Positions 1 to 41,474 of a stretch of DNA of 41,474 nucleotides are shown piece by piece; the first letter of the stretch is position 1; the number at the start of each line of letters is the position of its first letter. The stretch is from positions 1 through 41,474 of the forward strand of contig JACRNA010000022.1 in the NCBI GenBank assembly GCA_016219445.1, given 5' to 3'. The DNA comes from Candidatus Amesbacteria bacterium (lineage in GTDB: Bacteria > Patescibacteriota > Microgenomatia > CAZETR01 > Amesbacteraceae). A program made the position numbers and the translations under genes. The notes under the pieces were generated by a model. It ran no database searches and was not told where the DNA came from. It worked only from the letters and a program-made list of their open reading frames with translations.

Positions 1-212
1 ATAATAAATGGTGCGAATAAAAGAACAACCAGAGTTAATTTCCAATCAAGACCAAATAAGATATAAAGAAATACTGTTATAAGAAACAGGTTTAATACAA
101 GATCGCGAGTCCCTTTGCTTATTGCCTGTTCTATAGATAAAAGATCAAAAGTAAATCGTGATAATAAAGATCCTGTATGCTCAAAAGAAAAATATTGACG
201 CTCTGATTGACC
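1..212 (-). pseudogene. ABC exporter transmembrane-domain fragment; runs off the left edge and its 5' part is missing
   Basis: The minus frame is open from 212 to the window edge. It reads ERQYFSFEHTGSLLSRFTFDLLSIEQAISKGTRDLVLNLFLITVFLYILFGLDWKLTLVVLLFAPFII. This fits the MsbA-type pattern FF..TG.LLSR.T.D followed by W.L.L..L..P. An in-frame TGA lies at 213-215 with no start codon after it, so roughly 110 expected N-terminal codons are absent. Confidence 0.4.
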
Positions 213-718
213 TCACCTTTAACAGCAATCAGATGCGAGACTTTGATGTTCGACCTAGCTTTAGTCCCGGAGCCAAAAGCTACCATGCTCGTGTGACAGA
301 AGGAAGAATGCTTGATTATGTAGTTAAGAGGTTAAGCGCTATCCCTGAAAGTAAAAAGGCCGTCATGAGCTTTATTGAGTGGCATGACTACAAGGCAATT
401 TTAGACACGCCATATGATGATTACTTGCCCTGCCATACTACTATCCAATTCAGATTGCTGGAAGTAGCGGACAAGTATATTCTGAACATTATTACTCACT
501 TCAGATCCATTGATGCTTACCAAAAATCCTGTGGAGACTTTGTCGTGACCGCAATGTTGGCAGAGAAGGTAAAGTTTGAATTAAACAAAACACTCAAGTT
601 ACCAATAGAATTAGGATCTATAATGGGGGTAATAACTGATGCACATGTATATAAAGAGTGTTATATAGACGCCGAACAACTAATTAACAAAGTCACCATG
701 GAAGGAGTAGACCTATAG
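158..718 (+). CDS. Short thymidylate-synthase-fold protein (ThyA/dCMP-hydroxymethylase-like)
   Basis: LPCHTTIQF matches the ThyA catalytic-Cys motif (PCH..FQF). ESKKAVMSF resembles DSRRIIVSAW. FRSIDAYQKSCGDF resembles QRSCDVFLG. TDAHVY resembles GDTHLY. At 186 aa it lacks about 100 N-terminal residues of canonical ThyA. The start is GTG at 158; an alternative ATG lies at 233. Confidence 0.6.
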   Translation: MIIKILYAQKKNIDALIDLTFNSNQMRDFDVRPSFSPGAKSYHARVTEGRMLDYVVKRLSAIPESKKAVMSFIEWHDYKAILDTPYDDYLPCHTTIQFRLLEVADKYILNIITHFRSIDAYQKSCGDFVVTAMLAEKVKFELNKTLKLPIELGSIMGVITDAHVYKECYIDAEQLINKVTMEGVDL

Positions 719-832
719 TCCTACTCACCCAATGTGTATTGCCCCACTTGACCTATAGTGATATGATGCACGTAACGATGATTACATCATTGTTATTTAA
801 ACATTATAATTTGTCCAGGTAGGACACTTTTT

Positions 833-857
833 CCCCGCCAAAAGTGGGGATTTTTTT
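833..857 (+). terminator. Hairpin plus T-run downstream of the TS-like gene
   Basis: CCCCGC (833-838), loop CAAAA, GTGGGG (844-849) with one G-U pair, followed by ATTTTTTT. Confidence 0.45.
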
Positions 858-863
858 ATAAAT

Positions 864-1655
864 ATGGCACAAGCAAAAGATTGGGAGAATCCTTTTGAGT
901 TTTTTATTAATCATAAAGATAAAATATTTACCACAGCACTTATAAGTGCTGGAATTGTAGGCTATTTGTATTTGGAAATGAGCTTTCTTAACCCAATCCA
1001 AGCCGCCGTCCCGAACAGACCAAATATTCCAGTTGGTTCTGGTGCACAGCATACAGGTGAATTACTAGTAATTCATGTACCTAATCCATATCTTGGTCAG
1101 GAAGGCTATACACCCTCTTCTAAAGGTAATGCTATTACAACAAATTCTGGTTCAGAGACCATTACAAAGATAACACCGAAAATAGAAAAAGTAAGTATAC
1201 CAAGAGAAACTACATATTATTCTCGCGAATTAATTAAGTCAAATATAACTAATGCAAAGATAGATCTCGCTTTTGGGTTTAGAAACAACATAACTGCTGT
1301 TCCAGATTTTAGAGTAGATATGTTTAAAGGCCTGGATCAACGCGTATACGCTACAGAAATAGTTAATGTTGATGGAGAATATTATAAATTTATTGCAAGA
1401 GCAATCGGAATGGGAGTGGGTGGTCAATATCTAGAAACAGGGAAGGAAATGAACTCCTTTTTGTTGATAAATACTCCAAAGGGTATAAATACAAGTGCAC
1501 TCTTATTTAAATTTAATACCATTCCTGAAGTAAAAGCTTTAATAATTAAACATGGGATTAAAATTCAATTTGACCAAGATGGTAAAGTTATTAGCCACTT
1601 AAATCCAACAGAAATCTTAGAGGCAGATGTAAACGATTTCTATCAACCAAAGTAA
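864..1655 (+). CDS. Hypothetical protein with an N-terminal membrane anchor
   Basis: Long ORF with a hydrophobic segment, IFTTALISAGIVGYLYL, near the N-terminus. I recognise no family. It is the first gene of the same-strand pilus-associated cluster. Confidence 0.55.
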   Translation: MAQAKDWENPFEFFINHKDKIFTTALISAGIVGYLYLEMSFLNPIQAAVPNRPNIPVGSGAQHTGELLVIHVPNPYLGQEGYTPSSKGNAITTNSGSETITKITPKIEKVSIPRETTYYSRELIKSNITNAKIDLAFGFRNNITAVPDFRVDMFKGLDQRVYATEIVNVDGEYYKFIARAIGMGVGGQYLETGKEMNSFLLINTPKGINTSALLFKFNTIPEVKALIIKHGIKIQFDQDGKVISHLNPTEILEADVNDFYQPK

Positions 1656-1683
1656 TTTTTCGGATTTCGTATATAATGATATT

Positions 1684-2487
1684 ATGTTCAAAATACTGCC
1701 GTTTCTGATTGGTGGTTTTATTTTGCTTTTTACAATTGCTTATATTGGATTTACTGTTAGACCACTTTTTTATCCTAAACCTGAAGTGGTAGTGGATAAC
1801 ACGGTCAAGGAAGTAAAGACTCTGTATGTAGCAAAAACATTTGCGGGGGTAGTTCTTTCTGGAAAATACGTGAAAGGTAATCTTGTTGATGGAAAAGACG
1901 TATACAATTTGGCTGAAAAAAGTTCAATAGTTGGAAATATTTATGTTCAAGATCACCGTTTGGGTATGGTTAAAATCGACCGTTCAAAGTTAACTGAACA
2001 CCAAAATATTTTTCTGGATTTTTATAAAAGTAAAAAAATGGTAACAGGAATTATTGAAAACCGAGATGGTGATAACATTCGACTAATAAACGATCCCACT
2101 AAAACCACCTATTTTATTAACAAAAGACTTCCCTTTTCCTATATTAATCCATCTAAACTCTATTGGAGTAAAATCAATCATCCTGAATTGCTCGATAAGG
2201 GAGATGCAATAAGATTGACCTTAAAAGGTTATGTATATGTTGCTCCGTTGCTGGGTTCTACCACGGGGATTGTCAGGGTTTTACGTACTAGTGAACAGGC
2301 AGTAGAAATTGAAATATCATCTGACGATCTTAAAATTTTGATAAATACCGACACTACAATACTAGATAAAAATAAAAAGCCATTAAAAATTGAGTTATCC
2401 AGATTCCCAACTGATTTGTCACGCGTCTATATACTCTACTATGTTAATGATCAAATCTTAATTGCAAAATCTATTACGATATTATGA
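1684..2487 (+). CDS. Hypothetical protein with an N-terminal membrane anchor
   Basis: N-terminal TM segment ILPFLIGGFILLFTIAYIGF. Its stop overlaps the next start (ATGA at 2484-2487), suggesting translational coupling. Confidence 0.55.
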   Translation: MFKILPFLIGGFILLFTIAYIGFTVRPLFYPKPEVVVDNTVKEVKTLYVAKTFAGVVLSGKYVKGNLVDGKDVYNLAEKSSIVGNIYVQDHRLGMVKIDRSKLTEHQNIFLDFYKSKKMVTGIIENRDGDNIRLINDPTKTTYFINKRLPFSYINPSKLYWSKINHPELLDKGDAIRLTLKGYVYVAPLLGSTTGIVRVLRTSEQAVEIEISSDDLKILINTDTTILDKNKKPLKIELSRFPTDLSRVYILYYVNDQILIAKSITIL

Positions 2488-4229
2488 AAAGTATTATTCC
2501 TTTAATCTTGATTAATATTTCAATATTTTTGAGTTTATTGATTTATACAAAACCAACATTGGCTTCTGAGGAAGGCGGAGTGGGATACAGTTGTTATGAC
2601 GCCTGTTCGTGTTGGGGAGATTGTGGTTACGCCCCAGATCCTTACGAAGTAGACAATAGTCCAGTTTCCAATTCTGGTTATAGCGGTGGTTGGCCGGATG
2701 ATCCTCCGCGGCCACAGCCAGATCCACCATCACCTCCAGCGCCTTCTTGTGACAATTGGTGTAATTGTAATTATTGTGAACCGTCACCACCCTGTAATGA
2801 TACTTGCGGAGGATGTGGAGGGGGTTATGTCAATGATTGTGGTAATTATTGTAGTCAACCTTCGTGTTATGTCCCACCCCTACCTTGTGACAATAGTTGT
2901 GATGGAGGTTGTGGAGATAATTATACAAATGCTTGTGGAACTGTGTGTACCCGCACAAAGTGTTATGTACCGAAATGTGGTGAGACGGGCAATATAGCAT
3001 GTATAAACAAGTCAACGGGCAAATGTGAGGATAGTGGTTTTCGAGACAAAAATTCATGTAATGAAGGCACGGAAATCCCCATGCAAGCAACACCCGGGTG
3101 CCATAAAATAGGCTCTTGTCGTCCTAGTGAACCCGGGAAATGCGCTCAAAACTGTACTTCGGATGATGGGATAATCAATCGATGGGATTATTGTGATTGT
3201 GGCGGATCGCCAGTGGTTGTTCCACAGCCTCCGCCAGCTGAAACATGCCCCACTTATTGTGGATATCCCGGAGGTAGTGTAGCTGACGGAAACTGGGGAC
3301 GCAAGAATTGTGGTGCAATAGCGGGGTGTCCATTGGGTGGTGGAAACGGAAATAACAATTCATTTGTGCCAAGTAACGCTGGGGCTAATCCACCAGCTCC
3401 ACTCGGTGGTTGTATCGGAGCATCTTGTCTCTTGGGTAATTATTTTCAATCAAAAGGTGGAAGTATTATGACTTTGGGTGGTGCGGTATCCAATCCTAAA
3501 CTTCCTTCAGGAAAGGTGTTTTCCAAGGATGGAGAAGGTGGGTCTCCGGGAATCCCCATGGGGAACGGAGCGTCTAGTTTTGGGGCCGGAAGCGTTTCGA
3601 GTACGGGTTGGATAGCAGGCGATGCCAATAATTATCAGGGTGTCATCTCGGACAAAGTTCAATACCGCTATGACATAGATCAAATCAAAGGAAAGATAAT
3701 ATCATTGGTAAAGCCTGAACAGTTAATATTCTCCAATATCTATAATCCAGATGATTTATTAAAGGGTACACCAGAGCCAGACGGTACGTATTATGTCCAG
3801 ACCAACGATGATCTGGTCATATCTTCAAATCTCGATTTGGGAACTAGTAGAGTAGTAGTTATTACCGAGAAAAACGCCAAAATAGATGGATCTATCAAAT
3901 TTGATGAAGGTGGATTGTTTGCGGTCATTGCCCGGGAAAATATCGAAATAAATCCAAATGTCGGTGGAAGTTCTACCGGAGTTGATCCAGACGGAGTTCA
4001 ACCAAACATTGAAGGGGTATTCTTTGCTCAAAAAAGATTTAAGACTGGAACTGGAAACAAACAATTGAGAATTGATGGACCAGTAGTAGGTATAGAGGGA
4101 GTGGATCTAGAAAGAACACATACTTCCCAATACCCTGCCGAGTATTTTGTCTTTAGGCCGGATATACTTATGACATTACCCCAGCATTTACTTCGTAGAA
4201 ATAACTTATGGAAAGAGGCTTTACCTTAA
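2484..4229 (+). CDS. Secreted Cys-rich / Pro-rich protein with a repetitive C-terminal half; candidate pilus-associated adhesin
   Basis: Signal-like N-terminus ending TLA-SEE. I count about 36 Cys between residues ~36 and ~315. Two tandem 31-aa units are PCNDTCGGCGGGYVNDCGNYCSQPSCYVPPL and PCDNSCDGGCGDNYTNACGTVCTRTKCYVPK (nt 2790-2975). There are PPRPQPDPPSPPAP and PQPPPAE linkers. The C-terminal part is rich in short beta-strand-like repeats. Confidence 0.6.
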   Translation: MKSIIPLILINISIFLSLLIYTKPTLASEEGGVGYSCYDACSCWGDCGYAPDPYEVDNSPVSNSGYSGGWPDDPPRPQPDPPSPPAPSCDNWCNCNYCEPSPPCNDTCGGCGGGYVNDCGNYCSQPSCYVPPLPCDNSCDGGCGDNYTNACGTVCTRTKCYVPKCGETGNIACINKSTGKCEDSGFRDKNSCNEGTEIPMQATPGCHKIGSCRPSEPGKCAQNCTSDDGIINRWDYCDCGGSPVVVPQPPPAETCPTYCGYPGGSVADGNWGRKNCGAIAGCPLGGGNGNNNSFVPSNAGANPPAPLGGCIGASCLLGNYFQSKGGSIMTLGGAVSNPKLPSGKVFSKDGEGGSPGIPMGNGASSFGAGSVSSTGWIAGDANNYQGVISDKVQYRYDIDQIKGKIISLVKPEQLIFSNIYNPDDLLKGTPEPDGTYYVQTNDDLVISSNLDLGTSRVVVITEKNAKIDGSIKFDEGGLFAVIARENIEINPNVGGSSTGVDPDGVQPNIEGVFFAQKRFKTGTGNKQLRIDGPVVGIEGVDLERTHTSQYPAEYFVFRPDILMTLPQHLLRRNNLWKEALP

Positions 4230-4252
4230 TATGGGTATTTGTTACACATTGA
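4208..4252 (+). pseudogene. Orphan prepilin leader stub (MERGFTLIWVFVTH-stop)
   Basis: ATG-GAA-AGA-GGC-TTT-ACC-TTA-AT reproduces the M-x-R-G-F-T-L-I prepilin leader of the pilin gene at 5859, then stops after 14 codons. It overlaps the end of the 581-aa ORF. Confidence 0.5.
4214..4230. repeat. 17-bp direct repeat, copy 1 (AGAGGCTTTACCTTAAT)
   Basis: Identical to 5865-5881. The two copies bracket the AsnB-like gene. Confidence 0.9.
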
Positions 4253-4275
4253 TAGTTTATTAGTTTTAAATTACC

Positions 4276-5862
4276 GTGAAACATTTAATCTTAGATATTA
4301 AATCTGAGAAGGGGTTTGTCTTAGATGAAGTGTGGGAGTATTTATTGTTACCCGACTCAGAAGGGGTTGTTAAAAAAATCAATTCCGATTGGAAGGGTTA
4401 TTTGGTCAACTATGACCAAATTACTTTTGACGATTTGGTAAAGGCATGTAAGCATTTTGATACCAATACTCTACAAGGTTTGAATAGTGATTATTTATTA
4501 ATGGGTTTAAACAATTCAAAATCAGAATTAAACATAATAAGTGGAGTCTCGGGAAAGTTTCCTCTGTATTTTTCTCCGTATAAAGACGGATTTGTCGCGT
4601 CGACTGATATTTCAGAAATTATACGAAGAAAAACTAACAAAAAAATAAATATAAATTCGGCATTAGATTATTTGTATACAGATTATTTTATGTATACTAC
4701 CCATGAAACTTTTATTGAGGGAGTATACAAATTACCTGTAGGTCATAGATTACGTATTGATCGTAATTATAAATTTAAAATTGAACCAATTTTTAATTTG
4801 GATAAATTTTTAAGAAATCAACAGGAACCATTTTCTGTGGAAAAATTTCAAGAGAAATTTTTAGATCGTATGGTTAATGTGGTGCGGGAAAGAACTATCA
4901 GATTTCCCAATACCCCCATTGGATGTGAACTTTCATCAGGATTTGACAGTTCATTAATAGCCTATGCTCTTAAAAAAGCCGGGATATCTCAAAACTGTAC
5001 TTTTTTCTCAGATTATAGTAAATATGATACTGGTGATACTGATAAAAGTATCGTCGAGAAGTTTGCTATAAAGCATAATCTAAAATTATCTTTTTTAGAT
5101 ATTTCTGATTTAACTACTTTTTCGGATATTGACACGGGTTGGTCAAAAAAGTATTTTTTTCCAGGCACTCATGCCTTGCTAGGAGAAATCATAACCGCCG
5201 AAAATAGAAGAAAAATATATAGTCAACCTAATCTTTTATTTCGTGGATTTGGCGCAGACGAATTATTTATGTCATATTTGATTCACCACAATGTTGATAA
5301 AATGATCAAGGATGAGCTTGAATGGGCAAAATTTGGAATAGAGCAAGGAATAGGTAAAATATTTACCAATAAGGGATTGGAAATATTAAAAAGTAGGGAT
5401 AGAATGTTTCAAACACCTGTTTATTTTTCAATTTTCTCACCAAGTAGTGTAGAATGGGCTATATTTTCTATTTATTGGGAATATGGTGAATGGAGTGTTT
5501 TGCCATTTAATGACCTAGAATTATTAGAGATAGCCCGCAGGATTCCAAGAAAAAACGGAAAACCATTAAAAAAGCAAGAAATTTGGGCCGGGAGAACTGA
5601 TATATTTTTGCCCGAACAATATAAACAAAAGTTACCCTTTGATAACCATGTCTTGCAGATATTTGAAAAGCGGAAGGGATTTCTAGTAAAAATATTGTCT
5701 AATTCTGTTCTAGGGAAAGCAGGTTTAATTAATTCTAGTGAGATGAGAGAGGCAGTTGCTACAGATAAAGCTAAGGATTTATATAAAAACATGTTGCCTG
5801 TATTTATAAATGTAATATGGTTAGAGAATTATCTACAGGCAAATGATATTATTAAATTGTGA
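4276..5862 (+). CDS. Asparagine synthetase B-like protein (PP-loop ATP pyrophosphatase) without the N-terminal Cys nucleophile
   Basis: SGVSGKFPLYFSPYKDGFVASTDISEI resembles the AsnB N-domain (RD..G..PLYY...FASE). TFIEGVYKLPVGHRL matches the AsnB hinge. CELSSGFDSSLIAY is the SGGxDS-type PP-loop. The protein starts MKHLIL rather than MCG, so glutaminase activity is unlikely. The start codon is GTG. Confidence 0.7.
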   Translation: MKHLILDIKSEKGFVLDEVWEYLLLPDSEGVVKKINSDWKGYLVNYDQITFDDLVKACKHFDTNTLQGLNSDYLLMGLNNSKSELNIISGVSGKFPLYFSPYKDGFVASTDISEIIRRKTNKKININSALDYLYTDYFMYTTHETFIEGVYKLPVGHRLRIDRNYKFKIEPIFNLDKFLRNQQEPFSVEKFQEKFLDRMVNVVRERTIRFPNTPIGCELSSGFDSSLIAYALKKAGISQNCTFFSDYSKYDTGDTDKSIVEKFAIKHNLKLSFLDISDLTTFSDIDTGWSKKYFFPGTHALLGEIITAENRRKIYSQPNLLFRGFGADELFMSYLIHHNVDKMIKDELEWAKFGIEQGIGKIFTNKGLEILKSRDRMFQTPVYFSIFSPSSVEWAIFSIYWEYGEWSVLPFNDLELLEIARRIPRKNGKPLKKQEIWAGRTDIFLPEQYKQKLPFDNHVLQIFEKRKGFLVKILSNSVLGKAGLINSSEMREAVATDKAKDLYKNMLPVFINVIWLENYLQANDIIKL

Positions 5863-6320
5863 CCAGAGGCTTTACCTTAATTGAGACCGTAGTAGCAGTA
5901 GGAGTATTTGCCATGCTGTCTGTCATTGGCAGTACTCTACTATTTGGCATATTGCGTGGATCTAAAAAAGCCGCTTCTGTCGTAGTAGTCCGGACTGAGG
6001 GGGCTAATATTCTCAACAGTTTGACTCAGACTATCCGTTTTGCCGAAGAAATATCTGTCTGTAACGGCACGAGTATTACTTTTAGACCTCTTGTGGGTAA
6101 TGATATTACTTATTCGTGTACTGGCACCAATATTGCATCGGGATCAGCAAACCTAAATTCTTCACAAGTGACGCTTTCGGCCTGTGCAATCAGTTGCCCA
6201 TTGACTACCAGTATTACAGATGTCCGCAAAGCCAAATATGTCGATTTGAGTTTTACTTTGAAAGGAAGTCAGGCCGAAATTCCATTTAAGACCCAGGTGG
6301 TCTTGCGTAATCGTGATTAA
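5859..6320 (+). CDS. Type IV pilin-like protein (class III signal: MTRG/FTLIE)
   Basis: The N-terminus MTRGFTLIETVVAVGVFAMLSVIGSTLLFGIL is the canonical prepilin peptidase site G/F with Glu5 and a hydrophobic helix. GTG start overlapping the previous stop. Confidence 0.8.
   Translation: MTRGFTLIETVVAVGVFAMLSVIGSTLLFGILRGSKKAASVVVVRTEGANILNSLTQTIRFAEEISVCNGTSITFRPLVGNDITYSCTGTNIASGSANLNSSQVTLSACAISCPLTTSITDVRKAKYVDLSFTLKGSQAEIPFKTQVVLRNRD
5865..5881. repeat. 17-bp direct repeat, copy 2 (AGAGGCTTTACCTTAAT)
   Basis: Identical to 4214-4230. It lies inside the leader codons R-G-F-T-L-I of the pilin gene. Confidence 0.9.
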
Positions 6321-6337
6321 ACGTCTATTATAAATAT

Positions 6338-7099
6338 ATGAGACAAGGTCAAGCTTTAATAGTAATATTGCTAGTCTTAGCAGTAGCTTTAACTTTGGGA
6401 TTGGCAGTAGTTTCCAGAACTGTAACCGAAGTGGGCACAGCCACTACTCAAGCTGAATCTTCGCGGGCGCTTTCCAAAGCTGAATCAGGAGTAGAAGCTG
6501 CTCTTTCGGGAACCATAATTGCTGGAGTAACAGCGACTGATTATTCTGGGAGACAAATTAGTATTTCGGAACCCTTGGCTGCGGGAGAATCCTCAACAAT
6601 ATTTTTAGCAACTCATGATACAAATGGTAACTTGAATTTAGTAGGCGGGTTAAATGCATATACAGGAAATAATATTGATCTTTGTTGGGGTACTGAACCT
6701 GGTACACCGGTAGCTATAGAAGCATCTTTGTATTACAAAGAATTATCAAATTATAAAGTTATGCGTTTTGCTTATGATCCAGAAGGACGTGGAGGATTTA
6801 CTAGATCCGATACGGATAGAACAAATTGCCCAACCGATAATGTATATTTAAATCATGCGAACATTAGTAGCTTACCAGCCGGTAAAATATTATTGAGAGT
6901 CAGGCTTTTGTACAATGGTGATGTAGCCCACTTTGTAGGGGTATCCGGATCCACTTCTTTCCCGGTTCAAGGAAAGAACATTGTCTCGACAGCGACAGAA
7001 GGTAACACAACCCGCAAGATAGAAGTCTTCCAGCGATATCCCGATCTTTCCCCCCTTCTGGACTCCGCAGTATTCTCTGGTGGTGGACTTGCCAAATAA
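6338..7099 (+). CDS. PilX-N-like minor pilin / pilus assembly protein
   Basis: MRQGQALIVILLVLAVALTLGLAVVS matches the PilX N-terminal pattern (GxALIV followed by a hydrophobic helix). Position between the pilin and pilM. Confidence 0.6.
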   Translation: MRQGQALIVILLVLAVALTLGLAVVSRTVTEVGTATTQAESSRALSKAESGVEAALSGTIIAGVTATDYSGRQISISEPLAAGESSTIFLATHDTNGNLNLVGGLNAYTGNNIDLCWGTEPGTPVAIEASLYYKELSNYKVMRFAYDPEGRGGFTRSDTDRTNCPTDNVYLNHANISSLPAGKILLRVRLLYNGDVAHFVGVSGSTSFPVQGKNIVSTATEGNTTRKIEVFQRYPDLSPLLDSAVFSGGGLAK

Positions 7100-7115
7100 G
7101 CTATATAATAAATTT

Positions 7116-8138
7116 ATGTCTTCACTGCCCAAAATAGGACTGGATATAGGATCGGCTTCCATCAAAATTGCCGAACTAGCTCCAAATGGCAAAAAGTGGA
7201 AGCTTCTGACCATGGCATCAATGCCTTCACCGGCTGGGTGGACATCAAATATGAAAGGAAGTATTGCTGTAGTTTCGCAGGCTATTGCCAAGCTTCACAA
7301 AGAAGCAGGAGTTTATGGCAGACGTGCAGTAGTGTCACTACCCGAGGAACAGGTCTCATCACATGTTATTGAATTGCCATCAATGGATGATTCGGAAGTC
7401 GAACAGTCACTCCAATGGCAGGTCGAGCAGTTTATCCCCTTCCCTATCGATCAAGCTGTTTGGAGTTATCAAATAGTCAAGAAAGATGTTGTGGGTGGAG
7501 GGGATATCGAAGTCTTGGTCGCAGCAGTTCCCAAATCGGTCGTGGAGTTTTATAGGACTGTTGCTGAAACGGCTGGTCTGGAAGTATTGGCTGTCGAAAC
7601 GGAGCTTATGGCTACAGCCAGATCGGTACTTTCTGGGTCAACCCAACTGGGATTGATCGTTGATATTGGTGCCAAAAGTACCGATATGGGCTTGGTTCAA
7701 AATGGAAATTTGCTATACACCAGGGCTATTCCTACCGCGGGTGAAGCATTTTGCCGGGCTATCGAAACCGGTCTTGGACTGGAAGCATCCCAGGCTGAGG
7801 AATACAAAAATACCTATGGTTTTTCTAAGAGTCACTTGGAGGGAAAATTGGCAGATGTAATGGCACCAGTTCTCAAATTGATAATCGGAGAGATCAAAAA
7901 GACGATTGAATTTTACACCTCAAAACATAGTGGTGAAACGGTAAAATTTGTCTCACTATCGGGTGGCGCTGCAGCTTTACCGGAAATAGTGGGTGAAATA
8001 TCAACGGCCTTGGGTCTAGAAGTCAGTCTCTCGGATCCTTTTGTCAATGTAATATTAGATGAAAGCCAACAGCAAGCAATAGGAACTACAGGGCCTTTTT
8101 ATGCCGTGGCTCTAGGCTTATCGATGCGTGATATATGA
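7116..8138 (+). CDS. pilM: Type IV pilus assembly ATPase-fold protein PilM
   Basis: IGLDIGSASIKIAEL actin/HSP70-like phosphate-1 motif, then IVDIGAKSTDMGLV and LSGGAAALPEI. The ORF track starts at GTG 7080; I prefer ATG 7116 (MSSLPKIGLDIG). Confidence 0.85.
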   Translation: MSSLPKIGLDIGSASIKIAELAPNGKKWKLLTMASMPSPAGWTSNMKGSIAVVSQAIAKLHKEAGVYGRRAVVSLPEEQVSSHVIELPSMDDSEVEQSLQWQVEQFIPFPIDQAVWSYQIVKKDVVGGGDIEVLVAAVPKSVVEFYRTVAETAGLEVLAVETELMATARSVLSGSTQLGLIVDIGAKSTDMGLVQNGNLLYTRAIPTAGEAFCRAIETGLGLEASQAEEYKNTYGFSKSHLEGKLADVMAPVLKLIIGEIKKTIEFYTSKHSGETVKFVSLSGGAAALPEIVGEISTALGLEVSLSDPFVNVILDESQQQAIGTTGPFYAVALGLSMRDI

Positions 8139-8638
8139 TAAATTTACTGCCAAAAACTGATAATACTGGTCAAACGGCATTTAAATATAAAAATACAGCC
8201 TTTTGGATTACACATTTGGGACTAATATTTTATTTTTTGTTTTTGGTTGCGACAACTACAAAAATGTGGAGAGGGAATGTACGGCAAAAGCAATTGATTT
8301 TGGATATAGCCAACTTGGAGGCCCAACTCAAACCCCTGAGCAATGTGGAAGCTGTAGTGCTTCAAATAGACCGCACGCAAAAATCCATCGATAAATTTAA
8401 GACATCCAGACCAAAATTGGCTGAATTTGTCAACACCCTAAACAGTAAACCATCTTCAATAATAATCGAAAATTGGGATTATAAAGTTTCCGGTAAATCG
8501 AGAATATCGGTAGAATCGCCCAGCCAAAATGATCTTGAGGAATATACCAAACTTTTGAAACTGAAATTTTCAGGATTATTACTTGAACAAACTGTCACGA
8601 AAGGAGGGGTATGGAATTCAATCCTGGTGCTCAAATAA
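8135..8638 (+). CDS. pilN: PilN-like pilus assembly protein
   Basis: MINLLPK N-terminus typical of PilN, a single TM (FWITHLGLIFYFLFLVA) and a coiled-coil region. ATGA overlap with pilM. Confidence 0.7.
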   Translation: MINLLPKTDNTGQTAFKYKNTAFWITHLGLIFYFLFLVATTTKMWRGNVRQKQLILDIANLEAQLKPLSNVEAVVLQIDRTQKSIDKFKTSRPKLAEFVNTLNSKPSSIIIENWDYKVSGKSRISVESPSQNDLEEYTKLLKLKFSGLLLEQTVTKGGVWNSILVLK

Positions 8639-9165
8639 AAACTATTAAACCATACGCTTGGCTACTCTATCCACTTGGTGTCTTGGTATTTATGTGGTTT
8701 TCTTATACTCAGATTTTTGTGGGTTCTGGTAAACTGCTCGATAAAATTACACAAACAGAAGAAAAGATTACTGATCTAGGTCTAAAAAAGACAATACGAG
8801 AAACCAAACTCAATACTCTAAAGCTCCAAAAATTAGATATCTTGCATACAAAATTGGCTGGATTTGTAGAACAAATGCCTTATGACCATATGCCGTGGGA
8901 TTTGCTGGCAAAACTCAAAATCCTGGGAAATATTTCTGATTTTAAAATGACCGAAAACAAGCTCTTGCAAGCTGAATACAAAATTGAAGATACTAATAAG
9001 CTGGAAGAATTATTGCAGAAATTGGAATTATTTACTCCATTATTATCAATATCCTCAGTTGTTTACGGTCCACCTTTTTTAAGACTTGAATTTAATTCTG
9101 CCTTTAGTCCTTTTCAAAACTTTACACAAGACTTCAACCGTCAACTCCCTAATTTATCAAAGTGA
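8611..9165 (+). CDS. pilO: PilO-like pilus assembly protein
   Basis: Single N-terminal TM (YAWLLYPLGVLVFMWF), then a coiled coil. Position immediately after pilM-pilN. The sequence family itself is not strongly recognisable. Confidence 0.5.
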   Translation: MEFNPGAQIKTIKPYAWLLYPLGVLVFMWFSYTQIFVGSGKLLDKITQTEEKITDLGLKKTIRETKLNTLKLQKLDILHTKLAGFVEQMPYDHMPWDLLAKLKILGNISDFKMTENKLLQAEYKIEDTNKLEELLQKLELFTPLLSISSVVYGPPFLRLEFNSAFSPFQNFTQDFNRQLPNLSK

Positions 9166-9370
9166 CTTGGACCGTGGGAAGATTGTGGTTTGCACAATAA
9201 GTAGTCAAAAGACTCCTAAGAGCTGTAATGACCGATCCCCCACGGCCTATGACTCGCCCGGCATCCTCAGAATTTACTTTGAGGCTAATTCCCGAGGCTG
9301 ATTCTTCAATGACCAAATCATTGGGGTAAGCTAAAAGTGGAGTCAGGCAAAATTTCAAGAAGTCAGACAT
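9149..9370 (-). CDS. KH-domain RNA-binding protein (YlqC-like)
   Basis: GRVIGRGGSVITALRSLL is a KH GxxG motif. It shows the usual linkage downstream of rpsP. Confidence 0.8.
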   Translation of the reverse strand: MSDFLKFCLTPLLAYPNDLVIEESASGISLKVNSEDAGRVIGRGGSVITALRSLLTTYCANHNLPTVQVTLIN

Positions 9371-9579
9371 AGAGATTTTACTTTAGAGCTAACTACTGCT
9401 CCTTTTGAGACCCAATATTTTAAGCGGTCCTGATTACATTGCAATTGTTTGTCGTGGGGGTTATAAAACCCCAATACCTCCACAGGATCTCCGGTCAGCT
9501 TGGATTTATTTTCGACAACACTAATACGGTATTGGATTCGTCCTTTCTTACCTGTTGGTGCTAATCTGATAGTAAGCAT
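9355..9579 (-). CDS. rpsP: 30S ribosomal protein S16
   Basis: MLTIRLAPTGKKGRIQYRISVVENKSKLTGDPVEVLGFYNP is the S16 signature N-terminus. Confidence 0.9.
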   Translation of the reverse strand: MLTIRLAPTGKKGRIQYRISVVENKSKLTGDPVEVLGFYNPHDKQLQCNQDRLKYWVSKGAVVSSKVKSLCLTS

Positions 9580-9591
9580 GGGGTCATTATA

Positions 9592-10272
9592 TCAATCTGG
9601 AAATAGATTATCCAGCGCAGACGAGGCAGCCTGAGTTTCAGCCTTTTGCTTACTGGATCCGTTTCCGGTTCCAGCTGGCTTGTTGTCGATAATTGCTTCG
9701 ATTACAAAATTTCTGGCATGATCGGGACCGTCACTAGATACCAATTTGTAGAGGGGTGTTCCAAAACCTGCTGCTTGGGATTTTTCCTGAAGCAAGCTCT
9801 TTGGGTCTTTGAGCTGCAGGTCAGCCAAAAGCTCACTATCTGGAAAGACTCGAGTCAAGTATTTTCTGCAGGCGTCTAGTCCTCCGTCCATAAACATGGC
9901 ACCCAGGATCGCCTCAAATGTATTGGCGAGTAAACCAATATTGCTTCGTCCACCAGTGTCTTCTTCCCCTCGGCTCAATTGTAATAAATTATTTAGTTTA
10001 AGGAGTTTGGCTTTTTCATAGAGTGATCCAGTCTGAACAAGTAGCGATCTACGGGTAGTCAATTCACCCTCTGGAGCTTGGGGAAATAAGACAAACAATC
10101 TTTCAGAAATAACAAGAGAAAGTACTGAATCGCCCAAAAATTCCAATCTTTCGTTTGAGCTTGTGCCTGGATGCTCATTGCAATAGGACTTGTGAACTAA
10201 AGCTTTGTTAAGCCAGAAAGGATCGGTAAAAAACGATTTTAAATCAAGCATGAATTTCTTCCACTGGGTCAA
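9592..10272 (-). CDS. rnc: Ribonuclease III
   Basis: NERLEFLGDSVLSLVISE RNase III signature, with a C-terminal dsRBD (GPDHARNFVIEAII ... KQKAETQAASSAL). Confidence 0.9.
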   Translation of the reverse strand: MTQWKKFMLDLKSFFTDPFWLNKALVHKSYCNEHPGTSSNERLEFLGDSVLSLVISERLFVLFPQAPEGELTTRRSLLVQTGSLYEKAKLLKLNNLLQLSRGEEDTGGRSNIGLLANTFEAILGAMFMDGGLDACRKYLTRVFPDSELLADLQLKDPKSLLQEKSQAAGFGTPLYKLVSSDGPDHARNFVIEAIIDNKPAGTGNGSSKQKAETQAASSALDNLFPD

Positions 10273-10810
10273 TGGCCTCGAGTAAATCTCCTATGGTAAT
10301 TATATCTATAAGCTCAACGGGAATGGTGATATCCAAAGCATCTTGCAGACGGGTCAAGAGAGTGGTATCGGATGACATTTCAGACAATATAGTATCATCC
10401 GTCAGTTCAGATGGATTTTTTTGCCACTCATTGGCTAAAAATTGGATGACAGCGTTTCTTTTTTGCATAGTTTTTGTGAGATTTCCCAAAACCCCATTTA
10501 CAAATGATGGACTGTGATCTGATCCAAACTCGTGTGCCAGCTCTACAGCTTCATCTATGATAACCCGAAGGGGTGTGGTTTTGTCAATCACCAGTTCCCA
10601 GGTGGCCAAGCGTAGAATTGCCAGATCAACAGGATTTATTTGTGAAATAGGCCATTCTGGAGCTGAGTTAGTAATCAGTGGATCAATAATACCAAGTTTT
10701 GACCAAATGTTTACAATTGCGGAATTTGGTTTAATGCGGTAGGCCGCTTCGTAAAGACATTGCATTAACTTAACTCGTTTCAGGTGTCTGGGATCCAAAG
10801 CTGTTTTCAT
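10244..10810 (-). CDS. nusB: NusB-like antitermination factor with a ~60-aa C-terminal extension
   Basis: The NusB core is DLAILRLATWELVIDKTTPLRVIIDEAVELAHEFGSDHSPSFVNGVLG. Residues ~126-188 are extra relative to typical ~130-140-aa NusB. Confidence 0.75.
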   Translation of the reverse strand: MKTALDPRHLKRVKLMQCLYEAAYRIKPNSAIVNIWSKLGIIDPLITNSAPEWPISQINPVDLAILRLATWELVIDKTTPLRVIIDEAVELAHEFGSDHSPSFVNGVLGNLTKTMQKRNAVIQFLANEWQKNPSELTDDTILSEMSSDTTLLTRLQDALDITIPVELIDIITIGDLLEAIDPVEEIHA

Positions 10811-10975
10811 TTATTTTTTGTCCTTGTAAGACCCACAAAATTTACAAGCTCTGTGTGGCAAGATAAGCTCGTGACACTTCTTACACTCGATCAGTGTCGG
10901 TAATGTAAGCTTGATGGAAGCCCGCCTAATACCTTGACGCCTTGTGGACCATCTGCGTTTTGTAAGTGGGGTCAT
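10811..10975 (-). CDS. rpmF: 50S ribosomal protein L32 (54 aa; not in the ORF track)
   Basis: Minus-strand translation gives MTPLTKRRWSTRRQGIRRASIKLTLPTLIECKKCHELILPHRACKFCGSYKDKK. It has the basic N-terminus and the CxxC...CxxC zinc ribbon typical of L32. Confidence 0.8.
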   Translation of the reverse strand: MTPLTKRRWSTRRQGIRRASIKLTLPTLIECKKCHELILPHRACKFCGSYKDKK

Positions 10976-11027
10976 GAAGTTATTGTAACCAATATTTTAT
11001 CTTTTCTCAAGTACCTACCTCTCCTTG

Positions 11028-12893
11028 CTAAGGAGAGGGATTAAGGGTGAGGTTTGAAAGGGTTCTTCTGACCAGTGGCAACATGTCAAAATCTTTGTAT
11101 GTAGCAATTTTTAGTTCTGACTTACCGTGTTGGGAGGTACTATAGATATTTCCGGCACCTCTTATGGCCAGATCAATTTCGGCCAGTCTTGAACCAATAT
11201 GTGTAGTTTCCATGGCTTTTAATCTTTCTGTGTCTTGTGTCGAAAACATTAGGCAGTATGCTTGCTGGCCATTTCTGCCGACTCTTCCTCTCAGCTGGTG
11301 CAACGCAGCCAAGCCAAACCTATGGGCATCTTCAATAACCATAATGCTGGCTTCCGGAATATCTATACCCACTTCTACGACCGGCGTGGACACTAGAATA
11401 TCGATTTTTTTGTCTCTAAATTTATTTATAATTTCGTCTTTATTTTTCATCCGTCCATGCAGTAATCCTAAATTCAAATTACTAAATGATTTCTTGAGTG
11501 ATTCAAATTCCACATTGACCGCACGGATTGCTTTCAAAGATTCGCTTTCATCAATCAGACTGCAAATCCAAAAAACTTGTGTTTTTTGTTTTTTGATCCA
11601 CTCGATCGCAGATACTCTCTTTTCCTCAGAAACTACCCAGGTTTTGATAATTTTTCTACCCGCCGGAAGCTCGGTCAGCTGTGACAGATCCAAGTCTCCA
11701 TACAAAACCAGGGCCATAGTTCGGGGAATAGGTGTGGCAGTCATTGTCAGAACATGTGGAGTCCCCCCTTTGTGCTGCAATAAAGCCCGTTGGGCTACTC
11801 CAAATTTGTGCTGCTCGTCAATTATGACTAGACCCACATTGTCAATATTGCTATTTAACAGAGCTTGAGTACCTACTAGGACATCGCCCATAGATTTTGT
11901 CTGCGAAGTAACCAGACCGACGGAAATTTTAAAAGGTGACAACAATTTGCTCAAAGTTTCAAAATGCTGTAGAGCGAGTATTTGGGTAGGCGCCATAAAC
12001 AGAGACTTGAAGCCATTGAGTTTGGCAACTAGGCAAGCCACTGCAGCTACGACAGTCTTTCCACTACCCACGTCCCCTTCCAATAATCTGTTCATGGCTA
12101 CAGGTTTTTCTAGATCAGCCAGTATTTCCTCTATTGCCAGATTTTGGGATTTTGTAAGTTTAAACGGCAGATCAGAAATAAATTTTGTGACTTGAGATTT
12201 GGGATTTGTGAATTGTTTGGCGACCCCTCTATTTTGCCAATCATGGCGTCTTTTCAGATTTTCGGTTTCAAATTTCAGCAGTTCATTGAAAGCAAGATTC
12301 CGTCTATATTTCTCGATTTCATATAATTCATTGGGAAAATGGACTCCTCTTAGATTTTGACCTAGACTTTCATCCAGTAAATTTAAATCTAATACTTCAC
12401 GTATTTTCTTTCTTAGCCATTTGGAAGTAAGACCTGCTGTTTCTGGATATATGGGGACGATAGTACCAGCTGTTTCGGGGTCTGCTATTTCGGGGCTAAT
12501 CACAGCCAGCTTTCTCCCAAACCAATCGGCTTTGCCATATAGTGAAATTTTAGTACCCGCTTGGATTGTCCGTGCCAGATAACGCTGGTTAAACCAGATA
12601 ACCAGACTTTTTCCGGTCTCATCTGCTATTTCTGTTTTTTGAATGACTTTGCCGGATTTGGTATATTCATTTGTGATTTCAGAAATCGCACCAACGATTG
12701 TGATTTGAAACCCGGCTTTAATTTGTGAGACAGGTGTAATGATTCTTCGGTCTTCATATCTAAATGGCAGGTGATGCAGAAGATCAAAAACAGTATATAT
12801 TTCCAATTTTACCAGCCTTTCCGCCTGCACAGATCCGATTCCAGATAGTGATGTGACGTTATCAGAGAGTTTCATCTTGCCATTATTATACAA
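11028..12893 (-). CDS. recG: ATP-dependent DNA helicase RecG
   Basis: Wedge/OB N-terminal region. Helicase motifs are LLEGDVGSGKTVVA (I), IIDEQHKFG (II, DEQH), MTATPIPRT (III) and QLRGRVGRNGQQAYC (VI). The true start may be M7 at 12875. Confidence 0.9.
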   Translation of the reverse strand: MYNNGKMKLSDNVTSLSGIGSVQAERLVKLEIYTVFDLLHHLPFRYEDRRIITPVSQIKAGFQITIVGAISEITNEYTKSGKVIQKTEIADETGKSLVIWFNQRYLARTIQAGTKISLYGKADWFGRKLAVISPEIADPETAGTIVPIYPETAGLTSKWLRKKIREVLDLNLLDESLGQNLRGVHFPNELYEIEKYRRNLAFNELLKFETENLKRRHDWQNRGVAKQFTNPKSQVTKFISDLPFKLTKSQNLAIEEILADLEKPVAMNRLLEGDVGSGKTVVAAVACLVAKLNGFKSLFMAPTQILALQHFETLSKLLSPFKISVGLVTSQTKSMGDVLVGTQALLNSNIDNVGLVIIDEQHKFGVAQRALLQHKGGTPHVLTMTATPIPRTMALVLYGDLDLSQLTELPAGRKIIKTWVVSEEKRVSAIEWIKKQKTQVFWICSLIDESESLKAIRAVNVEFESLKKSFSNLNLGLLHGRMKNKDEIINKFRDKKIDILVSTPVVEVGIDIPEASIMVIEDAHRFGLAALHQLRGRVGRNGQQAYCLMFSTQDTERLKAMETTHIGSRLAEIDLAIRGAGNIYSTSQHGKSELKIATYKDFDMLPLVRRTLSNLTLNPSP

Positions 12894-12945
12894 GTTTATG
12901 GTTAAAAGTTGCAGGAATGGTTGTTGCCACTTTCACCCCAGTAAA

Positions 12946-12964
12946 TCCCACCTCTCGGGTGGGA
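12946..12964 (+). repeat. Left hairpin (TCCCACC-TCTCG-GGTGGGA)
   Basis: 7-bp stem read directly from the sequence. 18 of its 19 nt are repeated at 13684-13701. Confidence 0.9.
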
Positions 12965-12984
12965 ATTGTGGTAATATTAATCGC

Positions 12985-13662
12985 ATGGCCATGAGACAAA
13001 CACCGTTGGTTTCTGGAGGATACTACCATATTTTCAACAGAGGAGTCGCAAAAATGCCTATATTTACCACAATATCTGATTACACTAGAGCTTTGCAAAC
13101 GATTGAATATTATCGCTTTACAAATCCTCCCTTGAAACTTTCTAAATATAAAGATTTGTCTATAGAACAAAAAAGCCGCATCAATCTGGAATTAGATTAT
13201 AAAAAGGATTGTTTAGTTGATATATTGAGTTTTGTATTTATGCCAAATCATTTTCATTTTTTACTTAAACAGAGTACTGATTGGGGAGTGTCCAAGTTTG
13301 TTGGTCAATTTTCAAATAGTTACACTCGTTATTTTAACACTAAACATAATCGTGTTGGACCAGTGTTCCAAGGAGTATTTAAAGCTGTCGAAGTTGAATC
13401 TGAAGAACAATTGATACATCTTTCTCGTTACATACACTTAAATCCCTATGTATCTTCACTTATTTCAAAAGCTGAATTAGATAAATATCTGTGGTCTTCT
13501 TTACCCGCTTATTTGGGTATACGAAAAAGTTTTGTTGATTTGGGAACAATACTATCTCAATTCTCAACAAAATTTACCTATAGAGATTTTGTGTTTGACC
13601 ATTCAGATTATGCTCATGAACTTGAAAGAGTGAAACATTTAGCCATAGATATTGAAGACTAA
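12985..13662 (+). CDS. IS200/IS605-family / REP-associated (RayT-like) tyrosine transposase
   Basis: GGYYHIFNRGV, the HUH motif in FMPNHFHFLLKQ, RVGPVFQGVFKA, and the catalytic-Tyr helix LSRYIHLNP. The ORF track starts at 12853, but that extension overlaps recG. ATG 12985 (MAMRQT) is more plausible. Confidence 0.75.
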   Translation: MAMRQTPLVSGGYYHIFNRGVAKMPIFTTISDYTRALQTIEYYRFTNPPLKLSKYKDLSIEQKSRINLELDYKKDCLVDILSFVFMPNHFHFLLKQSTDWGVSKFVGQFSNSYTRYFNTKHNRVGPVFQGVFKAVEVESEEQLIHLSRYIHLNPYVSSLISKAELDKYLWSSLPAYLGIRKSFVDLGTILSQFSTKFTYRDFVFDHSDYAHELERVKHLAIDIED

Positions 13663-13683
13663 AGATTACTATGTACAATATAG

Positions 13684-13701
13684 CCCACCTCTCGGGTGGG
13701 A
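13684..13701 (+). repeat. Right hairpin (CCCACC-TCTCG-GGTGGGA)
   Basis: Identical to 12947-12964. Confidence 0.9.
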
Positions 13702-13776
13702 TCACTACTTAGATTTCAAAACAAGGAGGTTGATCTGGAAATAAAATCAGTAATAGATCAATTAAAAAGGGTGATA

Positions 13777-13878
13777 CTACAGATATAATAGATATGGCAA
13801 AATTGTTCCTGCAATAAGAGCAAAAGAGGCAATGACAATTACCACCTTTATAAACTTGGATTTATTTTTGGAAGTCAT
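13777..13878 (-). CDS. Possible 33-aa membrane peptide (MTSKNKSKFIKVVIVIASFALIAGTILPYLLYL)
   Basis: Short minus-strand ORF with one clear hydrophobic helix. The only support is the ORF and its hydrophobicity. Confidence 0.25.
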   Translation of the reverse strand: MTSKNKSKFIKVVIVIASFALIAGTILPYLLYL

Positions 13879-13885
13879 GGGCTAA

Positions 13886-16345
13886 ATGATATACTTAAAT
13901 GGTATGCGAATCAAGTACTTTCCGAAGTCAAAGCTGATCTTATATGGCTCAATTGGATTATTAATATCAATCCTGGTTGGATTTATTGGCGTATTGATAA
14001 TCTTGGTTATTGTCGCCCGTGATTTACCAAGTCCAGATCGTGTCGTCAGGCGCGAAGGATTTGCAACAAAAATATATGACCGCAACGGCGAACTTCTGTA
14101 CGACGTGTTTGACAGCCAGAGACGCACCCCCGTCAAATTTGACGATATCCCCATGAGTTTAAAGCAGGCGACAATTGCTGTGGAAGACAAAAACTTCTAC
14201 ACCCATGCAGGTATTGATCCCCTGACCCCACTGCGTATTGGTTGGAACATTGTTGTCAAAAAAAGAGTGGTCGGTGGATCCGGTCTGACTCAGCAATTGG
14301 TAAAAACAGTACTTCTCTCTTCGGAGCGGACCGTCACCCGCAAAGTCAAAGAGTTTATCTTGGCTTTGCAAATAGAGCAAAAATATACCAAAGATGAAAT
14401 CTTACTAATGTATTTAAATGAAGTACCATATGGTGGTACAGCTTATGGTGTCGAGGCAGCGTCCCAAACATATTTTGGCAAATCGGCTAAGCTTCTAAAT
14501 CTCCCGGAGTCTGCTTTACTTGCCGGCCTTCCCCAATCACCATCGGCTTATTCACCGTACGTAGGAAAGCTTTATATAGCCCGAAGCTACGAGGTATTGC
14601 GGCGAATGCGCGAGGACGGTTATATTACATCCAAGATAGAGTCGGTTGCCAGAACGCAAATCGATAGCATGCAGTTTTCCACGCAAATTGGCATACTCAA
14701 GGCTCCGCACTTTGTCTTTTATGTCAAACAAAGATTGATCGAACGCTATGGTGAAAAAGTGGTGGAGCAAGGAGGACTAAAAGTGACGACTACTCTGGAC
14801 TTGAAACTTCAGGAAATTGCTCAGAAAGCGGTAACAGATGAGATTTCGGCTGTCAAACACTTGAAAATTACCAATGGTGCTGTAGTTGTCATTGATCCCA
14901 ATACCGGACAAATATTGTCCATGGTGGGCTCAAAAGACTGGAGCGATCCAAATTATGATGGAAAATATAATGTGACACTGGCAACCCGTCAACCAGGTAG
15001 TACAATAAAACCCGTCGTCTATCTGACTGGACTTCGTCAAGGATTCACAGCCTCTACCATGCTCATGGACACCAAGAGTTCTTTTCCCGGTGGTGACAAA
15101 CCTGAATATATTCCCGAAAATTATGACGGTAAATTTAGAGGACCAATATTGATCCGGGAAGCCCTTGGAAATTCAATAAATGTCCCAGCTGTCAAAATGC
15201 TTTCACTCGTCGGTATCAAAAACATGATGCAAACAGCTTTTGATTTGGGAATTACAACACTCGAGCCGACTTCCGATAATCTGAAACGTGTAGGTTTATC
15301 CGTGGCCTTAGGTGGAGGTGAAGTTAGGCCTTTGGATATTATTTCTGCGTATTCGGCTTTTGCCAATGGAGGAATACGACGTGATCCTGTCGCTATTTTG
15401 AAAGTTACAGACGGCAATAATCGTGTATTGGAAGAGTGGAAACCCACAGAGGGATTGCGCGTTATGTCAATTGGTGAAGCCTTTATTATTTCCAATATTT
15501 TGTCTGATCCCAAATCGCGGGACATTACCTTTGGCTCTAGGAGTCTTATCAATGTCGAAGGAAAAACTATATCTGTAAAGACCGGAACGACCAATGACAA
15601 GCGGGACAATTGGACTATCGGCTGGACCCCGACTGTGATAGTCGGGGTCTGGGTCGGAAACAATGACAATACTCCCATGAAAGAAGTCGCCTCAGGGGTA
15701 ACGGGGGCAGCACCAATATGGCGAAAAGTGATACTGACAGCCCTTAAAGAAAAGCTGGATGAACCAGTCAATCCCCCATCTGATATTATCCAGTTGGATG
15801 TAGACAGAATTTCTGGCTATATGGCCCACGATAGCTTTGATTCCAAAAAGGAATATTTTATTAAAGGCACCGAGAGCTTTGGGGACGACCCAATTCACAA
15901 AAAAATCCGTGACTGCAATGGGGATCTAAAAGAAGCCTTGATATTCAAAGAGAAGGATCCGTTTGAAAAAGAGGGCTTGAACCAGTGGCAAATAGGAATA
16001 GATGAATGGCTCAAAGGACAAACTGATGCGAAGTATCACTCCGAAAACATTCAGTCTTGTGGTAACCAAGTTTGGATTACTATGCAAAGTCCTCCTGATA
16101 AATCCCGTATAGATACCAATGATGTAGAAATTCGGTTTGATGTGACTTCACCTACTCCGATCAAGAAAGCGGAAGTATCAGTGGATGGAGCGCTTAAACA
16201 AATCTTGGTTGGTGAACCATGGAAAGTAACTGTCAATATGTCCAACGCTTCTTATCACAAAATAGATGTCGTAGTTACCGATGAACAGAACAATGTGGGA
16301 TCAAGATTTGTGGAAATCGGGGTCAATCAAGATTTTGCGAAATGA
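13886..16345 (+). CDS. Class A penicillin-binding protein (transglycosylase + transpeptidase) with a C-terminal extension
   Basis: GT51 motifs are ATIAVEDKNFYTHAGIDP and GGSGLTQQLVK. Transpeptidase motifs are GSTIKP (SxxK), SIN (SxN) and KTGTTND (KTG). An N-terminal TM is present. About 200 extra C-terminal residues resemble an Ig-like repeat. Confidence 0.9.
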   Translation: MIYLNGMRIKYFPKSKLILYGSIGLLISILVGFIGVLIILVIVARDLPSPDRVVRREGFATKIYDRNGELLYDVFDSQRRTPVKFDDIPMSLKQATIAVEDKNFYTHAGIDPLTPLRIGWNIVVKKRVVGGSGLTQQLVKTVLLSSERTVTRKVKEFILALQIEQKYTKDEILLMYLNEVPYGGTAYGVEAASQTYFGKSAKLLNLPESALLAGLPQSPSAYSPYVGKLYIARSYEVLRRMREDGYITSKIESVARTQIDSMQFSTQIGILKAPHFVFYVKQRLIERYGEKVVEQGGLKVTTTLDLKLQEIAQKAVTDEISAVKHLKITNGAVVVIDPNTGQILSMVGSKDWSDPNYDGKYNVTLATRQPGSTIKPVVYLTGLRQGFTASTMLMDTKSSFPGGDKPEYIPENYDGKFRGPILIREALGNSINVPAVKMLSLVGIKNMMQTAFDLGITTLEPTSDNLKRVGLSVALGGGEVRPLDIISAYSAFANGGIRRDPVAILKVTDGNNRVLEEWKPTEGLRVMSIGEAFIISNILSDPKSRDITFGSRSLINVEGKTISVKTGTTNDKRDNWTIGWTPTVIVGVWVGNNDNTPMKEVASGVTGAAPIWRKVILTALKEKLDEPVNPPSDIIQLDVDRISGYMAHDSFDSKKEYFIKGTESFGDDPIHKKIRDCNGDLKEALIFKEKDPFEKEGLNQWQIGIDEWLKGQTDAKYHSENIQSCGNQVWITMQSPPDKSRIDTNDVEIRFDVTSPTPIKKAEVSVDGALKQILVGEPWKVTVNMSNASYHKIDVVVTDEQNNVGSRFVEIGVNQDFAK

Positions 16346-18085
16346 AGCAATGTCTTCATTCGCAAGTTGTCTATTGGAATCGTGATAAGTAATTCTCAGT
16401 GTCAATTTATCTCCATATTTCTCAATAAATTCAATATTATTGATTAGCGGACTCACCGCTTTGATTTTTTTAATTAATTCTTCATAACTTCCAATCAAGT
16501 TAATATTAATGTCTTCAATTATTGGAGAGAATTTTGAAATAGGGGTAAATTGTTTTGTTGTTGTGGCAGATTTTATAATTATTTCAAAATTAATTTCGCA
16601 TATTAAGCACGTATCATAAATGTCGATACGATAATCAAACTTGCTACCCAGTTCTAATTCAAGCCCCTCAATAACACCTTTGAATTTTGTCATATCTTTA
16701 TTTGTTGAACTGAGAATCAAATGTAATTCTTCATATGGAAGATAAACATTTGCAATTTCAAAAAAATTTAACTCCGGTACACGACCCATATTTTCGGTTA
16801 TTATCTTTAGATGTGAATTTGTAAGATTGGTTCTGAGATACTCCCATTCAGTTGAGAGCGGATTTTTTAGTTTTAAACCATTATCTTTATCCACCAGAGA
16901 GTATGTATAGGCTTCAGTAAATCCCCAATGAGAAAGTGCAGATTTTACTTTTGATTCCCAATAAAAGGTCTTGTCGTAAGACGGTGGAGGCAATTTCCCT
17001 GTTATTAATACTGATGGTAAATTGTGATAACCATAAATTCGAGCAACTTCTTCTACCAGATCTTCTGGGATATCAATATCTAGTTTTCTCCACCAAGGGA
17101 TTTTTACTTCCATACCACTTATTTCAAATCCTAACGATTTCAAAATGCTTTCAACTTCACTCTGTTTAATTTCTACTCCCAAATCAATTTTACCTAGTTT
17201 TATAATTTTAGTTGTTTCTTTGGCGTTTAAAATATCCAAAATAGGATGGGTTGTACCACCAAACATCTCAATCCCCTTTTTCAGGGTGGGCAAAACATTT
17301 TCGGTAGCTAATCCTTTTTCAAATAAAACAGCCGCGTCTGTACGAAGGGCTAGAGACATCGAAGTTTTGCGGATATGTGATGGTTCATATATTTGAACAA
17401 ATAATAAAACGTTTTTAGTATTTTCATCAACCGCTGAATTCTGCCCTCCCATAATTCCGCATAAATCAATAATTTTTCCCGAGCCATCTTCTATCACAAT
17501 GTCTCCCCCCTTCAACACATGTTTTTTTTCATCAAGTGTAATCAAACTCTTACCCTTTTTACTTTCTCTCAAAATCATTTTGTGACCGGCAATTTTATCG
17601 TAATCAAAAGTGTGGACGGGCTGACCCATTTCTAACATCAAATAATTACTAACATCTACGACATTATTTATGGCTCTGATCCCGCATAATTCTAATCTTT
17701 GTTTAACTAATGCTGGTGATTCCCCCACTTTAATATTATTTATAAGAGCCGTCGAAAACCTCGAACACAACTCTTTATCTATTTGAACATTTAGATATTG
17801 GACCTTAGAATTTATTTGGATCTTAGAATTTTTAATTTGTAATTTTAATTTTGCCGGATAACCAAATCTCGGCAAAATAGCTGCGCATTCACGGGCAATG
17901 CCAACCACAGACATCATATCGACCCTATTGGTTGTCACTTCAATATCGTAGACATAATCTCTGCCTTTTTTGTGTAATCTGTCTACAGAAGGACCGCACA
18001 ATGAAAGCGCCATCTGTATTTGCTTGGGCGTGGCATCAGTCTTTATAAATTCCCTAAGCCAACTATCTGGTATCAATATTTGCAT
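16301..18085 (-). CDS. pheT: Phenylalanyl-tRNA synthetase beta subunit, short form
   Basis: B3/4-type start MQILIPDSWLREFI, B5 and C-terminal anticodon-binding-like domain, adjacent to pheS. There is no N-terminal OB tRNA-binding domain. The 3' end overlaps the PBP gene by 45 nt (convergent). Confidence 0.85.
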   Translation of the reverse strand: MQILIPDSWLREFIKTDATPKQIQMALSLCGPSVDRLHKKGRDYVYDIEVTTNRVDMMSVVGIARECAAILPRFGYPAKLKLQIKNSKIQINSKVQYLNVQIDKELCSRFSTALINNIKVGESPALVKQRLELCGIRAINNVVDVSNYLMLEMGQPVHTFDYDKIAGHKMILRESKKGKSLITLDEKKHVLKGGDIVIEDGSGKIIDLCGIMGGQNSAVDENTKNVLLFVQIYEPSHIRKTSMSLALRTDAAVLFEKGLATENVLPTLKKGIEMFGGTTHPILDILNAKETTKIIKLGKIDLGVEIKQSEVESILKSLGFEISGMEVKIPWWRKLDIDIPEDLVEEVARIYGYHNLPSVLITGKLPPPSYDKTFYWESKVKSALSHWGFTEAYTYSLVDKDNGLKLKNPLSTEWEYLRTNLTNSHLKIITENMGRVPELNFFEIANVYLPYEELHLILSSTNKDMTKFKGVIEGLELELGSKFDYRIDIYDTCLICEINFEIIIKSATTTKQFTPISKFSPIIEDININLIGSYEELIKKIKAVSPLINNIEFIEKYGDKLTLRITYHDSNRQLANEDIASFRKILIDPDFHKS

Positions 18086-18086
18086 A

Positions 18087-19823
18087 TTAAAACTGATTTA
18101 AAAAACGAATGTCGTTGCTGTATAACAGTCTTAAATCATCTATTTTGACACCAGACTTCATCATATAAGTTCGCTCTACTCCCCAACCAAAAGCAAAGCC
18201 TGTGTACTTAGTAGTATCAACTTTACCAGCTTTCAAAACATTGGGGTGAACCATGCCAGCCCCACCCAATTCAAGCCAACCTTCTTTGCATAATTTACAG
18301 CCACGTCCCAAACAAATATCACAGGTCACATCGACTTCAAAAGAGGGTTCAGTAAATTGAAAGTGATATGGACGAAGTCGCGATTTACGATTTTGGCCAA
18401 AGAATTGTTTGACAAAGTGATCAATGGTGCCTTTGAGATGAGTAATATTAATGCCCTCATCAACCACTAAGCCCTCAAACTGATGAAACATAACCGTATG
18501 AGAAACATCCGATTGCCTTCTATAACATTTACCTATATTTATCATTCTTATCGGAGGCTTTGTCCTTTCCATCTCCCTAACTTGACCATTACTGGTATGC
18601 GGAGTCAACACTAATTTACCTAACTTCTTATTTTCAGGAACATCAACAAAAAATGTTTCGATATCATCACGGGCCGGGTGTGTCTTTTGCATATTCAAAG
18701 CCTCAAACGCATACCAATCCCAATCAACTTCGGGATAACGGACCCGGACAAAACCAATCTTTTCAAAAATACTGCTAATTTCTTCGATGGCATGAGTTAC
18801 TGGGTGAAGATGGCCAATAGGAGGAAGCTTACCGGGCAGCGTTTCATCGACACTGATTTTCTCAGGTTGCTTGGTGTTTACAAGTGCATTCTCAATAGCA
18901 ATTTTGGCCTCATTAAAGACTCTACCAACTTCTGCATCTCTGATTTCATGAGCAATTTGGGTTAGCTGGCCATTTTTTCCCAAGTAATGCACTCTCAATC
19001 TATCTAATTCTTCAGGATCTTTTGATTCCATAATCATAACCAAGGCTTCATTTTTGATATTCAATAGTACTTCTGGCGAAAGATCTGAAGAGACTATTGT
19101 CGATTCTTTTTTCTTAATTTCCAAGTAGTAGATCACCTTGGTGCAATCTTCTTCATATTCAAAGTTGACCGTGTCAATATATGGAATTTCCGAAGTCGAT
19201 TTTACTTGTGTCCCACCATCAGGAATAGGTGTGTACCCCTCAACCCACATTATTCTCAACGGTTTATTTGTTGGTAAACGTTCAGGAATCCAGGGAGACC
19301 GCTTCTTTAGTTCCGAGAGTGTTACAAACTCAGTATTTATAGCCAACGACTTATCAATAAGATTATTAGTTTTCTCCTTTATTTGTAATTGATATTCCTC
19401 TTTAATTTTTCCTTGATATTTAATAAATGCTTTTTTGCCATGTTGACCCTCTATGGGAACAATATTTGGTAATAATTCTTTGGCCGCTTCATGTAAGATA
19501 TGGCCTGCCGAGTGAACCTGCATATTGTGATAACGCCTAATCCAGTTTATTTCACATTCCACTTTATCACCCATTATTAGTTCACCTTTCAGGACTCCCT
19601 CATGAATAATTTTGTCACCTTTTAACAAAACCTGCTTGACCTCAAAAACGCCACTTTCGAATTTAATTATTCCCTGGTCTGAAGGTTGTCCTCCACCTTC
19701 AGGATAAAAAACAGTTTGATCTAGTACAATTTTACAATTTCCCTTCTTTCCATCCACTTCCAATACCTTGGCTGTGCAAACCTTTTGATATGAATCTTCT
19801 AAATATAATGGTTTTGTTGTCAT
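18087..19823 (-). CDS. pheS: Fusion: AlaX-like (tRNA_SAD) N-terminal domain + phenylalanyl-tRNA synthetase alpha subunit
   Basis: Residues 1-~235: DQTVFYPEGGGQPSDQG plus HSAGHILH (HxxxH) are AlaX/AlaRS-editing hallmarks. The second metal motif reads DGGTQ instead of CGGxH. Residues ~240-578 carry the PheS class II core: HPVTHAIEEI, LTPHTSNGQ, FHQFEGLVV, GGAGMVHPNVL and GFAFGWGVER. Confidence 0.85.
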   Translation of the reverse strand: MTTKPLYLEDSYQKVCTAKVLEVDGKKGNCKIVLDQTVFYPEGGGQPSDQGIIKFESGVFEVKQVLLKGDKIIHEGVLKGELIMGDKVECEINWIRRYHNMQVHSAGHILHEAAKELLPNIVPIEGQHGKKAFIKYQGKIKEEYQLQIKEKTNNLIDKSLAINTEFVTLSELKKRSPWIPERLPTNKPLRIMWVEGYTPIPDGGTQVKSTSEIPYIDTVNFEYEEDCTKVIYYLEIKKKESTIVSSDLSPEVLLNIKNEALVMIMESKDPEELDRLRVHYLGKNGQLTQIAHEIRDAEVGRVFNEAKIAIENALVNTKQPEKISVDETLPGKLPPIGHLHPVTHAIEEISSIFEKIGFVRVRYPEVDWDWYAFEALNMQKTHPARDDIETFFVDVPENKKLGKLVLTPHTSNGQVREMERTKPPIRMINIGKCYRRQSDVSHTVMFHQFEGLVVDEGINITHLKGTIDHFVKQFFGQNRKSRLRPYHFQFTEPSFEVDVTCDICLGRGCKLCKEGWLELGGAGMVHPNVLKAGKVDTTKYTGFAFGWGVERTYMMKSGVKIDDLRLLYSNDIRFLNQF

Positions 19824-19866
19824 ATTGTGCTATAATAACAGTAATTGGTGTAAACCAGTTCGGCAT

Positions 19867-19894
19867 TGAGGCTTGGCCATGAAACTAAGCCTCA
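19867..19894. other. 8-bp hairpin overlapping the stop codon of the 158-aa ORF
   Basis: TGAGGCTT (19867-19874) pairs with AAGCCTCA (19887-19894). The T-run follows on the plus strand only, so it does not look like a canonical terminator for the minus-strand genes. Confidence 0.3.
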
Positions 19895-20368
19895 TATTTT
19901 TTGTTGAATCAATTCTAACAGAAATTCCTTTTCTATTTCTTTTCCGTTCTTCAAAAATCTACCCATTCCTCCTTCAATTCCTCTACCGAATGCTACCATT
20001 GTTAATAATCGAAAATACGTATTTAGCTTGTGTTTTACAGGTAGAATTATGAAGCAAAATTCAGCCAATTCAGAAATTACTATTATAGATTTATTGCTTC
20101 TCTGATTTTGATAGTAAAGTTTATAATTAATTTCATTATTACAAATTTGTTCTATAAGCAACATCCGCCGAGCCCTACGAATACTAAATTTTCCTTTATA
20201 TATACCACCTTTGAGATATCCATAGCAACAGTGATCAAAATCCTCGGGGTATATAACTAAATCCAATCCCATAAATTTTAATCTTCGATTTGAAAGTTGC
20301 TTGAATGACTCACGCAATTCATCAACGGAAGACGAATCTAATATTTTTAATTGAGTTGTTTTGAGCAT
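19892..20368 (-). CDS. Hypothetical protein (158 aa) inserted between rplT and pheS
   Basis: Clean ORF. It is AT-rich relative to its neighbours. An rplT terminator lies upstream and a TATAAT (20376-20381) lies 7 nt before its ATG. I recognise no family. Confidence 0.5.
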   Translation of the reverse strand: MLKTTQLKILDSSSVDELRESFKQLSNRRLKFMGLDLVIYPEDFDHCCYGYLKGGIYKGKFSIRRARRMLLIEQICNNEINYKLYYQNQRSNKSIIVISELAEFCFIILPVKHKLNTYFRLLTMVAFGRGIEGGMGRFLKNGKEIEKEFLLELIQQKI

Positions 20369-20382
20369 ATATTTGATTATAA

Positions 20383-20408
20383 ATCAAAAACCCCGCTTTA
20401 TGCGGGGT
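20383..20408 (-). terminator. Rho-independent terminator after rplT
   Basis: The minus strand reads CCCCGC-ATAAA-GCGGGG followed by TTTTTGATTT (stem at 20390-20395 / 20401-20406). Confidence 0.75.
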
Positions 20409-20432
20409 GAATAAAATAATAGGCTTCACCCC

Positions 20433-20786
20433 TTACTTCTTGGTAAAGGTAAAACCGGCTTTTTTGACGATTTCAGCAAAGACATTTGGCTGGCGGACCA
20501 CAAGATCGCCCATTATTTTGCGGTCGACTTCTATTTTATTTTTCTTGACACCGTCCATAAATTTGGAATAAGAAACGCCAAAAATCTTGAGCGCAGAGTT
20601 GATGCGCACGATCCAAGTCCTACGCAAGTCTCTTTTCTTGAGCTTTCTGCCATTAAAGGCATATTGTCCGGCATGAAGAACCGCCTCAGCAGCGACTTTG
20701 TATAGCCGGTTTTTGGTCATGCGATAGCCCTTGGCTAGAGCCAATATCTTGTTGTGTCTTGCTCGTCTGTTGTTTTTTACCCGCAT
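20433..20786 (-). CDS. rplT: 50S ribosomal protein L20
   Basis: MRVKNNRRARHNKILALAKGYR... is a typical L20 N-terminus. Conserved infC-rpmI-rplT order. Confidence 0.9.
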   Translation of the reverse strand: MRVKNNRRARHNKILALAKGYRMTKNRLYKVAAEAVLHAGQYAFNGRKLKKRDLRRTWIVRINSALKIFGVSYSKFMDGVKKNKIEVDRKIMGDLVVRQPNVFAEIVKKAGFTFTKK

Positions 20787-20787
20787 A

Positions 20788-20982
20788 TTATTTTCCCATC
20801 ACCTTTCTTATTTTATTGGAAATAGTTTTGCCTAATTCGCGAATCAAGCGATGACGACGGAGTTGGGCTGCCCCTTTGCGGCTTCGCAAATGCCTACCAA
20901 ATGAGGCGCGATGCAAAACCTTACCGTTTTTGGTAATTTTCAGTCTCTTGGTAATAGCTTTTCTGGTTTTTATTTTCGGCAT
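20788..20982 (-). CDS. rpmI: 50S ribosomal protein L35
   Basis: MPKIKTRKAITKRLKITKNGKV is the L35 signature. I start at M11 of the ORF-track entry (20982). Confidence 0.85.
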   Translation of the reverse strand: MPKIKTRKAITKRLKITKNGKVLHRASFGRHLRSRKGAAQLRRHRLIRELGKTISNKIRKVMGK

Positions 20983-21479
20983 ACTGCTCCTATATATTGT
21001 TTGCCTACCCATTTGGGCGCTTGCTCAATCTTTGAAATGTCTGCCAGAGCCAATACGACCCTCTGCCAGACGGTGTCACCAAACTCTTTGTGAGTAAGCT
21101 GACGACCTACAAATTTTATCACAAACCTGACTTTGTCGCCATCTGTCAAATAATTTCGGGCTTTGGTCATCTTGGTTTCAAAATCCCCTGCTGCCATAAA
21201 TGGAGTCAGGCGGATCTCTTTGAGCTCGACTTTCTTTTGGGATGACTTGGCTTCGCGCTCTTTTCTAGCCAGCTGGTATCTAAACTTTGAAAACTCAATC
21301 AGTTTAGCCACTGGTGGCAACGCTTGAGGAGCTATCTCTACCAAATCAGTCTGGGCTTTTTTGGCTTCTTCCAGAGCTAATTCTTTGGAAATAACTCCCA
21401 ATTGAGTTCCATCTTCCCGCAAGACCCTCAACTCTTTGGCCTGAATTTGGTTGTTAATGCGATAAAGGACAGTACTCAC
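20970..21479 (-). CDS. infC: Translation initiation factor IF-3
   Basis: INNQIQAKELRVLREDGTQLGV N-domain and LKEIRLTPFMAAGDFETKMTKARNYLTDGDKVRF C-domain. GTG start overlapping the thrS stop. Confidence 0.85.
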   Translation of the reverse strand: MSTVLYRINNQIQAKELRVLREDGTQLGVISKELALEEAKKAQTDLVEIAPQALPPVAKLIEFSKFRYQLARKEREAKSSQKKVELKEIRLTPFMAAGDFETKMTKARNYLTDGDKVRFVIKFVGRQLTHKEFGDTVWQRVVLALADISKIEQAPKWVGKQYIGAVCRK

Positions 21480-23212
21480 TTACGGTTGATTATAGCATCT
21501 AATAACCATTTTTTGAACTCCTCGAGCTTGTGAATCTCAGTTTCTTTGAGCCCTCGAGCTCGAACTGCAACAGTTTTGGCCTCAACTTCTTTGTTACCAG
21601 CAACTAGTATAAATGGCACCTTTTGCATTTCAGCATCTCTAACTCTAGCATTTAGCGGTTCGTTTCTCGAATCAAGATCGCATCGGATGTTAACTGATTT
21701 TAACTGATCAGCAACGCTTTTGGCATATTCCAAATGCTTATCTGAAATTGGCAATACCACTACTTGGATTGGAGATAACCATGTGGGGAATGCTCCACCG
21801 TAATGTTCAATCAAAATTCCAATAAATCTCTCAAGAGAGCCATAAATTACCCTATGAATGGCGATTGGTGTTTTTTGAGACCCATCTTTGTCAGAATATT
21901 TTAGATCAAATCGACGAGGTTGCTGAAAGTCTAATTGAACTGTGCCCATTTGCCAACTTCGACCCAAGGCGTCTTTCATTAGAATATCTACCTTGGGACC
22001 ATAAAAGGCTCCGTCTCCATCTTGGATAAAATATTCCACACCACTTTTCTCTAAAATTTTCTTCAATGTATCTTCGGCTCTATTCCAGGTTTCAATATCA
22101 CCCATAAAGTTTTCTGGATTTCTGGTTCCCAGTCTGAAAGAGTATTTCATGCCAAAGATGGAATAAAACCTTTCAACTATTTCAAATACATTTTTATATT
22201 CAGATTCAATTTGATCTTCACTAACATAGATATGGGCATCGTCTTGGCGGAATTCTCTGACTCGCAATAGCCCATTTAGAGTTCCTGACAACTCGTTTCT
22301 GTGTAGTGGATCCGTATCTGAAAGTCTAAATGGAAGATCGCGATAACTACGAGTTTTTGAACCAAAAACAATGTGAGCATTTGGACAATTCATCGCCTTT
22401 ACTCCATATTCACCTTCTGCATCTGTTTTGGCTACAAACATATCCTGCCAGTAGTGATCATAATGACCCGATGTCACATATAATTCTTTTTTATTGAGAA
22501 TTGGTGAAACAATTTCTTGGTACCCTCTCTTTTGATGTTCCTGTCTCCAGAAAGAAACAAGTTCATTGTAAACAATAACTCCCTTTGATAGCCAATACGG
22601 CATTCCCGGTGCAGTCTCGTGGAACATGAATAGTTCAAGCTCTTTGCCTAGTTTTTTATGATCTCTTTTTTTTGCTTCCTCAAGCATATTCAAGTAGTTG
22701 TCTAGTTCTTTCTGAGTTGGCCAACAAGTTCCATAAATACGTGTCAACATCTTGTTTTTCTCATCTCCCCGCCAATATGCTCCAGCAATAGATATAAGTT
22801 TGAAATATTTCAATTCATCTTTTGGATGTTCACAATGGCCGCCGCGACAGAGATCAGAAAATTCTCCAGATTTATAGGCCGTCAATTCACCATCTTTATA
22901 TTGCTCAATAATTTCTAATTTGTAAGGATTTTTAGCAAAGCGCTTTTGGACTTCACTTAGGCTTAACTTCTCTTTCTCAAAACCAGTCCAAGTCCTGACT
23001 ATTTCGTGCATTTTGGATTCAATTTTTGGCAAATCTGAACCAGAAATTTTTAAATTGTCGAAATCGTAATAAAAACCATTTTCAATAGAAGGGCCAAGAG
23101 TGGGCAAAGCCTCTGGATAAATATCCAGCACAGCTGCTGCCAATAAGTGAGCGCAGGAATGACGAAGATTTTCTAAGTCATTCGTAGTCATACGATTGTC
23201 ATTCATAGTCAT
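21476..23212 (-). CDS. thrS: Threonyl-tRNA synthetase (no TGS domain)
   Basis: HSCAHLL editing-domain motif near the N-terminus. The class II core includes RGGHCEHP, FRLSDTDPLHRNELSG, LRVREFRQDDAHIY and QLDFQQP. A C-terminal anticodon-binding domain is present. Confidence 0.9.
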   Translation of the reverse strand: MTMNDNRMTTNDLENLRHSCAHLLAAAVLDIYPEALPTLGPSIENGFYYDFDNLKISGSDLPKIESKMHEIVRTWTGFEKEKLSLSEVQKRFAKNPYKLEIIEQYKDGELTAYKSGEFSDLCRGGHCEHPKDELKYFKLISIAGAYWRGDEKNKMLTRIYGTCWPTQKELDNYLNMLEEAKKRDHKKLGKELELFMFHETAPGMPYWLSKGVIVYNELVSFWRQEHQKRGYQEIVSPILNKKELYVTSGHYDHYWQDMFVAKTDAEGEYGVKAMNCPNAHIVFGSKTRSYRDLPFRLSDTDPLHRNELSGTLNGLLRVREFRQDDAHIYVSEDQIESEYKNVFEIVERFYSIFGMKYSFRLGTRNPENFMGDIETWNRAEDTLKKILEKSGVEYFIQDGDGAFYGPKVDILMKDALGRSWQMGTVQLDFQQPRRFDLKYSDKDGSQKTPIAIHRVIYGSLERFIGILIEHYGGAFPTWLSPIQVVVLPISDKHLEYAKSVADQLKSVNIRCDLDSRNEPLNARVRDAEMQKVPFILVAGNKEVEAKTVAVRARGLKETEIHKLEEFKKWLLDAIINRK

Positions 23213-23234
23213 AAATTGTTTATTAAAATAAAAT

Positions 23235-23287
23235 AAAAAAGCCCCTTGTTCATTGCTCCCAGGGTTCCAAGCAATTACTATGGTGGC
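23235..23287 (-). terminator. Branched hairpin plus T-run between nfo and thrS
   Basis: The minus strand reads AGCC...ATTGCT-TGGAACCCTGGG-AGCAAT...GGGGCTTTTTTATTTT. It could be the nfo terminator or part of a thrS leader. Confidence 0.35.
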
Positions 23288-23348
23288 TTAATTAAATATT
23301 GATTATCGCAGGTTGGTAATCTGCAATCAAAAATAAATTGTAATTATA

Positions 23349-24176
23349 TTATACTACCAATCTTTTCAAATAGTCAATGTCCTTTTTGCGGGGACCGTCA
23401 CCGTCACCTGGAACCTCGAGAATTATTGGGCAATTTTCGATTTTCAATTTACAATTTGCAATAAATTTTCGCAAGATATCTTTACCAATTTTTCCTTGAC
23501 CCAGATTTTCGTGCCGGTCGACATGAGAATCAAACTCAGTCTTAGAATCGTTGAAATGAATGGCTGCTAAATATTTGATACCTACTTCGTGGGTAAACAT
23601 ATCCAAGAGCTTGTCGAGGGGTATGCCCGATGCCCAAGCGTGCTGGGTATCGAGGCAAACTCCAATTTTGGGTTTGTCCCCCACTCTATCTATAATTTCT
23701 CTAAGCTCTACCAAGCTAGCTCCTATAGTTCCTGCCTGTCCTGCAGCGTTCTCCAAAATTAATCTCGTTCCTCTGGGACTGCTGTCGAGAATATAATTGA
23801 TTGTAGTCACGATCTGAGTGATCTTGGTTTCAAACCCACTTCCTTTGTGGCTTCCGACATGGAATATGGTTCCAGACCCACCAATTTCTCCCGCCAATTG
23901 CTGATAACTTATGAGTAAATCCCTGCTGGCATTTACATAAGATTTGTCTCCAGAAGCTAGATTTACGAGGTATGGAGCATGAAAAAAGTGCGGACCCATT
24001 TCATATTTTATTTTTGCTTGTTTGTATTTTTCTATCACTTTGACACTTGGGATTTGATACTTGAGACTTCTAGGTGACGAGGCAAACGTCATGAGGCAAT
24101 TTGAACCCAGTTTAGAAGCTCTTTCGATGGACTTATCAAGACCTCCGGCCATACTTACGTGCGCCCCAATATACAT
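23349..24176 (-). CDS. nfo: Endonuclease IV (AP endonuclease)
   Basis: MYIGAHVSMAGG matches the Nfo N-terminus. Also FHAPYLVNLAS, IFHVGSH, LENAAGQ, CLDTQHAWASG and HFNDS. The ORF track begins 6 codons earlier, at 24194. Confidence 0.9.
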   Translation of the reverse strand: MYIGAHVSMAGGLDKSIERASKLGSNCLMTFASSPRSLKYQIPSVKVIEKYKQAKIKYEMGPHFFHAPYLVNLASGDKSYVNASRDLLISYQQLAGEIGGSGTIFHVGSHKGSGFETKITQIVTTINYILDSSPRGTRLILENAAGQAGTIGASLVELREIIDRVGDKPKIGVCLDTQHAWASGIPLDKLLDMFTHEVGIKYLAAIHFNDSKTEFDSHVDRHENLGQGKIGKDILRKFIANCKLKIENCPIILEVPGDGDGPRKKDIDYLKRLVV

Positions 24177-24216
24177 TGTGTCATTATACTCCAAAATTGC
24201 TATAATTGCTTTATTA

Positions 24217-24288
24217 GGGCATTTAGTTCAGGAGTAGAACGCCTCATTGACATTGAGGAGGTCGGGGGTGCGAAGCCTCCAGTGCCCA
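24217..24288 (+). tRNA. tRNA-Val(GAC), no encoded CCA
   Basis: Manual fold: acceptor GGGCATT/AGTGCCC, D arm GTTC-AGGAGTA-GAAC, anticodon arm CCTCA-TTGACAT-TGAGG, T arm GGGGG-TGCGAAG-CCTCC. The T loop has G where U55 is expected. Confidence 0.75.
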
Positions 24289-25356
24289 CTAACAAATTAA
24301 CTTTGCCAATTTTTCTGTCCCTGTATTTATTTGTTCAGAAGTCGGTAAAGCAAAAGATAAACGTAATGATGACGATTTTCCTCCGAAGGGCTGGAAAATA
24401 TAACCTGGGACAAAGGCAATATTTTGCTCGAGGGCTTTGTAATACAATTCTTGGGTATCTATGGATTCGGGTAATGTCATCCAGATAAACATTCCCCCCG
24501 CAGGACTAGTCCAGGATGCTTCTTTGGGCATATATTTAGTGAGAGCCGAAAGCATTGTCTGACACTTATTTTTGTAATAACTTCTTGCAGCATTTAAATA
24601 ATTTGGATAATCGGGATGAGATAAGACATAATTTGAAATTTGCTGTAATAGGCCACTGGTACATAGATCCATGCCGGTTTTCGCTCTAGTCAAAGCCTCT
24701 ATTGTCTCTGGCTTGCCAATCACGATTCCAATTCGTAAGGCCGAACCGACAATTTTTGAAAGTGAGGTCAGATATATAGTCTTGTCTGAATTTAACGAAT
24801 AAATACTCTGCGGTGGTTTGGCATCAAAATAGAGTTGACCATACGGGTCGTCTTCCAGAATCAATTTATTACTTTGGGAAAACTGCTTTCTTGCCGTCAG
24901 ATCCATGGTCTCCCCTGTCGGATTGCCAAAATTGGGAATGACATAGACGGTATTTGCACTTTCAAGATCGGAAACATATTTGGATCCGTAGGCATTGAAG
25001 GCATATAGTGCCGCAAAATAGGTCGGATTGGTCACATACATTTTGTCGCCTGGATTTATAAATACCCGGCCCACGAGATCCAAGGCCTGCTGAGAACCAG
25101 AAGTAATAAGTATACTTTCAGGGGTGACTGAGTACATTTTGGCAAGAGTCTCCCTCAAAGACAAAATACCTTGGGTTGGAGTATATTGGGGGTTTGGCTC
25201 AATGATGGACAGAGCTTCTTTGATCAGATTGAGAGGCAAGGCTTCAGGATTAGGAGTACCCCCGGCAAAAGAAATGAGATTGGGGGTCTCGGTATGCTTT
25301 AACAAATTCATGACAGTTGGGTCGGCAATTTTGGCGAATCTATCTGAATATGTCAT
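24289..25356 (-). CDS. PLP-dependent aminotransferase, ARO8/LysN (aromatic / 2-aminoadipate) type
   Basis: ISFAGGTPNPEALP matches the ARO8-family N-terminal motif. YVIPNFGNPTG is present. SLSKIVGSALRIG carries the PLP lysine. Confidence 0.8.
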   Translation of the reverse strand: MTYSDRFAKIADPTVMNLLKHTETPNLISFAGGTPNPEALPLNLIKEALSIIEPNPQYTPTQGILSLRETLAKMYSVTPESILITSGSQQALDLVGRVFINPGDKMYVTNPTYFAALYAFNAYGSKYVSDLESANTVYVIPNFGNPTGETMDLTARKQFSQSNKLILEDDPYGQLYFDAKPPQSIYSLNSDKTIYLTSLSKIVGSALRIGIVIGKPETIEALTRAKTGMDLCTSGLLQQISNYVLSHPDYPNYLNAARSYYKNKCQTMLSALTKYMPKEASWTSPAGGMFIWMTLPESIDTQELYYKALEQNIAFVPGYIFQPFGGKSSSLRLSFALPTSEQINTGTEKLAKLIC

Positions 25357-26189
25357 ATGTATTTATCCAATTGTACTAAATTTTTATATTCAGGAAAAGT
25401 AAACATGTTTTGCATAGACGGAACACCGTCTGATTTTAAACTTAGTAACGAATCTCTAGTTGCTTTCAAGGCAGTAAAGAGTGTAGTAACAGGGTAAGCG
25501 ATCAGTTTATAACCAAGTTGGGTTAAATCTTTTTGACTTAATATAGGTGTTTTACCTCCCTCAAGCATGTTAACAAGTAACGGGATCTGGGTAACTAATT
25601 TGGGGATCTGAATTAGTTGTTCTAAATTTTCAGGTGCTTCAATGAAAATTATATCTGCACCAGCTTCGATATAAGAAAGACTTCGATTGATTGAACTCTC
25701 AAATCCTTCCACTGCGATTGCATCGGTTCTGGCACAGATCGTAAAATCGGGATCCGTTTGAGCATTTTTAGCGGCTATAATTTTGGAACGCATTTCTTCG
25801 ACACCGACCAATTCTTTTCCATCCATATGCCCACATCTTTTGGGATGCTTTTGATCCTCGATAAACATGCTGGCCACTCCGATTCTCTCGTACTCGCGTA
25901 CCGTCATGTAGACATTTCTGGCGTTGCCGTATCCCCCATCACCGTCAGCAAAGACCGGAATATCTATACTCTTTATGATTTTTTCGATAACCGAAGTCAT
26001 ATCCGATAGTCCTAAGAGTCCTACATCAGGAAGTCCCCAATTGACCCCGGCAATAGCAAATCCACCCACAGATAGAGCCTCAAAACCGGCATTTTCTATC
26101 AATTTTGCTGAAAGACAGTCGTGAGCAACCGGAAGCTGAATACTCCCAGGTTTCATTAATAAGTTTTTGAATATTTTTGCTTTTGACAT
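25353..26189 (-). CDS. Isocitrate lyase / PEP mutase superfamily enzyme (methylisocitrate-lyase-like)
   Basis: FADGDGGYGN and FIEDQKHPKRCGHMDGKELV (K-[KR]-C-G-H lyase-type loop), then ICARTDA and IFIEAP. ATGA-type overlap with the aminotransferase gene. The start could be M12. Confidence 0.8.
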   Translation of the reverse strand: MSKAKIFKNLLMKPGSIQLPVAHDCLSAKLIENAGFEALSVGGFAIAGVNWGLPDVGLLGLSDMTSVIEKIIKSIDIPVFADGDGGYGNARNVYMTVREYERIGVASMFIEDQKHPKRCGHMDGKELVGVEEMRSKIIAAKNAQTDPDFTICARTDAIAVEGFESSINRSLSYIEAGADIIFIEAPENLEQLIQIPKLVTQIPLLVNMLEGGKTPILSQKDLTQLGYKLIAYPVTTLFTALKATRDSLLSLKSDGVPSMQNMFTFPEYKNLVQLDKYI

Positions 26190-26196
26190 AAAAAAT

Positions 26197-26239
26197 CCCC
26201 GCTATTGCGGGGTTGTAAAACACTTCTACAAAACCCCGC
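26197..26239 (-). promoter_or_regulatory. Mutually exclusive antiterminator / terminator hairpins (attenuator)
   Basis: The minus strand reads TAG-GCGGGGTT-(17 nt)-AACCCCGC-AATA-GCGGGG-ATTTTTT-ATG. GCGGGGTT/AACCCCGC (8 bp) competes with CCCCGC/GCGGGG plus U-run for the same CCCCGC segment. Confidence 0.65.
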
Positions 26240-26284
26240 CTAGGAGGTAAAGTAAAAGTAAAAAGAAACAACTGCTTGGTTCAT
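26240..26284 (-). CDS. Leader peptide MNQAVVSFYFYFTS (14 aa)
   Basis: ATG AAC CAA GCA GTT GTT TCT TTT TAC TTT TAC TTT ACC TCC TAG. Five consecutive Phe/Tyr codons. The stop codon directly abuts the antiterminator 5' arm. Confidence 0.6.
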   Translation of the reverse strand: MNQAVVSFYFYFTS

Positions 26285-26291
26285 GTCTTAT

Positions 26292-26320
26292 ATTGTAAAG
26301 AATCTTTCGCTAAATTGCAA
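26292..26320 (-). promoter_or_regulatory. Sigma70-like promoter TTGCAA-N17-TACAAT
   Basis: -35 at 26315-26320 and -10 at 26292-26297 (minus strand). The -10 ends 7 nt before the leader-peptide ATG, implying a leaderless or nearly leaderless transcript. Confidence 0.5.
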
Positions 26321-26374
26321 GCTGCAGTCAATATAGACAAAGTATCTATTCCAATAAATTTTTGAAGTCTGAGG

Positions 26375-26986
26375 TCATCCAGTAGATGTTACCATATAGC
26401 GCTCGGAAGACAAAGTGAATTTGGTTCCAGATTTCTTGGCCTGTGTCCAGTACATACCTTTCTTTTGCTTAGCTCTGGCATTATTGGCAGCCAACCAATT
26501 TTTGGATTCGGCCACCTTGGTTCTCAAGCTAGATATAAGCGATCTCAAAGTTTCAAAAAAGTTTCGGTGATAGACACCGGGGTTTACTACAGATTGCATA
26601 GTTGCAATTTGAACTTCTTTACCCAAATCACCCAGTGATTTAGCCATCTTATGGATATCCTCTTGGATAGCTGTAATTTGCTGTTTGACTTGGGTTTCCG
26701 CTTGAATAAAGAAAGTTCGCTCTTGAGTAAGTCTGTGCTCATATTTCTTTCCTGCCTTCGTTTCTCCCTCATTTTTGGCTTTTTCCAGGTCAGCAAGAGA
26801 ATATTGCTGACCGGCTTTGAGATCGACACTAGACTTCAACCCAAGCATTTCTGGAAGGTCGTCGAGTATGGCTTTTTTGACCTGAATCTTCGCTTCCTCA
26901 CCTAGGTTCTTCGATAGTCCGCGTAAAGCTTCCGCAAAGCTGTCTGCGGGCATTTGGACTCTCTTTTGAGCACTATTACTTGCCAT
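26375..26986 (-). CDS. Hypothetical protein (203 aa, charged / coiled-coil-like)
   Basis: Long ORF in the same orientation as its neighbours. I recognise no family. Confidence 0.5.
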   Translation of the reverse strand: MASNSAQKRVQMPADSFAEALRGLSKNLGEEAKIQVKKAILDDLPEMLGLKSSVDLKAGQQYSLADLEKAKNEGETKAGKKYEHRLTQERTFFIQAETQVKQQITAIQEDIHKMAKSLGDLGKEVQIATMQSVVNPGVYHRNFFETLRSLISSLRTKVAESKNWLAANNARAKQKKGMYWTQAKKSGTKFTLSSERYMVTSTG

Positions 26987-27004
26987 AGTCTGACTATAGG
27001 CCTA

Positions 27005-27655
27005 TTATACCAGATTGTTCAAATACTCAAGGGTCTTAGCCCTGTTTTCAAATTTGTGTACTGTTTTTATTTTTTCCAAAATAAATTCCATTTTCAAGTC
27101 TCTCTTTGCTTCTTCCAAGGCTGTCGCTCTCAGCCCTTCGGCATTGGTTTTTTTGGATTGTAAATATTGCTCGGTGGTTAGTCCCAATTTGGTAATGTTT
27201 TCGGAAAGAAGTGATAATCTATGATTGGCTTCTTCTTGGGCAAGAATCTCTGGAATTAGAGCTGAAGTCTTCTTATCCAAGTATTCTATACCCTTGGCTT
27301 TATATTCAGCCGGTAGTACTATTTCGGGGGCTTCACAAACTACGGCTACAAATTCCCAATCTTCATTTTCTTTGGCTTTCTTTAAGCTTATCTGGGGATA
27401 AAGAATGGGTGTGATTTTGTGAGTTTTTATAGCTTTCTCATATAGCTTGGGGAGCAAATCTTGGGCAGCATGAGAATACAAATCATTTTTATTCAAATTT
27501 TGTTCAACTGAAGCTCTTGGAGCCTTGCCTTTTCGAAACCCTGGTAACTCGGCATTGGAGACAGCCTCTAACACCAGCTTTTCATATTGCTCTGAAATTT
27601 CCTTCCAAGTAAGTATCAGATCAAGTTCTATATTTCCATTTGGGAGGCGTTTCAT
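27005..27655 (-). CDS. tig: Trigger factor, truncated form lacking the FKBP PPIase domain
   Basis: N-terminal ribosome-binding domain with LPGFRKGKAPRASVEQ (GFRxGxxP signature). Only 216 aa versus ~430 in canonical Tig. Confidence 0.7.
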   Translation of the reverse strand: MKRLPNGNIELDLILTWKEISEQYEKLVLEAVSNAELPGFRKGKAPRASVEQNLNKNDLYSHAAQDLLPKLYEKAIKTHKITPILYPQISLKKAKENEDWEFVAVVCEAPEIVLPAEYKAKGIEYLDKKTSALIPEILAQEEANHRLSLLSENITKLGLTTEQYLQSKKTNAEGLRATALEEAKRDLKMEFILEKIKTVHKFENRAKTLEYLNNLV

Positions 27656-28269
27656 TACTTTGTCAGAGTTGTGGTATCTAAAAATAGATCGCCAATTGCC
27701 AACTTGTTAATGACATCCATGCCGGATATCACTTTTCCAAAATAGGTATATTCATTGTTCAAAAATTGAGAATCTTTCTTGATGATAAAGAATTGAGAAT
27801 CGTTACTATATTCTTTGGGAAATTCTTTGCGGGCTACCCCTACGCTACCGACTACAAATGGTTCGCTCGATGTTTCTGTAGCCAGATCAGATTTTCCACC
27901 CGTTCCATTGCCTAGAGGGTCACATCCCTGGACGACCCAATCCTCAACTCTGTGCCAAGTCAGGTTATTACAATATCCTGAATTAAATTTAGCGAGAAAG
28001 TTTGCTACTGTCTTAGGAGCTAGGTCGGGTCTAAGTTCAATTACAAAGTCACCTTTGGATGTATTGATTTTGACTTGAGGTCTGAAATTAGTATTCATAG
28101 TACTGTTTGCCGGAGTACCGGATGGACTGGCTGTCTCAACTTTGCCTGTAGGCAGACTTTTGTTGCTAAATTTTTTGCTGATTAAGACCCCTGCAATTAT
28201 AACCAAAATAACGACAATTATTCCTGCGACCAAATACCTATTATTTTCATCCATGCGCCGATAATACAC
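27655..28269 (-). CDS. Membrane-anchored cyclophilin-type peptidyl-prolyl isomerase
   Basis: N-terminal TM (YLVAGIIVVILVIIAGVLI). Cyclophilin motifs are APKTVANFL, WHRVEDWVVQGCDPLGNGTGG, SQFFII and FGKVISGMDVI. Its stop overlaps the tig ATG (TAATG). Confidence 0.85.
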   Translation of the reverse strand: MYYRRMDENNRYLVAGIIVVILVIIAGVLISKKFSNKSLPTGKVETASPSGTPANSTMNTNFRPQVKINTSKGDFVIELRPDLAPKTVANFLAKFNSGYCNNLTWHRVEDWVVQGCDPLGNGTGGKSDLATETSSEPFVVGSVGVARKEFPKEYSNDSQFFIIKKDSQFLNNEYTYFGKVISGMDVINKLAIGDLFLDTTTLTK

Positions 28270-28274
28270 GAAAT

Positions 28275-28583
28275 TTAGTCAATTGGCAAGGATATCTGTC
28301 TATCGATGACAGGCATCTGCATAGAGCTTTCGATATTTGTAAAATTACTCAATTGATTTCTGATCTCAGTCAAGCTGTCCGGGCTCGTGATATTTGAAGC
28401 GGGAATGGGCTTATATATTCCACTTCCTTCTGGATTTTGGATAGTAGCCGCGCGAAAAATTGGTAATTTTGCAATCAAAAGATCTACCACTAATACAAAT
28501 ATCATGGCAGGAATAGACAGCCAGACAGGACTAAGGCCGTGTGGTAGCTTCATGGAGTATTTGGGAGGCACTAGATAGAGCAT
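28275..28583 (-). CDS. Small hypothetical membrane protein
   Basis: ORF with one TM (WLSIPAMIFVLVVDLLIA). The start is uncertain (M11 at 28553 is possible). Confidence 0.4.
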   Translation of the reverse strand: MLYLVPPKYSMKLPHGLSPVWLSIPAMIFVLVVDLLIAKLPIFRAATIQNPEGSGIYKPIPASNITSPDSLTEIRNQLSNFTNIESSMQMPVIDRQISLPID

Positions 28584-29112
28584 CCCGGCTTTCTTTCAAA
28601 TAACTTAAGTAGTTTTCATATGACCAATCATTGGTATCTAATACGACCAAGTTACGCTTGGTTTCGGAAAACTGGAGCTTTTCTAAATAGAGCTTGGCGT
28701 TTCCGGTTGTCATTTTGTCGGTGGTGCCAATATTTGCCAGATTGTCCTGAAGGACTTGTAAATTGTTCTTGAGGATTGTCAGCCTGGCTTGGTTTGCTAC
28801 TTTTGTGATTCGTTCCAGCTTATTTTCCCATTCCAGACTTGCTTTGTTTACCTCAGTAAGCGTATCGTAGCTTTTGATGCTTTGCTCCCACGAGGTGAGT
28901 TCCGCATCCAAAGAATTTTCTCCTAAGCTATGTAAATACTCCAGTATCAATTTGTTTCTTGATAACAATAAAGTTAGAGTTTTATTGACTGCTTCCTGAC
29001 GGGTGGAACTCGTGCGGTATTGGATATATTGATTCTTGGCAGTCAAATACCGCTTGGAAGCTTGTTGGTAATCAGGGAATGCAGATAGGACAAATAATAA
29101 AATTGGCAGCAT
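28531..29112 (-). CDS. Hypothetical secreted / coiled-coil protein
   Basis: Signal-like N-terminus MLPILLFVLSAFP, otherwise helical. Only 26 nt separate its ATG from the left end of the inserted element. Confidence 0.5.
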   Translation of the reverse strand: MLPILLFVLSAFPDYQQASKRYLTAKNQYIQYRTSSTRQEAVNKTLTLLLSRNKLILEYLHSLGENSLDAELTSWEQSIKSYDTLTEVNKASLEWENKLERITKVANQARLTILKNNLQVLQDNLANIGTTDKMTTGNAKLYLEKLQFSETKRNLVVLDTNDWSYENYLSYLKESRDALSSASQILHEATTRP

Positions 29113-29138
29113 ATATCTATATTAACATTTTATGTTAT

Positions 29139-29223
29139 GTGGACTCTTTTTGAAAAAATCCGAACTTCCTTTCGCGAAAACCGCTAAACTGTCAGCTCGT
29201 CCCGCTTCGCGGGACTCGCTTTT
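29139..29223. repeat. IR-A, left copy (85 bp)
   Basis: Its reverse complement equals 33751-33835 with one mismatch (29181 C versus the complement of 33793 A). Similarity continues imperfectly with an indel to ~29273 / ~33719. Confidence 0.9.
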
Positions 29224-29820
29224 ATCCTTGCGCTCGCGGAGCTTATCCCGCTATGCGGGGCTCGCGCTTTCGATTATTTAAGAATGTTTTCGGCGCGCGC
29301 GTTCTCGCCAGCGGGCGAGTAAGGAAGGATTTATAGTTTTCCTTGGCCCACCCTTCCCGTCCGCGGAAAACGATTTTCTCCCCTGTATTGTAGCTGAAAA
29401 GACAAGAGAAATACAGGCTGTCTTGACTTCACACTATCCCACCCTCCCAGAATAAATTGATGGCGGCGACCCCATCCTCGTTCGCAGGGCGCCCTAGGGG
29501 GCGCCTCGCCAGTGTCTTTGCCTTCTAACTTCTCATACAATCTCTTCCGAAGTAAGAGAATTTCTTGTAAGTCAGCTCACTGCGGTGGGGTATCCGCTTT
29601 TTCGCCCCCGCCTTCTTTATTCTACCCCTGTCCAGTGTCCGTACCATTGGCGGGTAATTCGGATGGCTCGCCCTGCATTTCCTTCTATCCAAAGCATTTC
29701 CAGCAGGGCTCGCGTGGGTCGGGCGCACTCGTAAATGTTCCAAATAATACGTTAGAATTTCTGTCGTGCGCCCTCCTTTTCAGCAGGTACTCTCCGATGG
29801 GGCGGGGGCGGCGGAGCCGC
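29224..29820 (-). ncRNA. Candidate large structured RNA (GC-rich, hairpin-dense, class unknown; the strand is my best guess)
   Basis: No credible ORF. One 60-nt line (29461-29520) is 43/60 G+C by my count in an otherwise AT-rich genome. Nested helices, written as minus-strand RNA, include GGGCGCAC/GTGCGCCC, GCCCTGC/GCAGGGC, CCCGCC/GGCGGG, GGCGA[GGCGCCC-CCTA-GGGCGCC]...TCGCC, CTGTATT/AATACAG and GGAAAA-CGA-TTTTCC. On the minus strand a C(UUCG)G tetraloop hairpin is TCTCTT-A-C-TTCG-G-AAGAGA. The block starts 7 nt after the SEC-C stop. Confidence 0.45.
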
Positions 29821-29827
29821 CAATAAT

Positions 29828-31273
29828 CTATTTGAATACTTTATGCTTTTTCTCCAGCTCCAGAAAGATAGCTAATGGAACATTTGCCGTAAAGTTTTTT
29901 CTGTCGGTGCGAGCCTCTAATAGCTTACCAACCGCTGTGATACAAAAACCAAGGGCAGGTATTTGCCAATTCATTCCGCCTGATAAAATTGCTGCGATGC
30001 CCCCTGATCCTGTAACCCATTTTAGAAGTTCCTTATCAATTTTTGTCCATTCTTCTTTTGTTTTTCCATATTCTTCCTGTAATTCCTCAGATAACCGTCT
30101 TGCCAACTTTTCCGCCTCTTCGTATGATGGGTTTCCTTCAATACCGACCCATACCTTACGTAGGAACTGCCTAAATCCTTCCAGTCTGCCTTCTTCCTTT
30201 AACCTAAAAGCAAATTTAGGATCGATGTTGTTGAGAAAATTGAACTCTAGACTTTGGAAAGATTTTGTAAGAGGGCTCCAAACTTCACCTTCAGAAGATT
30301 GGGCCTGTTTTGTTGATAGAATTTCCCGCCATTGCTCCCGTCGGTCAGTATACAGATAGGACCCTGTCAATTGTCCGATGTACAAAGCAAGCTCTAGGTT
30401 TGCACCGTTCCTCATTACGTGGAGCTCCCCACCATCCGGTAGTTCCTGATCCAATATCATTGGGTCTTCTTTCCTCATTTTTTGTACGTATTGGACCATT
30501 TCGGCCATTCCTTTATTATCCATTGTGGGGATAGCGTTCTTGATGCTAATTGCGAGTTTATCTTTGGGTAACCGATACATAGTTTTGGCAAGCATTGCTA
30601 TACCTCTTGGTTTTATTTCGGCGATTGTTTCTTTTGTAAGTTCAAGTTTCTGATCTTTCCACCTTTTTTCAGCCATCTGCCATACTTCCTTCCTAAGTGA
30701 GTAATCGAAGTCGCAAGGGTTGGGAATAAGGTTGACTAGGCCAGCTCCAATCCAAGGCGCTAACCGGAAAATAAAGGCAATCATCTCTAGGGTATCTTGT
30801 TTATATAATTCAGGGTGAACGATTGGGTTAAAATCTGTAGCTATAGTACGAGGGTTCATAAAAGGACTAACTACTAAAACTTCATCCGTATAGAGGCTAT
30901 ACCTTACTATGTTTTGCAATATCGCGTTTAAATCAGGTTTGGTTTCACCCATATAAAAGCCTCTGAGATTTTTACTCGGTTTGGGTAGTAATGAAATAAT
31001 GTCCGTATCTGTTGGCCACAGCCAAGAAACGACTCTATAAAGCTCTCTTACTTGATCATTGGACATCTCTCGTCTGAAGTCATTCCAAGTTATGCCTCTA
31101 TTGAAGCCAAAAATATCAACGATCGCATTTAGAAGTACAACGTTTCTCTCCTTTATACTTCTTTGGTGAAAAGGATTGGATTGAGGTGTCACAGCAAGAT
31201 GCTTATTGAGATGACACTTTTTATATTTCCTCCCGCTACCACAAGGACATAGATCATTTCTACCGATTTTCAT
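29828..31273 (-). CDS. SEC-C metal-binding-motif protein of unknown function (481 aa)
   Basis: N-terminal GRNDLCPCGSGRKYKKCH is a SEC-C Zn motif. I do not recognise the remainder. The C-terminus has a Gly-rich hydrophobic stretch, GSGGIAAILSGGMNWQIPALGFCITAVGKLL. Confidence 0.7.
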   Translation of the reverse strand: MKIGRNDLCPCGSGRKYKKCHLNKHLAVTPQSNPFHQRSIKERNVVLLNAIVDIFGFNRGITWNDFRREMSNDQVRELYRVVSWLWPTDTDIISLLPKPSKNLRGFYMGETKPDLNAILQNIVRYSLYTDEVLVVSPFMNPRTIATDFNPIVHPELYKQDTLEMIAFIFRLAPWIGAGLVNLIPNPCDFDYSLRKEVWQMAEKRWKDQKLELTKETIAEIKPRGIAMLAKTMYRLPKDKLAISIKNAIPTMDNKGMAEMVQYVQKMRKEDPMILDQELPDGGELHVMRNGANLELALYIGQLTGSYLYTDRREQWREILSTKQAQSSEGEVWSPLTKSFQSLEFNFLNNIDPKFAFRLKEEGRLEGFRQFLRKVWVGIEGNPSYEEAEKLARRLSEELQEEYGKTKEEWTKIDKELLKWVTGSGGIAAILSGGMNWQIPALGFCITAVGKLLEARTDRKNFTANVPLAIFLELEKKHKVFK

Positions 31274-31282
31274 AATTGCTTC

Positions 31283-31340
31283 TTGACTTTCGATTTATTT
31301 TCTAACTATACTAGTATATAGAAAGAAATTAGAATGTCAA
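31283..31340. promoter_or_regulatory. Divergent overlapping promoters sharing a 12-bp perfect palindrome TATACTAGTATA (31307-31318)
   Basis: The plus strand has TTGACT (31283-31288)-N18-TATACT (31307-31312). The minus strand has TTGACA (31340-31335)-N16-TATACT (31318-31313). The two -10 boxes are the two halves of the palindrome, which is a likely operator for the adjacent wHTH protein. Confidence 0.55.
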
Positions 31341-31341
31341 T

Positions 31342-32763
31342 ATGATAACAAAGCGCCAGAAGCAGGTACTAGAGTTTATAAAAATATTTCGAGACAAGAA
31401 GGGCTATGCTCCGTCTTTGGAAGAAATAAAGCACCATTTTGGCCTAGCTTCGGTATCCACTGCTCATTATCACGTTAAGTCCCTCGAGAAAATGAGTTAT
31501 CTTAAAAAGCAGGAAAATTTACCGAGAAGCATTGATGTATTTGAAACACGGCCCATGGTTCAAATCCCTATTTTAGGTCGTATTTCTGCCGGGCAACCAA
31601 TAGAGGCAATTCAAGATAAAGAAATTATTGCGGTTCAACAAAACCTAATCCTTTCTTCCTCAGAAGTTTATGCTCTTCGTGTAGTTGGTAACAGTATGAT
31701 TGAAGAAAATATAAATGATGGTGATGTTATTTTAGTCCGCAAACAGGAAACCGCAGAAAACGGACAGAAAGTGGTCGCACTTATAGATAATCACGAAGCA
31801 ACTTTGAAGAAATTCTATAGAGAGAAGGGGCATATCCGATTGCAACCAGCTAATAAGGCTATGGAGCCACTTATATTTAGAAATGGACATGATATTTCTA
31901 TTCAAGGTGTTGTTTTGGATGTCATCCGAGAAGGGCTGTCGCCAACCGTTGTTTCCACAGAAATTGAAGCTAAACCTAGTGAATATAGGGAACTTCCCTT
32001 GAACGAAATTATCTGCGGAGACGCAGTTGACGTAATGAAGGCAATGCCTCCGGACTCGATTGATCTGGTGGTAACCTCCCCTCCATACGATGAATTAAGA
32101 AATTATAATGGTTATCGGTTCAATTTTGAGGGAATAGCCAAGGGACTATTCAGAGTTGTCAAAAAAGGCGGTGTCTTAGTGTGGGTAGTCGGAGACAAAA
32201 TAAATAAAGGGGATAGAAGTCTTACAAGCTTCAGACAAGCCCTGTTCTTTCAGAGTGTAGGTTTCAACGCCCATGATGTCATGATTTATAGGAAAAAGAA
32301 CACTCCTTTTATGAGATCTAATGCCTACACAAATTGCTATGAGTTTATGTTCGTTTTCAGTAAAGGTTCTCCCAAAACATTTAATCCCTTAAAAACCAAA
32401 ACCATCCGACAGGGTCAAGAAATGCTTCCGTTCAATAAAAAGGCAGATGGAATAAATAAAAAAACAAAAGGTGAGCTAAAACCAGAAAAAACCTTAACGA
32501 ATATCTGGGATTATGCCGTAGGGTTTGGTGGCTCGACTAGCGATAAAATTGCATTTCAACATACTGCTATATTCCCAGAAAAATTAGCAGAGGACCATGT
32601 TCTTTCATGGACAAAAACAGGAGATGTTGTTTTTGATCCAATGTGCGGTTCTGGAACGACTTGCAAAATGGCCGCTATAAATAAACGCTACTATATTGGA
32701 TGCGATATATCTAAAGAATATGTTGAACTTACGAAGAAAAGGCTAAAATACTTCAATCTCTAG
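31342..32763 (+). CDS. Fusion: complete LexA-type repressor (wHTH + S24 autopeptidase) + beta-class N4/N6 DNA methyltransferase
   Basis: Residues 1-~205: LexA wHTH (RQKQVLEFI...SLEEIKHHFGLASVSTAHYHVKSLEKMSYL), cleavage-site-like ISAGQPI, and the Ser/Lys dyad GNSM ... ATLKKF. Residues ~225-473: motif IV DLVVTSPPY comes before motif I FDPMCGSGTTCKMA, the beta-class order. SPPY is more typical of N4-cytosine enzymes. Confidence 0.8.
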   Translation: MITKRQKQVLEFIKIFRDKKGYAPSLEEIKHHFGLASVSTAHYHVKSLEKMSYLKKQENLPRSIDVFETRPMVQIPILGRISAGQPIEAIQDKEIIAVQQNLILSSSEVYALRVVGNSMIEENINDGDVILVRKQETAENGQKVVALIDNHEATLKKFYREKGHIRLQPANKAMEPLIFRNGHDISIQGVVLDVIREGLSPTVVSTEIEAKPSEYRELPLNEIICGDAVDVMKAMPPDSIDLVVTSPPYDELRNYNGYRFNFEGIAKGLFRVVKKGGVLVWVVGDKINKGDRSLTSFRQALFFQSVGFNAHDVMIYRKKNTPFMRSNAYTNCYEFMFVFSKGSPKTFNPLKTKTIRQGQEMLPFNKKADGINKKTKGELKPEKTLTNIWDYAVGFGGSTSDKIAFQHTAIFPEKLAEDHVLSWTKTGDVVFDPMCGSGTTCKMAAINKRYYIGCDISKEYVELTKKRLKYFNL

Positions 32764-33344
32764 TAGTTTTTCTTTAGAAACTCCATAGCACTTTTTAGCA
32801 ATTCAACATCGTCCTTGAAACGCCCTAGACCAGTATTACAACTATCGCATATCCAGCCACCTGGTCTGCCTGTACGATGATCGTGTTCTAGAACAACTTT
32901 GCTGGTTATGCCAGCAATTGTTCTTTTTTTACAAACTGGACATTCAAAAGGTTCGTTGTTTGGTTTCTTTTTAAGCCATTCTATTCTATCGGTTCGAGAT
33001 ACGCCGACACCTTCCATTTTTACACGACAATCTTTACAAGAGGGCCGCCTTACTGACCTATTATTTTTTGCGTTCTGATTTTTGGCAAAATCCGTTGTCT
33101 TTTTTAGTTTATGACAAACATTACAAATTTTTTTAGAAAATCCGTCTCCCGTTTTTCTCACATCTATAATATCGATACCATTTTTACCTAAATCAACTTG
33201 CTTCCAAATCCTTATAAAAAATATCGAAGCATTATTTTTTGCTTCTGACTTTATAACGCCAACATCACCTTTTTCAACTACAATCTCTCCGGGAGCTACA
33301 ATGCCCTTCTTTGCTACGACAAATTTATGTGGTGAATTAGTCAT
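32760..33344 (-). CDS. His-Me finger (Endonuclease VII / HNH-type) nuclease, probable restriction endonuclease
   Basis: LEHDHRTGRPGGWICDSCNTGLGRF matches the Endonuclease VII-family motif DH.H.TG..RG.LC..CN..LG. Additional CxxC pairs are CNVCH, CKDC and CPVCK. It is convergent and overlapping with the methyltransferase gene, and preceded by an HTH gene. Confidence 0.7.
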   Translation of the reverse strand: MTNSPHKFVVAKKGIVAPGEIVVEKGDVGVIKSEAKNNASIFFIRIWKQVDLGKNGIDIIDVRKTGDGFSKKICNVCHKLKKTTDFAKNQNAKNNRSVRRPSCKDCRVKMEGVGVSRTDRIEWLKKKPNNEPFECPVCKKRTIAGITSKVVLEHDHRTGRPGGWICDSCNTGLGRFKDDVELLKSAMEFLKKNY

Positions 33345-33562
33345 TTTAAAAAATAATCAACTGGCTTTTTATAAATTCGAGCAAATTCTTTCAGTGCAAC
33401 AATATCAATTCGCCTCTGTCCTGCTTCAACCTTTGAGACGTGAGATTGAGTCTTGCCGAGCATTTTTGCCACTTCTGCCTGATCTAAACCATTATCTTCT
33501 CGTGCTCTTTTGAGCTTTTCAATAAGGGCTTTGTGGTCTTTAGAAAAAATCGTTTTTGTCAT
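33341..33562 (-). CDS. XRE-family HTH protein (controller-protein-like)
   Basis: LDQAEVAKMLGKTQSHVSKVEAGQRRIDIVAL is a Cro/C1 HTH. ATGA overlap with the nuclease gene, the usual C-R operon layout. Confidence 0.8.
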   Translation of the reverse strand: MTKTIFSKDHKALIEKLKRAREDNGLDQAEVAKMLGKTQSHVSKVEAGQRRIDIVALKEFARIYKKPVDYFLK

Positions 33563-33569
33563 AAAGTAT

Positions 33570-33598
33570 TTGACTTATTCTATTTTATATTCCATAAT
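33570..33598 (+). promoter_or_regulatory. Promoter TTGACT-N17-CATAAT pointing into the recombinase leader
   Basis: -35 at 33570-33575 and -10 at 33593-33598. This would give a ~390-nt leader before the recombinase ATG at 33994. Confidence 0.45.
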
Positions 33599-33646
33599 GT
33601 AATATGCCAAATTGGAATAAACAAGGTAGACAAGAAGGCTCACTAA

Positions 33647-33666
33647 AAATTTTTGCGTTTTTCGGC
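33647..33666. repeat. 20-bp inverted repeat, left arm (AAATTTTTGCGTTTTTCGGC)
   Basis: Perfect reverse complement of 33955-33974. The pair brackets the hairpin-rich 33667-33954 block. Confidence 0.9.
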
Positions 33667-33750
33667 TGTCCCGATTACCATCGGGACAAAATTCGAACCG
33701 ACTTTTTGAGAAAAAGGTGCGAAAGCGCGAGCGAAGCGAGCGCAATGATA

Positions 33751-33835
33751 AAAAGCGAGTCCCGCGAAGCGGGACGAGCTGACAGTTTAGCGATTTTCGC
33801 GAAAGGAAGTTCGGATTTTTTCAAAAAGAGTCCAC
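33751..33835. repeat. IR-A, right copy (85 bp)
   Basis: Reverse complement of 29139-29223 with one mismatch. It contains the hairpin AGC-GA-GTCCCGC-GAA-GCGGGAC-GA-GCT. Confidence 0.9.
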
Positions 33836-33933
33836 CAAATTGGATTTTGTAGCGAGTCGGAGGCGGCTCCGCAGGAGCCGCCGAAGGAAAAGACCTCTGC
33901 GAAGCCCTTTTTGAACTGGCAAAAAAGCTGCCG
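33832..33933. repeat. IR-B, left copy (102 bp)
   Basis: Perfect reverse complement of 35401-35502, checked base by base. It contains the 9-bp hairpin GGCGGCTCC-GCA-GGAGCCGCC. Confidence 0.95.
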
Positions 33934-33954
33934 GAGAAAAAGGAAAACAAAGTG

Positions 33955-33974
33955 GCCGAAAAACGCAAAAATTT
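33955..33974. repeat. 20-bp inverted repeat, right arm
   Basis: GCCGAAAAACGCAAAAATTT is the reverse complement of 33647-33666. It ends 20 nt before the recombinase ATG. Confidence 0.9.
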
Positions 33975-33993
33975 AAGAAAGAAGTAACTGCCT

Positions 33994-35508
33994 ATGATTA
34001 AATACATTGCCTACTGCCGAAGATCAATCGAACAGGAAGAAAAACAGGCTTTATCTATCGAAGCGCAAATTGCCGAACTGAAAGAATTTGCGCTAAAAGA
34101 AAAACTTGATGTTGTGGAATTTTTAACCGAATCCAAGACCGCCAAAGTTCCCGGCCGCGAAGTTTTTGGCCAACTAATCAAGAAAATTCAGCAAGGCGAA
34201 GCTCAAGGAATTTTGGCATGGCACCCTGACAGACTGGCTAGGAATTCCGTTGATGGTGGCCAAATTATTTATCTTCTGGATACCGAAAAAATTCTTGACC
34301 TGAAATTTCCCACTTTCTGGTTTGACAGTACACCTCAAGGGAAATTCATGTTATCAATTGCTTTCTCTCAATCAAAATATTATGTGGACAATTTAAGTGA
34401 GAATGTAAAACGCGGTAATCGCCAAAAACTCCGTCGGGGTGTTTATCCCTCAAAAGCTCCAATTGGCTATTACAACGAACCGCGATTACGAACGATTGAA
34501 GTTGATCGACAAACAGCAACAATCGTTCAGAAAGCTTTTGAGATGTATGGGACCGGAAATTGCTCCATGGCTGATATTCAGCGATTTTTCTTTAAAAAAG
34601 GAGTCAGAAGAAAGAAAAATGACAAAATGTTGCCCATGAGCCAAGTTCAAAAACTTTTATCAAACACTTTTTACTATGGTTTGATGAAATATGCCGGCGA
34701 ATTTTATGAAGGGATCCATAAACCATTAATCTCCAAAGGTTTGTTCGACAAAGTTCAACAAGTTCAAAAACAGCGCGGAAAACCGAGAAAACAAGCCCAC
34801 AATTTTCCGTTTCTCGGCCTTGTTCGTTGTGGTGAATGTGGGGCTTCGGTGACTGCTGAAGAACACTTCAAGTTTTATCCTTCAACCAGAGGTAAAGTTG
34901 CGTATGTTTACTATCACTGCACAAAAAGGAAAATTCGCCAGCCCTGTTCACAGCGTTACCTCAATAGTGTCGAGTTTGAAAAACAGCTACGGGAACTTTT
35001 AGCAAAAATAAATCTCCCCAAAAGATGGGCTGAAAAGTGGCTGGAGAAACTGGATCAGGAACAAAAAACGGAAATTGGCAGAGTTGAGGAAAACACAACA
35101 GAAATTAACCAAAAAGTACAAACAGTCGACCAAAAATTAGGCCGCTTGTTAGACGTTTATCTAAATCAGGAAGTTGACCTGCTTTCCTATCAACAAAAGA
35201 AAAGTCAATTATTGGAAGAAAAAGTCGGACTGAAAGAAAAAATTGCAGAGACATTAAAAAACGGAAACGATTGGTTCGAACCAATGAGGGAATTTATAAA
35301 CGTGGCCGCCGAAGCGGCCAAAACCGCGCGCGCCGAAAACAATAACCAAGAATTAAAACTCTTGGTTCAAAAAGTCGGTTCGAACTACACTTTATTAAAT
35401 CGGCAGCTTTTTTGCCAGTTCAAAAAGGGCTTCGCAGAGGTCTTTTCCTTCGGCGGCTCCTGCGGAGCCGCCTCCGACTCGCTACAAAATCCAATTTGGT
35501 GGGCCTGA
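33994..35508 (+). CDS. Large serine recombinase (LSR1)
   Basis: Resolvase catalytic domain (IAYCRRSIEQEEKQ, WHPDRLARNSVDG), recombinase domain, zinc ribbon (RCGECGASVTAE...YYHCTKRK) and a coiled coil. The last ~35 codons lie in IR-B, and the TGA (35506-35508) lies inside tRNA-Leu. Confidence 0.9.
   Translation: MIKYIAYCRRSIEQEEKQALSIEAQIAELKEFALKEKLDVVEFLTESKTAKVPGREVFGQLIKKIQQGEAQGILAWHPDRLARNSVDGGQIIYLLDTEKILDLKFPTFWFDSTPQGKFMLSIAFSQSKYYVDNLSENVKRGNRQKLRRGVYPSKAPIGYYNEPRLRTIEVDRQTATIVQKAFEMYGTGNCSMADIQRFFFKKGVRRKKNDKMLPMSQVQKLLSNTFYYGLMKYAGEFYEGIHKPLISKGLFDKVQQVQKQRGKPRKQAHNFPFLGLVRCGECGASVTAEEHFKFYPSTRGKVAYVYYHCTKRKIRQPCSQRYLNSVEFEKQLRELLAKINLPKRWAEKWLEKLDQEQKTEIGRVEENTTEINQKVQTVDQKLGRLLDVYLNQEVDLLSYQQKKSQLLEEKVGLKEKIAETLKNGNDWFEPMREFINVAAEAAKTARAENNNQELKLLVQKVGSNYTLLNRQLFCQFKKGFAEVFSFGGSCGAASDSLQNPIWWA
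35401..35502. repeat. IR-B, right copy (102 bp)
   Basis: Perfect inverted copy of 33832-33933. It overlaps the recombinase 3' end and the last 6 nt (CCACCA on the tRNA strand) of tRNA-Leu(UAG). Confidence 0.95.
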
Positions 35509-35581
35509 GAGGACTCGAACCTCTACCCCTCGCGGGACAGGTTCCTAAAACCTGCGTGTATACCAATTTCACCACAAGCCC
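35497..35581 (-). tRNA. tRNA-Leu(UAG), type II; CCA present, with C75-A76 supplied by the element side of the junction
   Basis: Manual fold: acceptor GGGCTTG/CAGGCCC, D arm GTG-AAATTGGTATA-CAC, anticodon arm CAGGT-TTTAGGA-ACCTG, long variable arm CCC-GCGA-GGG, T arm AGAGG-TTCGAGT-CCTCT, discriminator A. Confidence 0.9.
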
Positions 35582-35590
35582 AATTCTGAA

Positions 35591-35596
35591 ATTATA
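35591..35596 (-). promoter_or_regulatory. TATAAT box 9 nt upstream of the tRNA-Leu(UAG) 5' end
   Basis: The minus strand reads GTTGTATAATTTCAGAATT-GGGCTTG. Confidence 0.35.
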
Positions 35597-35598
35597 CA

Positions 35599-35633
35599 AC
35601 AAAAAAGCCTCGACTCCTGCCCGTTGTCGAGGC
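35599..35633 (-). terminator. Rho-independent terminator after the methyltransferase gene
   Basis: The minus strand reads GCCTCGAC-(11 nt)-GTCGAGGC followed by TTTTTTGTTG (stems at 35607-35614 / 35626-35633). Confidence 0.7.
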
Positions 35634-35691
35634 TCAAGAATTATGTCGCCTCAAAAATTAATTTAAAGCCACAAAACCTATATATACTATA

Positions 35692-36447
35692 CTATAGGAC
35701 AGCTTGTCTGTCAAGTCGCTGGACTTTCACAAAAATACTCGGTCCAAAATAGATACTTGCTAGGGTTTTTTGAAGCCAATTTTCGAGTTTCAATGAATTG
35801 AAAGGTAATCCCCTAAAATTGGATACAGACAGCAATTTGTCAATCTTATATCCACTCTTGATCAGGAGTTTTTGTAATGAAACCGGATGATGATTGACAA
35901 AGGGAATGGTCTGATTGCGGATGTTGACAGCCCGCCTTCTATCTATGGGAGCTGGCAATATGGGCTTGCCAGAAATAAAGCTCATAATACGAGATTTCAA
36001 ATTCAGAGAATTGGCAAATTCAATAATAGCTACACCATTGGGTTTTAATATTCGGTGGATTTCATTTAAGACAATACTGGTTTCTGTCAGGTGATGCATG
36101 ACCCGAACCATGACCACCAGATCACAGCTCTGGTCGGGTAGCTTTGTCTTCTGGCAAGTACCAGCTAGAATTTTGATATTCTTTATACCCTTCAAATGAG
36201 ACTTGGCAAAATTTCGCTGTTTTAGTGATGGCTCTACAAGCAGTACTTGCTTGGCATAAGAAGTCAGAAAGCTTGCCAATCTCCCGTATCCCCCACCTAG
36301 ATCCAAGGCAGTCTGAAAATGCCGGGTACCCAAGAGATTTTTTAGAGCAATAATTTCACTCTCGTGTTCATAGTTTCTGGTTTTCCAATAATCCAGATAG
36401 GAAAAATCGGGGTCATCATAAAAGTGTCCCATATTACTCGATGTCAC
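35692..36447 (-). CDS. Class I SAM-dependent methyltransferase
   Basis: ALDLGGGYGRL (motif I), LLVEPS, CDLVVMVRVMHH. Confidence 0.75.
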   Translation of the reverse strand: MTSSNMGHFYDDPDFSYLDYWKTRNYEHESEIIALKNLLGTRHFQTALDLGGGYGRLASFLTSYAKQVLLVEPSLKQRNFAKSHLKGIKNIKILAGTCQKTKLPDQSCDLVVMVRVMHHLTETSIVLNEIHRILKPNGVAIIEFANSLNLKSRIMSFISGKPILPAPIDRRRAVNIRNQTIPFVNHHPVSLQKLLIKSGYKIDKLLSVSNFRGLPFNSLKLENWLQKTLASIYFGPSIFVKVQRLDRQAVL

Positions 36448-37003
36448 TTAAAAATTGGTTGACTCCCTTGGCCCAAGAGCCTTGGGAGGGAGGAGTATAT
36501 TTGGCCATGATTTTTTCGGGTGTGTCCAAGCCTTTATCTACATAATTCTTTTTCAAGCCCCTAGCAACCGTATCCATCCCATCGACAAACGACTCAAATC
36601 TGGTCACCAGATCACCATAAATTCCATAGCCCCAGCAATTGTAGGAATTAACAGGGATCTTTTTACAGAGATTTGACTCTTGCTGAGCAATTGCTGCCAG
36701 AAGTCTCCAATCAAGGCCGTATTTATCGGAAATTTCGACTAATTCTCTGGCGTGGGGAAGCAATGGAGACTTGTATTTCTTGAGATAATTTGTGATGAGG
36801 AGCACTCTACCGTCAGCAGAGCCAAACTTTAGATTCCAAGTGGGAACAGAGTCATCTTTGGGACTTAGGACTTGGGTCGTATAGGCTACATCAGCTTTAG
36901 GGATAGTAGGCGCAGGAGCGCTCAAGACCAAGGTAAGAAAGGTGGCGACTAATGTCAATGGTGCGCCTATCGCAAATCCCCCTACCCACCATAGTTTATG
37001 CAT
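36434..37003 (-). CDS. Membrane-anchored protein with a lysozyme-like / lytic-transglycosylase-like motif
   Basis: N-terminal TM. LLAAIAQQESNLC resembles the SLT catalytic-Glu-Ser motif. The assignment is weak. Confidence 0.4.
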   Translation of the reverse strand: MHKLWWVGGFAIGAPLTLVATFLTLVLSAPAPTIPKADVAYTTQVLSPKDDSVPTWNLKFGSADGRVLLITNYLKKYKSPLLPHARELVEISDKYGLDWRLLAAIAQQESNLCKKIPVNSYNCWGYGIYGDLVTRFESFVDGMDTVARGLKKNYVDKGLDTPEKIMAKYTPPSQGSWAKGVNQFLSDIE

Positions 37004-37032
37004 GCCTCTATTTTACCAAATTTTCATTTTTA

Positions 37033-37117
37033 GTGTCGGGAGCGGGACTCGAACCCGCACGAAGCAAAAACTTCGAGAGCTCTTAAGGCTCTTGCGTATA
37101 CCATTTCGCCACCCCGA
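37033..37117 (-). tRNA. tRNA-Leu(UAA), type II, no encoded CCA
   Basis: Acceptor GTCGGGG/TCCCGAC, D arm GCG-AAATGGTATA-CGC, anticodon arm AGAGC-CTTAAGA-GCTCT, variable arm CGAAG-TTTTTG-CTTCG, T arm GCGGG-TTCGAGT-CCCGC. Confidence 0.9.
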
Positions 37118-37142
37118 CTAGATGCATTAATCATTTTATCAT

Positions 37143-38120
37143 TTAAACCTCTCGGATGACTTCAAATCCCTTTAGGCTTCCGACAACGGCGAAACCGTAG
37201 ACTTTTTGGGCAATGCCCATTTGTTTTATTTTTTTGGCCGTCTCGTTTAGAGTCGCTGCTGAACCGACAGCATCATCAATTAATAATAAATTATTATATC
37301 TGACATTAATTTTATCAATAAATATTGTTTCTCTAGCATTTCTGATTCTTTCCTCCAGCTTACCCAATGTCTTCTGAGCGACTCTGATTTTACCTGGATA
37401 TGCCTTGGACATATCTACGATTGGCAAAGCAAGATTTAGCTTTTTGGCAAATTCTTTTAAAAACTGGACCTTGCGCAAAATACTATGAGGTAGGTAACCT
37501 ATAGCATCAATATTTTTTTCAATAATAAGTTTATTTATAATGTCTTTAGATTCTTCTGCTGTTATCGCAATAAGATCACGATTTTCAGATTGTTTGGAAT
37601 AGAGCATTAAACACCCGAGTCTAGTCTTGCCAAAAGTCGGCAAACTATAAAAATCGCTGTAGTATATACCATCCAAATTCATATCTGATCTATATGTAGC
37701 AGATACGTTTGATGTCGCGTCAATCCATCCTTCTGATGAAAATAGAGAATTGGCACTTTCTCTGTCTTTGATATACTGAGATAACAAGCTATTTTCCTGT
37801 TCAGACTTACTGACATTTGATAACCAGCTACGAAAACCAGACAGTCCATCTCTAAACTGTCCAGTTGGGTCTACATAAGCAAAATATTTATCCAATAAAA
37901 CATGAGTTTCTTTGATTTGGTCGGGAGATATTGTAACTAATGTATAGAATACCTTTGGCGCGGACCCGGACTTGGTCAATTTGCCAATTTCAACTAAGGA
38001 TTTTAGTTGGCGGTGAAGTGCCACCTTACCTATGCCTAAGTGATCGGCTAGCTCACTTACTCTAGCCTGACCATTAGTTTTTAGGTATCCCAGAATTTTA
38101 ATTTTTGTATCTGTAATCAT
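37143..38120 (-). CDS. Winged-HTH + phosphoribosyltransferase-domain protein (PurR-like architecture)
   Basis: The N-terminus KILGYLKTNGQARVSELADHLGIGKVALHRQLKSL is a wHTH. The C-terminal LLLIDDAVGSAATLNETAKKI is the PRPP-binding loop of type I PRTases. Confidence 0.65.
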   Translation of the reverse strand: MITDTKIKILGYLKTNGQARVSELADHLGIGKVALHRQLKSLVEIGKLTKSGSAPKVFYTLVTISPDQIKETHVLLDKYFAYVDPTGQFRDGLSGFRSWLSNVSKSEQENSLLSQYIKDRESANSLFSSEGWIDATSNVSATYRSDMNLDGIYYSDFYSLPTFGKTRLGCLMLYSKQSENRDLIAITAEESKDIINKLIIEKNIDAIGYLPHSILRKVQFLKEFAKKLNLALPIVDMSKAYPGKIRVAQKTLGKLEERIRNARETIFIDKINVRYNNLLLIDDAVGSAATLNETAKKIKQMGIAQKVYGFAVVGSLKGFEVIREV

Positions 38121-38153
38121 AGTATACAGTATACCATATATTATATACTATTG

Positions 38154-38227
38154 TGGACGGCTAGGGATTCGAACCCCAGACCCCCGCTGTGTAAAAGCGG
38201 TGCTCTAACCAGCTGAGCTAGCCGTCC
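38154..38227 (-). tRNA. tRNA-Val(UAC), no encoded CCA
   Basis: Acceptor GGACGGC/GCCGTCC, D arm GCTC-AGCTGGTTA-GAGC, anticodon arm CCGCT-TTTACAC-AGCGG, T arm TGGGG-TTCGAAT-CCCTA. Confidence 0.9.
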
Positions 38228-38239
38228 GAATGAATAGAG

Positions 38240-38322
38240 TGCGGCGAGAGGGAGTCGAACCCACACATCCTTGCGGACACTGGCTTCTGAGGCCAGCGCG
38301 TCTGCCATTCCGCCATCGCCGC
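38240..38322 (-). tRNA. tRNA-Leu(CAG), type II, no encoded CCA
   Basis: Acceptor GCGGCGA/TCGCCGC, D arm GCG-GAATGGCAGA-CGC, anticodon arm CTGGC-CTCAGAA-GCCAG, variable arm TCC-GCAA-GGA, T arm GTGGG-TTCGACT-CCCTC with one U-U mismatch. Confidence 0.85.
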
Positions 38323-38384
38323 GCACTTTAAATATTTTAACATATTATCTTTACAAAATATGGTATACGCTATATACTTGAGAT

Positions 38385-39041
38385 ATGGACTGGACCGCTA
38401 ACCTTGCTTATGTTGTGGGTCTTATTACTACGGACGGTAATTTATCTAAAGATGGAAGGCATCTTATATTTGTTTCAAAAGAGCTAGAACAAATAGAGAA
38501 TTTTAAAACTGGTTTAAAAATTAATAATAAAGTAGGAATCAAGACTGGAGGCTACTCTGGTAGTGGGCAATGTTATTATATTCAATTCAGTAATGTTGCC
38601 ATATATAATTTTTTATTATCAATCGGTCTAATGCCAAATAAAACCAAAATATTAGGTAAAATGGATATTCCAGATAACTATTTTCCGGACTTCCTTAGAG
38701 GTCATTTGGATGGAGATGGTACAACTTACTCGTATTGGGACAAAAGATGGAGATCAAGCTTCATGTTGTATATGACGTTTATCTCGGCGAGTAAAGAACA
38801 TTTAAAGTGGATGAAATTTAATATTTTTAGGTTATATGGAATCTCTGGAACACTAAAGTTTAGTGGTAGATCAGTTTATCATTTGGTATTTGCTAAGATT
38901 GCTTCAATCAAGCTCATAAACATTGTATATTATACTCAGGTTAAGCTTTTCTTAAGCCGAAAAAGGTTTAAAATACTGCAAGCATTAGATATAATCAAAA
39001 AAGTACGCCGGGATGTTGTAATGGTAGCCAAGCATGCTTGA
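38385..39041 (+). CDS. Free-standing double-motif LAGLIDADG homing-endonuclease-like protein
   Basis: LAYVVGLITTDGNL and FLRGHLDGDGTT are the two LAGLIDADG motifs. The last 35 nt of the ORF lie inside tRNA-Leu(GAG). Confidence 0.8.
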   Translation: MDWTANLAYVVGLITTDGNLSKDGRHLIFVSKELEQIENFKTGLKINNKVGIKTGGYSGSGQCYYIQFSNVAIYNFLLSIGLMPNKTKILGKMDIPDNYFPDFLRGHLDGDGTTYSYWDKRWRSSFMLYMTFISASKEHLKWMKFNIFRLYGISGTLKFSGRSVYHLVFAKIASIKLINIVYYTQVKLFLSRKRFKILQALDIIKKVRRDVVMVAKHA

Positions 39042-39089
39042 GGTGCATGTGCTGTAAAAAGCGTGGAGGTTCGAGTCCTCTTCCCGGCA
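39007..39089 (+). tRNA. tRNA-Leu(GAG), type II, no encoded CCA
   Basis: Acceptor GCCGGGA/TCCCGGC, D arm TTG-TAATGGTAGC-CAA, anticodon arm CATGC-TTGAGGT-GCATG, variable arm GCT-GTAAAA-AGC, T arm GGAGG-TTCGAGT-CCTCT. Confidence 0.85.
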
Positions 39090-39114
39090 CAAAATTGATA
39101 TAATATGTATTGTT

Positions 39115-39187
39115 GCCGAGATAGCCAAGATGGTCAAGGCGCTTGTCTGAAGAACAAGTTATAAAGGTTCGAGTCCTTTTCTCGGCA
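39115..39187 (+). tRNA. tRNA with GAA anticodon (Phe), atypical D arm and G37
   Basis: Acceptor GCCGAGA/TCTCGGC, D arm GCC-AAGATGGTCAA-GGC (Ser/Leu-like), anticodon arm CTTGT-CTGAAGA-ACAAG, short variable region, T arm AAAGG-TTCGAGT-CCTTT. A TATAAT box lies at 39099-39104. Confidence 0.7.
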
Positions 39188-39223
39188 CTTTGACAAATAA
39201 AGTAGTCTGGTATCTTTGAACTA

Positions 39224-39903
39224 TTGATGTTATCCTGTATTTGGATGATAAGATTAGTCAGAGATCTTGAATTGTTTAAGAAAGTTGAAATAGCTAGGAA
39301 GCTTGGGAGAAGTTACTCAGATTTAAACAAAGAGTTCAAAGTTTCTAAAAGTGCTTTAAGTTCTTGGTTTTCAAGTTCTAAGTGGTCGAGTGACATTAAA
39401 ACGTCTTTTGTCATTAGAAATAATGAGCATAATAAAGACAGATTGATGGCAATGAATAAAGCAAAAGCTAAGTATAAACTTGCAAGGTATACTAAATACC
39501 AAATCCCCTGTTTTTTACTGGTGTCTCACTATATTGGGGCGAGGGTGAAAAGGCAAACAAAAGCAGAGTTTCCATAATTAATTCCGACGCCAATCTTCTA
39601 AAAGTTGAAATCAGTTTTTTTAGAAATATTATGTTGATTCCTGAAGAAAAGTTAAGAGCAGCTATTTTTATCTATAGTGATATTGATGCAAACAAGGCTC
39701 TAGAGTACTGGTCAGATCAAATTAAGTTATCAAAGAAACAATTTATAAAAACTCAGATTTTACCCAGCCATAGTAAACTCACCCAAAGAAGAACTTTATA
39801 CGGTATGTGTAATGTCTATTTTTCAAGCACGGAATTTAATGTTAAAATGAGGGGGTGGATTGACTTATTGGCAAATGATTACGCGGCTATGGTTCATCGG
39901 TAG
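39224..39903 (+). pseudogene. HTH + LAGLIDADG-like ORF split by a frameshift near 39493-39520
   Basis: Frame A (39224-39577) gives an HTH, EIARKLGRSYSDLNKEFKVSKSALSSWF. Frame B is open from 39496 and reads IPNPLFFTGVSLYWGEGEKANKSRVSIINSD...MLIPEEK, continuing into ORF 39631-39903. The switch lies at a CCCCTGTTTTTT run. The last 21 nt overlap tRNA-Gly. Confidence 0.5.
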
Positions 39904-39953
39904 AACACGTTCTTGCCAAGAATGAGAGACGGGTTCGATTCCCGTTAGCCGCT
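39883..39953 (+). tRNA. tRNA-Gly(GCC), no encoded CCA
   Basis: Acceptor GCGGCTA/TAGCCGC, D arm GTTC-ATCGGTA-GAAC, anticodon arm CGTTC-TTGCCAA-GAATG, T arm ACGGG-TTCGATT-CCCGT, discriminator T. Confidence 0.9.
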
Positions 39954-41398
39954 CCCTCCCCTCGGGCTTTTTTGTCGGAAAGGATGAGGTTCGAGCCGAA
40001 GATTTTTTGGGCCAACACTTTTTTGGCTTCTAAGTCTTTACCCCTTGCGATATTAGCCGCGTCAGCGGCTTCAATTATCCACTCTCTCATGGGTTCGAGC
40101 CAAGCATGGTGCGTTTGCTCAAAGCGGAAGATTTGTTCTTCCAGCGTCTTCTTTTCTGATAACAATTCTGATTTCTTGTTGAGATACGAATCGCGGTCAA
40201 CATCCTGATCAAGATATGAGTAAAGAAGACGCTGAAGTCTGAACGTTTTTTCTTTGATCTCTTCCCGCTTGCTTTGAGTAAACGCACCGCAGGAATGGGC
40301 AAGTTCCGTTTTCTCTCCTTCCAGTTTGTCTAACATCTTTCTTGCCCAGTCCTGCCGCAAAGAAACTGACAAAATCATGTCTGATAATTGGCTGTCCAGC
40401 TCTTCCTGTCTGATGAATGGCTGTATGCATTTAATAGTCTTGGACTTTTTCGTGCACCGGTAATAGGTATAGGTGGCGTGATGATTGGTGTGTATATAAT
40501 ATTTCAATTTCTGTTCGGCGGTGATCATCATGTTGCACTCCCCGCAACGAAAAAGTCCTAAGAATGGTTTGAGAATACGGGGTTTTGACCAGGATTTTGA
40601 TCTTTTGTTTAAGACCAGCTGGACAGCCTCAAACAGTTTCTTTGCGATGATTGGCTCTTGAACCCCTTCGTGGATCTCGCCGAGGAAACGGAAATGGCCA
40701 TAATAAAAGGGGTTGGTAAGAATATGTTTGGTTACCTGATTAATCGGCCATGATTTACCGCCACTGGTAATAATGCCATTTCCCGCCAAAAAGTCTCTGA
40801 TATCCATGATCCGATAGGTTCCGGTAGCAAACATCTCAAAAGCCTGTTTAACAATAGGAGCTTTTTTGCGGTCAACGGCAATGGTTTTAGTCAGCGGATC
40901 GTTGAGATAGCCAACAGGCGCAAGTCCTGGCATTTCTCCTCTTCTGACTTTTTGGCGCAGACCTCTCTTGGTGTTTTCCGAAAGCGAGTCCACGAAGTAT
41001 TTACTCTGTCCAAAGGCGATTTGCAGCATAAATTTACCTTGGGGTGTGGCTTCAAACCAGAACTGGGGAAACTTCAGGGCTTTGATCTTATCCGTGTCGA
41101 CTAGATATATTAATTTTCCTCCGTCGACACTATTGCGCGCAAGTCTGTCCGGATGCCAGCTGACAATGCCGCTCGCTTCCTCTTTTTCAATCCGGTCGAT
41201 CATAGAGTTAAAAATGGGACGGCCTGGTATTTTGGCGGATTGTTTCTCGATAAGCTCCTCGACTACAAATAACTTTTCGCGAGCGGCATATTCCCGGAGT
41301 TCGGCAAGCTGAGCCTCAATAGACAAGATTTGCTTGTCTTCGACATCTGTTGATTTGCGCGCATACAAAAAGAATTTTGGGGTGTCCATGACTATCAA
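39887..41398 (-). CDS. Large serine recombinase (LSR2), paralogous to LSR1
   Basis: LYARKSTDVEDKQ, WHPDRLARNSVDG, zinc ribbon RCGECNMMITAE...YYRCTKKS, and a coiled coil. It aligns with LSR1 along most of its length. The last ~22 codons are antisense to tRNA-Gly(GCC), so the real C-terminus is uncertain. Confidence 0.85.
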   Translation of the reverse strand: MIVMDTPKFFLYARKSTDVEDKQILSIEAQLAELREYAAREKLFVVEELIEKQSAKIPGRPIFNSMIDRIEKEEASGIVSWHPDRLARNSVDGGKLIYLVDTDKIKALKFPQFWFEATPQGKFMLQIAFGQSKYFVDSLSENTKRGLRQKVRRGEMPGLAPVGYLNDPLTKTIAVDRKKAPIVKQAFEMFATGTYRIMDIRDFLAGNGIITSGGKSWPINQVTKHILTNPFYYGHFRFLGEIHEGVQEPIIAKKLFEAVQLVLNKRSKSWSKPRILKPFLGLFRCGECNMMITAEQKLKYYIHTNHHATYTYYRCTKKSKTIKCIQPFIRQEELDSQLSDMILSVSLRQDWARKMLDKLEGEKTELAHSCGAFTQSKREEIKEKTFRLQRLLYSYLDQDVDRDSYLNKKSELLSEKKTLEEQIFRFEQTHHAWLEPMREWIIEAADAANIARGKDLEAKKVLAQKIFGSNLILSDKKARGEGAANGNRTRLSFLARTCSTDEP

Positions 41399-41474
41399 TA
41401 GACTTGTCCCGTAATAAGATCTTTGATATAGTTTGGTTGTGAATATTCGCTCTGCCCTGCGAACCGACAGGATG

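Follow-up and report, generated by a model that had tools for sequence, protein, structure and literature searches.

A predicted ribosome-mediated Phe/Tyr attenuator upstream of a lyase–aminotransferase operon in Candidate Phyla Radiation bacteria

In a genome of Candidatus Amesbacteria, the genes for an ICL/PEP-mutase-fold lyase and a class I aminotransferase are preceded by a compact element that is, in our judgement, very probably a ribosome-mediated attenuator, one that responds to how far tRNA-Phe and tRNA-Tyr are charged and controls the two-gene operon. The element occupies the minus strand of the window (the whole stretch analysed here, 41,474 nucleotides of contig JACRNA010000022.1), and its counterparts stand before orthologous lyase genes in other members of the Candidate Phyla Radiation (CPR). 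Gene regulation in this radiation is almost unstudied. Our literature search found no paper joining Patescibacteria, attenuation and leader peptide, and as far as that search reached, this would be the first case of classical ribosome-mediated attenuation in the CPR.

An earlier note on this DNA had listed a TTGCAA-N17-TACAAT promoter 7 nt ahead of a 14-codon ORF with five successive Phe/Tyr codons, a stop codon touching a segment able to pair with an 8-nt partner, and a CCCCGC-AATA-GCGGGG-U6 terminator reaching the downstream ATG. All of these parts are found where the note had placed them (Table 1), with an A ahead of the six Ts, and a pattern scan also recovers the terminator. The E. coli pheM peptide with which the note had compared the leader proved correct against the E. 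coli sequence. To this scheme we add a further segment (segment 1), which gives the element four segments in the manner of the trp attenuator. The 112-nt region folds at -34.7 kcal/mol (z = -4.7), and none of 200 shuffles did as well; the duplex between segments 2 and 3, at -14.8 kcal/mol, was equalled in 1 of 500 shuffles. The promoter matches the consensus at only 9/12, and runs of at least five F/Y codons occur four times in the window over six frames, against about 0.8 expected. As the F/Y run alone is not rare and the promoter match is weak, the significance of the element rests on its conservation.

Table 1. Parts of the leader element and of the operon behind it, in window coordinates
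Feature	Position	Strand	Remarks
-35 box TTGCAA	26315..26320	-	spacer to -10 box 17 nt
-10 box TACAAT	26292..26297	-	7 nt (ATAAGAC) between box and leader ATG at 26284
Leader ORF MNQAVVSFYFYFTS*	26240..26284	-	14 codons and TAG
Regulatory codons 8-12, Phe-Tyr-Phe-Tyr-Phe (TTT TAC TTT TAC TTT)	26249..26263	-	
Segment 1, ACCUCC (Thr-Ser codons)	26243..26248	-	pairs with segment 2 if ribosome-free (anti-antiterminator); within minimum-free-energy fold
Segment 2, GCGGGGTT (also given as GCGGGGUU)	26232..26239	-	antiterminator 5' arm; directly 3' of TAG stop
Segment 3, AACCCCGC	26207..26214	-	common to antiterminator (with segment 2) and terminator (with segment 4)
Segment 4, GCGGGG, and A-U6 tract	26190..26202	-	terminator 3' arm; A+T6 at 26196-26190
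Intrinsic terminator CCCCGC/AATA/GCGGGG	26212-26197	-	followed by A+T6; abuts lyase ATG at 26189
Regulated gene 1, 278-aa ICL/PEP-mutase-fold C-C lyase	25353..26189	-	Pfam PEP_mutase 2.4e-45
Regulated gene 2, 355-aa class I aminotransferase, LysN/kynurenine-aminotransferase-like	24289..25356	-	
tRNA-Val	24217-24289	+	closes operon

In about 18 distinct CPR (Patescibacteria) loci, a short F/Y ORF and then a terminator stand upstream of an orthologous lyase gene. These loci belong to Amesbacteria, other Microgenomates, WWE3 and unclassified Patescibacteria, and their lyases range from 79% down to 47% identity to the window protein. The organisms carrying the element are uncultured; two of the loci, L095 and L112, derive from groundwater of the Hainich wells. 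Leader peptides such as MNKAVVFFAFYFTS, MQIPASNFYYFFTSQVRGALGSLN, MSTQGKKFFYFFAYLA, MGRISITTNNYFSYFYFSALYGG, MLKINGFYFYFFTKALKGAGV and MSNKQKFFAFFFTTRKRG are 13 to 24 aa long, and their lengths and N- and C-termini vary among loci; what is conserved is the F/Y run, of 5–7 codons in most relatives, together with the C-terminal Thr-Ser region. Three leaders (L105, L109 and L110) have GTG starts. In L111 the stems are kept and the F/Y run is lost, the rplT ORF there running on into the stems.

A search for short ORFs in which at least four of six codons are F/Y, with a terminator behind them, covered the whole window and the 114 loci retrieved for comparison. Within the window this site alone matched; the CPR lyase loci gave the corresponding site ahead of the lyase gene, and E. 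coli pheM, the positive control, was recovered as well. Other matches were of three kinds only. In L099 and L105 an alternative-frame ORF overlaps the leader, in L001 the matching ORF is antisense, and L006 has a second aromatic leader; the 351-aa protein encoded behind this second leader matched nothing in Pfam or the PDB and has no homologue among the loci compared. When 13 CPR leaders were used to build a covariance model, the model picked up the held-out leaders L003, L111, L112, L004, L018 and L009; its only other match of note was the attenuator of E. coli pheM, at 27 bits (E about 0.03). By leader scan and covariance model alike, neither the ~75 more distantly related lyase loci nor any other part of the window has the element, which is exclusively associated with one lyase clade. 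It travels with the lyase gene, the upstream neighbours being different among leader-bearing loci and often divergent.

F/Y runs do arise by chance in AT-rich DNA, as the four in the window illustrate, and the promoter match carries little weight alone; one could therefore take the short ORF for a chance frame, or for the gene of a functional small hydrophobic protein, and the hairpin for an ordinary terminator or insulator. Such a reading is very improbable, as conservation is limited to the F/Y run and the RNA-pairing segments and does not extend to the peptide's length and ends, and as the element is confined to a single lyase clade and contains a copy of the terminator 3' arm that co-varies with the terminator. 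Nor does the hairpin serve as a terminator for the upstream genes, since those genes differ and often lie on the other strand; in the window this candidate was the DUF5660 gene, and other loci have different or divergent neighbours in its place.

The covariation just mentioned extends to all three segments, which change together across loci: segments 3/4/2 read CCCCGC/GCGGGG/GCGGGG, UCCCGC/GCGGGA/GCGGG(G/A), CCGCC/GGCGG/GGCGG or GCCUCC/GGAGGC/GGGGGCC. All loci have a canonical GC-rich stem and then 6–8 U. The terminator is 96% paired across 16–19 loci, its covariation score was reached by none of 500 shuffles, and compensatory changes are seen in 3 of 6 pairs (MAFFT alignment) or 5 of 6 (model-fitted alignment). 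In all 17 loci the energy of the 2:3 duplex lies between -10 and -16 kcal/mol, at least about the stability of the terminator in each, and in 15 of the 17 it was equalled by only 0–4 of 500 shuffles. Pairing of the antiterminator is 74%–87% in register (the 87% comes from an alignment not fitted to that pairing) compared to at most 64% when slid, and its covariation score was reached by 2/500 and 11/500 shuffles. For the 1:2 hairpin, pairing of the 4-bp core stands at 94% across loci; covariation is not seen on the unfitted MAFFT alignment, and compensatory changes appear only in the model-fitted one. The earlier note had proposed looking for the peptide and both hairpins upstream of orthologous operons. 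They are conserved there, compensatory changes in the stems included, and the ribosome-mediated terminator/antiterminator switch that it had suggested is supported, the F/Y run, the terminator and the antiterminator arm all being kept in the ~18 distinct loci.

Segments 2 and 4 are direct repeats and could in principle be binding sites, and the regulatory biology of the CPR is largely unexplored. Antitermination by a protein or an uncharged tRNA at the GCGGGG repeats (TRAP-, PyrR- or T-box-like), with the ORF uninvolved, is nonetheless a scenario to which we give very little credence. The repeat sequence shifts between lineages yet stays complementary to segment 3, which argues for RNA–RNA pairing over a protein site, and binding would leave unexplained why a conserved F/Y run sits at a fixed distance from segment 2. 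The region, only ~95 nt long, matches no Rfam family, T-box included, at the gathering threshold. At that threshold the window as a whole gives tRNAs only; GcvB (E = 0.0056) and other permissive-threshold Rfam matches reflect only terminator and U-rich stretches.

If the element is a ribosome-mediated attenuator, transcription would start no more than ~2 nt from the leader AUG and the ribosome would load on a leaderless mRNA. With Phe- and Tyr-tRNA plentiful, the ribosome would reach the stop codon and cover segment 2, the 3:4 terminator would form, and transcription would end before the lyase ATG. A ribosome stalled on the F/Y codons would instead cover segment 1 and leave segment 2 free, so that the 2:3 antiterminator would form and the lyase and aminotransferase genes would be transcribed. 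In the absence of translation, 1:2 and 3:4 would both form, again giving termination. Masked-ribosome folding agrees with this in 12 of 13 loci, where the antiterminator forms if the ribosome is stalled at the first or the middle F/Y codon and the terminator forms if it has reached the stop; in L095 the terminator persists in all masked folds. The same test on the established E. coli pheM attenuator gave no switch, and the folding results are thus supportive, not calibrated.

In the window the U-tract runs into the lyase ATG, with no Shine-Dalgarno sequence there, and several relatives have only 0–13 nt between U-tract and ATG. This spacing would suit translational control, in which the 3:4 hairpin and U-tract occlude the lyase start, translation of the leader exposes it, and termination is unregulated. 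We consider this improbable, given that the stem and U-tract found at every locus are the signature of an intrinsic terminator, and that in WWE3 and L019-type loci the terminator lies 35–54 nt upstream of a lyase start with its own AAGGA-type site. At that distance occlusion cannot be the conserved mechanism. In the window itself, transcriptional and translational control could act together.

The promoter is also shared among the relatives. A -35 box TTGAC(A/T/G) or TTGCAA is found at the same spacing in 12 of 13 orthologous loci (L097 has no recognisable one), and the -10 box ends 7–11 nt ahead of the leader start codon in 12 of 13. No Shine-Dalgarno sequence precedes the leader ORF in the 13 loci checked. 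With the -10 box so close, transcription is predicted from the sequence to start about 0–3 nt from the leader AUG, and the leader ORF would be effectively leaderless. Leaderless-type gene starts are common in the window: 11 of its 37 genes have a -10 box ending 6–9 nt before the start codon (1–3 in shifted controls), and a Shine-Dalgarno motif is present in only four of the 37.

The lyase finds its best PDB match in the petal death protein (7e-54). Its catalytic loop EDQKHPKRCGH and the motifs DGDGG, ARTD and IEAP are invariant in 22 clade members and place it in the lyase branch of the ICL/PEPM superfamily, which is marked by a K(K/R)CGH loop with Cys and by Mg-binding Asp/Glu residues. The usual S-G motif is G-G in this clade. 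The fold and catalytic residues are those of petal death protein/2,3-dimethylmalate lyase/2-methylisocitrate lyase; the EDQ, the K-R-C-G-H loop and its catalytic Cys, the ARTD Arg and the IEAP Glu are shared with Coxiella PrpB (E110, K116, C118, R152 and E182). The protein differs from PrpB in having NML for NMT and Phe for the 'SAxRAM' Arg, positions at which the petal death protein has Ile and Tyr, and which we take to be the PrpB residues binding the distal carboxylate of succinate. An identity as PrpB/2-methylisocitrate lyase (TIGR02317) was rejected, as the score of 262.6 bits is under the NCBIfam prpB cut-off of 354.4 and these two positions are altered as in the petal death protein. In PEP phosphomutases the motif EDKxxxxxNS replaces the Cys loop; here the lyase Cys loop is present, the mutase motif is not, and TIGR02320 scores 115.7 versus a cut-off of 319.6, and a role in phosphonate biosynthesis was likewise set aside. 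The 'YPRS' Arg was dropped as a key lyase residue after a check against the Coxiella PrpB paper, E. coli having Leu there. Searches of the literature for this lyase family with phenylpyruvate, and for Patescibacteria with methylisocitrate lyase, returned nothing relevant.

The aminotransferase start overlaps the lyase stop (ATGA). The earlier note had assigned this enzyme to the aromatic/2-aminoadipate family; the class I assignment stands, the enzyme is more exactly LysN/kynurenine-aminotransferase-like, and most relatives have an IlvE or AspAT-like enzyme in its place. Across loci the lyase is constant and is accompanied by one of four interchangeable aminotransferase types (IlvE, LysN/KAT-like and two AspAT-like). 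The lyase of this clade is always paired with an aminotransferase, unlike the ~75 more distant homologues. Small ORFs between the two genes in L112 and L006 were considered as a tautomerase-like component and rejected, having no Pfam match and no evident mutual similarity.

The gene neighbourhood bears on the link to aromatic amino acids, which the earlier note had left unexplained. In L113 and L111 the order is rplT-leader-lyase-ilvE-pheS-pheT, with overlapping genes, and this position of the module directly between rplT and pheS largely explains the link. The note's observation that no leader precedes pheS is true of the window, where the element precedes thrS by ~3 kb and pheS is served by a separate -10 box, and does not extend to these two relatives. 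In L099 and L105 tyrS is just downstream, and an archaeal lyase homologue lies between trpS and pheS.

It is the codon content and the neighbourhood that suggest a response to Phe/Tyr starvation by an operon that may raise Phe/Tyr supply. The likely route would be arylpyruvate transamination, with the lyase either yielding the 2-oxo acid or removing a co-product. Ultra-small symbionts are thought to rely on their hosts for aromatic amino acids, and to our knowledge CPR and DPANN organisms are generally held unable to make them. It is possible, and we propose it only tentatively because we think it rather doubtful as a whole, that CPR bacteria and DPANN archaea have a new two-enzyme aromatic-supply route, in which a PDP-like lyase makes an arylpyruvate or pulls its transamination and an interchangeable aminotransferase finishes that step, and that the leader is an ancient pheST-type attenuator of common ancestry with pheM, which stayed with the lyase module when the genes were rearranged.

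By its codon content, the leader provides a built-in functional label for an uncharacterised, aminotransferase-paired clade of ICL/PEPM lyases, marking it as one predicted to be switched on at Phe/Tyr shortage. Repeated linkage of the clade to pheS, tyrS or trpS, even in an archaeon, turns this into a testable prediction on amino-acid salvage. Given the rplT–pheS position shared with pheM in some CPR genomes, one may also ask if pheST attenuation is an old trait or has arisen repeatedly.

Of the known systems, the E. coli pheST-ihfA attenuator with its leader pheM (RF01859) comes closest. Both leaders have 14 codons with a Phe-rich run containing Tyr at codons 8–12, pheM is identical to MNQAVVSFYFYFTS at 7 of 14 positions, and in both elements the terminator and antiterminator share an arm. 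In L113 and L111 the CPR element occupies the same rplT–pheS site and there controls pheST too, whereas the window element governs the lyase and aminotransferase genes instead of pheST, and neither the rplT–pheS position nor pheST control is found there. CPR leaders are richer in Tyr codons than pheM, and the CPR leader is predicted to be leaderless, in contrast to pheM with its 5' UTR and ribosome-binding site. The RF01859 Phe_leader model gives 16.7 bits (E = 2.8) on the window, under its 55-bit gathering threshold, and has no match at that threshold in five CPR loci; E. coli pheM scores 75 bits. The likeness to pheM may reflect homology or convergence, between which elements this short do not allow a distinction.

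With the E. coli trp attenuator the CPR element shares its logic: segment 1 contains the regulatory codons or directly follows them, the stop codon adjoins segment 2, and the 2:3 antiterminator and 3:4 terminator are mutually exclusive. It differs in the amino acid sensed, in being far more compact (~95 nt) and in its predicted leaderless start. The leaderless form of leader is otherwise known mainly from Actinobacteria and Deinococcus. Leaderless leader ORFs from these groups include those of Corynebacterium trp/ilvB/leu and the mycobacterial polycysteine uORFs (bioRxiv 10.1101/834739; PMC3890552; PMC4007540; PMC11857589). As in those, the CPR mRNA would start at the start codon, with one-amino-acid attenuation of the downstream operon; the phylum (CPR), the amino acids (Phe/Tyr) and the regulated genes are different. 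The mechanism is a textbook one, and what is new is the lineage, the predicted leaderless form and the enzymes that it regulates.

The element that the earlier note placed at 26190-26320 is confirmed on the minus strand, and the anatomy it described there (promoter, leader ORF, stems, terminator and lyase ATG) is correct throughout. The terminator was recovered by a pattern scan of the window, and the 112-nt region has a folding energy of -34.7 kcal/mol (z = -4.7). The antiterminator (2:3) and terminator (3:4) stems stand as proposed, but a further pairing had been overlooked. In the minimum-free-energy structure, segment 2 and its flank pair with the last leader codons (ACCUCC and the preceding UACUUUUAC), which gives the full four-segment layout (1:2, 2:3, 3:4) of a trp-type attenuator.

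Features of the predicted attenuator and of neighboring parts of the window
Feature	Coordinates	Strand	Description
-35 box	26320-26315	minus	TTGCAA
Spacer between TTGCAA and TACAAT		minus	17 nt
-10 box	26297-26292	minus	TACAAT
TACAAT to leader ORF		minus	ATAAGAC, 7 nt
Leader ORF	26284-26240	minus	14 codons, MNQAVVSFYFYFTS, stop
Segment 2	26239-26232	minus	GCGGGGTT, immediately 3' of leader TAG stop
Loop between segments 2 and 3		minus	17 nt
Segment 3	26214-26207	minus	AACCCCGC
Terminator loop		minus	AATA, between segment 3 and GCGGGG
Segment 4	26202-26197	minus	GCGGGG
U-tract	26196-26190	minus	A+T6, after segment 4
Lyase start codon	26189	minus	ATG of 278-aa gene, right after A+T6
Gene 1	25353-26189	minus	PEP_mutase/ICL fold, lyase-type loop EDQKHPKRCGH
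Gene 2	24289-25356	minus	class I aminotransferase, overlaps gene 1 by ATGA
Terminator 3' of rplT	20383-20440	minus	GGGGTGAA...TTCACCCCGC-ATAAA-GCGGGG-TTTTT, immediately 3' of rplT stop (...AGFTFTKK, stop)
158-aa ORF	19892-20368	minus	between rplT and pheS
PheS	18087-19823	minus	578 aa
PheT	16301-18085	minus	594 aa
Y1 transposase domain	12853-13662		IS200-like
LexA-methyltransferase ORF	31342-32763	plus	473 aa
Endonuclease VII/His-Me finger protein	32760-33344
Large serine recombinase	33994-35508	plus
Large serine recombinase	39887-41398	minus

By itself, the element is not clearly more than would be expected by chance: there are four F/Y codon runs of five or more in the six frames of the window, and the promoter match is 9/12. 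What carries the case is comparison with other genomes. Loci of lyase relatives were fetched from genome and metagenome collections and through exact-protein look-up, with lyase identities to the window from 79% down to 47% across the loci compared. In ~18 distinct loci from Amesbacteria, other Microgenomates, WWE3 and unclassified Patescibacteria, the same layout lies 5' of the lyase, as the earlier note's interpretation would predict: a short ORF with a run of 5-7 F/Y codons, followed by a GC-rich hairpin and U-tract. Examples of the leader peptides are MNKAVVFFAFYFTS, MRFLINFYNFYFTS, MTQILFFSLFFTS, MQIPASNFYYFFTSQVRGALGSLN, MSTQGKKFFYFFAYLA, MTNCQIKKFSFFFFNSPDGDECC, MKKTNQVKSYYFFFTDLARAGLF, MGRISITTNNYFSYFYFSALYGG, MTTRQSYFYSFTFSPSGRGL, MLKINGFYFYFFTKALKGAGV, MSNKQKFFAFFFTTRKRG and MKTGQIFSFYFFFNHRRRLVC; conservation is confined to the F/Y run and the stem-forming nucleotides. 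That the hairpin merely terminates the preceding gene is ruled out, because upstream genes differ between loci (DUF5660, methyltransferase, RRF or rplT; in some loci divergent genes for tRNA-binding, cellulase, PBP, SBP or RuvC proteins).

A blind scan for a terminator preceded by a short ORF with four or more F/Y in six codons, run over the window and all of the 114 fetched loci, recovered the CPR leader sites and the positive control, E. coli pheM. Within the window it found this site alone, and the ~75 loci with more remote lyase homologues gave no match. The other matches were of three kinds. L099 and L105 each gave an ORF in an alternative frame, overlapping at the same leader site; in L001 the ORF was antisense; and L006, a Patescibacteria MAG, contributed a second aromatic leader. 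Two records with a CPR-type leader-lyase module (L003 and L009) are titled 'uncultured Gammaproteobacteria bacterium', labels that look doubtful; between terminator and lyase the former has a small additional ORF and the latter a ~270-nt GC-rich insert.

For each locus, the terminator was taken and the best upstream partner of its 5' arm sought. A partner was found in 17/17 loci (-10.4 to -16.3 kcal/mol), the 2:3 duplex being roughly equal to the terminator in stability or more stable. Shuffled upstream regions equaled it in 0-4 of 500 trials in 15 of the 17 loci, and in 13 and 20 of 500 in the other two. Segments 3, 4 and 2 change in concert between lineages: CCCCGC/GCGGGG/GCGGGG, UCCCGC/GCGGGA/GCGGG(G/A), CCGCC/GGCGG/GGCGG and GCCUCC/GGAGGC/GGGGGCC. 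In a MAFFT alignment of 16 leaders, 95.8% of terminator cells are paired, with compensatory changes in 3/6 pairs (covariation 0.44 versus 0.10; 0/500 shuffles); for the antiterminator the values are 74% (at most 57% when slid), 3/8 and 2/500. A covariance model built from 13 leaders with the 1:2 and 3:4 pairings only was used to align 19 loci. Here 96.5% of terminator cells are paired with 5/6 pairs compensatory (0/500 for the whole fitted structure, 1:2 plus 3:4), and the antiterminator, which lies outside the model, has 86.8% paired (at most 63.6% slid), 2/6 compensatory and 11/500. The stems vary in a compensatory manner in both alternative structures. The 1:2 core is 94% paired and invariant in the unfitted alignment, so this hairpin is supported by conservation and energy only.

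We also folded leaders with their 5' part masked to 11 nt past the A-site codon, an equilibrium test that ignores co-transcriptional order. A mask at the first or middle F/Y codon gave the antiterminator and one at the stop codon the terminator, the predicted switch, in 12/13 loci (exception, L095). The test is not calibrated, as E. coli pheM, a well-established attenuator, stays in the terminator form; in these terms the CPR elements would have passed a test stricter than necessary. Taken across the CPR loci, the comparison argues for the ribosome-mediated attenuation that had been proposed.

Translation of the leader is probably leaderless. In 12/13 distinct loci there is a near-consensus -35/-10 pair whose -10 hexamer has its 3' end 7-11 nt (mostly 7-9) ahead of the leader's start codon, and a Shine-Dalgarno motif was never seen before the leader ORF in the 13; this spacing predicts transcription starting at the AUG/GUG or 1-3 nt before it. 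Such a leader fits the genome, given the few Shine-Dalgarno motifs (4/37 genes) and the excess of close -10 boxes in the window: 11/37 genes, pheS, infC and the DUF5660 gene among them, have a box (at least 5/6 positions) whose end is 6-9 nt ahead of the start codon, versus 1-3 for shifted controls. In this CPR genome, gene expression appears to rely on leaderless mRNAs as a major mode. Leaderless leader ORFs have been documented in Corynebacterium, Mycobacterium and Deinococcus (bioRxiv 10.1101/834739, PMC3890552, PMC4007540, PMC11857589); our literature search found none for Patescibacteria.

The lyase is the partner that stays constant, and its close homologues come from Patescibacteria MAGs. 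The aminotransferase varies among four types: LysN/KAT-like in the window's clade (gene 2 is nearest to Pyrococcus PH0207 and Thermus LysN), IlvE in most of the rest (348 versus 279 bits for the NCBIfam BCAT equivalog cut-off), AspAT-like of 358-373 aa in L112 and L009, and a different class I type of ~400 aa (401-406 aa) in L006 and the Micrarchaeota locus L008. No adjacent aminotransferase was seen among ~75 lyase homologues at 40-48% identity. The window lyase keeps the PrpB catalytic set (E, K, C, R, E) but falls below the cut-off of the prpB model, and its best PDB match is the petal death protein. Two of its residues differ from those of methylisocitrate lyases: the Thr of NMT is replaced by Leu and the Arg of SAxRAM by Phe, positions at which the petal death protein has Ile and Tyr. 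In E. coli PrpB this Thr and Arg bind succinate at its distal carboxylate. The window enzyme would be expected to cleave or form a malate-type 2-hydroxy acid, the leaving acid not being succinate. Compatible with this is a lyase yielding an arylpyruvate (e.g., from 2-arylmethyl-malate, or from arylacetate and glyoxylate) as the substrate for transamination to Phe or Tyr. Removal of oxaloacetate, pulling aspartate-dependent transamination forward, is also compatible, but fits poorly with IlvE.

In the window, cyclophilin, short trigger factor and DUF5660 genes lie upstream of the element, and the operon ends at a tRNA-Val gene encoded on the other strand. Beyond it, nfo, thrS, infC, rpmI, rplT, the 158-aa ORF, pheS and pheT run in the direction of the operon, the module preceding the thrS...pheT cluster by ~3 kb. 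The terminator 3' of rplT has a CCCCGC/GCGGGG stem identical to that of the attenuator and an 8-nt upstream complement overlapping its 5' arm; its minimum-free-energy fold combines the terminator with a different upstream hairpin (z = -3.2). It could be what is left of an ancestral rplT-leader-pheS attenuator (compare L111 and L113, below), or alternatively a terminator coupled to rplT translation. It is followed by a TATAAT 7 nt ahead of the ATG of the 158-aa ORF, which has no Pfam or NCBIfam match. The window's PheRS is of unusual editing architecture: PheS fuses an N-terminal AlaX-like domain (NCBIfam AlaXM, 4e-40, residues 3-224) to the alpha core, and the match of the short PheT to the bacterial model begins at model position 158. 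Elsewhere, the 473-aa ORF is a LexA-methyltransferase fusion (LexA DNA-binding, S24 peptidase and N6/N4 DNA methylase domains). The two serine recombinases bracket a tRNA cluster (seven genes: Leu x4, Val, Phe, Gly) along with several ORFs without assignment, and 33994-41398 may be an integrated element or inversion module; the endonuclease VII and Y1 transposase genes are nearby.

The link to aromatic amino acids, which the earlier note had left unexplained, is largely answered by synthetase-gene neighbors and by a pheM-like position. tyrS follows the operon in L099 and L105, the latter with pheT ~2.8 kb upstream. In an archaeal MAG (L007; DATDSO010000004.1, 1538-5150) the order is trpS-lyase-pheS (PheRS alpha), the stop of the lyase (50% identical) overlapping pheS, and L008 has lyase-class I aminotransferase-MFS transporter; these archaeal homologues (45-50% identity) keep the associations without any leader. 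Aromatic aminoacyl-tRNA synthetase genes regularly accompany this lyase clade. The second leader of L006 (DASVCQ010000130.1, 5350-5507; 20.5 bits, a weak CPR-model match) consists of TTGACA-N16-TAATAAT, the Tyr-biased ORF MKIWRTMYFTYYFLKEGGLSCA and a CCTCCC-N7-GGGAGG-T7 terminator that runs up to the ATG of a 351-aa protein with no Pfam or PDB match, which suggests that CPR bacteria have a small regulon under Phe/Tyr attenuation. Another weak match (21 bits, E = 0.6), 3' of the aminotransferase in L112 (5283-5450), comprises a promoter, the short ORF MKLRNSARHNLDLCLIT and a terminator-like hairpin before a tRNA gene; it may have arisen by chance or represent a Leu-rich leader of unrelated kind.

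Against Rfam RF01859, the model for the pheST attenuator, E. coli pheM scores 75 bits and the window element 16.7 bits, and five CPR loci have no match at the gathering threshold; by Rfam's criterion the window element is not a family member. In the reverse direction, the CPR model matches the E. coli pheM attenuator at 27 bits (E ~0.03, 467-kb search). Genomic position is more telling than these scores. In L113 the genes overlap and run thrS-infC-rpmI-rplT-[leader]-lyase-ilvE-pheS-pheT, and the ATG of the leader falls within the last rplT codons. L111 shares this order, its rplT ORF running into ...KFTSQPRG (stop) and the stems, with the F/Y run lost. The element thus sits where pheM does in E. 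coli, and in these two loci presumably controls pheST too. The attenuator would then be of the pheST type, having probably stayed with the lyase module in most lineages. The mechanism is of a known kind; what appears to be new is the CPR lineage, the leaderless configuration, the genes regulated, and a functional label for an uncharacterized lyase-aminotransferase module common to CPR bacteria and DPANN-like archaea.

Follow-up and report, generated by a model that had tools for sequence, protein, structure and literature searches.

Serine integrases have found wide use as tools, and the spacing of attP-type versus attB-type half-sites accounts for their directionality. The phage enzymes (A118/LI, SPbeta SprA, phiC31 and Bxb1) carry resolvase, recombinase and zinc-ribbon domains and recombine attP with attB through a common core of a few bp. 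Integration by such enzymes runs one way, and reversing it takes a separate directionality factor. Inverted crossover sites enclose the segment that contains hin, a serine recombinase gene, and Hin/Gin-type enzymes are recombinases of ~190 aa with a C-terminal helix-turn-helix that act on 26-bp sites, use a Fis-bound enhancer and never integrate. In the yeast 2-micron plasmid, inverted repeats with the Flp target (FRT) split a circle into two arcs, one of which holds the recombinase, while in MiMIC/RMCE an inverted attB pair can receive, by exchange, a segment that lies between two inverted attP sites of phiC31. We know of no natural element with this two-inverted-attP layout, and to our knowledge an intact attP that is always kept after integration was previously only engineered, for cassette exchange. 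Mobile elements of CPR bacteria are poorly known.

Here we describe a 6.4 kb element at the 3′ end of a tRNA-Leu gene of Candidatus Amesbacteria bacterium (GenBank assembly GCA_016219445.1), found in a window of 41,474 nt (contig JACRNA010000022.1, the whole stretch of DNA that was analysed). It has the domains of the phage serine integrases in common, together with the apparent pairing of attP and attB through a few-bp core and an outer motif that is 4–5 bp nearer the centre in attB-type half-sites. Unlike the phage systems, its family targets the 3′ end of almost any tRNA gene, has an attP that overlaps the 3′ end of the recombinase ORF, with a second, inverted putative attP built in, and carries no evident recombination directionality factor (RDF) gene, even in minimal elements of 2.5 kb. 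As in Hin/Gin-type systems the recombinase gene lies inside an inverted-site segment, but the enzyme is a large serine recombinase (LSR) of 504 aa, the same sites would also serve integration and one orientation dominates; a small recombinase of the Hin/Gin type is ruled out by this length and by the LSR C-terminal domains. With the 2-micron plasmid the element shares two inverted recombinase-target repeats that split a circle, with the recombinase in one arc, whereas there the recombinase, Flp, is of the tyrosine type, the plasmid replicates by itself and inversion serves copy-number amplification. Amplification of that kind was rejected here, as a domain search of the element's ORFs showed no replication gene, the cargo is restriction-modification (R-M) and SEC-C genes, and minimal elements carry the recombinase only (L026, L046, L028). 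MiMIC/RMCE is man-made and has the same geometry; two related loci, L039 and L082, look like its natural counterpart. The tRNA islands of tyrosine integrases (P4-like; Islander database, PMC4383910) likewise insert in the 3′ part of tRNA genes, which stay functional, and their cargo likewise differs between close relatives, but they use another enzyme family, directly repeat tens of bp of the tRNA compared with the 4 bp shared here, and are without an internal inverted attachment site.

Results

Junctions, repeats and target gene

The main features of the element are as follows.

29139..29142, + strand: left crossover core GTGG (attL), from the sequence and the same core before ‘a’ in relatives
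29139..29223, + strand: arm ‘a’ at attL, P′-type half-site, from the inverted repeat and a T-loop-like motif
29199–29215: terminator-like hairpin inside arm ‘a’, then a T-run to 29223
33751..33933, − strand: internal site S2, a putative complete attP (b′-GTGG-a), inverted, from inverted repeats and family comparison
33994..35508, + strand: LSR, 504 aa, with Resolvase, Recombinase and Zn_ribbon_recom domains
35401..35502, + strand: arm b′ at attR, P-type half-site, ending in core GTGG 35499–35502
35452–35472: GC-rich hairpin within b′
35497–35581, − strand: target gene tRNA-Leu(UAG), called by ARAGORN as tRNA-Leu(tag)

In an inverted-repeat search of an 8.5-kb region, 29139–29223 was the inverse of 33751–33835 (85 nt, 1 mismatch, 99%) and 35401–35502 the inverse of 33832–33933 (102 nt, 100% complementary). 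All other inverted pairs were at most 45 nt long at ~70–80% or 20 nt and perfect, which places these two far above background. S2 therefore comprises a′ (33751–33835) and b (33832–33933), which meet and overlap in the core CCAC (33832–33835). GTGG is present at both chromosomal junctions (29139–29142 and 35499–35502) and is all that the left flank, the tRNA arm, a and b′ have in common; among close relatives, at least 15 differing left flanks have this 4-bp core ahead of arm ‘a’.

Removal of 29143–35502 restores an intact tRNA-Leu(UAG). With 29138 joined to 35499 the sequence reads ...ATGTTAT-GTGG-GCCTGAGAGG..., ARAGORN still calls an intact tRNA-Leu(tag), and the reconstructed gene ends in ...CAGGCCCAC, without CCA. 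The crossover corresponds to tRNA positions 71–74, and C75-A76 come from the element. Upstream of tRNA-Leu lies a strong promoter match. As to an unoccupied site, exact look-ups of both flanking proteins gave no record, and none of the retrieved loci has the same flanks.

The initial annotation had read the locus as an LSR element in tRNA-Leu(UAG) with att-site logic, and comparison with relatives strengthened this reading. Its three junctions with shared half-sites, its abutting internal halves and its GTGG core at both ends agree with the repeat search, and the proposal that the joined ends form the inverse of an internal 183-bp site is matched by a b′-GTGG-a junction in the 92%-identical relative L003. 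The expectation that removal would leave an acceptor end without CCA, like other tRNAs of the window, was confirmed by the ARAGORN call and by the 7 other tRNA genes, which end at A73-C74 without CCA.

Recombinase and half-site spacing

The recombinase matches the resolvase catalytic domain PF00239 at residues 5–150 (E = 2.8e-20), with Y7, R9 and S11 invariant in 18 family members, as well as PF07508 and PF13408. Residues 206–393 align with the C-terminal domain of the A118/LI integrase (4kis), and the protein also matches the SPbeta integrase. Arm b′ encodes the final 34 codons of the gene, whose stop codon falls within tRNA-derived sequence. No RDF gene was found in the element, nor any conserved small gene in the minimal elements L026, L046 and L028.

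Arm ‘a’ contains a T-loop-like motif (TTCGAAC-type; here TCCGAAC, 29159–29165), in which CGAAC starts 19 nt past the core, compared with 14 nt in the tRNA arm. Of 35 loci scored, the motif was offset by +4 in 16 and by +5 in 17; scoring used the a/tRNA side only, the b′/left-flank side having no recognised motif. In known sites, attP-type half-sites carry the outer (DBD2) motif 4–5 bp more distant from the centre than attB-type ones do (PMC11722253). Judged from the sequence, arm ‘a’ imitates the T-arm of the tRNA with the spacing of an attP-type half-site. One element, L037, occupies a non-tRNA pseudo-site; there, too, TCGAA stands at the spacing of an attB-type half-site.

The internal site and the cargo

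By its layout, S2 is a putative second complete attP, inverted and immediately 5′ of the recombinase gene. Its surroundings are also repetitive.

33570..33610, both strands: divergent sigma-70-like promoter matches (consensus matches only)
33647..33666, + strand: inverted copy of a conserved 20-mer, left arm of the pair around S2 (20 nt, 100%)
33692..33709, + strand: inverted copy of the KKVGSN-coding segment (18 nt, 100%; family-wide)
33955..33974, + strand: conserved 20-mer GCCGAAAAACGCAAAAATTT, right arm of the pair around S2, 20 nt 5′ of the recombinase start codon

The 20-mer pair was found in 30 of 36 family loci, and the KKVGSN-coding segment itself lies in the recombinase gene just upstream of b′. 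The plus-strand promoter match points toward S2 and the recombinase gene, the minus-strand match toward the R-M operon. The remaining segment holds what domain searches identify as type II R-M genes and a SEC-C protein, and a candidate RNA.

29405..29835, + strand: GC-rich structured RNA candidate, conserved (homology, covariation, folding)
29828..31273, − strand: SEC-C-motif protein, 481 aa, putative (domain search)
31342..32763, + strand: LexA DNA-binding and S24 peptidase domains fused to an N6/N4 DNA methyltransferase (domain search)
32760..33344, − strand: type II restriction endonuclease, His-Me finger / Endonuclease VII fold (PADLOC REase_II, E = 3e-45)
33341..33562, − strand: HTH_3 protein, 73 aa, a controller-protein-like regulator of the R-M operon (domain search)

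The RNA candidate, part of the left-end backbone in a subset of family elements, was found in 15 loci (nhmmer), and its homologues adjoin the left ‘a’ in other elements. It shows compensatory base changes, plus-strand G-U pairs and a folding z-score of −3.2; a search of Rfam gave no match.

A family in Patescibacteria

Family counts are based on 57 usable related loci. An inverted repeat around the recombinase gene was present in 51 of the 57, with an identity of at least 90% in 44 and perfect in 22, and the distal ‘a’ repeat was found in 28 loci, with element sizes from 2.5 to about 10 kb. A tRNA gene adjoined the recombinase 3′ end in 46 of the 57 (28 anticodon types), near-identical recombinases occur at many different tRNAs, and conservation of attB across the family is limited to its tRNA arm. 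The S2-type site lay 16–270 nt (typically 30–100) 5′ of the recombinase start codon every time, and the recombinase arc was without cargo in all family loci. About 95% of assemblies agree in orientation: recombinase and tRNA converge. Viral contigs almost never carry a member of the family. The extra inverted attachment site is a conserved hallmark of this family of elements in Patescibacteria (CPR), which is large and apparently undescribed.

Identities between copies are mostly at least 97%, with a tail at 75–89%, and mismatches are fewest mid-repeat and commoner at the edges, as gene conversion predicts. In decayed copies the core-proximal part of b is conserved no better than the remainder. 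Degenerate derivatives also occur (L109; orphan sites in L094 and L108).

Rearranged variants

Three loci (L039, L082 and L076) have a tRNA 3′ end fused to arm b of the internal site, with the joint at the same position of the tRNA. In L082 and L076 a tRNA on the plus strand lies directly upstream of b and the recombinase gene, while L039 and L082 have tRNAs on both sides, the recombinase arc lying between two inverted tRNA genes. L003 has the b′-GTGG-a junction at the recombinase 3′ end, which could alternatively mark the circular form or tandem copies of an element whose ‘a’ repeat is longer, and L106 has an X-inverted junction. Flipped junctions lie on single contigs in L003, L106, L082 and L076. 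These variants amount to 5 contigs of about 110 loci, some of them short metagenome contigs which could mix states.

The initial annotation had considered it possible that the internal site is used and that the recombinase segment (33836–35498) or the cargo segment (29143–33831) is inverted, and these five contigs provide natural examples. Its other suggestion, that the site acts as a decoy or in regulation, may also hold. It had also called the layout non-standard; in keeping with this, a literature search gave no description of a second inverted attP upstream of a recombinase, nor any report of LSRs at tRNA T-loops.

Discussion

The explanation that we favour, and hold to be more likely than not but some way short of certain, is that the element is placed by its LSR and carries a recombination-competent second inverted attP that also feeds back on the recombinase and is kept by gene conversion. 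The element's own LSR would integrate it at positions 71–74 of tRNA-Leu(UAG), through an attP made of b′-GTGG-a in which b′ is the final ~100 nt of the recombinase ORF. The T-loop mimic in ‘a’, set back from the crossover by 4–5 bp more than the genuine T-loop, would let the LSR separate attP-type from attB-type half-sites. The excised circle would have two inverted attP sites that divide it into a cargo arc and a recombinase arc, and one intact attP would always remain in the integrated element. This internal attP may serve integration, recombine with other tRNA genes and permit inversion of either arc. Because S2 lies just upstream of the recombinase start, it is probably also bound by the recombinase, with feedback on expression, and gene conversion between the inverted copies would maintain its near-identity to the terminal arms. 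Some 90% of the family's members keep the second attP, and they could retain it as a second integration site, for module shuffling or as an autoregulatory site.

The case for activity of the internal site comes from the 5 variant contigs of about 110 loci, and such activity is to be read as likely on that footing. A118 integrase recombines attP with attP at <5% of the attP x attB rate (PMC3556126), and by analogy low-rate inversion in a two-attP circle is biochemically plausible. In the same system attP does not react with attL or attR (PMC3556126), which by analogy makes recombinase-driven inversion while integrated doubtful; homologous recombination could be the source of the inversions. With nearly all assemblies in one orientation, inversion and internal-site use are rare or counter-selected. 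Also speaking against the favoured explanation, the repeats are 2–4 times longer than an LSR site requires, and the core-proximal part of b fares no better in decayed copies than the rest.

It is unlikely, in our judgement, that the internal copy is purely regulatory, an operator or insulator that autorepresses or tunes the recombinase and parts it from the cargo operon, with the rearranged loci being accidents. The invariable position of the site 5′ of the start codon and the cargo-free recombinase arc fit such a role, as do the place of S2 in the window between a promoter-like match and the start codon, a minus-strand terminator within S2 that faces the cargo, and the inverted pair of family-wide conserved ~19–20-mers around it, which could be promoters or operators. 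However, an operator needs neither a crossover core nor ~100 nt of identity per side, and the precise joints of b to tRNA 3′ ends in three loci (L039, L082, L076) argue that strand exchange occurs at the internal site; the two roles are not exclusive. Far less credible is control at the RNA level, whereby a 5′ UTR copy of b pairs with the recombinase mRNA 3′ end or the tRNA trailer and governs stability or translation. The upstream promoter-like match would indeed place a′ and b in the 5′ UTR, which has more short complementarities to the pre-start region and the 3′ coding region, but among the differences between copies G:U-compatible transitions are not in excess (42 vs 42) and transversions form the majority (103), the pairings would cross each other, and RNA pairing leaves the duplication of the ‘a’ half, core included, unexplained.

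A primary inversion switch, in which a flipped recombinase arc is co-directional with the strong tRNA promoter (ON) and otherwise convergent (OFF), has a recombinase gene bounded by perfect inverted repeats in its favour, like hin, along with the promoter match upstream of tRNA-Leu, the plus-strand tRNA just 5′ of b and the recombinase gene in L082 and L076, and the L003 junction, which is that expected of the flipped state. We nevertheless consider it improbable, since ~95% of assemblies show one orientation, inversion alone cannot yield the tRNAs on both sides in L039 and L082, canonical LSRs do not recombine attP with attR (PMC3556126), and the cargo arc is flanked by repeats too, without evident purpose for switching. 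That the layout is an assembly chimera or a functionless one-off relic of nested or tandem insertions is scarcely believable: many relatives' contigs do break at or near the internal site and some derivatives are clearly degenerate, but about 50 independent assemblies, which come from differing projects and assemblers and include the chromosome-level L025, show the three-junction layout, with repeat boundaries at the same codon and sequences that vary between loci and co-vary within them. This recurrence refutes the idea for practical purposes. There is a modest, though appreciable, chance that the second attP is an obligatory part of a new ‘double-attP’ class of serine-recombinase transposon, which may move or excise without a directionality factor. 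A dimer bound to the internal attP could unlock attL and attR, or two-site cassette exchange could take place between inverted tRNA genes.

The attP arm that copies the universal tRNA T-loop at attP-type spacing would be an independent natural illustration of the spacing rule, and such copying would explain how one enzyme family can land in at least 28 tRNA types. In practical terms, the family is a source of many compact recombinases; their sites are defined, and the tRNA sequence reveals the target arm. Were the second attP needed for movement, it would represent a new form of directionality control, or a bypass of it, without an accessory protein, and a gene-shuffling mechanism in CPR bacteria. 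If the double-attP reading is true, these elements would be a main driver of tRNA-gene rearrangement in the small genomes of Patescibacteria.

Repeats and tRNA target of the element

The element at 29139-35502 had been described in the initial annotation as carrying two inverted repeats, and both were recovered by a repeat search. The right end of the element (arm b', 35401-35502) is the inverse of 33832-33933 over 102 nt at 100% identity, and the left end (arm a, 29139-29223) is the inverse of 33751-33835 over 85 nt with one mismatch. Apart from one perfect 20-nt pair, at 33955-33974 and 33647-33666, the remaining inverted pairs of the region reached 45 nt at about 71% identity at most. The CCAC overlap of the two internal arms and the GTGG core at both outer junctions, which had also been claimed, are present in the sequence, and the internal site (33751-33933) is an inverted copy of b'-GTGG-a.

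On the minus strand, 35497-35581 was called as tRNA-Leu(tag). As had been proposed, deletion of 29143-35502 restores the gene, i.e., ARAGORN still calls an intact tRNA-Leu(tag), and the predicted empty site would read ATGTTATGTGGGCCTGAGAGG. The restored tRNA ends A73-C74 without CCA, as do the seven other tRNA genes of the window, and C75-A76 of the occupied tRNA-Leu(UAG) are supplied by the element. All eight tRNA genes lie within 24217-39955, the occupied one being the sole exception to an A73-C74 end with no encoded CCA. Its CCAC end also occurs in several other window tRNAs (Val-GAC, Val-UAC), which are therefore potential further targets. In a search for an empty tRNA-Leu site, exact look-ups of the two flanking proteins gave no record, and none of the retrieved loci shared its flanks.

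Recombinase and cargo genes

The recombinase and cargo genes of the element are as follows.

33994-35508, plus strand: large serine recombinase (LSR), 504 aa, with resolvase, recombinase and zinc-ribbon domains
31342-32763, plus strand: methyltransferase of the cargo restriction-modification system, fused to a complete LexA-like module (DNA-binding domain and S24 self-cleaving peptidase)
Cargo gene: His-Me nuclease, part of a type II restriction-modification system
Cargo gene: small HTH controller, part of the same system; a separate protein whose gene adjoins the methyltransferase gene
Cargo gene: 481-aa SEC-C-motif protein, function not assigned

Both the C-terminal domain of the A118/LI integrase and the SPbeta integrase align with the LSR. 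Arm b' encodes the last 34 codons of the LSR gene, and the stop codon falls within tRNA-derived DNA. Between the integrated and circular forms the tail of the window LSR would change from ...WWA to ...WWTLFEKIRTSFRENR. Tail switching as a control device was rejected as a family feature, because many relatives have an ORF that ends at the core (TGG TGA) irrespective of the sequence beyond it. The cargo comprises a type II restriction-modification system and one protein without assigned function, and the methyltransferase fusion suggests damage-responsive control of methylation.

A second intact recombinase of the family (503 aa, ~48% identical) lies at 39887-41398 on the minus strand. It reads antisense into tRNA-Gly(GCC) (39883-39955, plus strand). 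Its C-terminus is shorter, and the window ends within its upstream region.

Arm a is directly followed by ~430 nt of GC-rich non-coding sequence (29405-29835, plus strand), which retains 64-80% identity in elements whose recombinases are just ~50% identical. Several helices show compensatory changes, an invariant G-U pair indicates the plus strand, and a comparison with Rfam gave no match. It has the look of a new structured RNA that some family elements carry at their left end.

Layout across the family

Relatives of the recombinase number in the thousands, nearly all from Patescibacteria metagenomes. We analysed 80 genome loci together with the closest relatives and the window itself, and 57 of these had enough flanking sequence. 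An inverted repeat of 75-197 nt surrounds the recombinase gene in 51 of the 57, at 90% identity or more in 44 and perfectly in 22, and its inner boundary falls at the same codon, at a conserved NRRLF motif, in many loci. In 46/57 loci the recombinase 3' end lies directly against that of an antisense tRNA gene, with 28 anticodon types represented. The sequence left of the internal core recurs inverted at the distal left end in 28 loci (56-204 nt; mostly 93-100% identity, two at 83-86%), giving elements of 2.5 to about 10 kb. With adequate flanks present, the internal site was clearly absent from the first copy in L028 only. An assembly artefact or one-off relic was excluded, since about 50 independent assemblies, produced by many projects and assemblers and including a chromosome-level genome (L025), show the layout. 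A phage origin was also rejected, just two of six viral-contig matches belonging to the family.

The internal site lies 16-270 nt, typically 30-100 nt, upstream of the recombinase start, and cargo is never present in the segment between it and b'. Elsewhere, cargo varies even in close relatives (85-92% protein identity), comprising a diversity-generating retroelement, ribonucleotide reductase or a giant surface protein. All of these relatives have the same right-end module, and the left-end backbone was checkable, and found, in L084 and L001/L087. At L002 2812-4651 and at 3849-4565 of L001, L086 and L087, the cargo features are the retroelement (reverse transcriptase and bAvd) and IS1595 transposases; L086 and L087 have the recombinase and right flank in common and differ in cargo left of the IS.

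Attachment-site logic

Recombinases that are more than 90% identical have tails running antisense into at least five different tRNAs, and a metagenome scan found GTGG-a preceded by at least 15 different left flanks with no conserved feature. Within attB, specificity lies in the tRNA arm alone. Across the family, arm a contains AAA(T/A)T(T/C)CGAAC, which resembles a T-loop, and its CGAAC lies farther from the core than that of the real T-loop, by 4 bp in 16 loci and by 5 bp in 17. The window values are 19 nt in arm a and 14 nt in the tRNA arm. In LSRs the outer DNA-binding domain is shifted by 4-5 bp between attP-type and attB-type half-sites, which tells the two apart (PMC11722253), and the offset between arm a and the tRNA arm is this same shift. 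In L037 (4459-4620), a family element is inserted in the recombinase gene of another copy, at conserved GQSKYY codons (GGGCAGTCGAAAT). This target is a natural off-target pseudo-site, with TCGAA at attB-type spacing, and fits the recognition rule. These observations make b'-GTGG-a credible as attP and the tRNA 3' end credible as attB. The hypervariable b/b' hairpin was rejected as a guide to target choice: the hairpins of L001 and L002 differ and both elements occupy the same tRNA, tRNA-Val(UAC).

Rearranged variants and the internal site

The internal site is a complete second attP in inverted orientation. In L039 the recombinase gene, flanked by b and b', sits between tRNA-Glu(UUC) (plus) and tRNA-Glu(CUC) (minus), the two junctions falling at an identical position of the tRNA and arm a being absent throughout 16 kb; L082 has this layout between two tRNA-Ala-like ends, and in L076 tRNA-Asn (plus) is joined to b and the recombinase. 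Such products would be expected if the internal attP recombined with another tRNA gene or took part in two-site cassette exchange, and the three loci are evidence of strand exchange at the internal site.

The initial annotation had also suggested inversion of either segment, and natural junction examples exist for both. In L003 the recombinase 3' end leads into the predicted b'-GTGG-a junction and then into the reverse complement of the sequence normally left of the internal site, and in L106 the a side of the internal site is joined to the left-end RNA region in opposite orientation. Low-rate inversion in a circle with two attP sites, followed by integration via either site, would produce all variant junctions seen. 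For the A118 integrase, attP x attP recombination runs at less than 5% of the attP x attB rate, and attL/attR are unreactive with attP (PMC3556126). Homologous recombination between perfect repeats of 100-200 bp would give the same variant junctions. About 95% of assemblies show a single arrangement, in which recombinase and tRNA are convergent, and the alternatives are therefore rare or counter-selected.

Orphan units were also observed. L094 (5537-5885; the same locus in L115 and L119) holds a recombinase-less b'-GTGG-a unit with flanks, bounded by the 20-nt inverted pair and adjoined by an IS1595 transposase, and units without recombinase in L108 and L112 are truncated at b', apparently by IS insertion. 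L109 (1-400) has a'-CCAC-half b, a hairpin loop and half b'-GTGG-a, with cores about 80 bp apart, no recombinase gene and arms belonging to two distinct element subtypes. Either a deletion or fusion took place at the palindromic hairpin, or the contig is chimeric.

Identity of the repeat copies

The arms diverge greatly between elements. Within an element the copies match, most of them at 97% identity or above and a tail of them at 75-89%. The GC-rich hairpin in b shows compensatory substitutions even between near-identical proteins. Mismatches between copies are fewest mid-repeat and commonest at the edges. Together with the spread of identities, this is what would be expected from gene conversion between copies, a process that requires flanking homology and ceases once copies diverge. 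RNA pairing of the two b copies (5' UTR with 3' end) was unsupported as a source of selection, because G:U-compatible changes showed no bias (42 vs 42, plus 103 transversions). A pattern pointing to protein binding, with the 30 nt next to the core better conserved in decayed copies, was looked for and not seen.

Two further inverted copies occur in the left flank of the internal site in 30/36 loci.

33955-33974 / 33647-33666: family-wide conserved 19-mer AAGAAAAACGCAAAAATTT, otherwise just upstream of the recombinase start
35367-35384 / 33692-33709: KKVGSN-coding stretch (15-28 nt), just upstream of b'

The copy of the KKVGSN segment co-varies with the gene copy and is too short for gene conversion. 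The 19-mer pair may serve as promoters or operators that point outward from the internal site. Because of these two extra copies, we infer that the internal site likely has a regulatory role alongside recombination.

Comparison with known systems

The element works partly like Hin-type invertible segments, and its geometry is common to the 2-micron plasmid and engineered two-attP cassettes, but it does not fit the definition of any of the three. By enzyme and site logic, it belongs to the LSR integrative elements. Compared with those described, the family targets tRNA 3' ends generically via a T-loop mimic, its attB recognition is one-sided, its attP overlaps its own ORF, its minimal elements, even those of 2.5 kb, have no evident conserved recombination directionality factor gene, and a second inverted attP is built in. 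To our knowledge, no described LSR element has any of these five features, and we found no literature account of LSRs targeting tRNA T-loops in Patescibacteria (CPR). An inverted attP upstream of the recombinase had initially been judged non-standard; in keeping with this, we found no natural element with two inverted attP sites described in the literature, and within this family the arrangement is a hallmark, the inverted repeat around the recombinase gene being present in 51 of 57 loci.

Follow-up and report, generated by a model that had tools for sequence, protein, structure and literature searches.

A candidate large structured RNA of a previously unclassified kind on serine-recombinase-linked cassettes of Patescibacteria

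The window, that is, the whole 41,474-nt stretch of Candidatus Amesbacteria DNA that was analysed, contains at bp 29224–29820 what is probably the minus-strand gene of a large structured RNA of a previously unclassified kind, a reading to which we assign a probability of roughly 0.6 and for which we infer transcription from the sequence. With the same confidence, we propose that this structured RNA represents a new and mobile class that is carried as cassette cargo and probably acts in trans. The original prediction, a large structured RNA of unknown class on the minus strand, is supported by the existence of homologues, by covariation, by the lack of a shared reading frame, by the lack of an Rfam match and by several signs of strand.

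Large, highly conserved bacterial RNAs with unassigned function are rare, and RNase P RNA, tmRNA, OLE, GOLLD, ROOL, HEARO and bridge RNA each led to new biochemistry. To our knowledge, the non-coding RNAs of the CPR/Patescibacteria are almost unexplored. The present family comes from these bacteria, counts more than 100 members, shows compensatory changes in support of its core and finds no match in Rfam.

The block and its homologues

The block lies in the 715-nt gap between the minus-strand ORFs at bp 28531–29112 and 29828–31273. Its GC content, 54.4% against 39.6% for the whole window, is the highest of all 597-nt segments (the others reach at most 53.4%), and the enrichment noted before, 43 G+C among the 60 nt of bp 29461–29520, was confirmed on recounting. 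The ORFs within the block are chance ORFs: the plus strand has one of 104 aa, the minus strand two, of 72 and 69 aa. The longest stop-free frame changes from homologue to homologue; its median does not exceed 64 aa, compared with a length of 153 codons (n = 51), and no reading frame is kept across the 51 sequences, in agreement with the claim that the block holds no credible ORF. Homologues with a conserved protein-coding frame, the outcome named in advance as speaking against an RNA, did not appear among these 51. The minimum free energy of folding has z = −4.5 for the minus strand and −3.0 for the plus strand (20 shuffles each).

A search for homologues had been recommended. Scans with two independent sequence patterns, followed by nhmmer confirmation, recovered at least ~110 loci (cited below by L numbers), nearly all of them from Patescibacteria or groundwater. 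Clustering at 94% identity gave 54 non-redundant groups, and the core alignment, A5, comprises 51 non-redundant sequences. The RNA and the repeats beside it break short-read assemblies, so that such loci are probably under-represented in MAGs. The core pattern has 0 matches among the IMG/VR viral contigs; a first DNA pattern gave six matches in viral contigs, all by chance in GC-rich DNA. Likewise, blastn of the 715-nt gap found no match in phage and plasmid collections, and a scan of viral contigs with the neighbouring SEC-C protein yielded nothing.

The immediate neighbours of the RNA differ among loci: an M23 peptidase gene in 12 of 54, an SNase gene in 7 of 54, and then many others. This variety, with no constant protein partner, argues for a self-contained RNA. 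Homologues of the SEC-C gene were traced into 11 loci, of which only L010 and L011 have the RNA downstream. Since L009, whose SEC-C protein is 77% identical, and L002–L008 have a SEC-C homologue and no RNA downstream of it, a SEC-C-specific partner or UTR is ruled out.

Comparison with known families, also recommended, assigned none on either strand. Rfam 15, whose families include GOLLD, ROOL, OLE, HEARO, raiA, RNase P RNA, tmRNA, SRP RNA, 6S and the group I and II introns, finds eight tRNAs and nothing else in the whole window at gathering score. At E ≤ 10, both strands of bp 28900–30100 give two noise matches only, mir-320 and ST7-AS2. ARAGORN finds eight tRNAs and no tmRNA in the window. 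RNase P RNA, tmRNA, SRP and 6S were weighed because the conservation resembles that of housekeeping RNAs, and they are rejected on the Rfam and ARAGORN results. In the literature, no description was found of the present RNA, nor of any RNA linked to a serine recombinase. In sequence and fold, the block answers to the description of a large ornate bacterial ncRNA, with more than 400 nt, many covarying helices, conserved blocks and no conserved ORF; as a member of this class, it would be expressed as a discrete RNA.

Core fold, strand and ends

The features of the RNA and of its surroundings are collected in Table 1.

Table 1. Positions of the RNA, the repeats and the associated genes in the window
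Feature	Position	Strand	Basis and remarks
Conserved core domain, closed by helix P1	29429–29823	−	395 nt here, 390–520 nt in relatives; nhmmer, alignment A5
P1, 5′ strand UGGCGGC; closes core	29816–29822	−	Partner GCCGCCA, 29461–29467; A5 columns 10–16 with 669–695
P2, 5′ strand UCCGC-CGCCCCCGCC	29801–29815	−	Partners GGCGGGGGCG (29603–29612) and GCGGA (29593–29597) across A-rich bulge; almost invariant
P3 hairpin, GGGCGCAC ... GUGCGCCC	29721–29773	−	Loop opens with conserved CAGAAA; 96.3% paired
P4 hairpin, GCCCUGC ... GCAGGGC	29670–29709	−	Flanks ACGCGAG and CGAGCC conserved; double changes in 7/7 pairs, 95.2% paired
P7, 3′ strand UCCGA; long-range, encloses P3 and P4	29659–29663	−	Partner UCGGA, 29793–29797; columns 38–42 with 218–222
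P5, 5′ strand ACCCC; encloses second half of core	29587–29591	−	Partner GGGGU, 29469–29473; 96.5% paired, invariant C-G pairs
Hairpin with C(UUCG)G cap at 29547–29552	29541–29559	−	C(UACG)G at same place in L117, L162; C(UUCG)G in L111, L134
P6 hairpin, GGCGCCC-CUAG-GGGCGCC	29488–29505	−	Near-invariant palindromic CCUAGG at tip; double changes in 6/7 pairs, 98.9% paired
G box 1, GGGAGGGUGGG; just 3′ of P1	29438–29448	−	Family consensus GGGUGGGUGGG; near-invariant end columns of A5
3′ module, hairpin GUUUUCC ... GGAAAAC around G box 2 GCGGACGGGAAGGGUGGGCCAA (29347–29358)	29336–29371	−	15 distinct copies (nhmmer)
Two GC mini-hairpins, AGC-GA-stem-GA-GCU	29194–29219 and 29240–29265	−	Sequence-repeat analysis
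IR-A, outer arm; last 27 nt are terminal motif GTTCGGATTTTTTCAAAAAGAGTCCAC (29139–29165, minus strand)	29139–29237		Repeat comparison
IR-A′, inner arm; inverted copy of IR-A	33736–33835		Identity 97% over 100 nt; corresponding pairs in L042, L089, L131, L139, L151
Junction J of IR-A′ and IR-B, TTCAAAAAGAGTCCAC.CAAATTGGATTTTGTA	33820–33851		Partly dyad-symmetric, read from sequence
IR-B, inner arm, 102 nt	33832–33933		100% complementary to 35401–35502; repeat comparison
IR-B′, outer arm	35401–35502		Overlaps 3′ end of recombinase ORF and last 6 nt of tRNA-Leu; repeat comparison
Large serine recombinase, 504 aa	33994–35508	+	Pfam Resolvase, Recombinase, Zn_ribbon_recom; last codons and stop extend into tRNA gene
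tRNA-Leu(TAG), outer boundary	35497–35581	−	Rfam, ARAGORN
Cassette cargo between RNA and IR-A′	29828–33562		Pfam, PADLOC
SEC-C-motif protein	29828–31273	−	Part of cargo
LexA/S24-N4/N6 methylase fusion	31342–32763	+	Part of cargo
His-Me/EndoVII type II restriction enzyme	32760–33344	−	Part of cargo
XRE HTH	33341–33562	−	Part of cargo

RNAalifold applied to A5 gives 48 pairs, of which 24 show compensatory changes. In the 59-pair structure, 90.2% of the cells are paired (81.4% in shuffles), 26 of the 59 pairs have double changes (18.0 in shuffles), and the covariation score is 0.250, compared to 0.093 for shuffles and at most 0.053 for slid controls; none of 500 shuffles reached the observed values. 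The helices thus covary far above both kinds of control. What had been described as a nested, multi-helix-junction-like pattern is a closed multi-helix core with covariation support. We suggest that P2 and P5 form a junction inside the P1-closed core and that this junction carries two sub-domains, one made of P7, P3 and P4, and the other of P8, the UUCG hairpin and P6.

P1, P2 and P5 are the most conserved helices; they are invariant and therefore unsupported by covariation. In single loci, P1 covaries, with GGUGGUGGC/GCCACCACC in L035 and GAAGCGGC/GCCGCUUC in L042. P2b is 97.6% paired and invariant, without covariation; the figure for P2a, 67.5%, is low because the alignment slips at the AAAA/AAAAA bulge. 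P3 has double changes in six of its seven pairs and up to four pair types per position; this helix was first noticed in the comparison with L010 and L011. P7 is 80.5% paired, with many G.U pairs, and the P8 region, in the middle of the core, is poorly aligned (53% paired). The runs of G and C permit alternative pairings: GGGGUA at about 29623–29628 may be an alternative partner for P5, and G box 1 is also able to pair with the C-rich 5′ strand. The suggested pseudoknot between the G boxes and CCCCACC (29584–29590) is not supported: in every homologue the CCCC pairs with the P5 partner GGGGU, and conservation does not extend to the ACC after it.

The orientation proposed from the C(UUCG)G cap is the minus strand, and other signs point the same way, among them the lower z of folding on that strand. 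In the paired cells of the alignment, GU/UG combinations number 106 and AC/CA combinations 25. The UUCG loop is replaced by UACG in relatives, and tandem G.A pairs flank the GC hairpins; both the UNCG loops and the tandem G.A pairs are confined to one strand.

Downstream of the core, the order is G box 1, the G-rich hairpin, the GC mini-hairpins and finally the 27-nt motif that forms the tip of IR-A (29139), so the block runs into IR-A, as had been stated. The stem of the 3′ module is UUGUCC/GGACAA or GUUUUC/GAAAAC in relatives. Both AGC-GA-stem-GA-GCT hairpins of the prediction were located, and this module varies in number among relatives and is also inserted within the core. The core measures ~400 nt and, with a conserved 3′ extension whose exact end is a prediction, the RNA would reach up to ~700 nt.

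At the other end, the block was said to begin 7 nt after the SEC-C stop. It does begin just after it, but the distance is 5 nt, as the first helix begins at 29822/29823 and the stop codon is at 29828–29830. No promoter or terminator for the RNA was identified in the window. An independent promoter is not evident, because only these 5 nt separate the RNA from the SEC-C stop here, and 26–59 nt lie between the RNA 5′ end and the divergent gene in the M23 subfamily. The terminal motif was considered as a promoter and rejected, since L089 and L131 have a convergent gene on its far side; as an intrinsic terminator it was likewise rejected, the RNA strand having no GC stem followed by a U tract. The RNA 5′ end shares 11 nt with the IR-B hairpin, but this identity is not conserved in other loci and was set aside.

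The cassette and its recombinase

IR-A and its inverted copy, IR-A′, flank 4.5 kb and bound a cassette in which a type II R-M system accompanies the RNA and the SEC-C protein. The second pair, IR-B and IR-B′, brackets the recombinase gene; another copy of the large serine recombinase is found at 39887–41398. The two inner arms meet at junction J, where T-N-CAAAA occurs at equal distance from the centre in both halves, and we regard J as a candidate recombinase site. The mobile element near tRNA genes of the original prediction is accordingly an IR-bounded cassette on a large serine recombinase at tRNA-Leu. In our interpretation, the RNA would be cargo of the IR-A/IR-A′ cassette. Its place is always at one end, with an outward reading direction, and the cassette is attached to a recombinase gene that is itself within the second IR pair, which ends in the tRNA gene.

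The arrangement recurs. In ~40 loci, the strand that bears the core also bears the terminal motif, 3′ of it, and inverted copies are found 3–9 kb upstream in the window, L042, L089, L131, L139, L151 and L078/L167. At least 10 independent loci share the layout of two IR pairs and a recombinase, and the RNA end of the cassette may be on one side or the other: L130, whose recombinase is 85% identical, has the order RNA, junction, recombinase, and in the window the RNA is at the far end. In 19 of 109 loci, and in 13 of the 33 whose upstream flank is at least 5 kb long, a recombinase homologue lies just past the inner arm or immediately 3′ of the RNA. The position of tRNA-Leu is taken elsewhere by tRNAs for Gly (L151, L153), Pro (L170, L185), Ile (L182, L186) and Lys (L183). 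Two of these loci, L185 and L186, keep the double-IR, recombinase and tRNA layout with no RNA core within 10 kb; the RNA is therefore optional for the recombinase. A layout of two adjacent IR pairs with an intact junction inside seems undescribed, and it may be a general platform for cassette inversion or cassette capture in these bacteria.

The IRs are not the ends of a transposon that encodes its transposase, since cassettes in L131, L089 and L078 contain no recombinase, which lies outside. Nor are they assembly artefacts, as the identity of several pairs is only 81–98% and such repeats appear again with different assemblers and in different samples. The flanking 193-aa protein, used to seek the alternative orientation in the same strain, returned no record.

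Possible roles and comparison with known systems

Most likely, we infer, the RNA acts in trans as a folded RNA, either as a protein scaffold or as a self-assembling particle, and would resemble the other large ornate RNAs of mobile elements in standing outside the recombination chemistry.

A role in cis, which we hold to be possible but unlikely, would agree with its fixed place and orientation at the edge of the cassette as well. As a cassette element, it would be the 3′ end of an outward transcript, where it would act as a stabiliser, a processing site, an insulator or a terminator and control read-through over the IR into the 193-aa gene (window), a tRNA (L141, L111, L177, L066) or the recombinase (L130, L153, L108). 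The RNA is indeed always IR-proximal in the cassette and outward-reading, it often starts 3–70 nt past a same-strand stop (window, L117, L066, L042, L110), a gene or tRNA frequently follows 2–160 nt past the terminal motif, and the lack of a recognised promoter of its own is consistent with such a dependence. However, a 400-nt core with rRNA-like invariance across unrelated cargo exceeds the needs of a terminator or stabiliser, and the minus strand has no U-tract terminator after the core. Moreover, 12 of 54 loci have a divergent gene upstream, and in L089 and L131 the gene past the motif is convergent.

It is tempting to propose that the RNA belongs to the recombination system of the large serine recombinase, although we find this doubtful. 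The recombinase would flip or move IR cassettes at tRNA 3′ ends, and the RNA would set directionality, in the manner of a directionality factor, report cassette orientation, or help to recognise the tRNA-like site and so choose the tRNA end. Such a role would have a parallel in the structured RNAs that IS110 and IS200/605 elements carry at their ends. In every locus with enough flank, the RNA is coupled to the recombinase's IRs, and in L130, L153 and L108 RNA, junction and recombinase follow one another on one strand. In the terminal motif there is a T-loop-like GTTCGR, whose distance from the junction exceeds that of the tRNA's GTTCGA by ~5 nt, and the G boxes are complementary over 8–9 nt to the 3′ end of the adjacent tRNA in the window and L153. 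This complementarity is missing in L151, L170 and L143, however, and is within chance for G-rich sequence; guide-like matches to junctions and tRNA ends in general did not exceed chance level, and no variable guide-like loops tracking the att sequences were found. Large serine recombinases are, as far as we know, protein-only enzymes, and L185 and L186 have the complete layout without the RNA. Were the RNA part of the recombination device, it would be the first RNA partner of a serine recombinase.

A feature of the DNA itself, be it an accessory region for recombination, an origin of replication or transfer or some other single-stranded structure, is very improbable. A recombination site adjoins the block, GCGAAGC-type mini-hairpins are very stable as DNA too, and the plus strand also folds better than its shuffles; yet the 106:25 ratio of GU to AC, the one-sided UNCG loops and tandem G.A pairs, the long-range helices that close a 395-nt domain, and the absence of iterons or tandem repeats all speak for RNA. 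Functionless decayed coding sequence or foreign GC-rich DNA, to which the high GC in an AT-rich genome and the chance ORFs of 69–104 aa might point, is refuted by at least ~110 homologues with invariant blocks and compensatory changes, by the lack of any common frame and by the lack of a blastn match in the phage and plasmid collections.

The strict placement at the outward cassette end, by the recombinase and tRNA, offers a concrete setting for functional tests.

The cassette layout resembles that of the serine invertases Hin/hix, Gin/gix of Mu, Cin and Pin, in which an IR-flanked segment has the recombinase gene next to or inside it, and here too both orientations relative to the recombinase are seen between loci (window, L089 and L042 versus L130, L153 and L108). 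In contrast, the enzyme has 504 aa, with Recombinase and Zn-ribbon domains, and is not of the ~190-aa Hin/Gin type, and the repeats are 90–270 bp long, in two mutually unrelated pairs, with the outer arm over a tRNA 3′ end. The domain set (Resolvase, Recombinase, Zn ribbon), the recombinase gene at the element boundary, the boundary in a conserved host gene, here the tRNA 3′ end, and a candidate dyad-symmetric site adjoining the recombinase gene are those of the φC31, Bxb1 and TnpX elements. Simple attP × attB integration produces hybrid sites in the form of direct repeats of a few bp, whereas here, and in L151, L185 and L186, an intact junction is internal and long inverted copies of its halves (100 nt in the window) are at the ends.

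HEARO/ωRNA with IscB, reRNA with TnpB and bridge RNA with IS110 are RNAs at element ends that partner the element's enzyme. The present RNA is likewise conserved, structured and located at the end of a mobile unit beside a recombination site; in L130, L153 and L108 the recombinase gene comes directly after it in the same reading direction. It differs in being much larger, in that the enzyme is a large serine recombinase and in that recombinase loci without the RNA exist. IS110 (DEDD), IscB and TnpB are missing from the 25 commonest of 86 matched Pfam families (window genes plus 123 neighbours from 54 loci), and HEARO (RF02033) gave no match; the recombinases found are Resolvase/Recombinase or Phage_integrase. 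A check for bridge-RNA-like pairing gave only the 8–9-nt tRNA matches mentioned above, in two of five loci.

The closest likeness in form is to GOLLD, ROOL and OLE: at least 400 nt, many covarying helices, strong sequence conservation, no ORF, no obligatory adjacent protein gene and, for GOLLD and ROOL, which are often on prophages, mobile DNA near tRNA genes. The present RNA is set apart from them by the lack of any Rfam model match at E ≤ 10, by its occurrence in other phyla (Patescibacteria, groundwater), by its absence from the IMG/VR viral contigs and the phage and plasmid collections, and by its tie to a serine-recombinase IR cassette rather than to phage genomes. RNAs of the GOLLD/ROOL/OLE type form homo-oligomers (PMC12286853). 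By analogy, the palindromic CCUAGG loop of P6 could mediate self-association of the present RNA. Large ornate RNAs on mobile DNA are already known; what is new here is the RNA class and its partner system.

The block: composition, fold and strand

The GC-rich block at 29224-29820 occupies the 715-nt gap (29113-29827) that separates two minus-strand ORFs. Its G+C content, 54.4% against 39.6% window-wide, is the highest of all 597-nt windows, and a recount of 29461-29520 agrees with the 43 in 60 of the original prediction. With z-scores taken from 20 shuffles per strand, the folding energy is -255.8 kcal/mol on the minus strand (z = -4.5) and -240.3 kcal/mol on the plus strand (z = -3.0). All the elements first noticed by eye were located, as follows: the C(UUCG)G loop at 29547-29552, both G-rich boxes, CCCCACC, and the AGC-GA-stem-GA-GCU hairpins. 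Rfam 15 at gathering score finds eight tRNAs in the whole window and nothing else, and at E<=10 gives no credible match over 28900-30100, in keeping with an RNA that had been placed in no known class. A conserved reading frame was sought among the homologues and none was found, as expected for a block called non-coding.

An alignment of 54 sequences (A3) shows a core of invariant blocks and variable hairpins that differ in length. The core was realigned with 51 sequences (A5; window part 29429-29823, minus strand), for which the RNAalifold consensus has 48 pairs, 24 with compensatory changes. A 59-pair test structure comprised this consensus plus helices found by eye and by a column-pair scan. 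Its cells are 90.2% paired, compared with 81.4% in shuffled alignments and 39-46% in slid controls; 26 pairs change on both sides (18.0 and 9-12), as do 218 cells (59 and 17-32), and the covariation score is 0.250 (0.093, and at most 0.053). None of 500 shuffles attained any of the observed values. The helices of the proposed RNA thus covary beyond all shuffles and slid controls, and we take the block, on comparative sequence evidence, to be a structured RNA.

Features of the RNA and of its cassette in the window
Feature	Position	Strand	Remark
193-aa protein ORF	28531-29112	-	no Pfam match
IR-A	29139-29237		tip is the 27-nt terminal motif
Terminal motif	29165 to 29139	-	27 nt, GTTCGGATTTTTTCAAAAAGAGTCCAC
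GC mini-hairpins	29194-29265	-	3' of G box 2 hairpin
G box 2 hairpin	29336-29371	-	GUUUUCC ... GGAAAAC
G box 1	29438-29448	-	directly after P1; family consensus GGGUGGGUGGG
P1	29816-29822 with 29461-29467	-	closes domain; double changes in 2/6 core pairs, 98.7% paired
P2	29801-29815 with 29603-29612 and 29593-29597	-	G/C helix, almost invariant, A-rich bulge
P3	29766-29773 with 29721-29728	-	double changes in 6/7 pairs
P4	29703-29709 with 29670-29676	-	double changes in 7/7 pairs
P5	29587-29591 with 29469-29473	-	C-G pairs invariant
P6	29488-29505	-	double changes in 6/7 pairs
P7	29793-29797 with 29659-29663	-	surrounds P3 and P4; many G.U pairs
SEC-C-motif protein ORF, 481 aa	29828-31273	-	Pfam
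LexA/S24-methylase	31342-32763	+	type II R-M pair
Restriction enzyme	32760-33344	-	type II R-M pair
IR-A'	33736-33835		inverted copy of IR-A, 97%
IR-B	33832-33933		next after IR-A', overlap 4 nt
Large serine recombinase, 504 aa	33994-35508
IR-B'	35401-35502		perfect inverted partner of IR-B; overlaps recombinase end and last 6 nt of tRNA-Leu

In the model, helices P1, P2 and P5 form a junction, with P8, the UUCG hairpin and P6 inside P5. Since these three helices are nearly invariant, they provide little evidence either way on the model; the outward extension of P1 covaries in two relatives (L035 and L042). Low scores of P2a and P8 are due to shifts of the alignment there. Other pairings are open to the G- and C-rich runs: the C-rich 5' strand could take up G box 1, or GGGGUA could pair with UACCCC. 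The pseudoknot first proposed between the G boxes and CCCCACC finds no support, as CCCC is in P5 and ACC is not conserved.

The sense strand is, as judged from sequence features, the minus strand of the window, as originally guessed. G.U outnumbers A.C by 106:25 in paired cells (32:16 with P7 left out), UACG replaces the UUCG loop in L117 and L162, so that UNCG is kept, and tandem G.A beside the GC mini-hairpins occurs on the minus strand only. The RNAalifold energies of the two strands are near-equal (-76.3 vs -73.8), and therefore the strand call rests on these three features.

The G box 2 hairpin was recovered as 15 distinct copies. In relatives its stem differs on both strands, reading UUGUCC/GGACAA or having lost one pair from each strand. 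About 40 loci have a variant of the terminal motif 3' of the core and on the strand of the core. Each of 37 loci of the family (L056 7836-7858, L033 414-436, L153 210-232 and 34 others) has a single copy of a further hairpin module, GGCCAA-N11-TTGGCC, in which the loop reads UUUCCACCAUU or its complement. This module may be 5' or 3' of the core, with both loop orientations represented; the window has no copy.

Relatives of the RNA and their distribution

The upstream SEC-C gene has hundreds of homologues. Among the loci followed from it, similar DNA 3' of the SEC-C stop codon is found only at those of P0004 and P0009 (L010 and L011); none follows the stop codon at SEC-C loci L009, with a 77% identical protein, and L002-L008. 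The window, L010 and L011 have in common TCCGCCGCCCCCGC ... CAGAAA, and hairpin strands co-vary across them (GGGCGCAC/GUGCGCCC, GGGCUACC/GGUAGCCC, GUAUUGCC/GGUAAUGC). A first search pattern derived from this shared sequence gave nothing but chance matches in viral contigs and matched at least 62 stretches in the GTDB genome collection, about a dozen being true homologues of 500-700 nt. These are in Patescibacteria, Levy-, Davies- and Blackburnbacteria MAGs and in a few contigs of low GC whose bins are labelled Gammaproteobacteria or Troglogloeales. The contigs of the latter copies (L064, L066; L042, L033) have 37-51% GC. Mis-binning is suspected for L064 and L066 because they are identical over 557 nt, including 40 nt of upstream flank, though binned to different phyla; the copies under these two labels probably reflect binning contamination, not a broad host range.

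A second pattern, from mid-element (GGCGGGGGCGAA..GCGGA..ACCCC), matched at least 102 stretches of metagenome contigs. Viral contigs had no match to it, and blastn against phage and plasmid collections gave none either. A homologue search had been put forward as a check on the RNA, and nhmmer confirmed relatives in at least about 110 loci; 79 near full-length copies fall into 54 clusters at 94% identity. Short-read contigs often stop within the RNA or the inverted repeats (L001, L010, L011, L091, L100, L106, L145, L182-L184 and others). Such breaks would be explained by the inverted repeats and by long stretches in which co-occurring strains are identical, and these loci are likely under-represented or split in MAGs.

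The inverted-repeat cassette and its recombinase

In the window, the IR-A arms enclose a cargo of the RNA, the SEC-C protein, a LexA/S24-methylase fusion, a His-Me type II restriction enzyme and an XRE regulator; the fusion partner of the methylase is a module with a LexA-like DNA-binding part and an S24 peptidase. Homologues of the SEC-C protein adjoin LexA/S24 or XRE/ImmA regulators in L003, L010 and L011, where the DNA downstream varies. Two repeat pairs, IR-A/IR-A' around this cargo and IR-B/IR-B' around the recombinase gene, thus meet at one central junction. The joined inner arms, IR-A' and IR-B (33736-33933), are the reverse complement of both outer ends put together.

The recombinase ORF extends across the junction: its stop codon and the two codons before it fall within the tRNA-Leu gene (35497-35508), so joining the segment to other DNA would change the C-terminus of the protein. 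A perfect 20-nt inverted pair, AAATTTTTGCGTTTTTCGGC / GCCGAAAAACGCAAAAATTT at 33647-33666 and 33955-33974, precedes both the recombinase gene and the divergent XRE gene, as a probable shared operator or promoter element; AAACGCAAAAATT is also 5' of the recombinase start in L089, L131, L183, L185 and L186, and in L186 also as TGCAAAAATT. The tRNA cluster at 35497-39955 has seven genes, three Leu, then Val, Leu, Phe and Gly, with a recombinase gene at each end. The second large serine recombinase (503 aa, 39887-41398, minus strand) overlaps with its 3' end the 3' end of tRNA-Gly (39883-39955, plus strand). At the DNA level this gene shares 71-75% identity with the recombinases of L153 and L108, each of which has an RNA copy just upstream. 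Since the window ends 76 nt upstream of the 503-aa gene, another copy of the RNA may follow immediately beyond the window.

In L042, L089, L131, L139 and L151 the terminal module has an inverted copy 3-9 kb upstream of the core; in L078 and L167 the inverted copy is of the 26-nt terminal motif alone. The pairs picked up by self-blast measure 91-266 bp and are 98.6-100% identical. Of 109 loci, 19 have a recombinase homologue (36-94% identical), and among the 33 loci with 5 kb or more of upstream sequence the number is 13. The gene is either just past the inner arm and directed away or directly 3' of the RNA. The chain is complete in L151, ending at tRNA-Gly. Sampling from the recombinase side gave an equal chain at tRNA-Pro (L185) and tRNA-Ile (L186), and its recombinase-side half in L182 (tRNA-Ile) and L183 (tRNA-Lys), whose contigs begin within the inner arm. 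No RNA core lies within 10 kb in L185 and L186, where the cassette is one gene; it follows that the RNA is optional cargo of the platform. Where present, it is always at the cassette end, reading outward through the repeat. The mobile element near tRNA genes of the original prediction thus takes the form of an inverted-repeat cassette with a serine recombinase and a tRNA end, and recurs in relatives. In L141, L111, L177 and L066 the terminal motif also has a tRNA gene 3' of it, on its own strand (in L141, tRNA-Glu at 44-121 begins 2 nt after the motif at 124-149), so the outer boundary can abut the 5' end of one tRNA and the recombinase end the 3' end of another.

In L130, whose recombinase is 85% identical to that of the window, the RNA, terminal module, IR-B and recombinase follow on one strand, which is the window cassette turned round; L153 and L108 have the same order, and in L154 and L127 the recombinase is convergent with the RNA. 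The L130-type order would match the product expected from inversion at the repeats, in a comparison between loci, not within one population; a simple ancestral RNA-site-recombinase order would also explain it. As read from the sequence, the IR-A'/IR-B junction (33820-33851) is partly dyad-symmetric, and GTTCGR of the terminal motif is about 5 nt further from it than GTTCGA of the tRNA T-loop. This offset brings to mind how attP and attB half-sites of large serine recombinases differ. Simple serine-integrase integration does not predict an intact internal junction with inverted half-copies at the ends.

Role of the RNA and known systems

We propose, at a probability of roughly 0.6, that the RNA is a self-contained structured RNA acting in trans. 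Its conservation exceeds that of any neighbouring protein, a constant protein neighbour was sought and none was found, and P1 closes the core. The cargo differs among RNA cassettes, from R-M and SEC-C in the window to an M23 peptidase, a nuclease and a 1362-aa surface protein in L131 and metabolic genes in L089. That the RNA is instead a cis element of its cassette seems distinctly less probable; its fixed position and direction, the lack of a visible promoter, and the genes or tRNAs just past the terminal motif would fit such a role. A recombination partner is improbable: tight linkage is the one point in its favour, but loci without the RNA exist, and G-box matches to tRNA 3' ends are within chance in the window and L153 and absent elsewhere.

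The predicted RNA apparently represents a new class, in an apparently undescribed recombinase setting, and is so rated because no close match was found among known systems or in the literature; the literature covered holds no description of it, though one may exist outside that coverage. Closest in kind are GOLLD and ROOL, likewise large ornate RNAs on mobile DNA near tRNAs, which form RNA-only oligomers (PMC12286853). However, their models do not match, their hosts are different, and viral contigs gave no copy of this RNA. A similar end-of-element position is known for HEARO/omegaRNA and the IS110 bridge RNA, but their enzymes are absent here and no guide segments were found. Hin/Gin-type switches share a similar DNA layout, but here long repeats go with a large serine recombinase.

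What the first reader, a model, noticed from the sequence alone, without database searches (positions are those of the whole stretch)
31283..32763. A complete, apparently cleavable LexA repressor fused to a DNA methyltransferase, with a palindromic operator spanning two divergent -10 boxes
The 473-aa protein has every LexA hallmark: wHTH, an Ala-Gly cleavage site in ISAGQPI, Ser in GNSM and Lys in ATLKKF. A beta-class methyltransferase follows (SPPY ... FDPMCGSGTT). It sits in an R-M-like module with an XRE controller gene and an Endonuclease VII/HNH-type nuclease. The 68-bp gap to the divergent SEC-C gene holds a perfect 12-bp palindrome, TATACTAGTATA. Its two halves are the -10 hexamers of two face-to-face promoters, TTGACT-N18-TATACT on the plus strand and TTGACA-N16-TATACT on the minus strand. 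This predicts that one bound dimer represses both the methyltransferase fusion and the SEC-C gene, and possibly the structured RNA downstream of it. RecA-stimulated self-cleavage would detach the DNA-binding domain from the methyltransferase and derepress both. Coupling of modification activity to the SOS signal in one polypeptide is not a standard R-M design, to my knowledge.
Basis: partly seen in the sequence, partly recalled or inferred. Interest (0 to 1): 0.7.

Follow-up and report, generated by a model that had tools for sequence, protein, structure and literature searches.

The report
Cleavable LexA repressor fused to restriction-modification methyltransferase
A bacterial restriction-modification system whose protective DNA methyltransferase carries a complete, apparently self-cleaving LexA (DNA-damage sensor) repressor at its front end; this design is a widespread, swappable control module in Patescibacteria and probably ties self-protection to DNA damage.

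Summary
ORF 31342-32763 (473 aa) is a full LexA (wHTH plus S24 peptidase; Ala83-Gly84, Ser118, Lys156) joined by a disordered linker to a beta-class SPPY DNA methyltransferase. It forms a type II R-M unit with a convergent Hpy99I-like nuclease and an XRE controller gene, on a small island next to a serine recombinase and tRNA-Leu.

It is not an assembly artefact. More than 115 collinear homologues exist in Patescibacteria.

The same LexA module (56-88% identical) is fused to at least 15 unrelated methyltransferases of every major class. These pair with different nucleases (Hpy99I-, TaqI-, PabI-, BsaWI-like). One unfused copy heads a DpnI-like nuclease operon. The cleavage site and Ser/Lys dyad are invariant throughout.

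The conserved element is an 11-bp-period direct repeat, TTTCGA-N5-TTTCTA (31288-31304), between -35 and -10. A weaker inverted copy (31319-35) lies in the opposing promoter. The half-site type tracks a recognition-helix residue without exception. The 12-bp palindrome is just two overlapping -10 boxes.

Most likely it is an SOS-cleavable autorepressor of the methyltransferase gene and, here, of the divergent SEC-C gene. Binding and cleavage are untested. I found no description in the literature I could search.

The parts
31342..32763 (+). LexA-methyltransferase fusion gene (473 aa). wHTH residues 2-62 (nt 31345-31527). S24 domain 76-191 (nt 31567-31914). Ala83-Gly84 codons 31588-31593, Ser118 codon 31693-31695, Lys156 codon 31807-31809. 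Disordered linker 198-213 (nt 31933-31980). Methyltransferase 240-466 (nt 32059-32739), with SPPY at 246-249 and FDPMCGSGTT at 431-440.
31283..31312 (+). Forward promoter of the fusion gene: -35 TTGACT 31283-31288, 18-nt spacer, -10 TATACT 31307-31312.
   Evidence: the equivalent promoter is seen in homologous loci
31288..31304 (+). Predicted LexA operator: direct repeat TTTCGA (31288-31293) N5 TTTCTA (31299-31304), 11-bp period. It overlaps the -35 hexamer and fills the spacer.
   Evidence: Only exact match in the window. Present in 80 of 82 unique upstream regions of family members. Half-site type tracks the recognition-helix residue.
31307..31318 (.). 12-bp perfect palindrome TATACTAGTATA, which is the two overlapping -10 hexamers of the face-to-face promoters.
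   Evidence: Not conserved in the family, except L161.
31313..31340 (-). Reverse promoter facing the SEC-C gene: -35 TTGACA 31340-31335, 16-nt spacer, -10 TATACT 31318-31313.
   Evidence: a reverse-facing promoter was found in 44 of 82 family upstream regions
31319..31335 (-). Second, weaker operator in the reverse promoter spacer: ATTCTA N5 TTTCTA, one mismatch to the strict pattern.
   Evidence: the same inverted second operator is in L015, L155, L146, L085, L087/88 and L013
29828..31273 (-). Divergent gene: 481-aa protein with an N-terminal SEC-C zinc motif and an uncharacterised body. It is the predicted co-repressed cargo.
   Evidence: Homologues elsewhere follow XRE + Peptidase_M78 pairs.
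32760..33344 (-). Restriction endonuclease, a homologue of R.Hpy99I. It is convergent with the fusion gene, and the stop codons overlap by 4 nt.
   Evidence: PDB 3fc3 E 2.1e-44; PADLOC REase_II E 3.4e-45; co-occurs with the methyltransferase across phyla
33341..33562 (-). XRE/HTH_3 controller (C-protein-like) gene, upstream of and overlapping the nuclease gene.
   Evidence: weak PADLOC 'Control_protein' hits; homologue present in many family loci
33582..33610 (-). Promoter-like site for the C-R operon (TTGGCA-17-TAAAAT).
   Evidence: consensus scan only
33994..35508 (+). Large serine recombinase. Its 3' end abuts tRNA-Leu(tag) at 35497-35581 (-). It marks the R-M module as part of an integrative island.
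29139..29223 (.). Left arm of an 85-nt, 99% inverted repeat (partner 33751-33835) that brackets the SEC-C / fusion / nuclease / C block.
33751..33933 (.). Internal composite repeat. 33751-33835 pairs with 29139-29223. 33832-33933 pairs (102 nt, 100%) with 35401-35502 at the recombinase 3' end.

Best explanation
The gene encodes the methyltransferase of an Hpy99I-type type II restriction-modification system. Its N-terminus is a complete LexA repressor.

Proposed mechanism:
- As a dimer (through the S24 domain), the protein binds an 11-bp-period direct repeat, TTTCGA-N5-TTTCTA. This repeat overlaps the -35 hexamer and fills the spacer of its own promoter, so the protein holds its own synthesis at a low set level.
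- In this window a second, inverted copy of the repeat sits in the opposing promoter. The same protein should therefore also repress the divergent SEC-C gene.
- When RecA-ssDNA filaments form, whether from DNA damage, self-restriction breaks or incoming DNA, the LexA part cuts itself at Ala83-Gly84. The DNA-binding domain is severed from the S24-methyltransferase body and both promoters are derepressed.
- The most likely pay-off is damage-triggered extra methylation, that is, restriction alleviation built into a type II system. It would also give a burst of methyltransferase when the mobile cassette enters a naive cell.

Shown here: architecture, catalytic residues, conserved operator, its covariation with the recognition helix, R-M context and modularity.

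Inferred: DNA binding, RecA-dependent cleavage, and the direction of the physiological effect.
For: - Domains and residues. Ala-Gly, Ser and Lys are invariant in 115 of 115 close homologues and in 45 of 45 divergent 50%-cluster representatives.
- Structure: AlphaFold gives two confident modules joined by a linker with pLDDT below 50 at residues 198-213.
- R-M context: the nuclease is homologous to R.Hpy99I. The methyltransferase-nuclease pair is conserved in many phyla without LexA.
- Modularity: the same LexA module sits on 15 methyltransferase classes. Among the 45 representatives these are N6_N4 31, Eco57I 7, D12 5, N6_Mtase 5 and C5 2.
- Partner nucleases differ by class: TaqI-, PabI- and BsaWI-like. 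An unfused copy heads a DpnI-like operon.
- Operator: the direct repeat is in 80 of 82 unique upstream regions, between -35 and -10. Only 1 further strict match occurs in 1.13 Mb of the same loci.
- Covariation: helix residue Q/E goes with TTCGG half-sites in 13 of 13 regions. None of the 69 F/Y/H regions has TTCGG; 67 carry TTC[T/G]A-type half-sites and 2 have no repeat.
- Precedent: a related canonical lexA-dinB operon has TTCAC repeats with the same 11-bp period. Published work states that Patescibacteria LexA recognises a direct repeat (PMC7739468).
- Cargo gene: SEC-C homologues elsewhere follow XRE + M78 (ImmR/ImmA-like) pairs.
Against: - No experiment exists. Binding and cleavage are inferred from conservation only.
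- recA was not found in the window or in any fetched locus, so the co-protease is assumed.
- The Q/E-type modules may be one clade, so the covariation may reflect few evolutionary events.
- Plain HTH-methyltransferase fusions (SsoII, EcoRII) autoregulate without any cleavage. The physiological role of cleavage, and whether the cleaved methyltransferase stays active or is degraded, is therefore open.
- CGWCG sites in the window are not significantly depleted: 15 against 21.4 +/- 4.3 expected.
Confidence: 0.6

Rival explanations
1. The LexA part is only a dimerising DNA-binding autorepressor. It would act as a timing or dosage device for establishing the R-M system, like the N-terminal HTH of M.SsoII or a C protein. 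Self-cleavage would have no physiological role and there would be no SOS link.
For: Known autoregulatory methyltransferases work this way (PMC3874152; PMC3978073 and PMC6100179 listed). The operator lies inside the gene's own promoter. No recA was seen in the fetched DNA.
Against: Ala-Gly, Ser and Lys are invariant in 115 + 45 sequences while the surrounding residues vary. That is hard to explain without selection for cleavage.
Confidence: 0.2
2. Cleavage is a suicide or alarm switch. DNA damage or phage infection removes or destabilises the methyltransferase, or induces the SEC-C cargo, so that the nuclease or the cargo kills or arrests the cell (abortive-infection logic).
For: The unfused LexA sits in an operon with a DpnI-like nuclease. 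Derepression there would raise restriction, not protection. SEC-C homologues are placed behind another damage-responsive regulator type, XRE + M78. The neighbourhoods look like defence islands.
Against: Derepression makes more full-length methyltransferase. The nuclease has its own C-protein promoter without the operator. There is no evidence on the stability of the cleaved protein.
Confidence: 0.1
3. One reading: one dimer bound at the 12-bp palindrome TATACTAGTATA represses both promoters.
For: The palindrome is perfect and unexpected by chance. It spans both -10 boxes. It recurs in L161.
Against: It is exact in only 1 of the 82 fusion upstream regions. It is what two overlapping TATACT boxes produce. 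The direct repeat is the conserved element that tracks the recognition helix. Relatives of this LexA use direct repeats.
Confidence: 0.05
4. The fusion is the organism's general SOS regulator (its only LexA), with a methyltransferase attached.
For: NCBI and JGI name several members 'transcriptional repressor LexA'. It passes the TIGR00498 cut-off. The closest unfused LexA proteins that carry a source name are from non-Patescibacteria.
Against: The operator was found only at the gene's own promoter, both in the 41-kb window and in 1.13 Mb of related loci. The module is on a mobile island and is swapped among unrelated methyltransferases. A canonical lexA-dinB operon with different half-sites exists.
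Confidence: 0.05

Closest known systems
Autoregulatory methyltransferases with an N-terminal DNA-binding region (M.SsoII / M.Ecl18kI, M.EcoRII, M.MspI)
   Same: The DNA-binding domain is fused in front of the methyltransferase. There is an operator in the methyltransferase promoter region. The promoters are face-to-face, so one bound protein can affect both directions. The function is dosage and timing control of an R-M system.
   Different: Those use a short XRE-type HTH on C5 methyltransferases and have no protease. Here the module is a full LexA (wHTH + S24 with cleavage site) and binds a direct repeat. It is found on every methyltransferase class and adds a predicted DNA-damage input. There is no sequence homology between the regulatory parts.
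LexA (TIGR00498) and LexA-like S24 repressors of mobile elements (lambda CI, SetR and others)
   Same: The full domain set, Ala-Gly site and Ser/Lys dyad are present. The operator is in the gene's own promoter. The best structural relative by sequence is T. maritima LexA (3k2z, E 8.5e-35). It uses a direct-repeat operator, as reported for Patescibacteria LexA.
   Different: It is covalently joined to an enzyme. It appears to control only its own locus rather than a repair regulon. Its half-site (TTC[T/G]A or TTCGG) differs from the TTCAC repeat of the related canonical lexA-dinB operon.
Hpy99I restriction-modification system
   Same: The nuclease is a clear homologue of R.Hpy99I, aligned over residues 8-192 of 194 (E 2.1e-44). 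It has the convergent methyltransferase-nuclease gene pair typical of type II systems.
   Different: The methyltransferase here is a beta-class SPPY enzyme carrying LexA. An extra C-protein gene is present. The recognition sequence was not determined; CGWCG is only inferred by homology.
C (controller) proteins of type II R-M systems
   Same: A small HTH regulator sets the order and level of methyltransferase and nuclease expression. One is also present here (33341-33562).
   Different: C proteins are separate small XRE proteins that act on the C-R promoter. The LexA module is fused to the methyltransferase, acts on the methyltransferase promoter and is predicted to be cleavable.
Restriction alleviation after DNA damage (type I systems, ClpXP-dependent)
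   Same: The proposed outcome is the same: DNA damage shifts the balance from restriction towards protection.
   Different: The known mechanism is proteolysis of the restriction subunit of type I enzymes by a host protease. Here the shift would be transcriptional, intrinsic to a type II system, and driven by self-cleavage of the methyltransferase's own repressor domain.

Membership tests
LexA repressor (TIGR00498 / PF01726 + PF00717) | N-terminal winged-helix DNA-binding domain | tested here: met
   PF01726 residues 2-62, E 6.7e-14. TIGR00498 scores 183 bits against a cut-off of 111. AlphaFold pLDDT is about 90 for residues 1-60.
LexA repressor (TIGR00498 / PF01726 + PF00717) | S24 peptidase domain with Ser/Lys dyad and Ala-Gly scissile bond | tested here: met
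   PF00717 residues 76-191. A83-G84, S118 and K156 align with the E. coli LexA positions. They are invariant in 115 and 45 homologues.
LexA repressor (TIGR00498 / PF01726 + PF00717) | Binds an operator in its own promoter | tested here: inconclusive
   A conserved direct repeat lies in the promoter spacer and tracks a recognition-helix residue. This is strong comparative support, but there is no binding assay.
LexA repressor (TIGR00498 / PF01726 + PF00717) | RecA-ssDNA-stimulated self-cleavage | not testable with these tools
   Needs biochemistry. recA is absent from the fetched DNA, which is uninformative about the whole genome.
LexA repressor (TIGR00498 / PF01726 + PF00717) | Controls a multi-gene DNA-repair (SOS) regulon | tested here: not met
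   There is no other strict operator in the 41-kb window, and only 1 in 1.13 Mb of related loci. Sampling is limited to the neighbourhoods, not whole genomes.
Type II restriction-modification system | DNA methyltransferase with catalytic motif IV and SAM-binding motif I | tested here: met
   N6_N4_Mtase E 8.3e-43. SPPY lies before FDPMCGSGTT, which is the beta-class order. PADLOC MTase_II and oMTase hits. The best solved methyltransferase relatives are N4-cytosine enzymes.
Type II restriction-modification system | Cognate restriction endonuclease encoded next to it | tested here: met
   R.Hpy99I homologue, E 2.1e-44. The pair is conserved in Patescibacteria, Bacteroidota, Chloroflexota and Archaea.
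Type II restriction-modification system | Defined recognition sequence that is methylated in the host | not testable with these tools
   CGWCG is inferred from Hpy99I only. The site count in the window is not informative. Methylome data are needed.
SsoII-type autoregulatory methyltransferases | Regulatory DNA-binding region fused N-terminally to the methyltransferase, acting on the intergenic promoters | tested here: met
   The architecture and operator position are analogous. This is analogy of function.
SsoII-type autoregulatory methyltransferases | Homologous XRE-type N-terminal region on a C5-cytosine methyltransferase | tested here: not met
   The N-terminus is a LexA wHTH + S24 and the enzyme is beta-class N6_N4. 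It is not a member, only a functional analogue.

The most novel reading that the evidence does not exclude
Patescibacteria use a portable, self-cleaving LexA cassette as a third general way to control restriction-modification, alongside C proteins and plain HTH-methyltransferases.

- The cassette has its own direct-repeat operator. That operator is distinct from the related canonical lexA-dinB box.
- In most members a DnaA-box-like element lies just upstream.
- The cassette has been grafted onto every class of DNA methyltransferase and onto at least one methyl-dependent nuclease operon.
- The result would wire self/non-self DNA marking directly to the RecA damage signal, and possibly to replication initiation.
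Probability: 0.45. Interest if true: 0.85.

Novelty: new variant of a known kind. Interest (0 to 1): 0.72.

Why it matters
R-M systems must balance a toxic nuclease against a protective methyltransferase. The known intrinsic controls are C proteins, HTH-methyltransferase fusions, antisense RNA and promoter methylation.

A methyltransferase that carries a cleavable LexA would add a direct DNA-damage input. Breaks caused by under-methylation or by repair synthesis would raise protection automatically.

The module is conserved, is swapped among all methyltransferase classes, and has its own operator. That points to a general regulatory strategy in Patescibacteria, a very large, mostly uncultured bacterial group with few regulators.

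It also gives a ready-made, testable repressor-operator pair in two specificity variants (F/Y/H with TTC[T/G]A; Q/E with TTCGG). These could be used to study how LexA reads direct repeats.

There is an annotation consequence too. These proteins are now named inconsistently, either 'LexA' or 'adenine methyltransferase'.

Tried and rejected
- Frameshift or assembly artefact: rejected. There are 115 collinear full-length homologues on independent contigs.
- Palindrome as operator: rejected as the main site.
- Extra operators in front of the C-R operon, or elsewhere in the window or loci: none found.
- CGWCG avoidance as a sign of active restriction: not significant.
- recA or a second lexA in the window or fetched loci: none.
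- Rfam match for the GC-rich region downstream of SEC-C: none, even at E <= 1. The fold z-score is only -2.8.
- PADLOC assignment for the SEC-C protein: only its 20-residue zinc motif matches.
- Literature: I found no paper describing natural LexA-methyltransferase fusions. Two R-M reviews do not mention them.
- The key paper on the Patescibacteria SOS network (Sanchez-Osuna 2017) is not held. I therefore could not compare its motif or check whether it mentions these fusions.
- Canonical short LexA proteins closest to this module: those that carry a source name are not from Patescibacteria. One lexA-dinB locus of unknown taxon gave a useful comparison.
Full report
**1. The observation**

- The window holds one uninterrupted ORF, 31342..32763 (+), 473 aa.
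- Pfam finds LexA_DNA_bind (2-62), Peptidase_S24 (76-191) and N6_N4_Mtase (240-466), all far above their cut-offs.
- The N-terminal 200 residues pass NCBI's equivalog model for LexA: TIGR00498, 183 bits against a cut-off of 111, covering 4-201 of 203 model positions.
- The best solved relatives are T. maritima LexA (3k2z, E 8.5e-35) and E. coli LexA. In those alignments Ala83-Gly84, Ser118 and Lys156 fall on the scissile bond and the catalytic dyad.
- SPPY (246-249) precedes FDPMCGSGTT (431-440), which is the beta-class order. SPPY and the nearest solved methyltransferases (N4-cytosine enzymes 8s9n and PvuII) suggest m4C. This is an inference.
- The 68-bp gap, the 12-bp palindrome (31307-31318; 0.06 expected by chance) and the two face-to-face promoters are all there.
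- AlphaFold2 on a 60-sequence alignment gives confident LexA and methyltransferase modules. They are separated by a linker with pLDDT below 50 at residues 198-213.

**2. It is a real protein and part of a real R-M system**

- A search of 5.8 billion proteins returned more than 115 full-length, collinear homologues (60-87% identity) with the same three domains. They lie on independent contigs, and those that carry a source name are from Patescibacteria/Parcubacteria or unclassified 'bacterium' records. This excludes a frameshift or chimera.
- The downstream convergent gene (32760..33344) is a homologue of R.Hpy99I (3fc3, E 2.1e-44; PADLOC REase_II).
- In GTDB genomes the methyltransferase part alone (residues ~215-470, 64-76% identity) occurs in Bacteroidota, Chloroflexota, Planctomycetota and Archaea. 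It is usually followed by the same nuclease. The pair is therefore a mobile type II system that gained LexA in Patescibacteria.
- Within this class the methyltransferase part is usually 75-92% identical and the LexA part 43-79%.
- A 73-aa XRE protein (33341..33562) lies upstream of the nuclease, as a C protein would.
- The flanks of the window are housekeeping genes: PBP1, PheRS, ThrRS, RecG and cyclophilin.
- The module sits beside a large serine recombinase and tRNA-Leu.

**3. The fusion is a general, modular design**

- Using only the LexA part as query, 80 metagenome loci were fetched. All 98 scorable LexA-part relatives (GTDB plus metagenome loci) start ORFs of 372-638 aa or run off the contig.
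- Their C-terminal parts fall into 15 classes with less than 45% mutual identity. The LexA part stays 56-88% identical to the window's, while the C-terminal part is only 21-37% identical or unrelated.
- All 15 class representatives are LexA + S24 + a DNA methyltransferase. One of them is an MT-A70 enzyme whose LexA part is 88% identical to the window's.
- An exhaustive HMMER search of 1.84 billion cluster representatives showed that nearly all relatives with at least 50% identity are long fusions.
- Of 45 long representatives, all 45 have both LexA domains. The enzyme part is N6_N4_Mtase (31), Eco57I-type (7), D12/Dam (5), N6_Mtase (5) or C5 DNA_methylase (2). A83, G84, S118 and K156 are invariant in that set and in the 115 close homologues.
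- In most sampled classes a convergent gene overlaps or abuts the fusion's stop codon. Where recognisable, it is a different restriction enzyme: TaqI-, PabI- or BsaWI-like.
- A 213-aa unfused member (64% identical) is the first gene of an operon with a DpnI-like, methyl-dependent nuclease.
- The closest ~200-aa LexA proteins are at most 48% identical. Those that carry a source name come from other phyla.

**4. The operator**

- Upstream regions of 82 non-identical family members were compared. The shared element is a direct repeat, NTTC[T/G]A-N5-NTTC[T/G]A or NTTCGG-N5-NTTCGG, with an 11-bp period. It lies between a -35-like and a -10 hexamer and is present in 80 of 82 regions.
- The strict pattern occurs only once more in 1.13 Mb (both strands) of those loci, and once in the window, at 31288-31304.
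- The half-site type follows residue 43 of the recognition helix (S-T-A-H-x-H). All 13 regions whose protein has Q or E carry TTCGG/TTCGG. None of the 69 with F, Y or H does. The unfused L161 protein (HQH) has GTTCGG-N5-GTTCGG.
- Both specificity types are found on several methyltransferase classes, so the promoter, operator and LexA travel together.
- A canonical lexA-dinB operon whose LexA is 47% identical carries GTTCAC-N5-TTTCAC with the same period and position. Published work says Patescibacteria LexA recognises a direct repeat (PMC7739468).
- The palindrome TATACTAGTATA is exact only in the window among the 82 regions, plus L161. It is what two overlapping TATACT boxes give.
- The face-to-face promoter pair is itself a family trait (44 of 82). 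Another 28 of 82 look leaderless, with a single promoter.
- In the window the reverse promoter spacer carries a second, inverted repeat, ATTCTA-N5-TTTCTA at 31319-31335. L015, L155, L146 and L085 have the same. Each operator would occlude one promoter and sit just downstream of the other's start site.

**5. Mechanism (inference)**

- The protein is most simply an autorepressor of the methyltransferase gene and, here, of the SEC-C gene. Its repression would be lifted by LexA-type self-cleavage.
- Selection on the cleavage site and dyad across very divergent fusions argues that cleavage is used.
- I favour damage-induced extra methylation (intrinsic restriction alleviation), plus a burst of methyltransferase on entry into a naive host. 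The direction of the benefit is not established.
- The DpnI-type operon points the other way. So does the placement of SEC-C homologues behind XRE + M78 pairs, another class of damage-responsive switch. This keeps an alarm or suicide reading alive.
- A role as the global SOS regulator is unlikely, but it is not excluded without whole genomes.

**6. Comparison and novelty**

- Functionally it resembles SsoII/EcoRII-type autoregulatory methyltransferases (PMC3874152, PMC3978073). It is not homologous to them, and it adds a protease switch.
- It meets the structural definition of LexA but not, as far as sampled, its regulon role.
- Six full-text searches found no description of natural LexA-methyltransferase fusions. 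Two R-M reviews, from 2013 and 2025, do not mention them.
- The one paper most likely to have seen them (Sanchez-Osuna et al. 2017) is not held, so prior mention cannot be excluded.
- Databases already contain the proteins under inconsistent names.
- I rate it a new variant of a known kind. It is of high interest because the design is family-wide, modular and directly testable.

Noticed in passing
window 29139-29223, 33751-33933, 35401-35502: Nested perfect inverted repeats in the layout A [4.5-kb SEC-C / LexA-MTase / nuclease / C block] A'B' [serine recombinase gene] B. A/A' is 85 nt at 99% identity and B'/B is 102 nt at 100%. B ends in the 3' end of tRNA-Leu. The internal A'B' equals the reverse complement of the junction a circularised 29139-35502 element would have. 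This could be an invertible or rearranged integrative island, or an assembly effect.
   Followed up: partly
loci L001-L160, 9-25 nt upstream of the operator (e.g. L001 ~1750, L094 ~3940); absent from window 31274-31341: A perfect DnaA-box-like motif, [T/G]G[T/G]GGATAA (TGTGGATAAC), lies just upstream of the promoter in 55 of 82 family members. The background in the same loci is 0.017 per kb, about 350-fold lower. It may couple methyltransferase expression to DnaA or replication, or it may mark the cassette boundary.
   Followed up: partly
L161 1125-2551, L162 743-2169: An unfused 213-aa LexA of the same clade (64% identical) is the first gene of an operon with a DpnI-like methyl-dependent nuclease. 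Its promoter has GTTCGG-N5-GTTCGG, the same TATACTAGTATA palindrome and two TTATCCACA boxes.
   Followed up: partly
L166-L169 (~2928-5452), L170 3165-5434: Homologues of the window's SEC-C protein sit directly downstream of an XRE repressor + Peptidase_M78 (ImmR/ImmA-like) pair, or of an XRE gene, in variable defence-island-like surroundings. Some homologues are fused to DUF4238 (PF14022). The family has no known function.
   Followed up: partly
window 29270-29830 (minus strand, downstream of SEC-C): A GC-rich (about 49%) non-coding-looking stretch. It has no Rfam match even at E <= 1. Predicted fold is -199.9 kcal/mol, z-score -2.8 against shuffles.
   Followed up: partly
window 39887-41398 (-) and tRNA-Gly 39883-39955: A second large serine recombinase, 48% identical to the one at 33994-35508, again abuts a tRNA gene. 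This suggests another integrative element at the window's end.
   Followed up: no
L165 2440-2500: A canonical lexA-dinB operon (its LexA is 47% identical to the window's LexA part). It has a GTTCAC-N5-TTTCAC direct repeat between -35 and -10, with the same 11-bp period but a different half-site. The taxon of the record is not known to me.
   Followed up: partly
window 32899-32917: A bidirectional hairpin (TTGCTGG-TTA-TGCCAGCAA with T-runs on both strands) lies inside the 3' part of the nuclease gene, 136 nt beyond the fusion's stop. It is a possible terminator for the convergent methyltransferase transcript.
   Followed up: no
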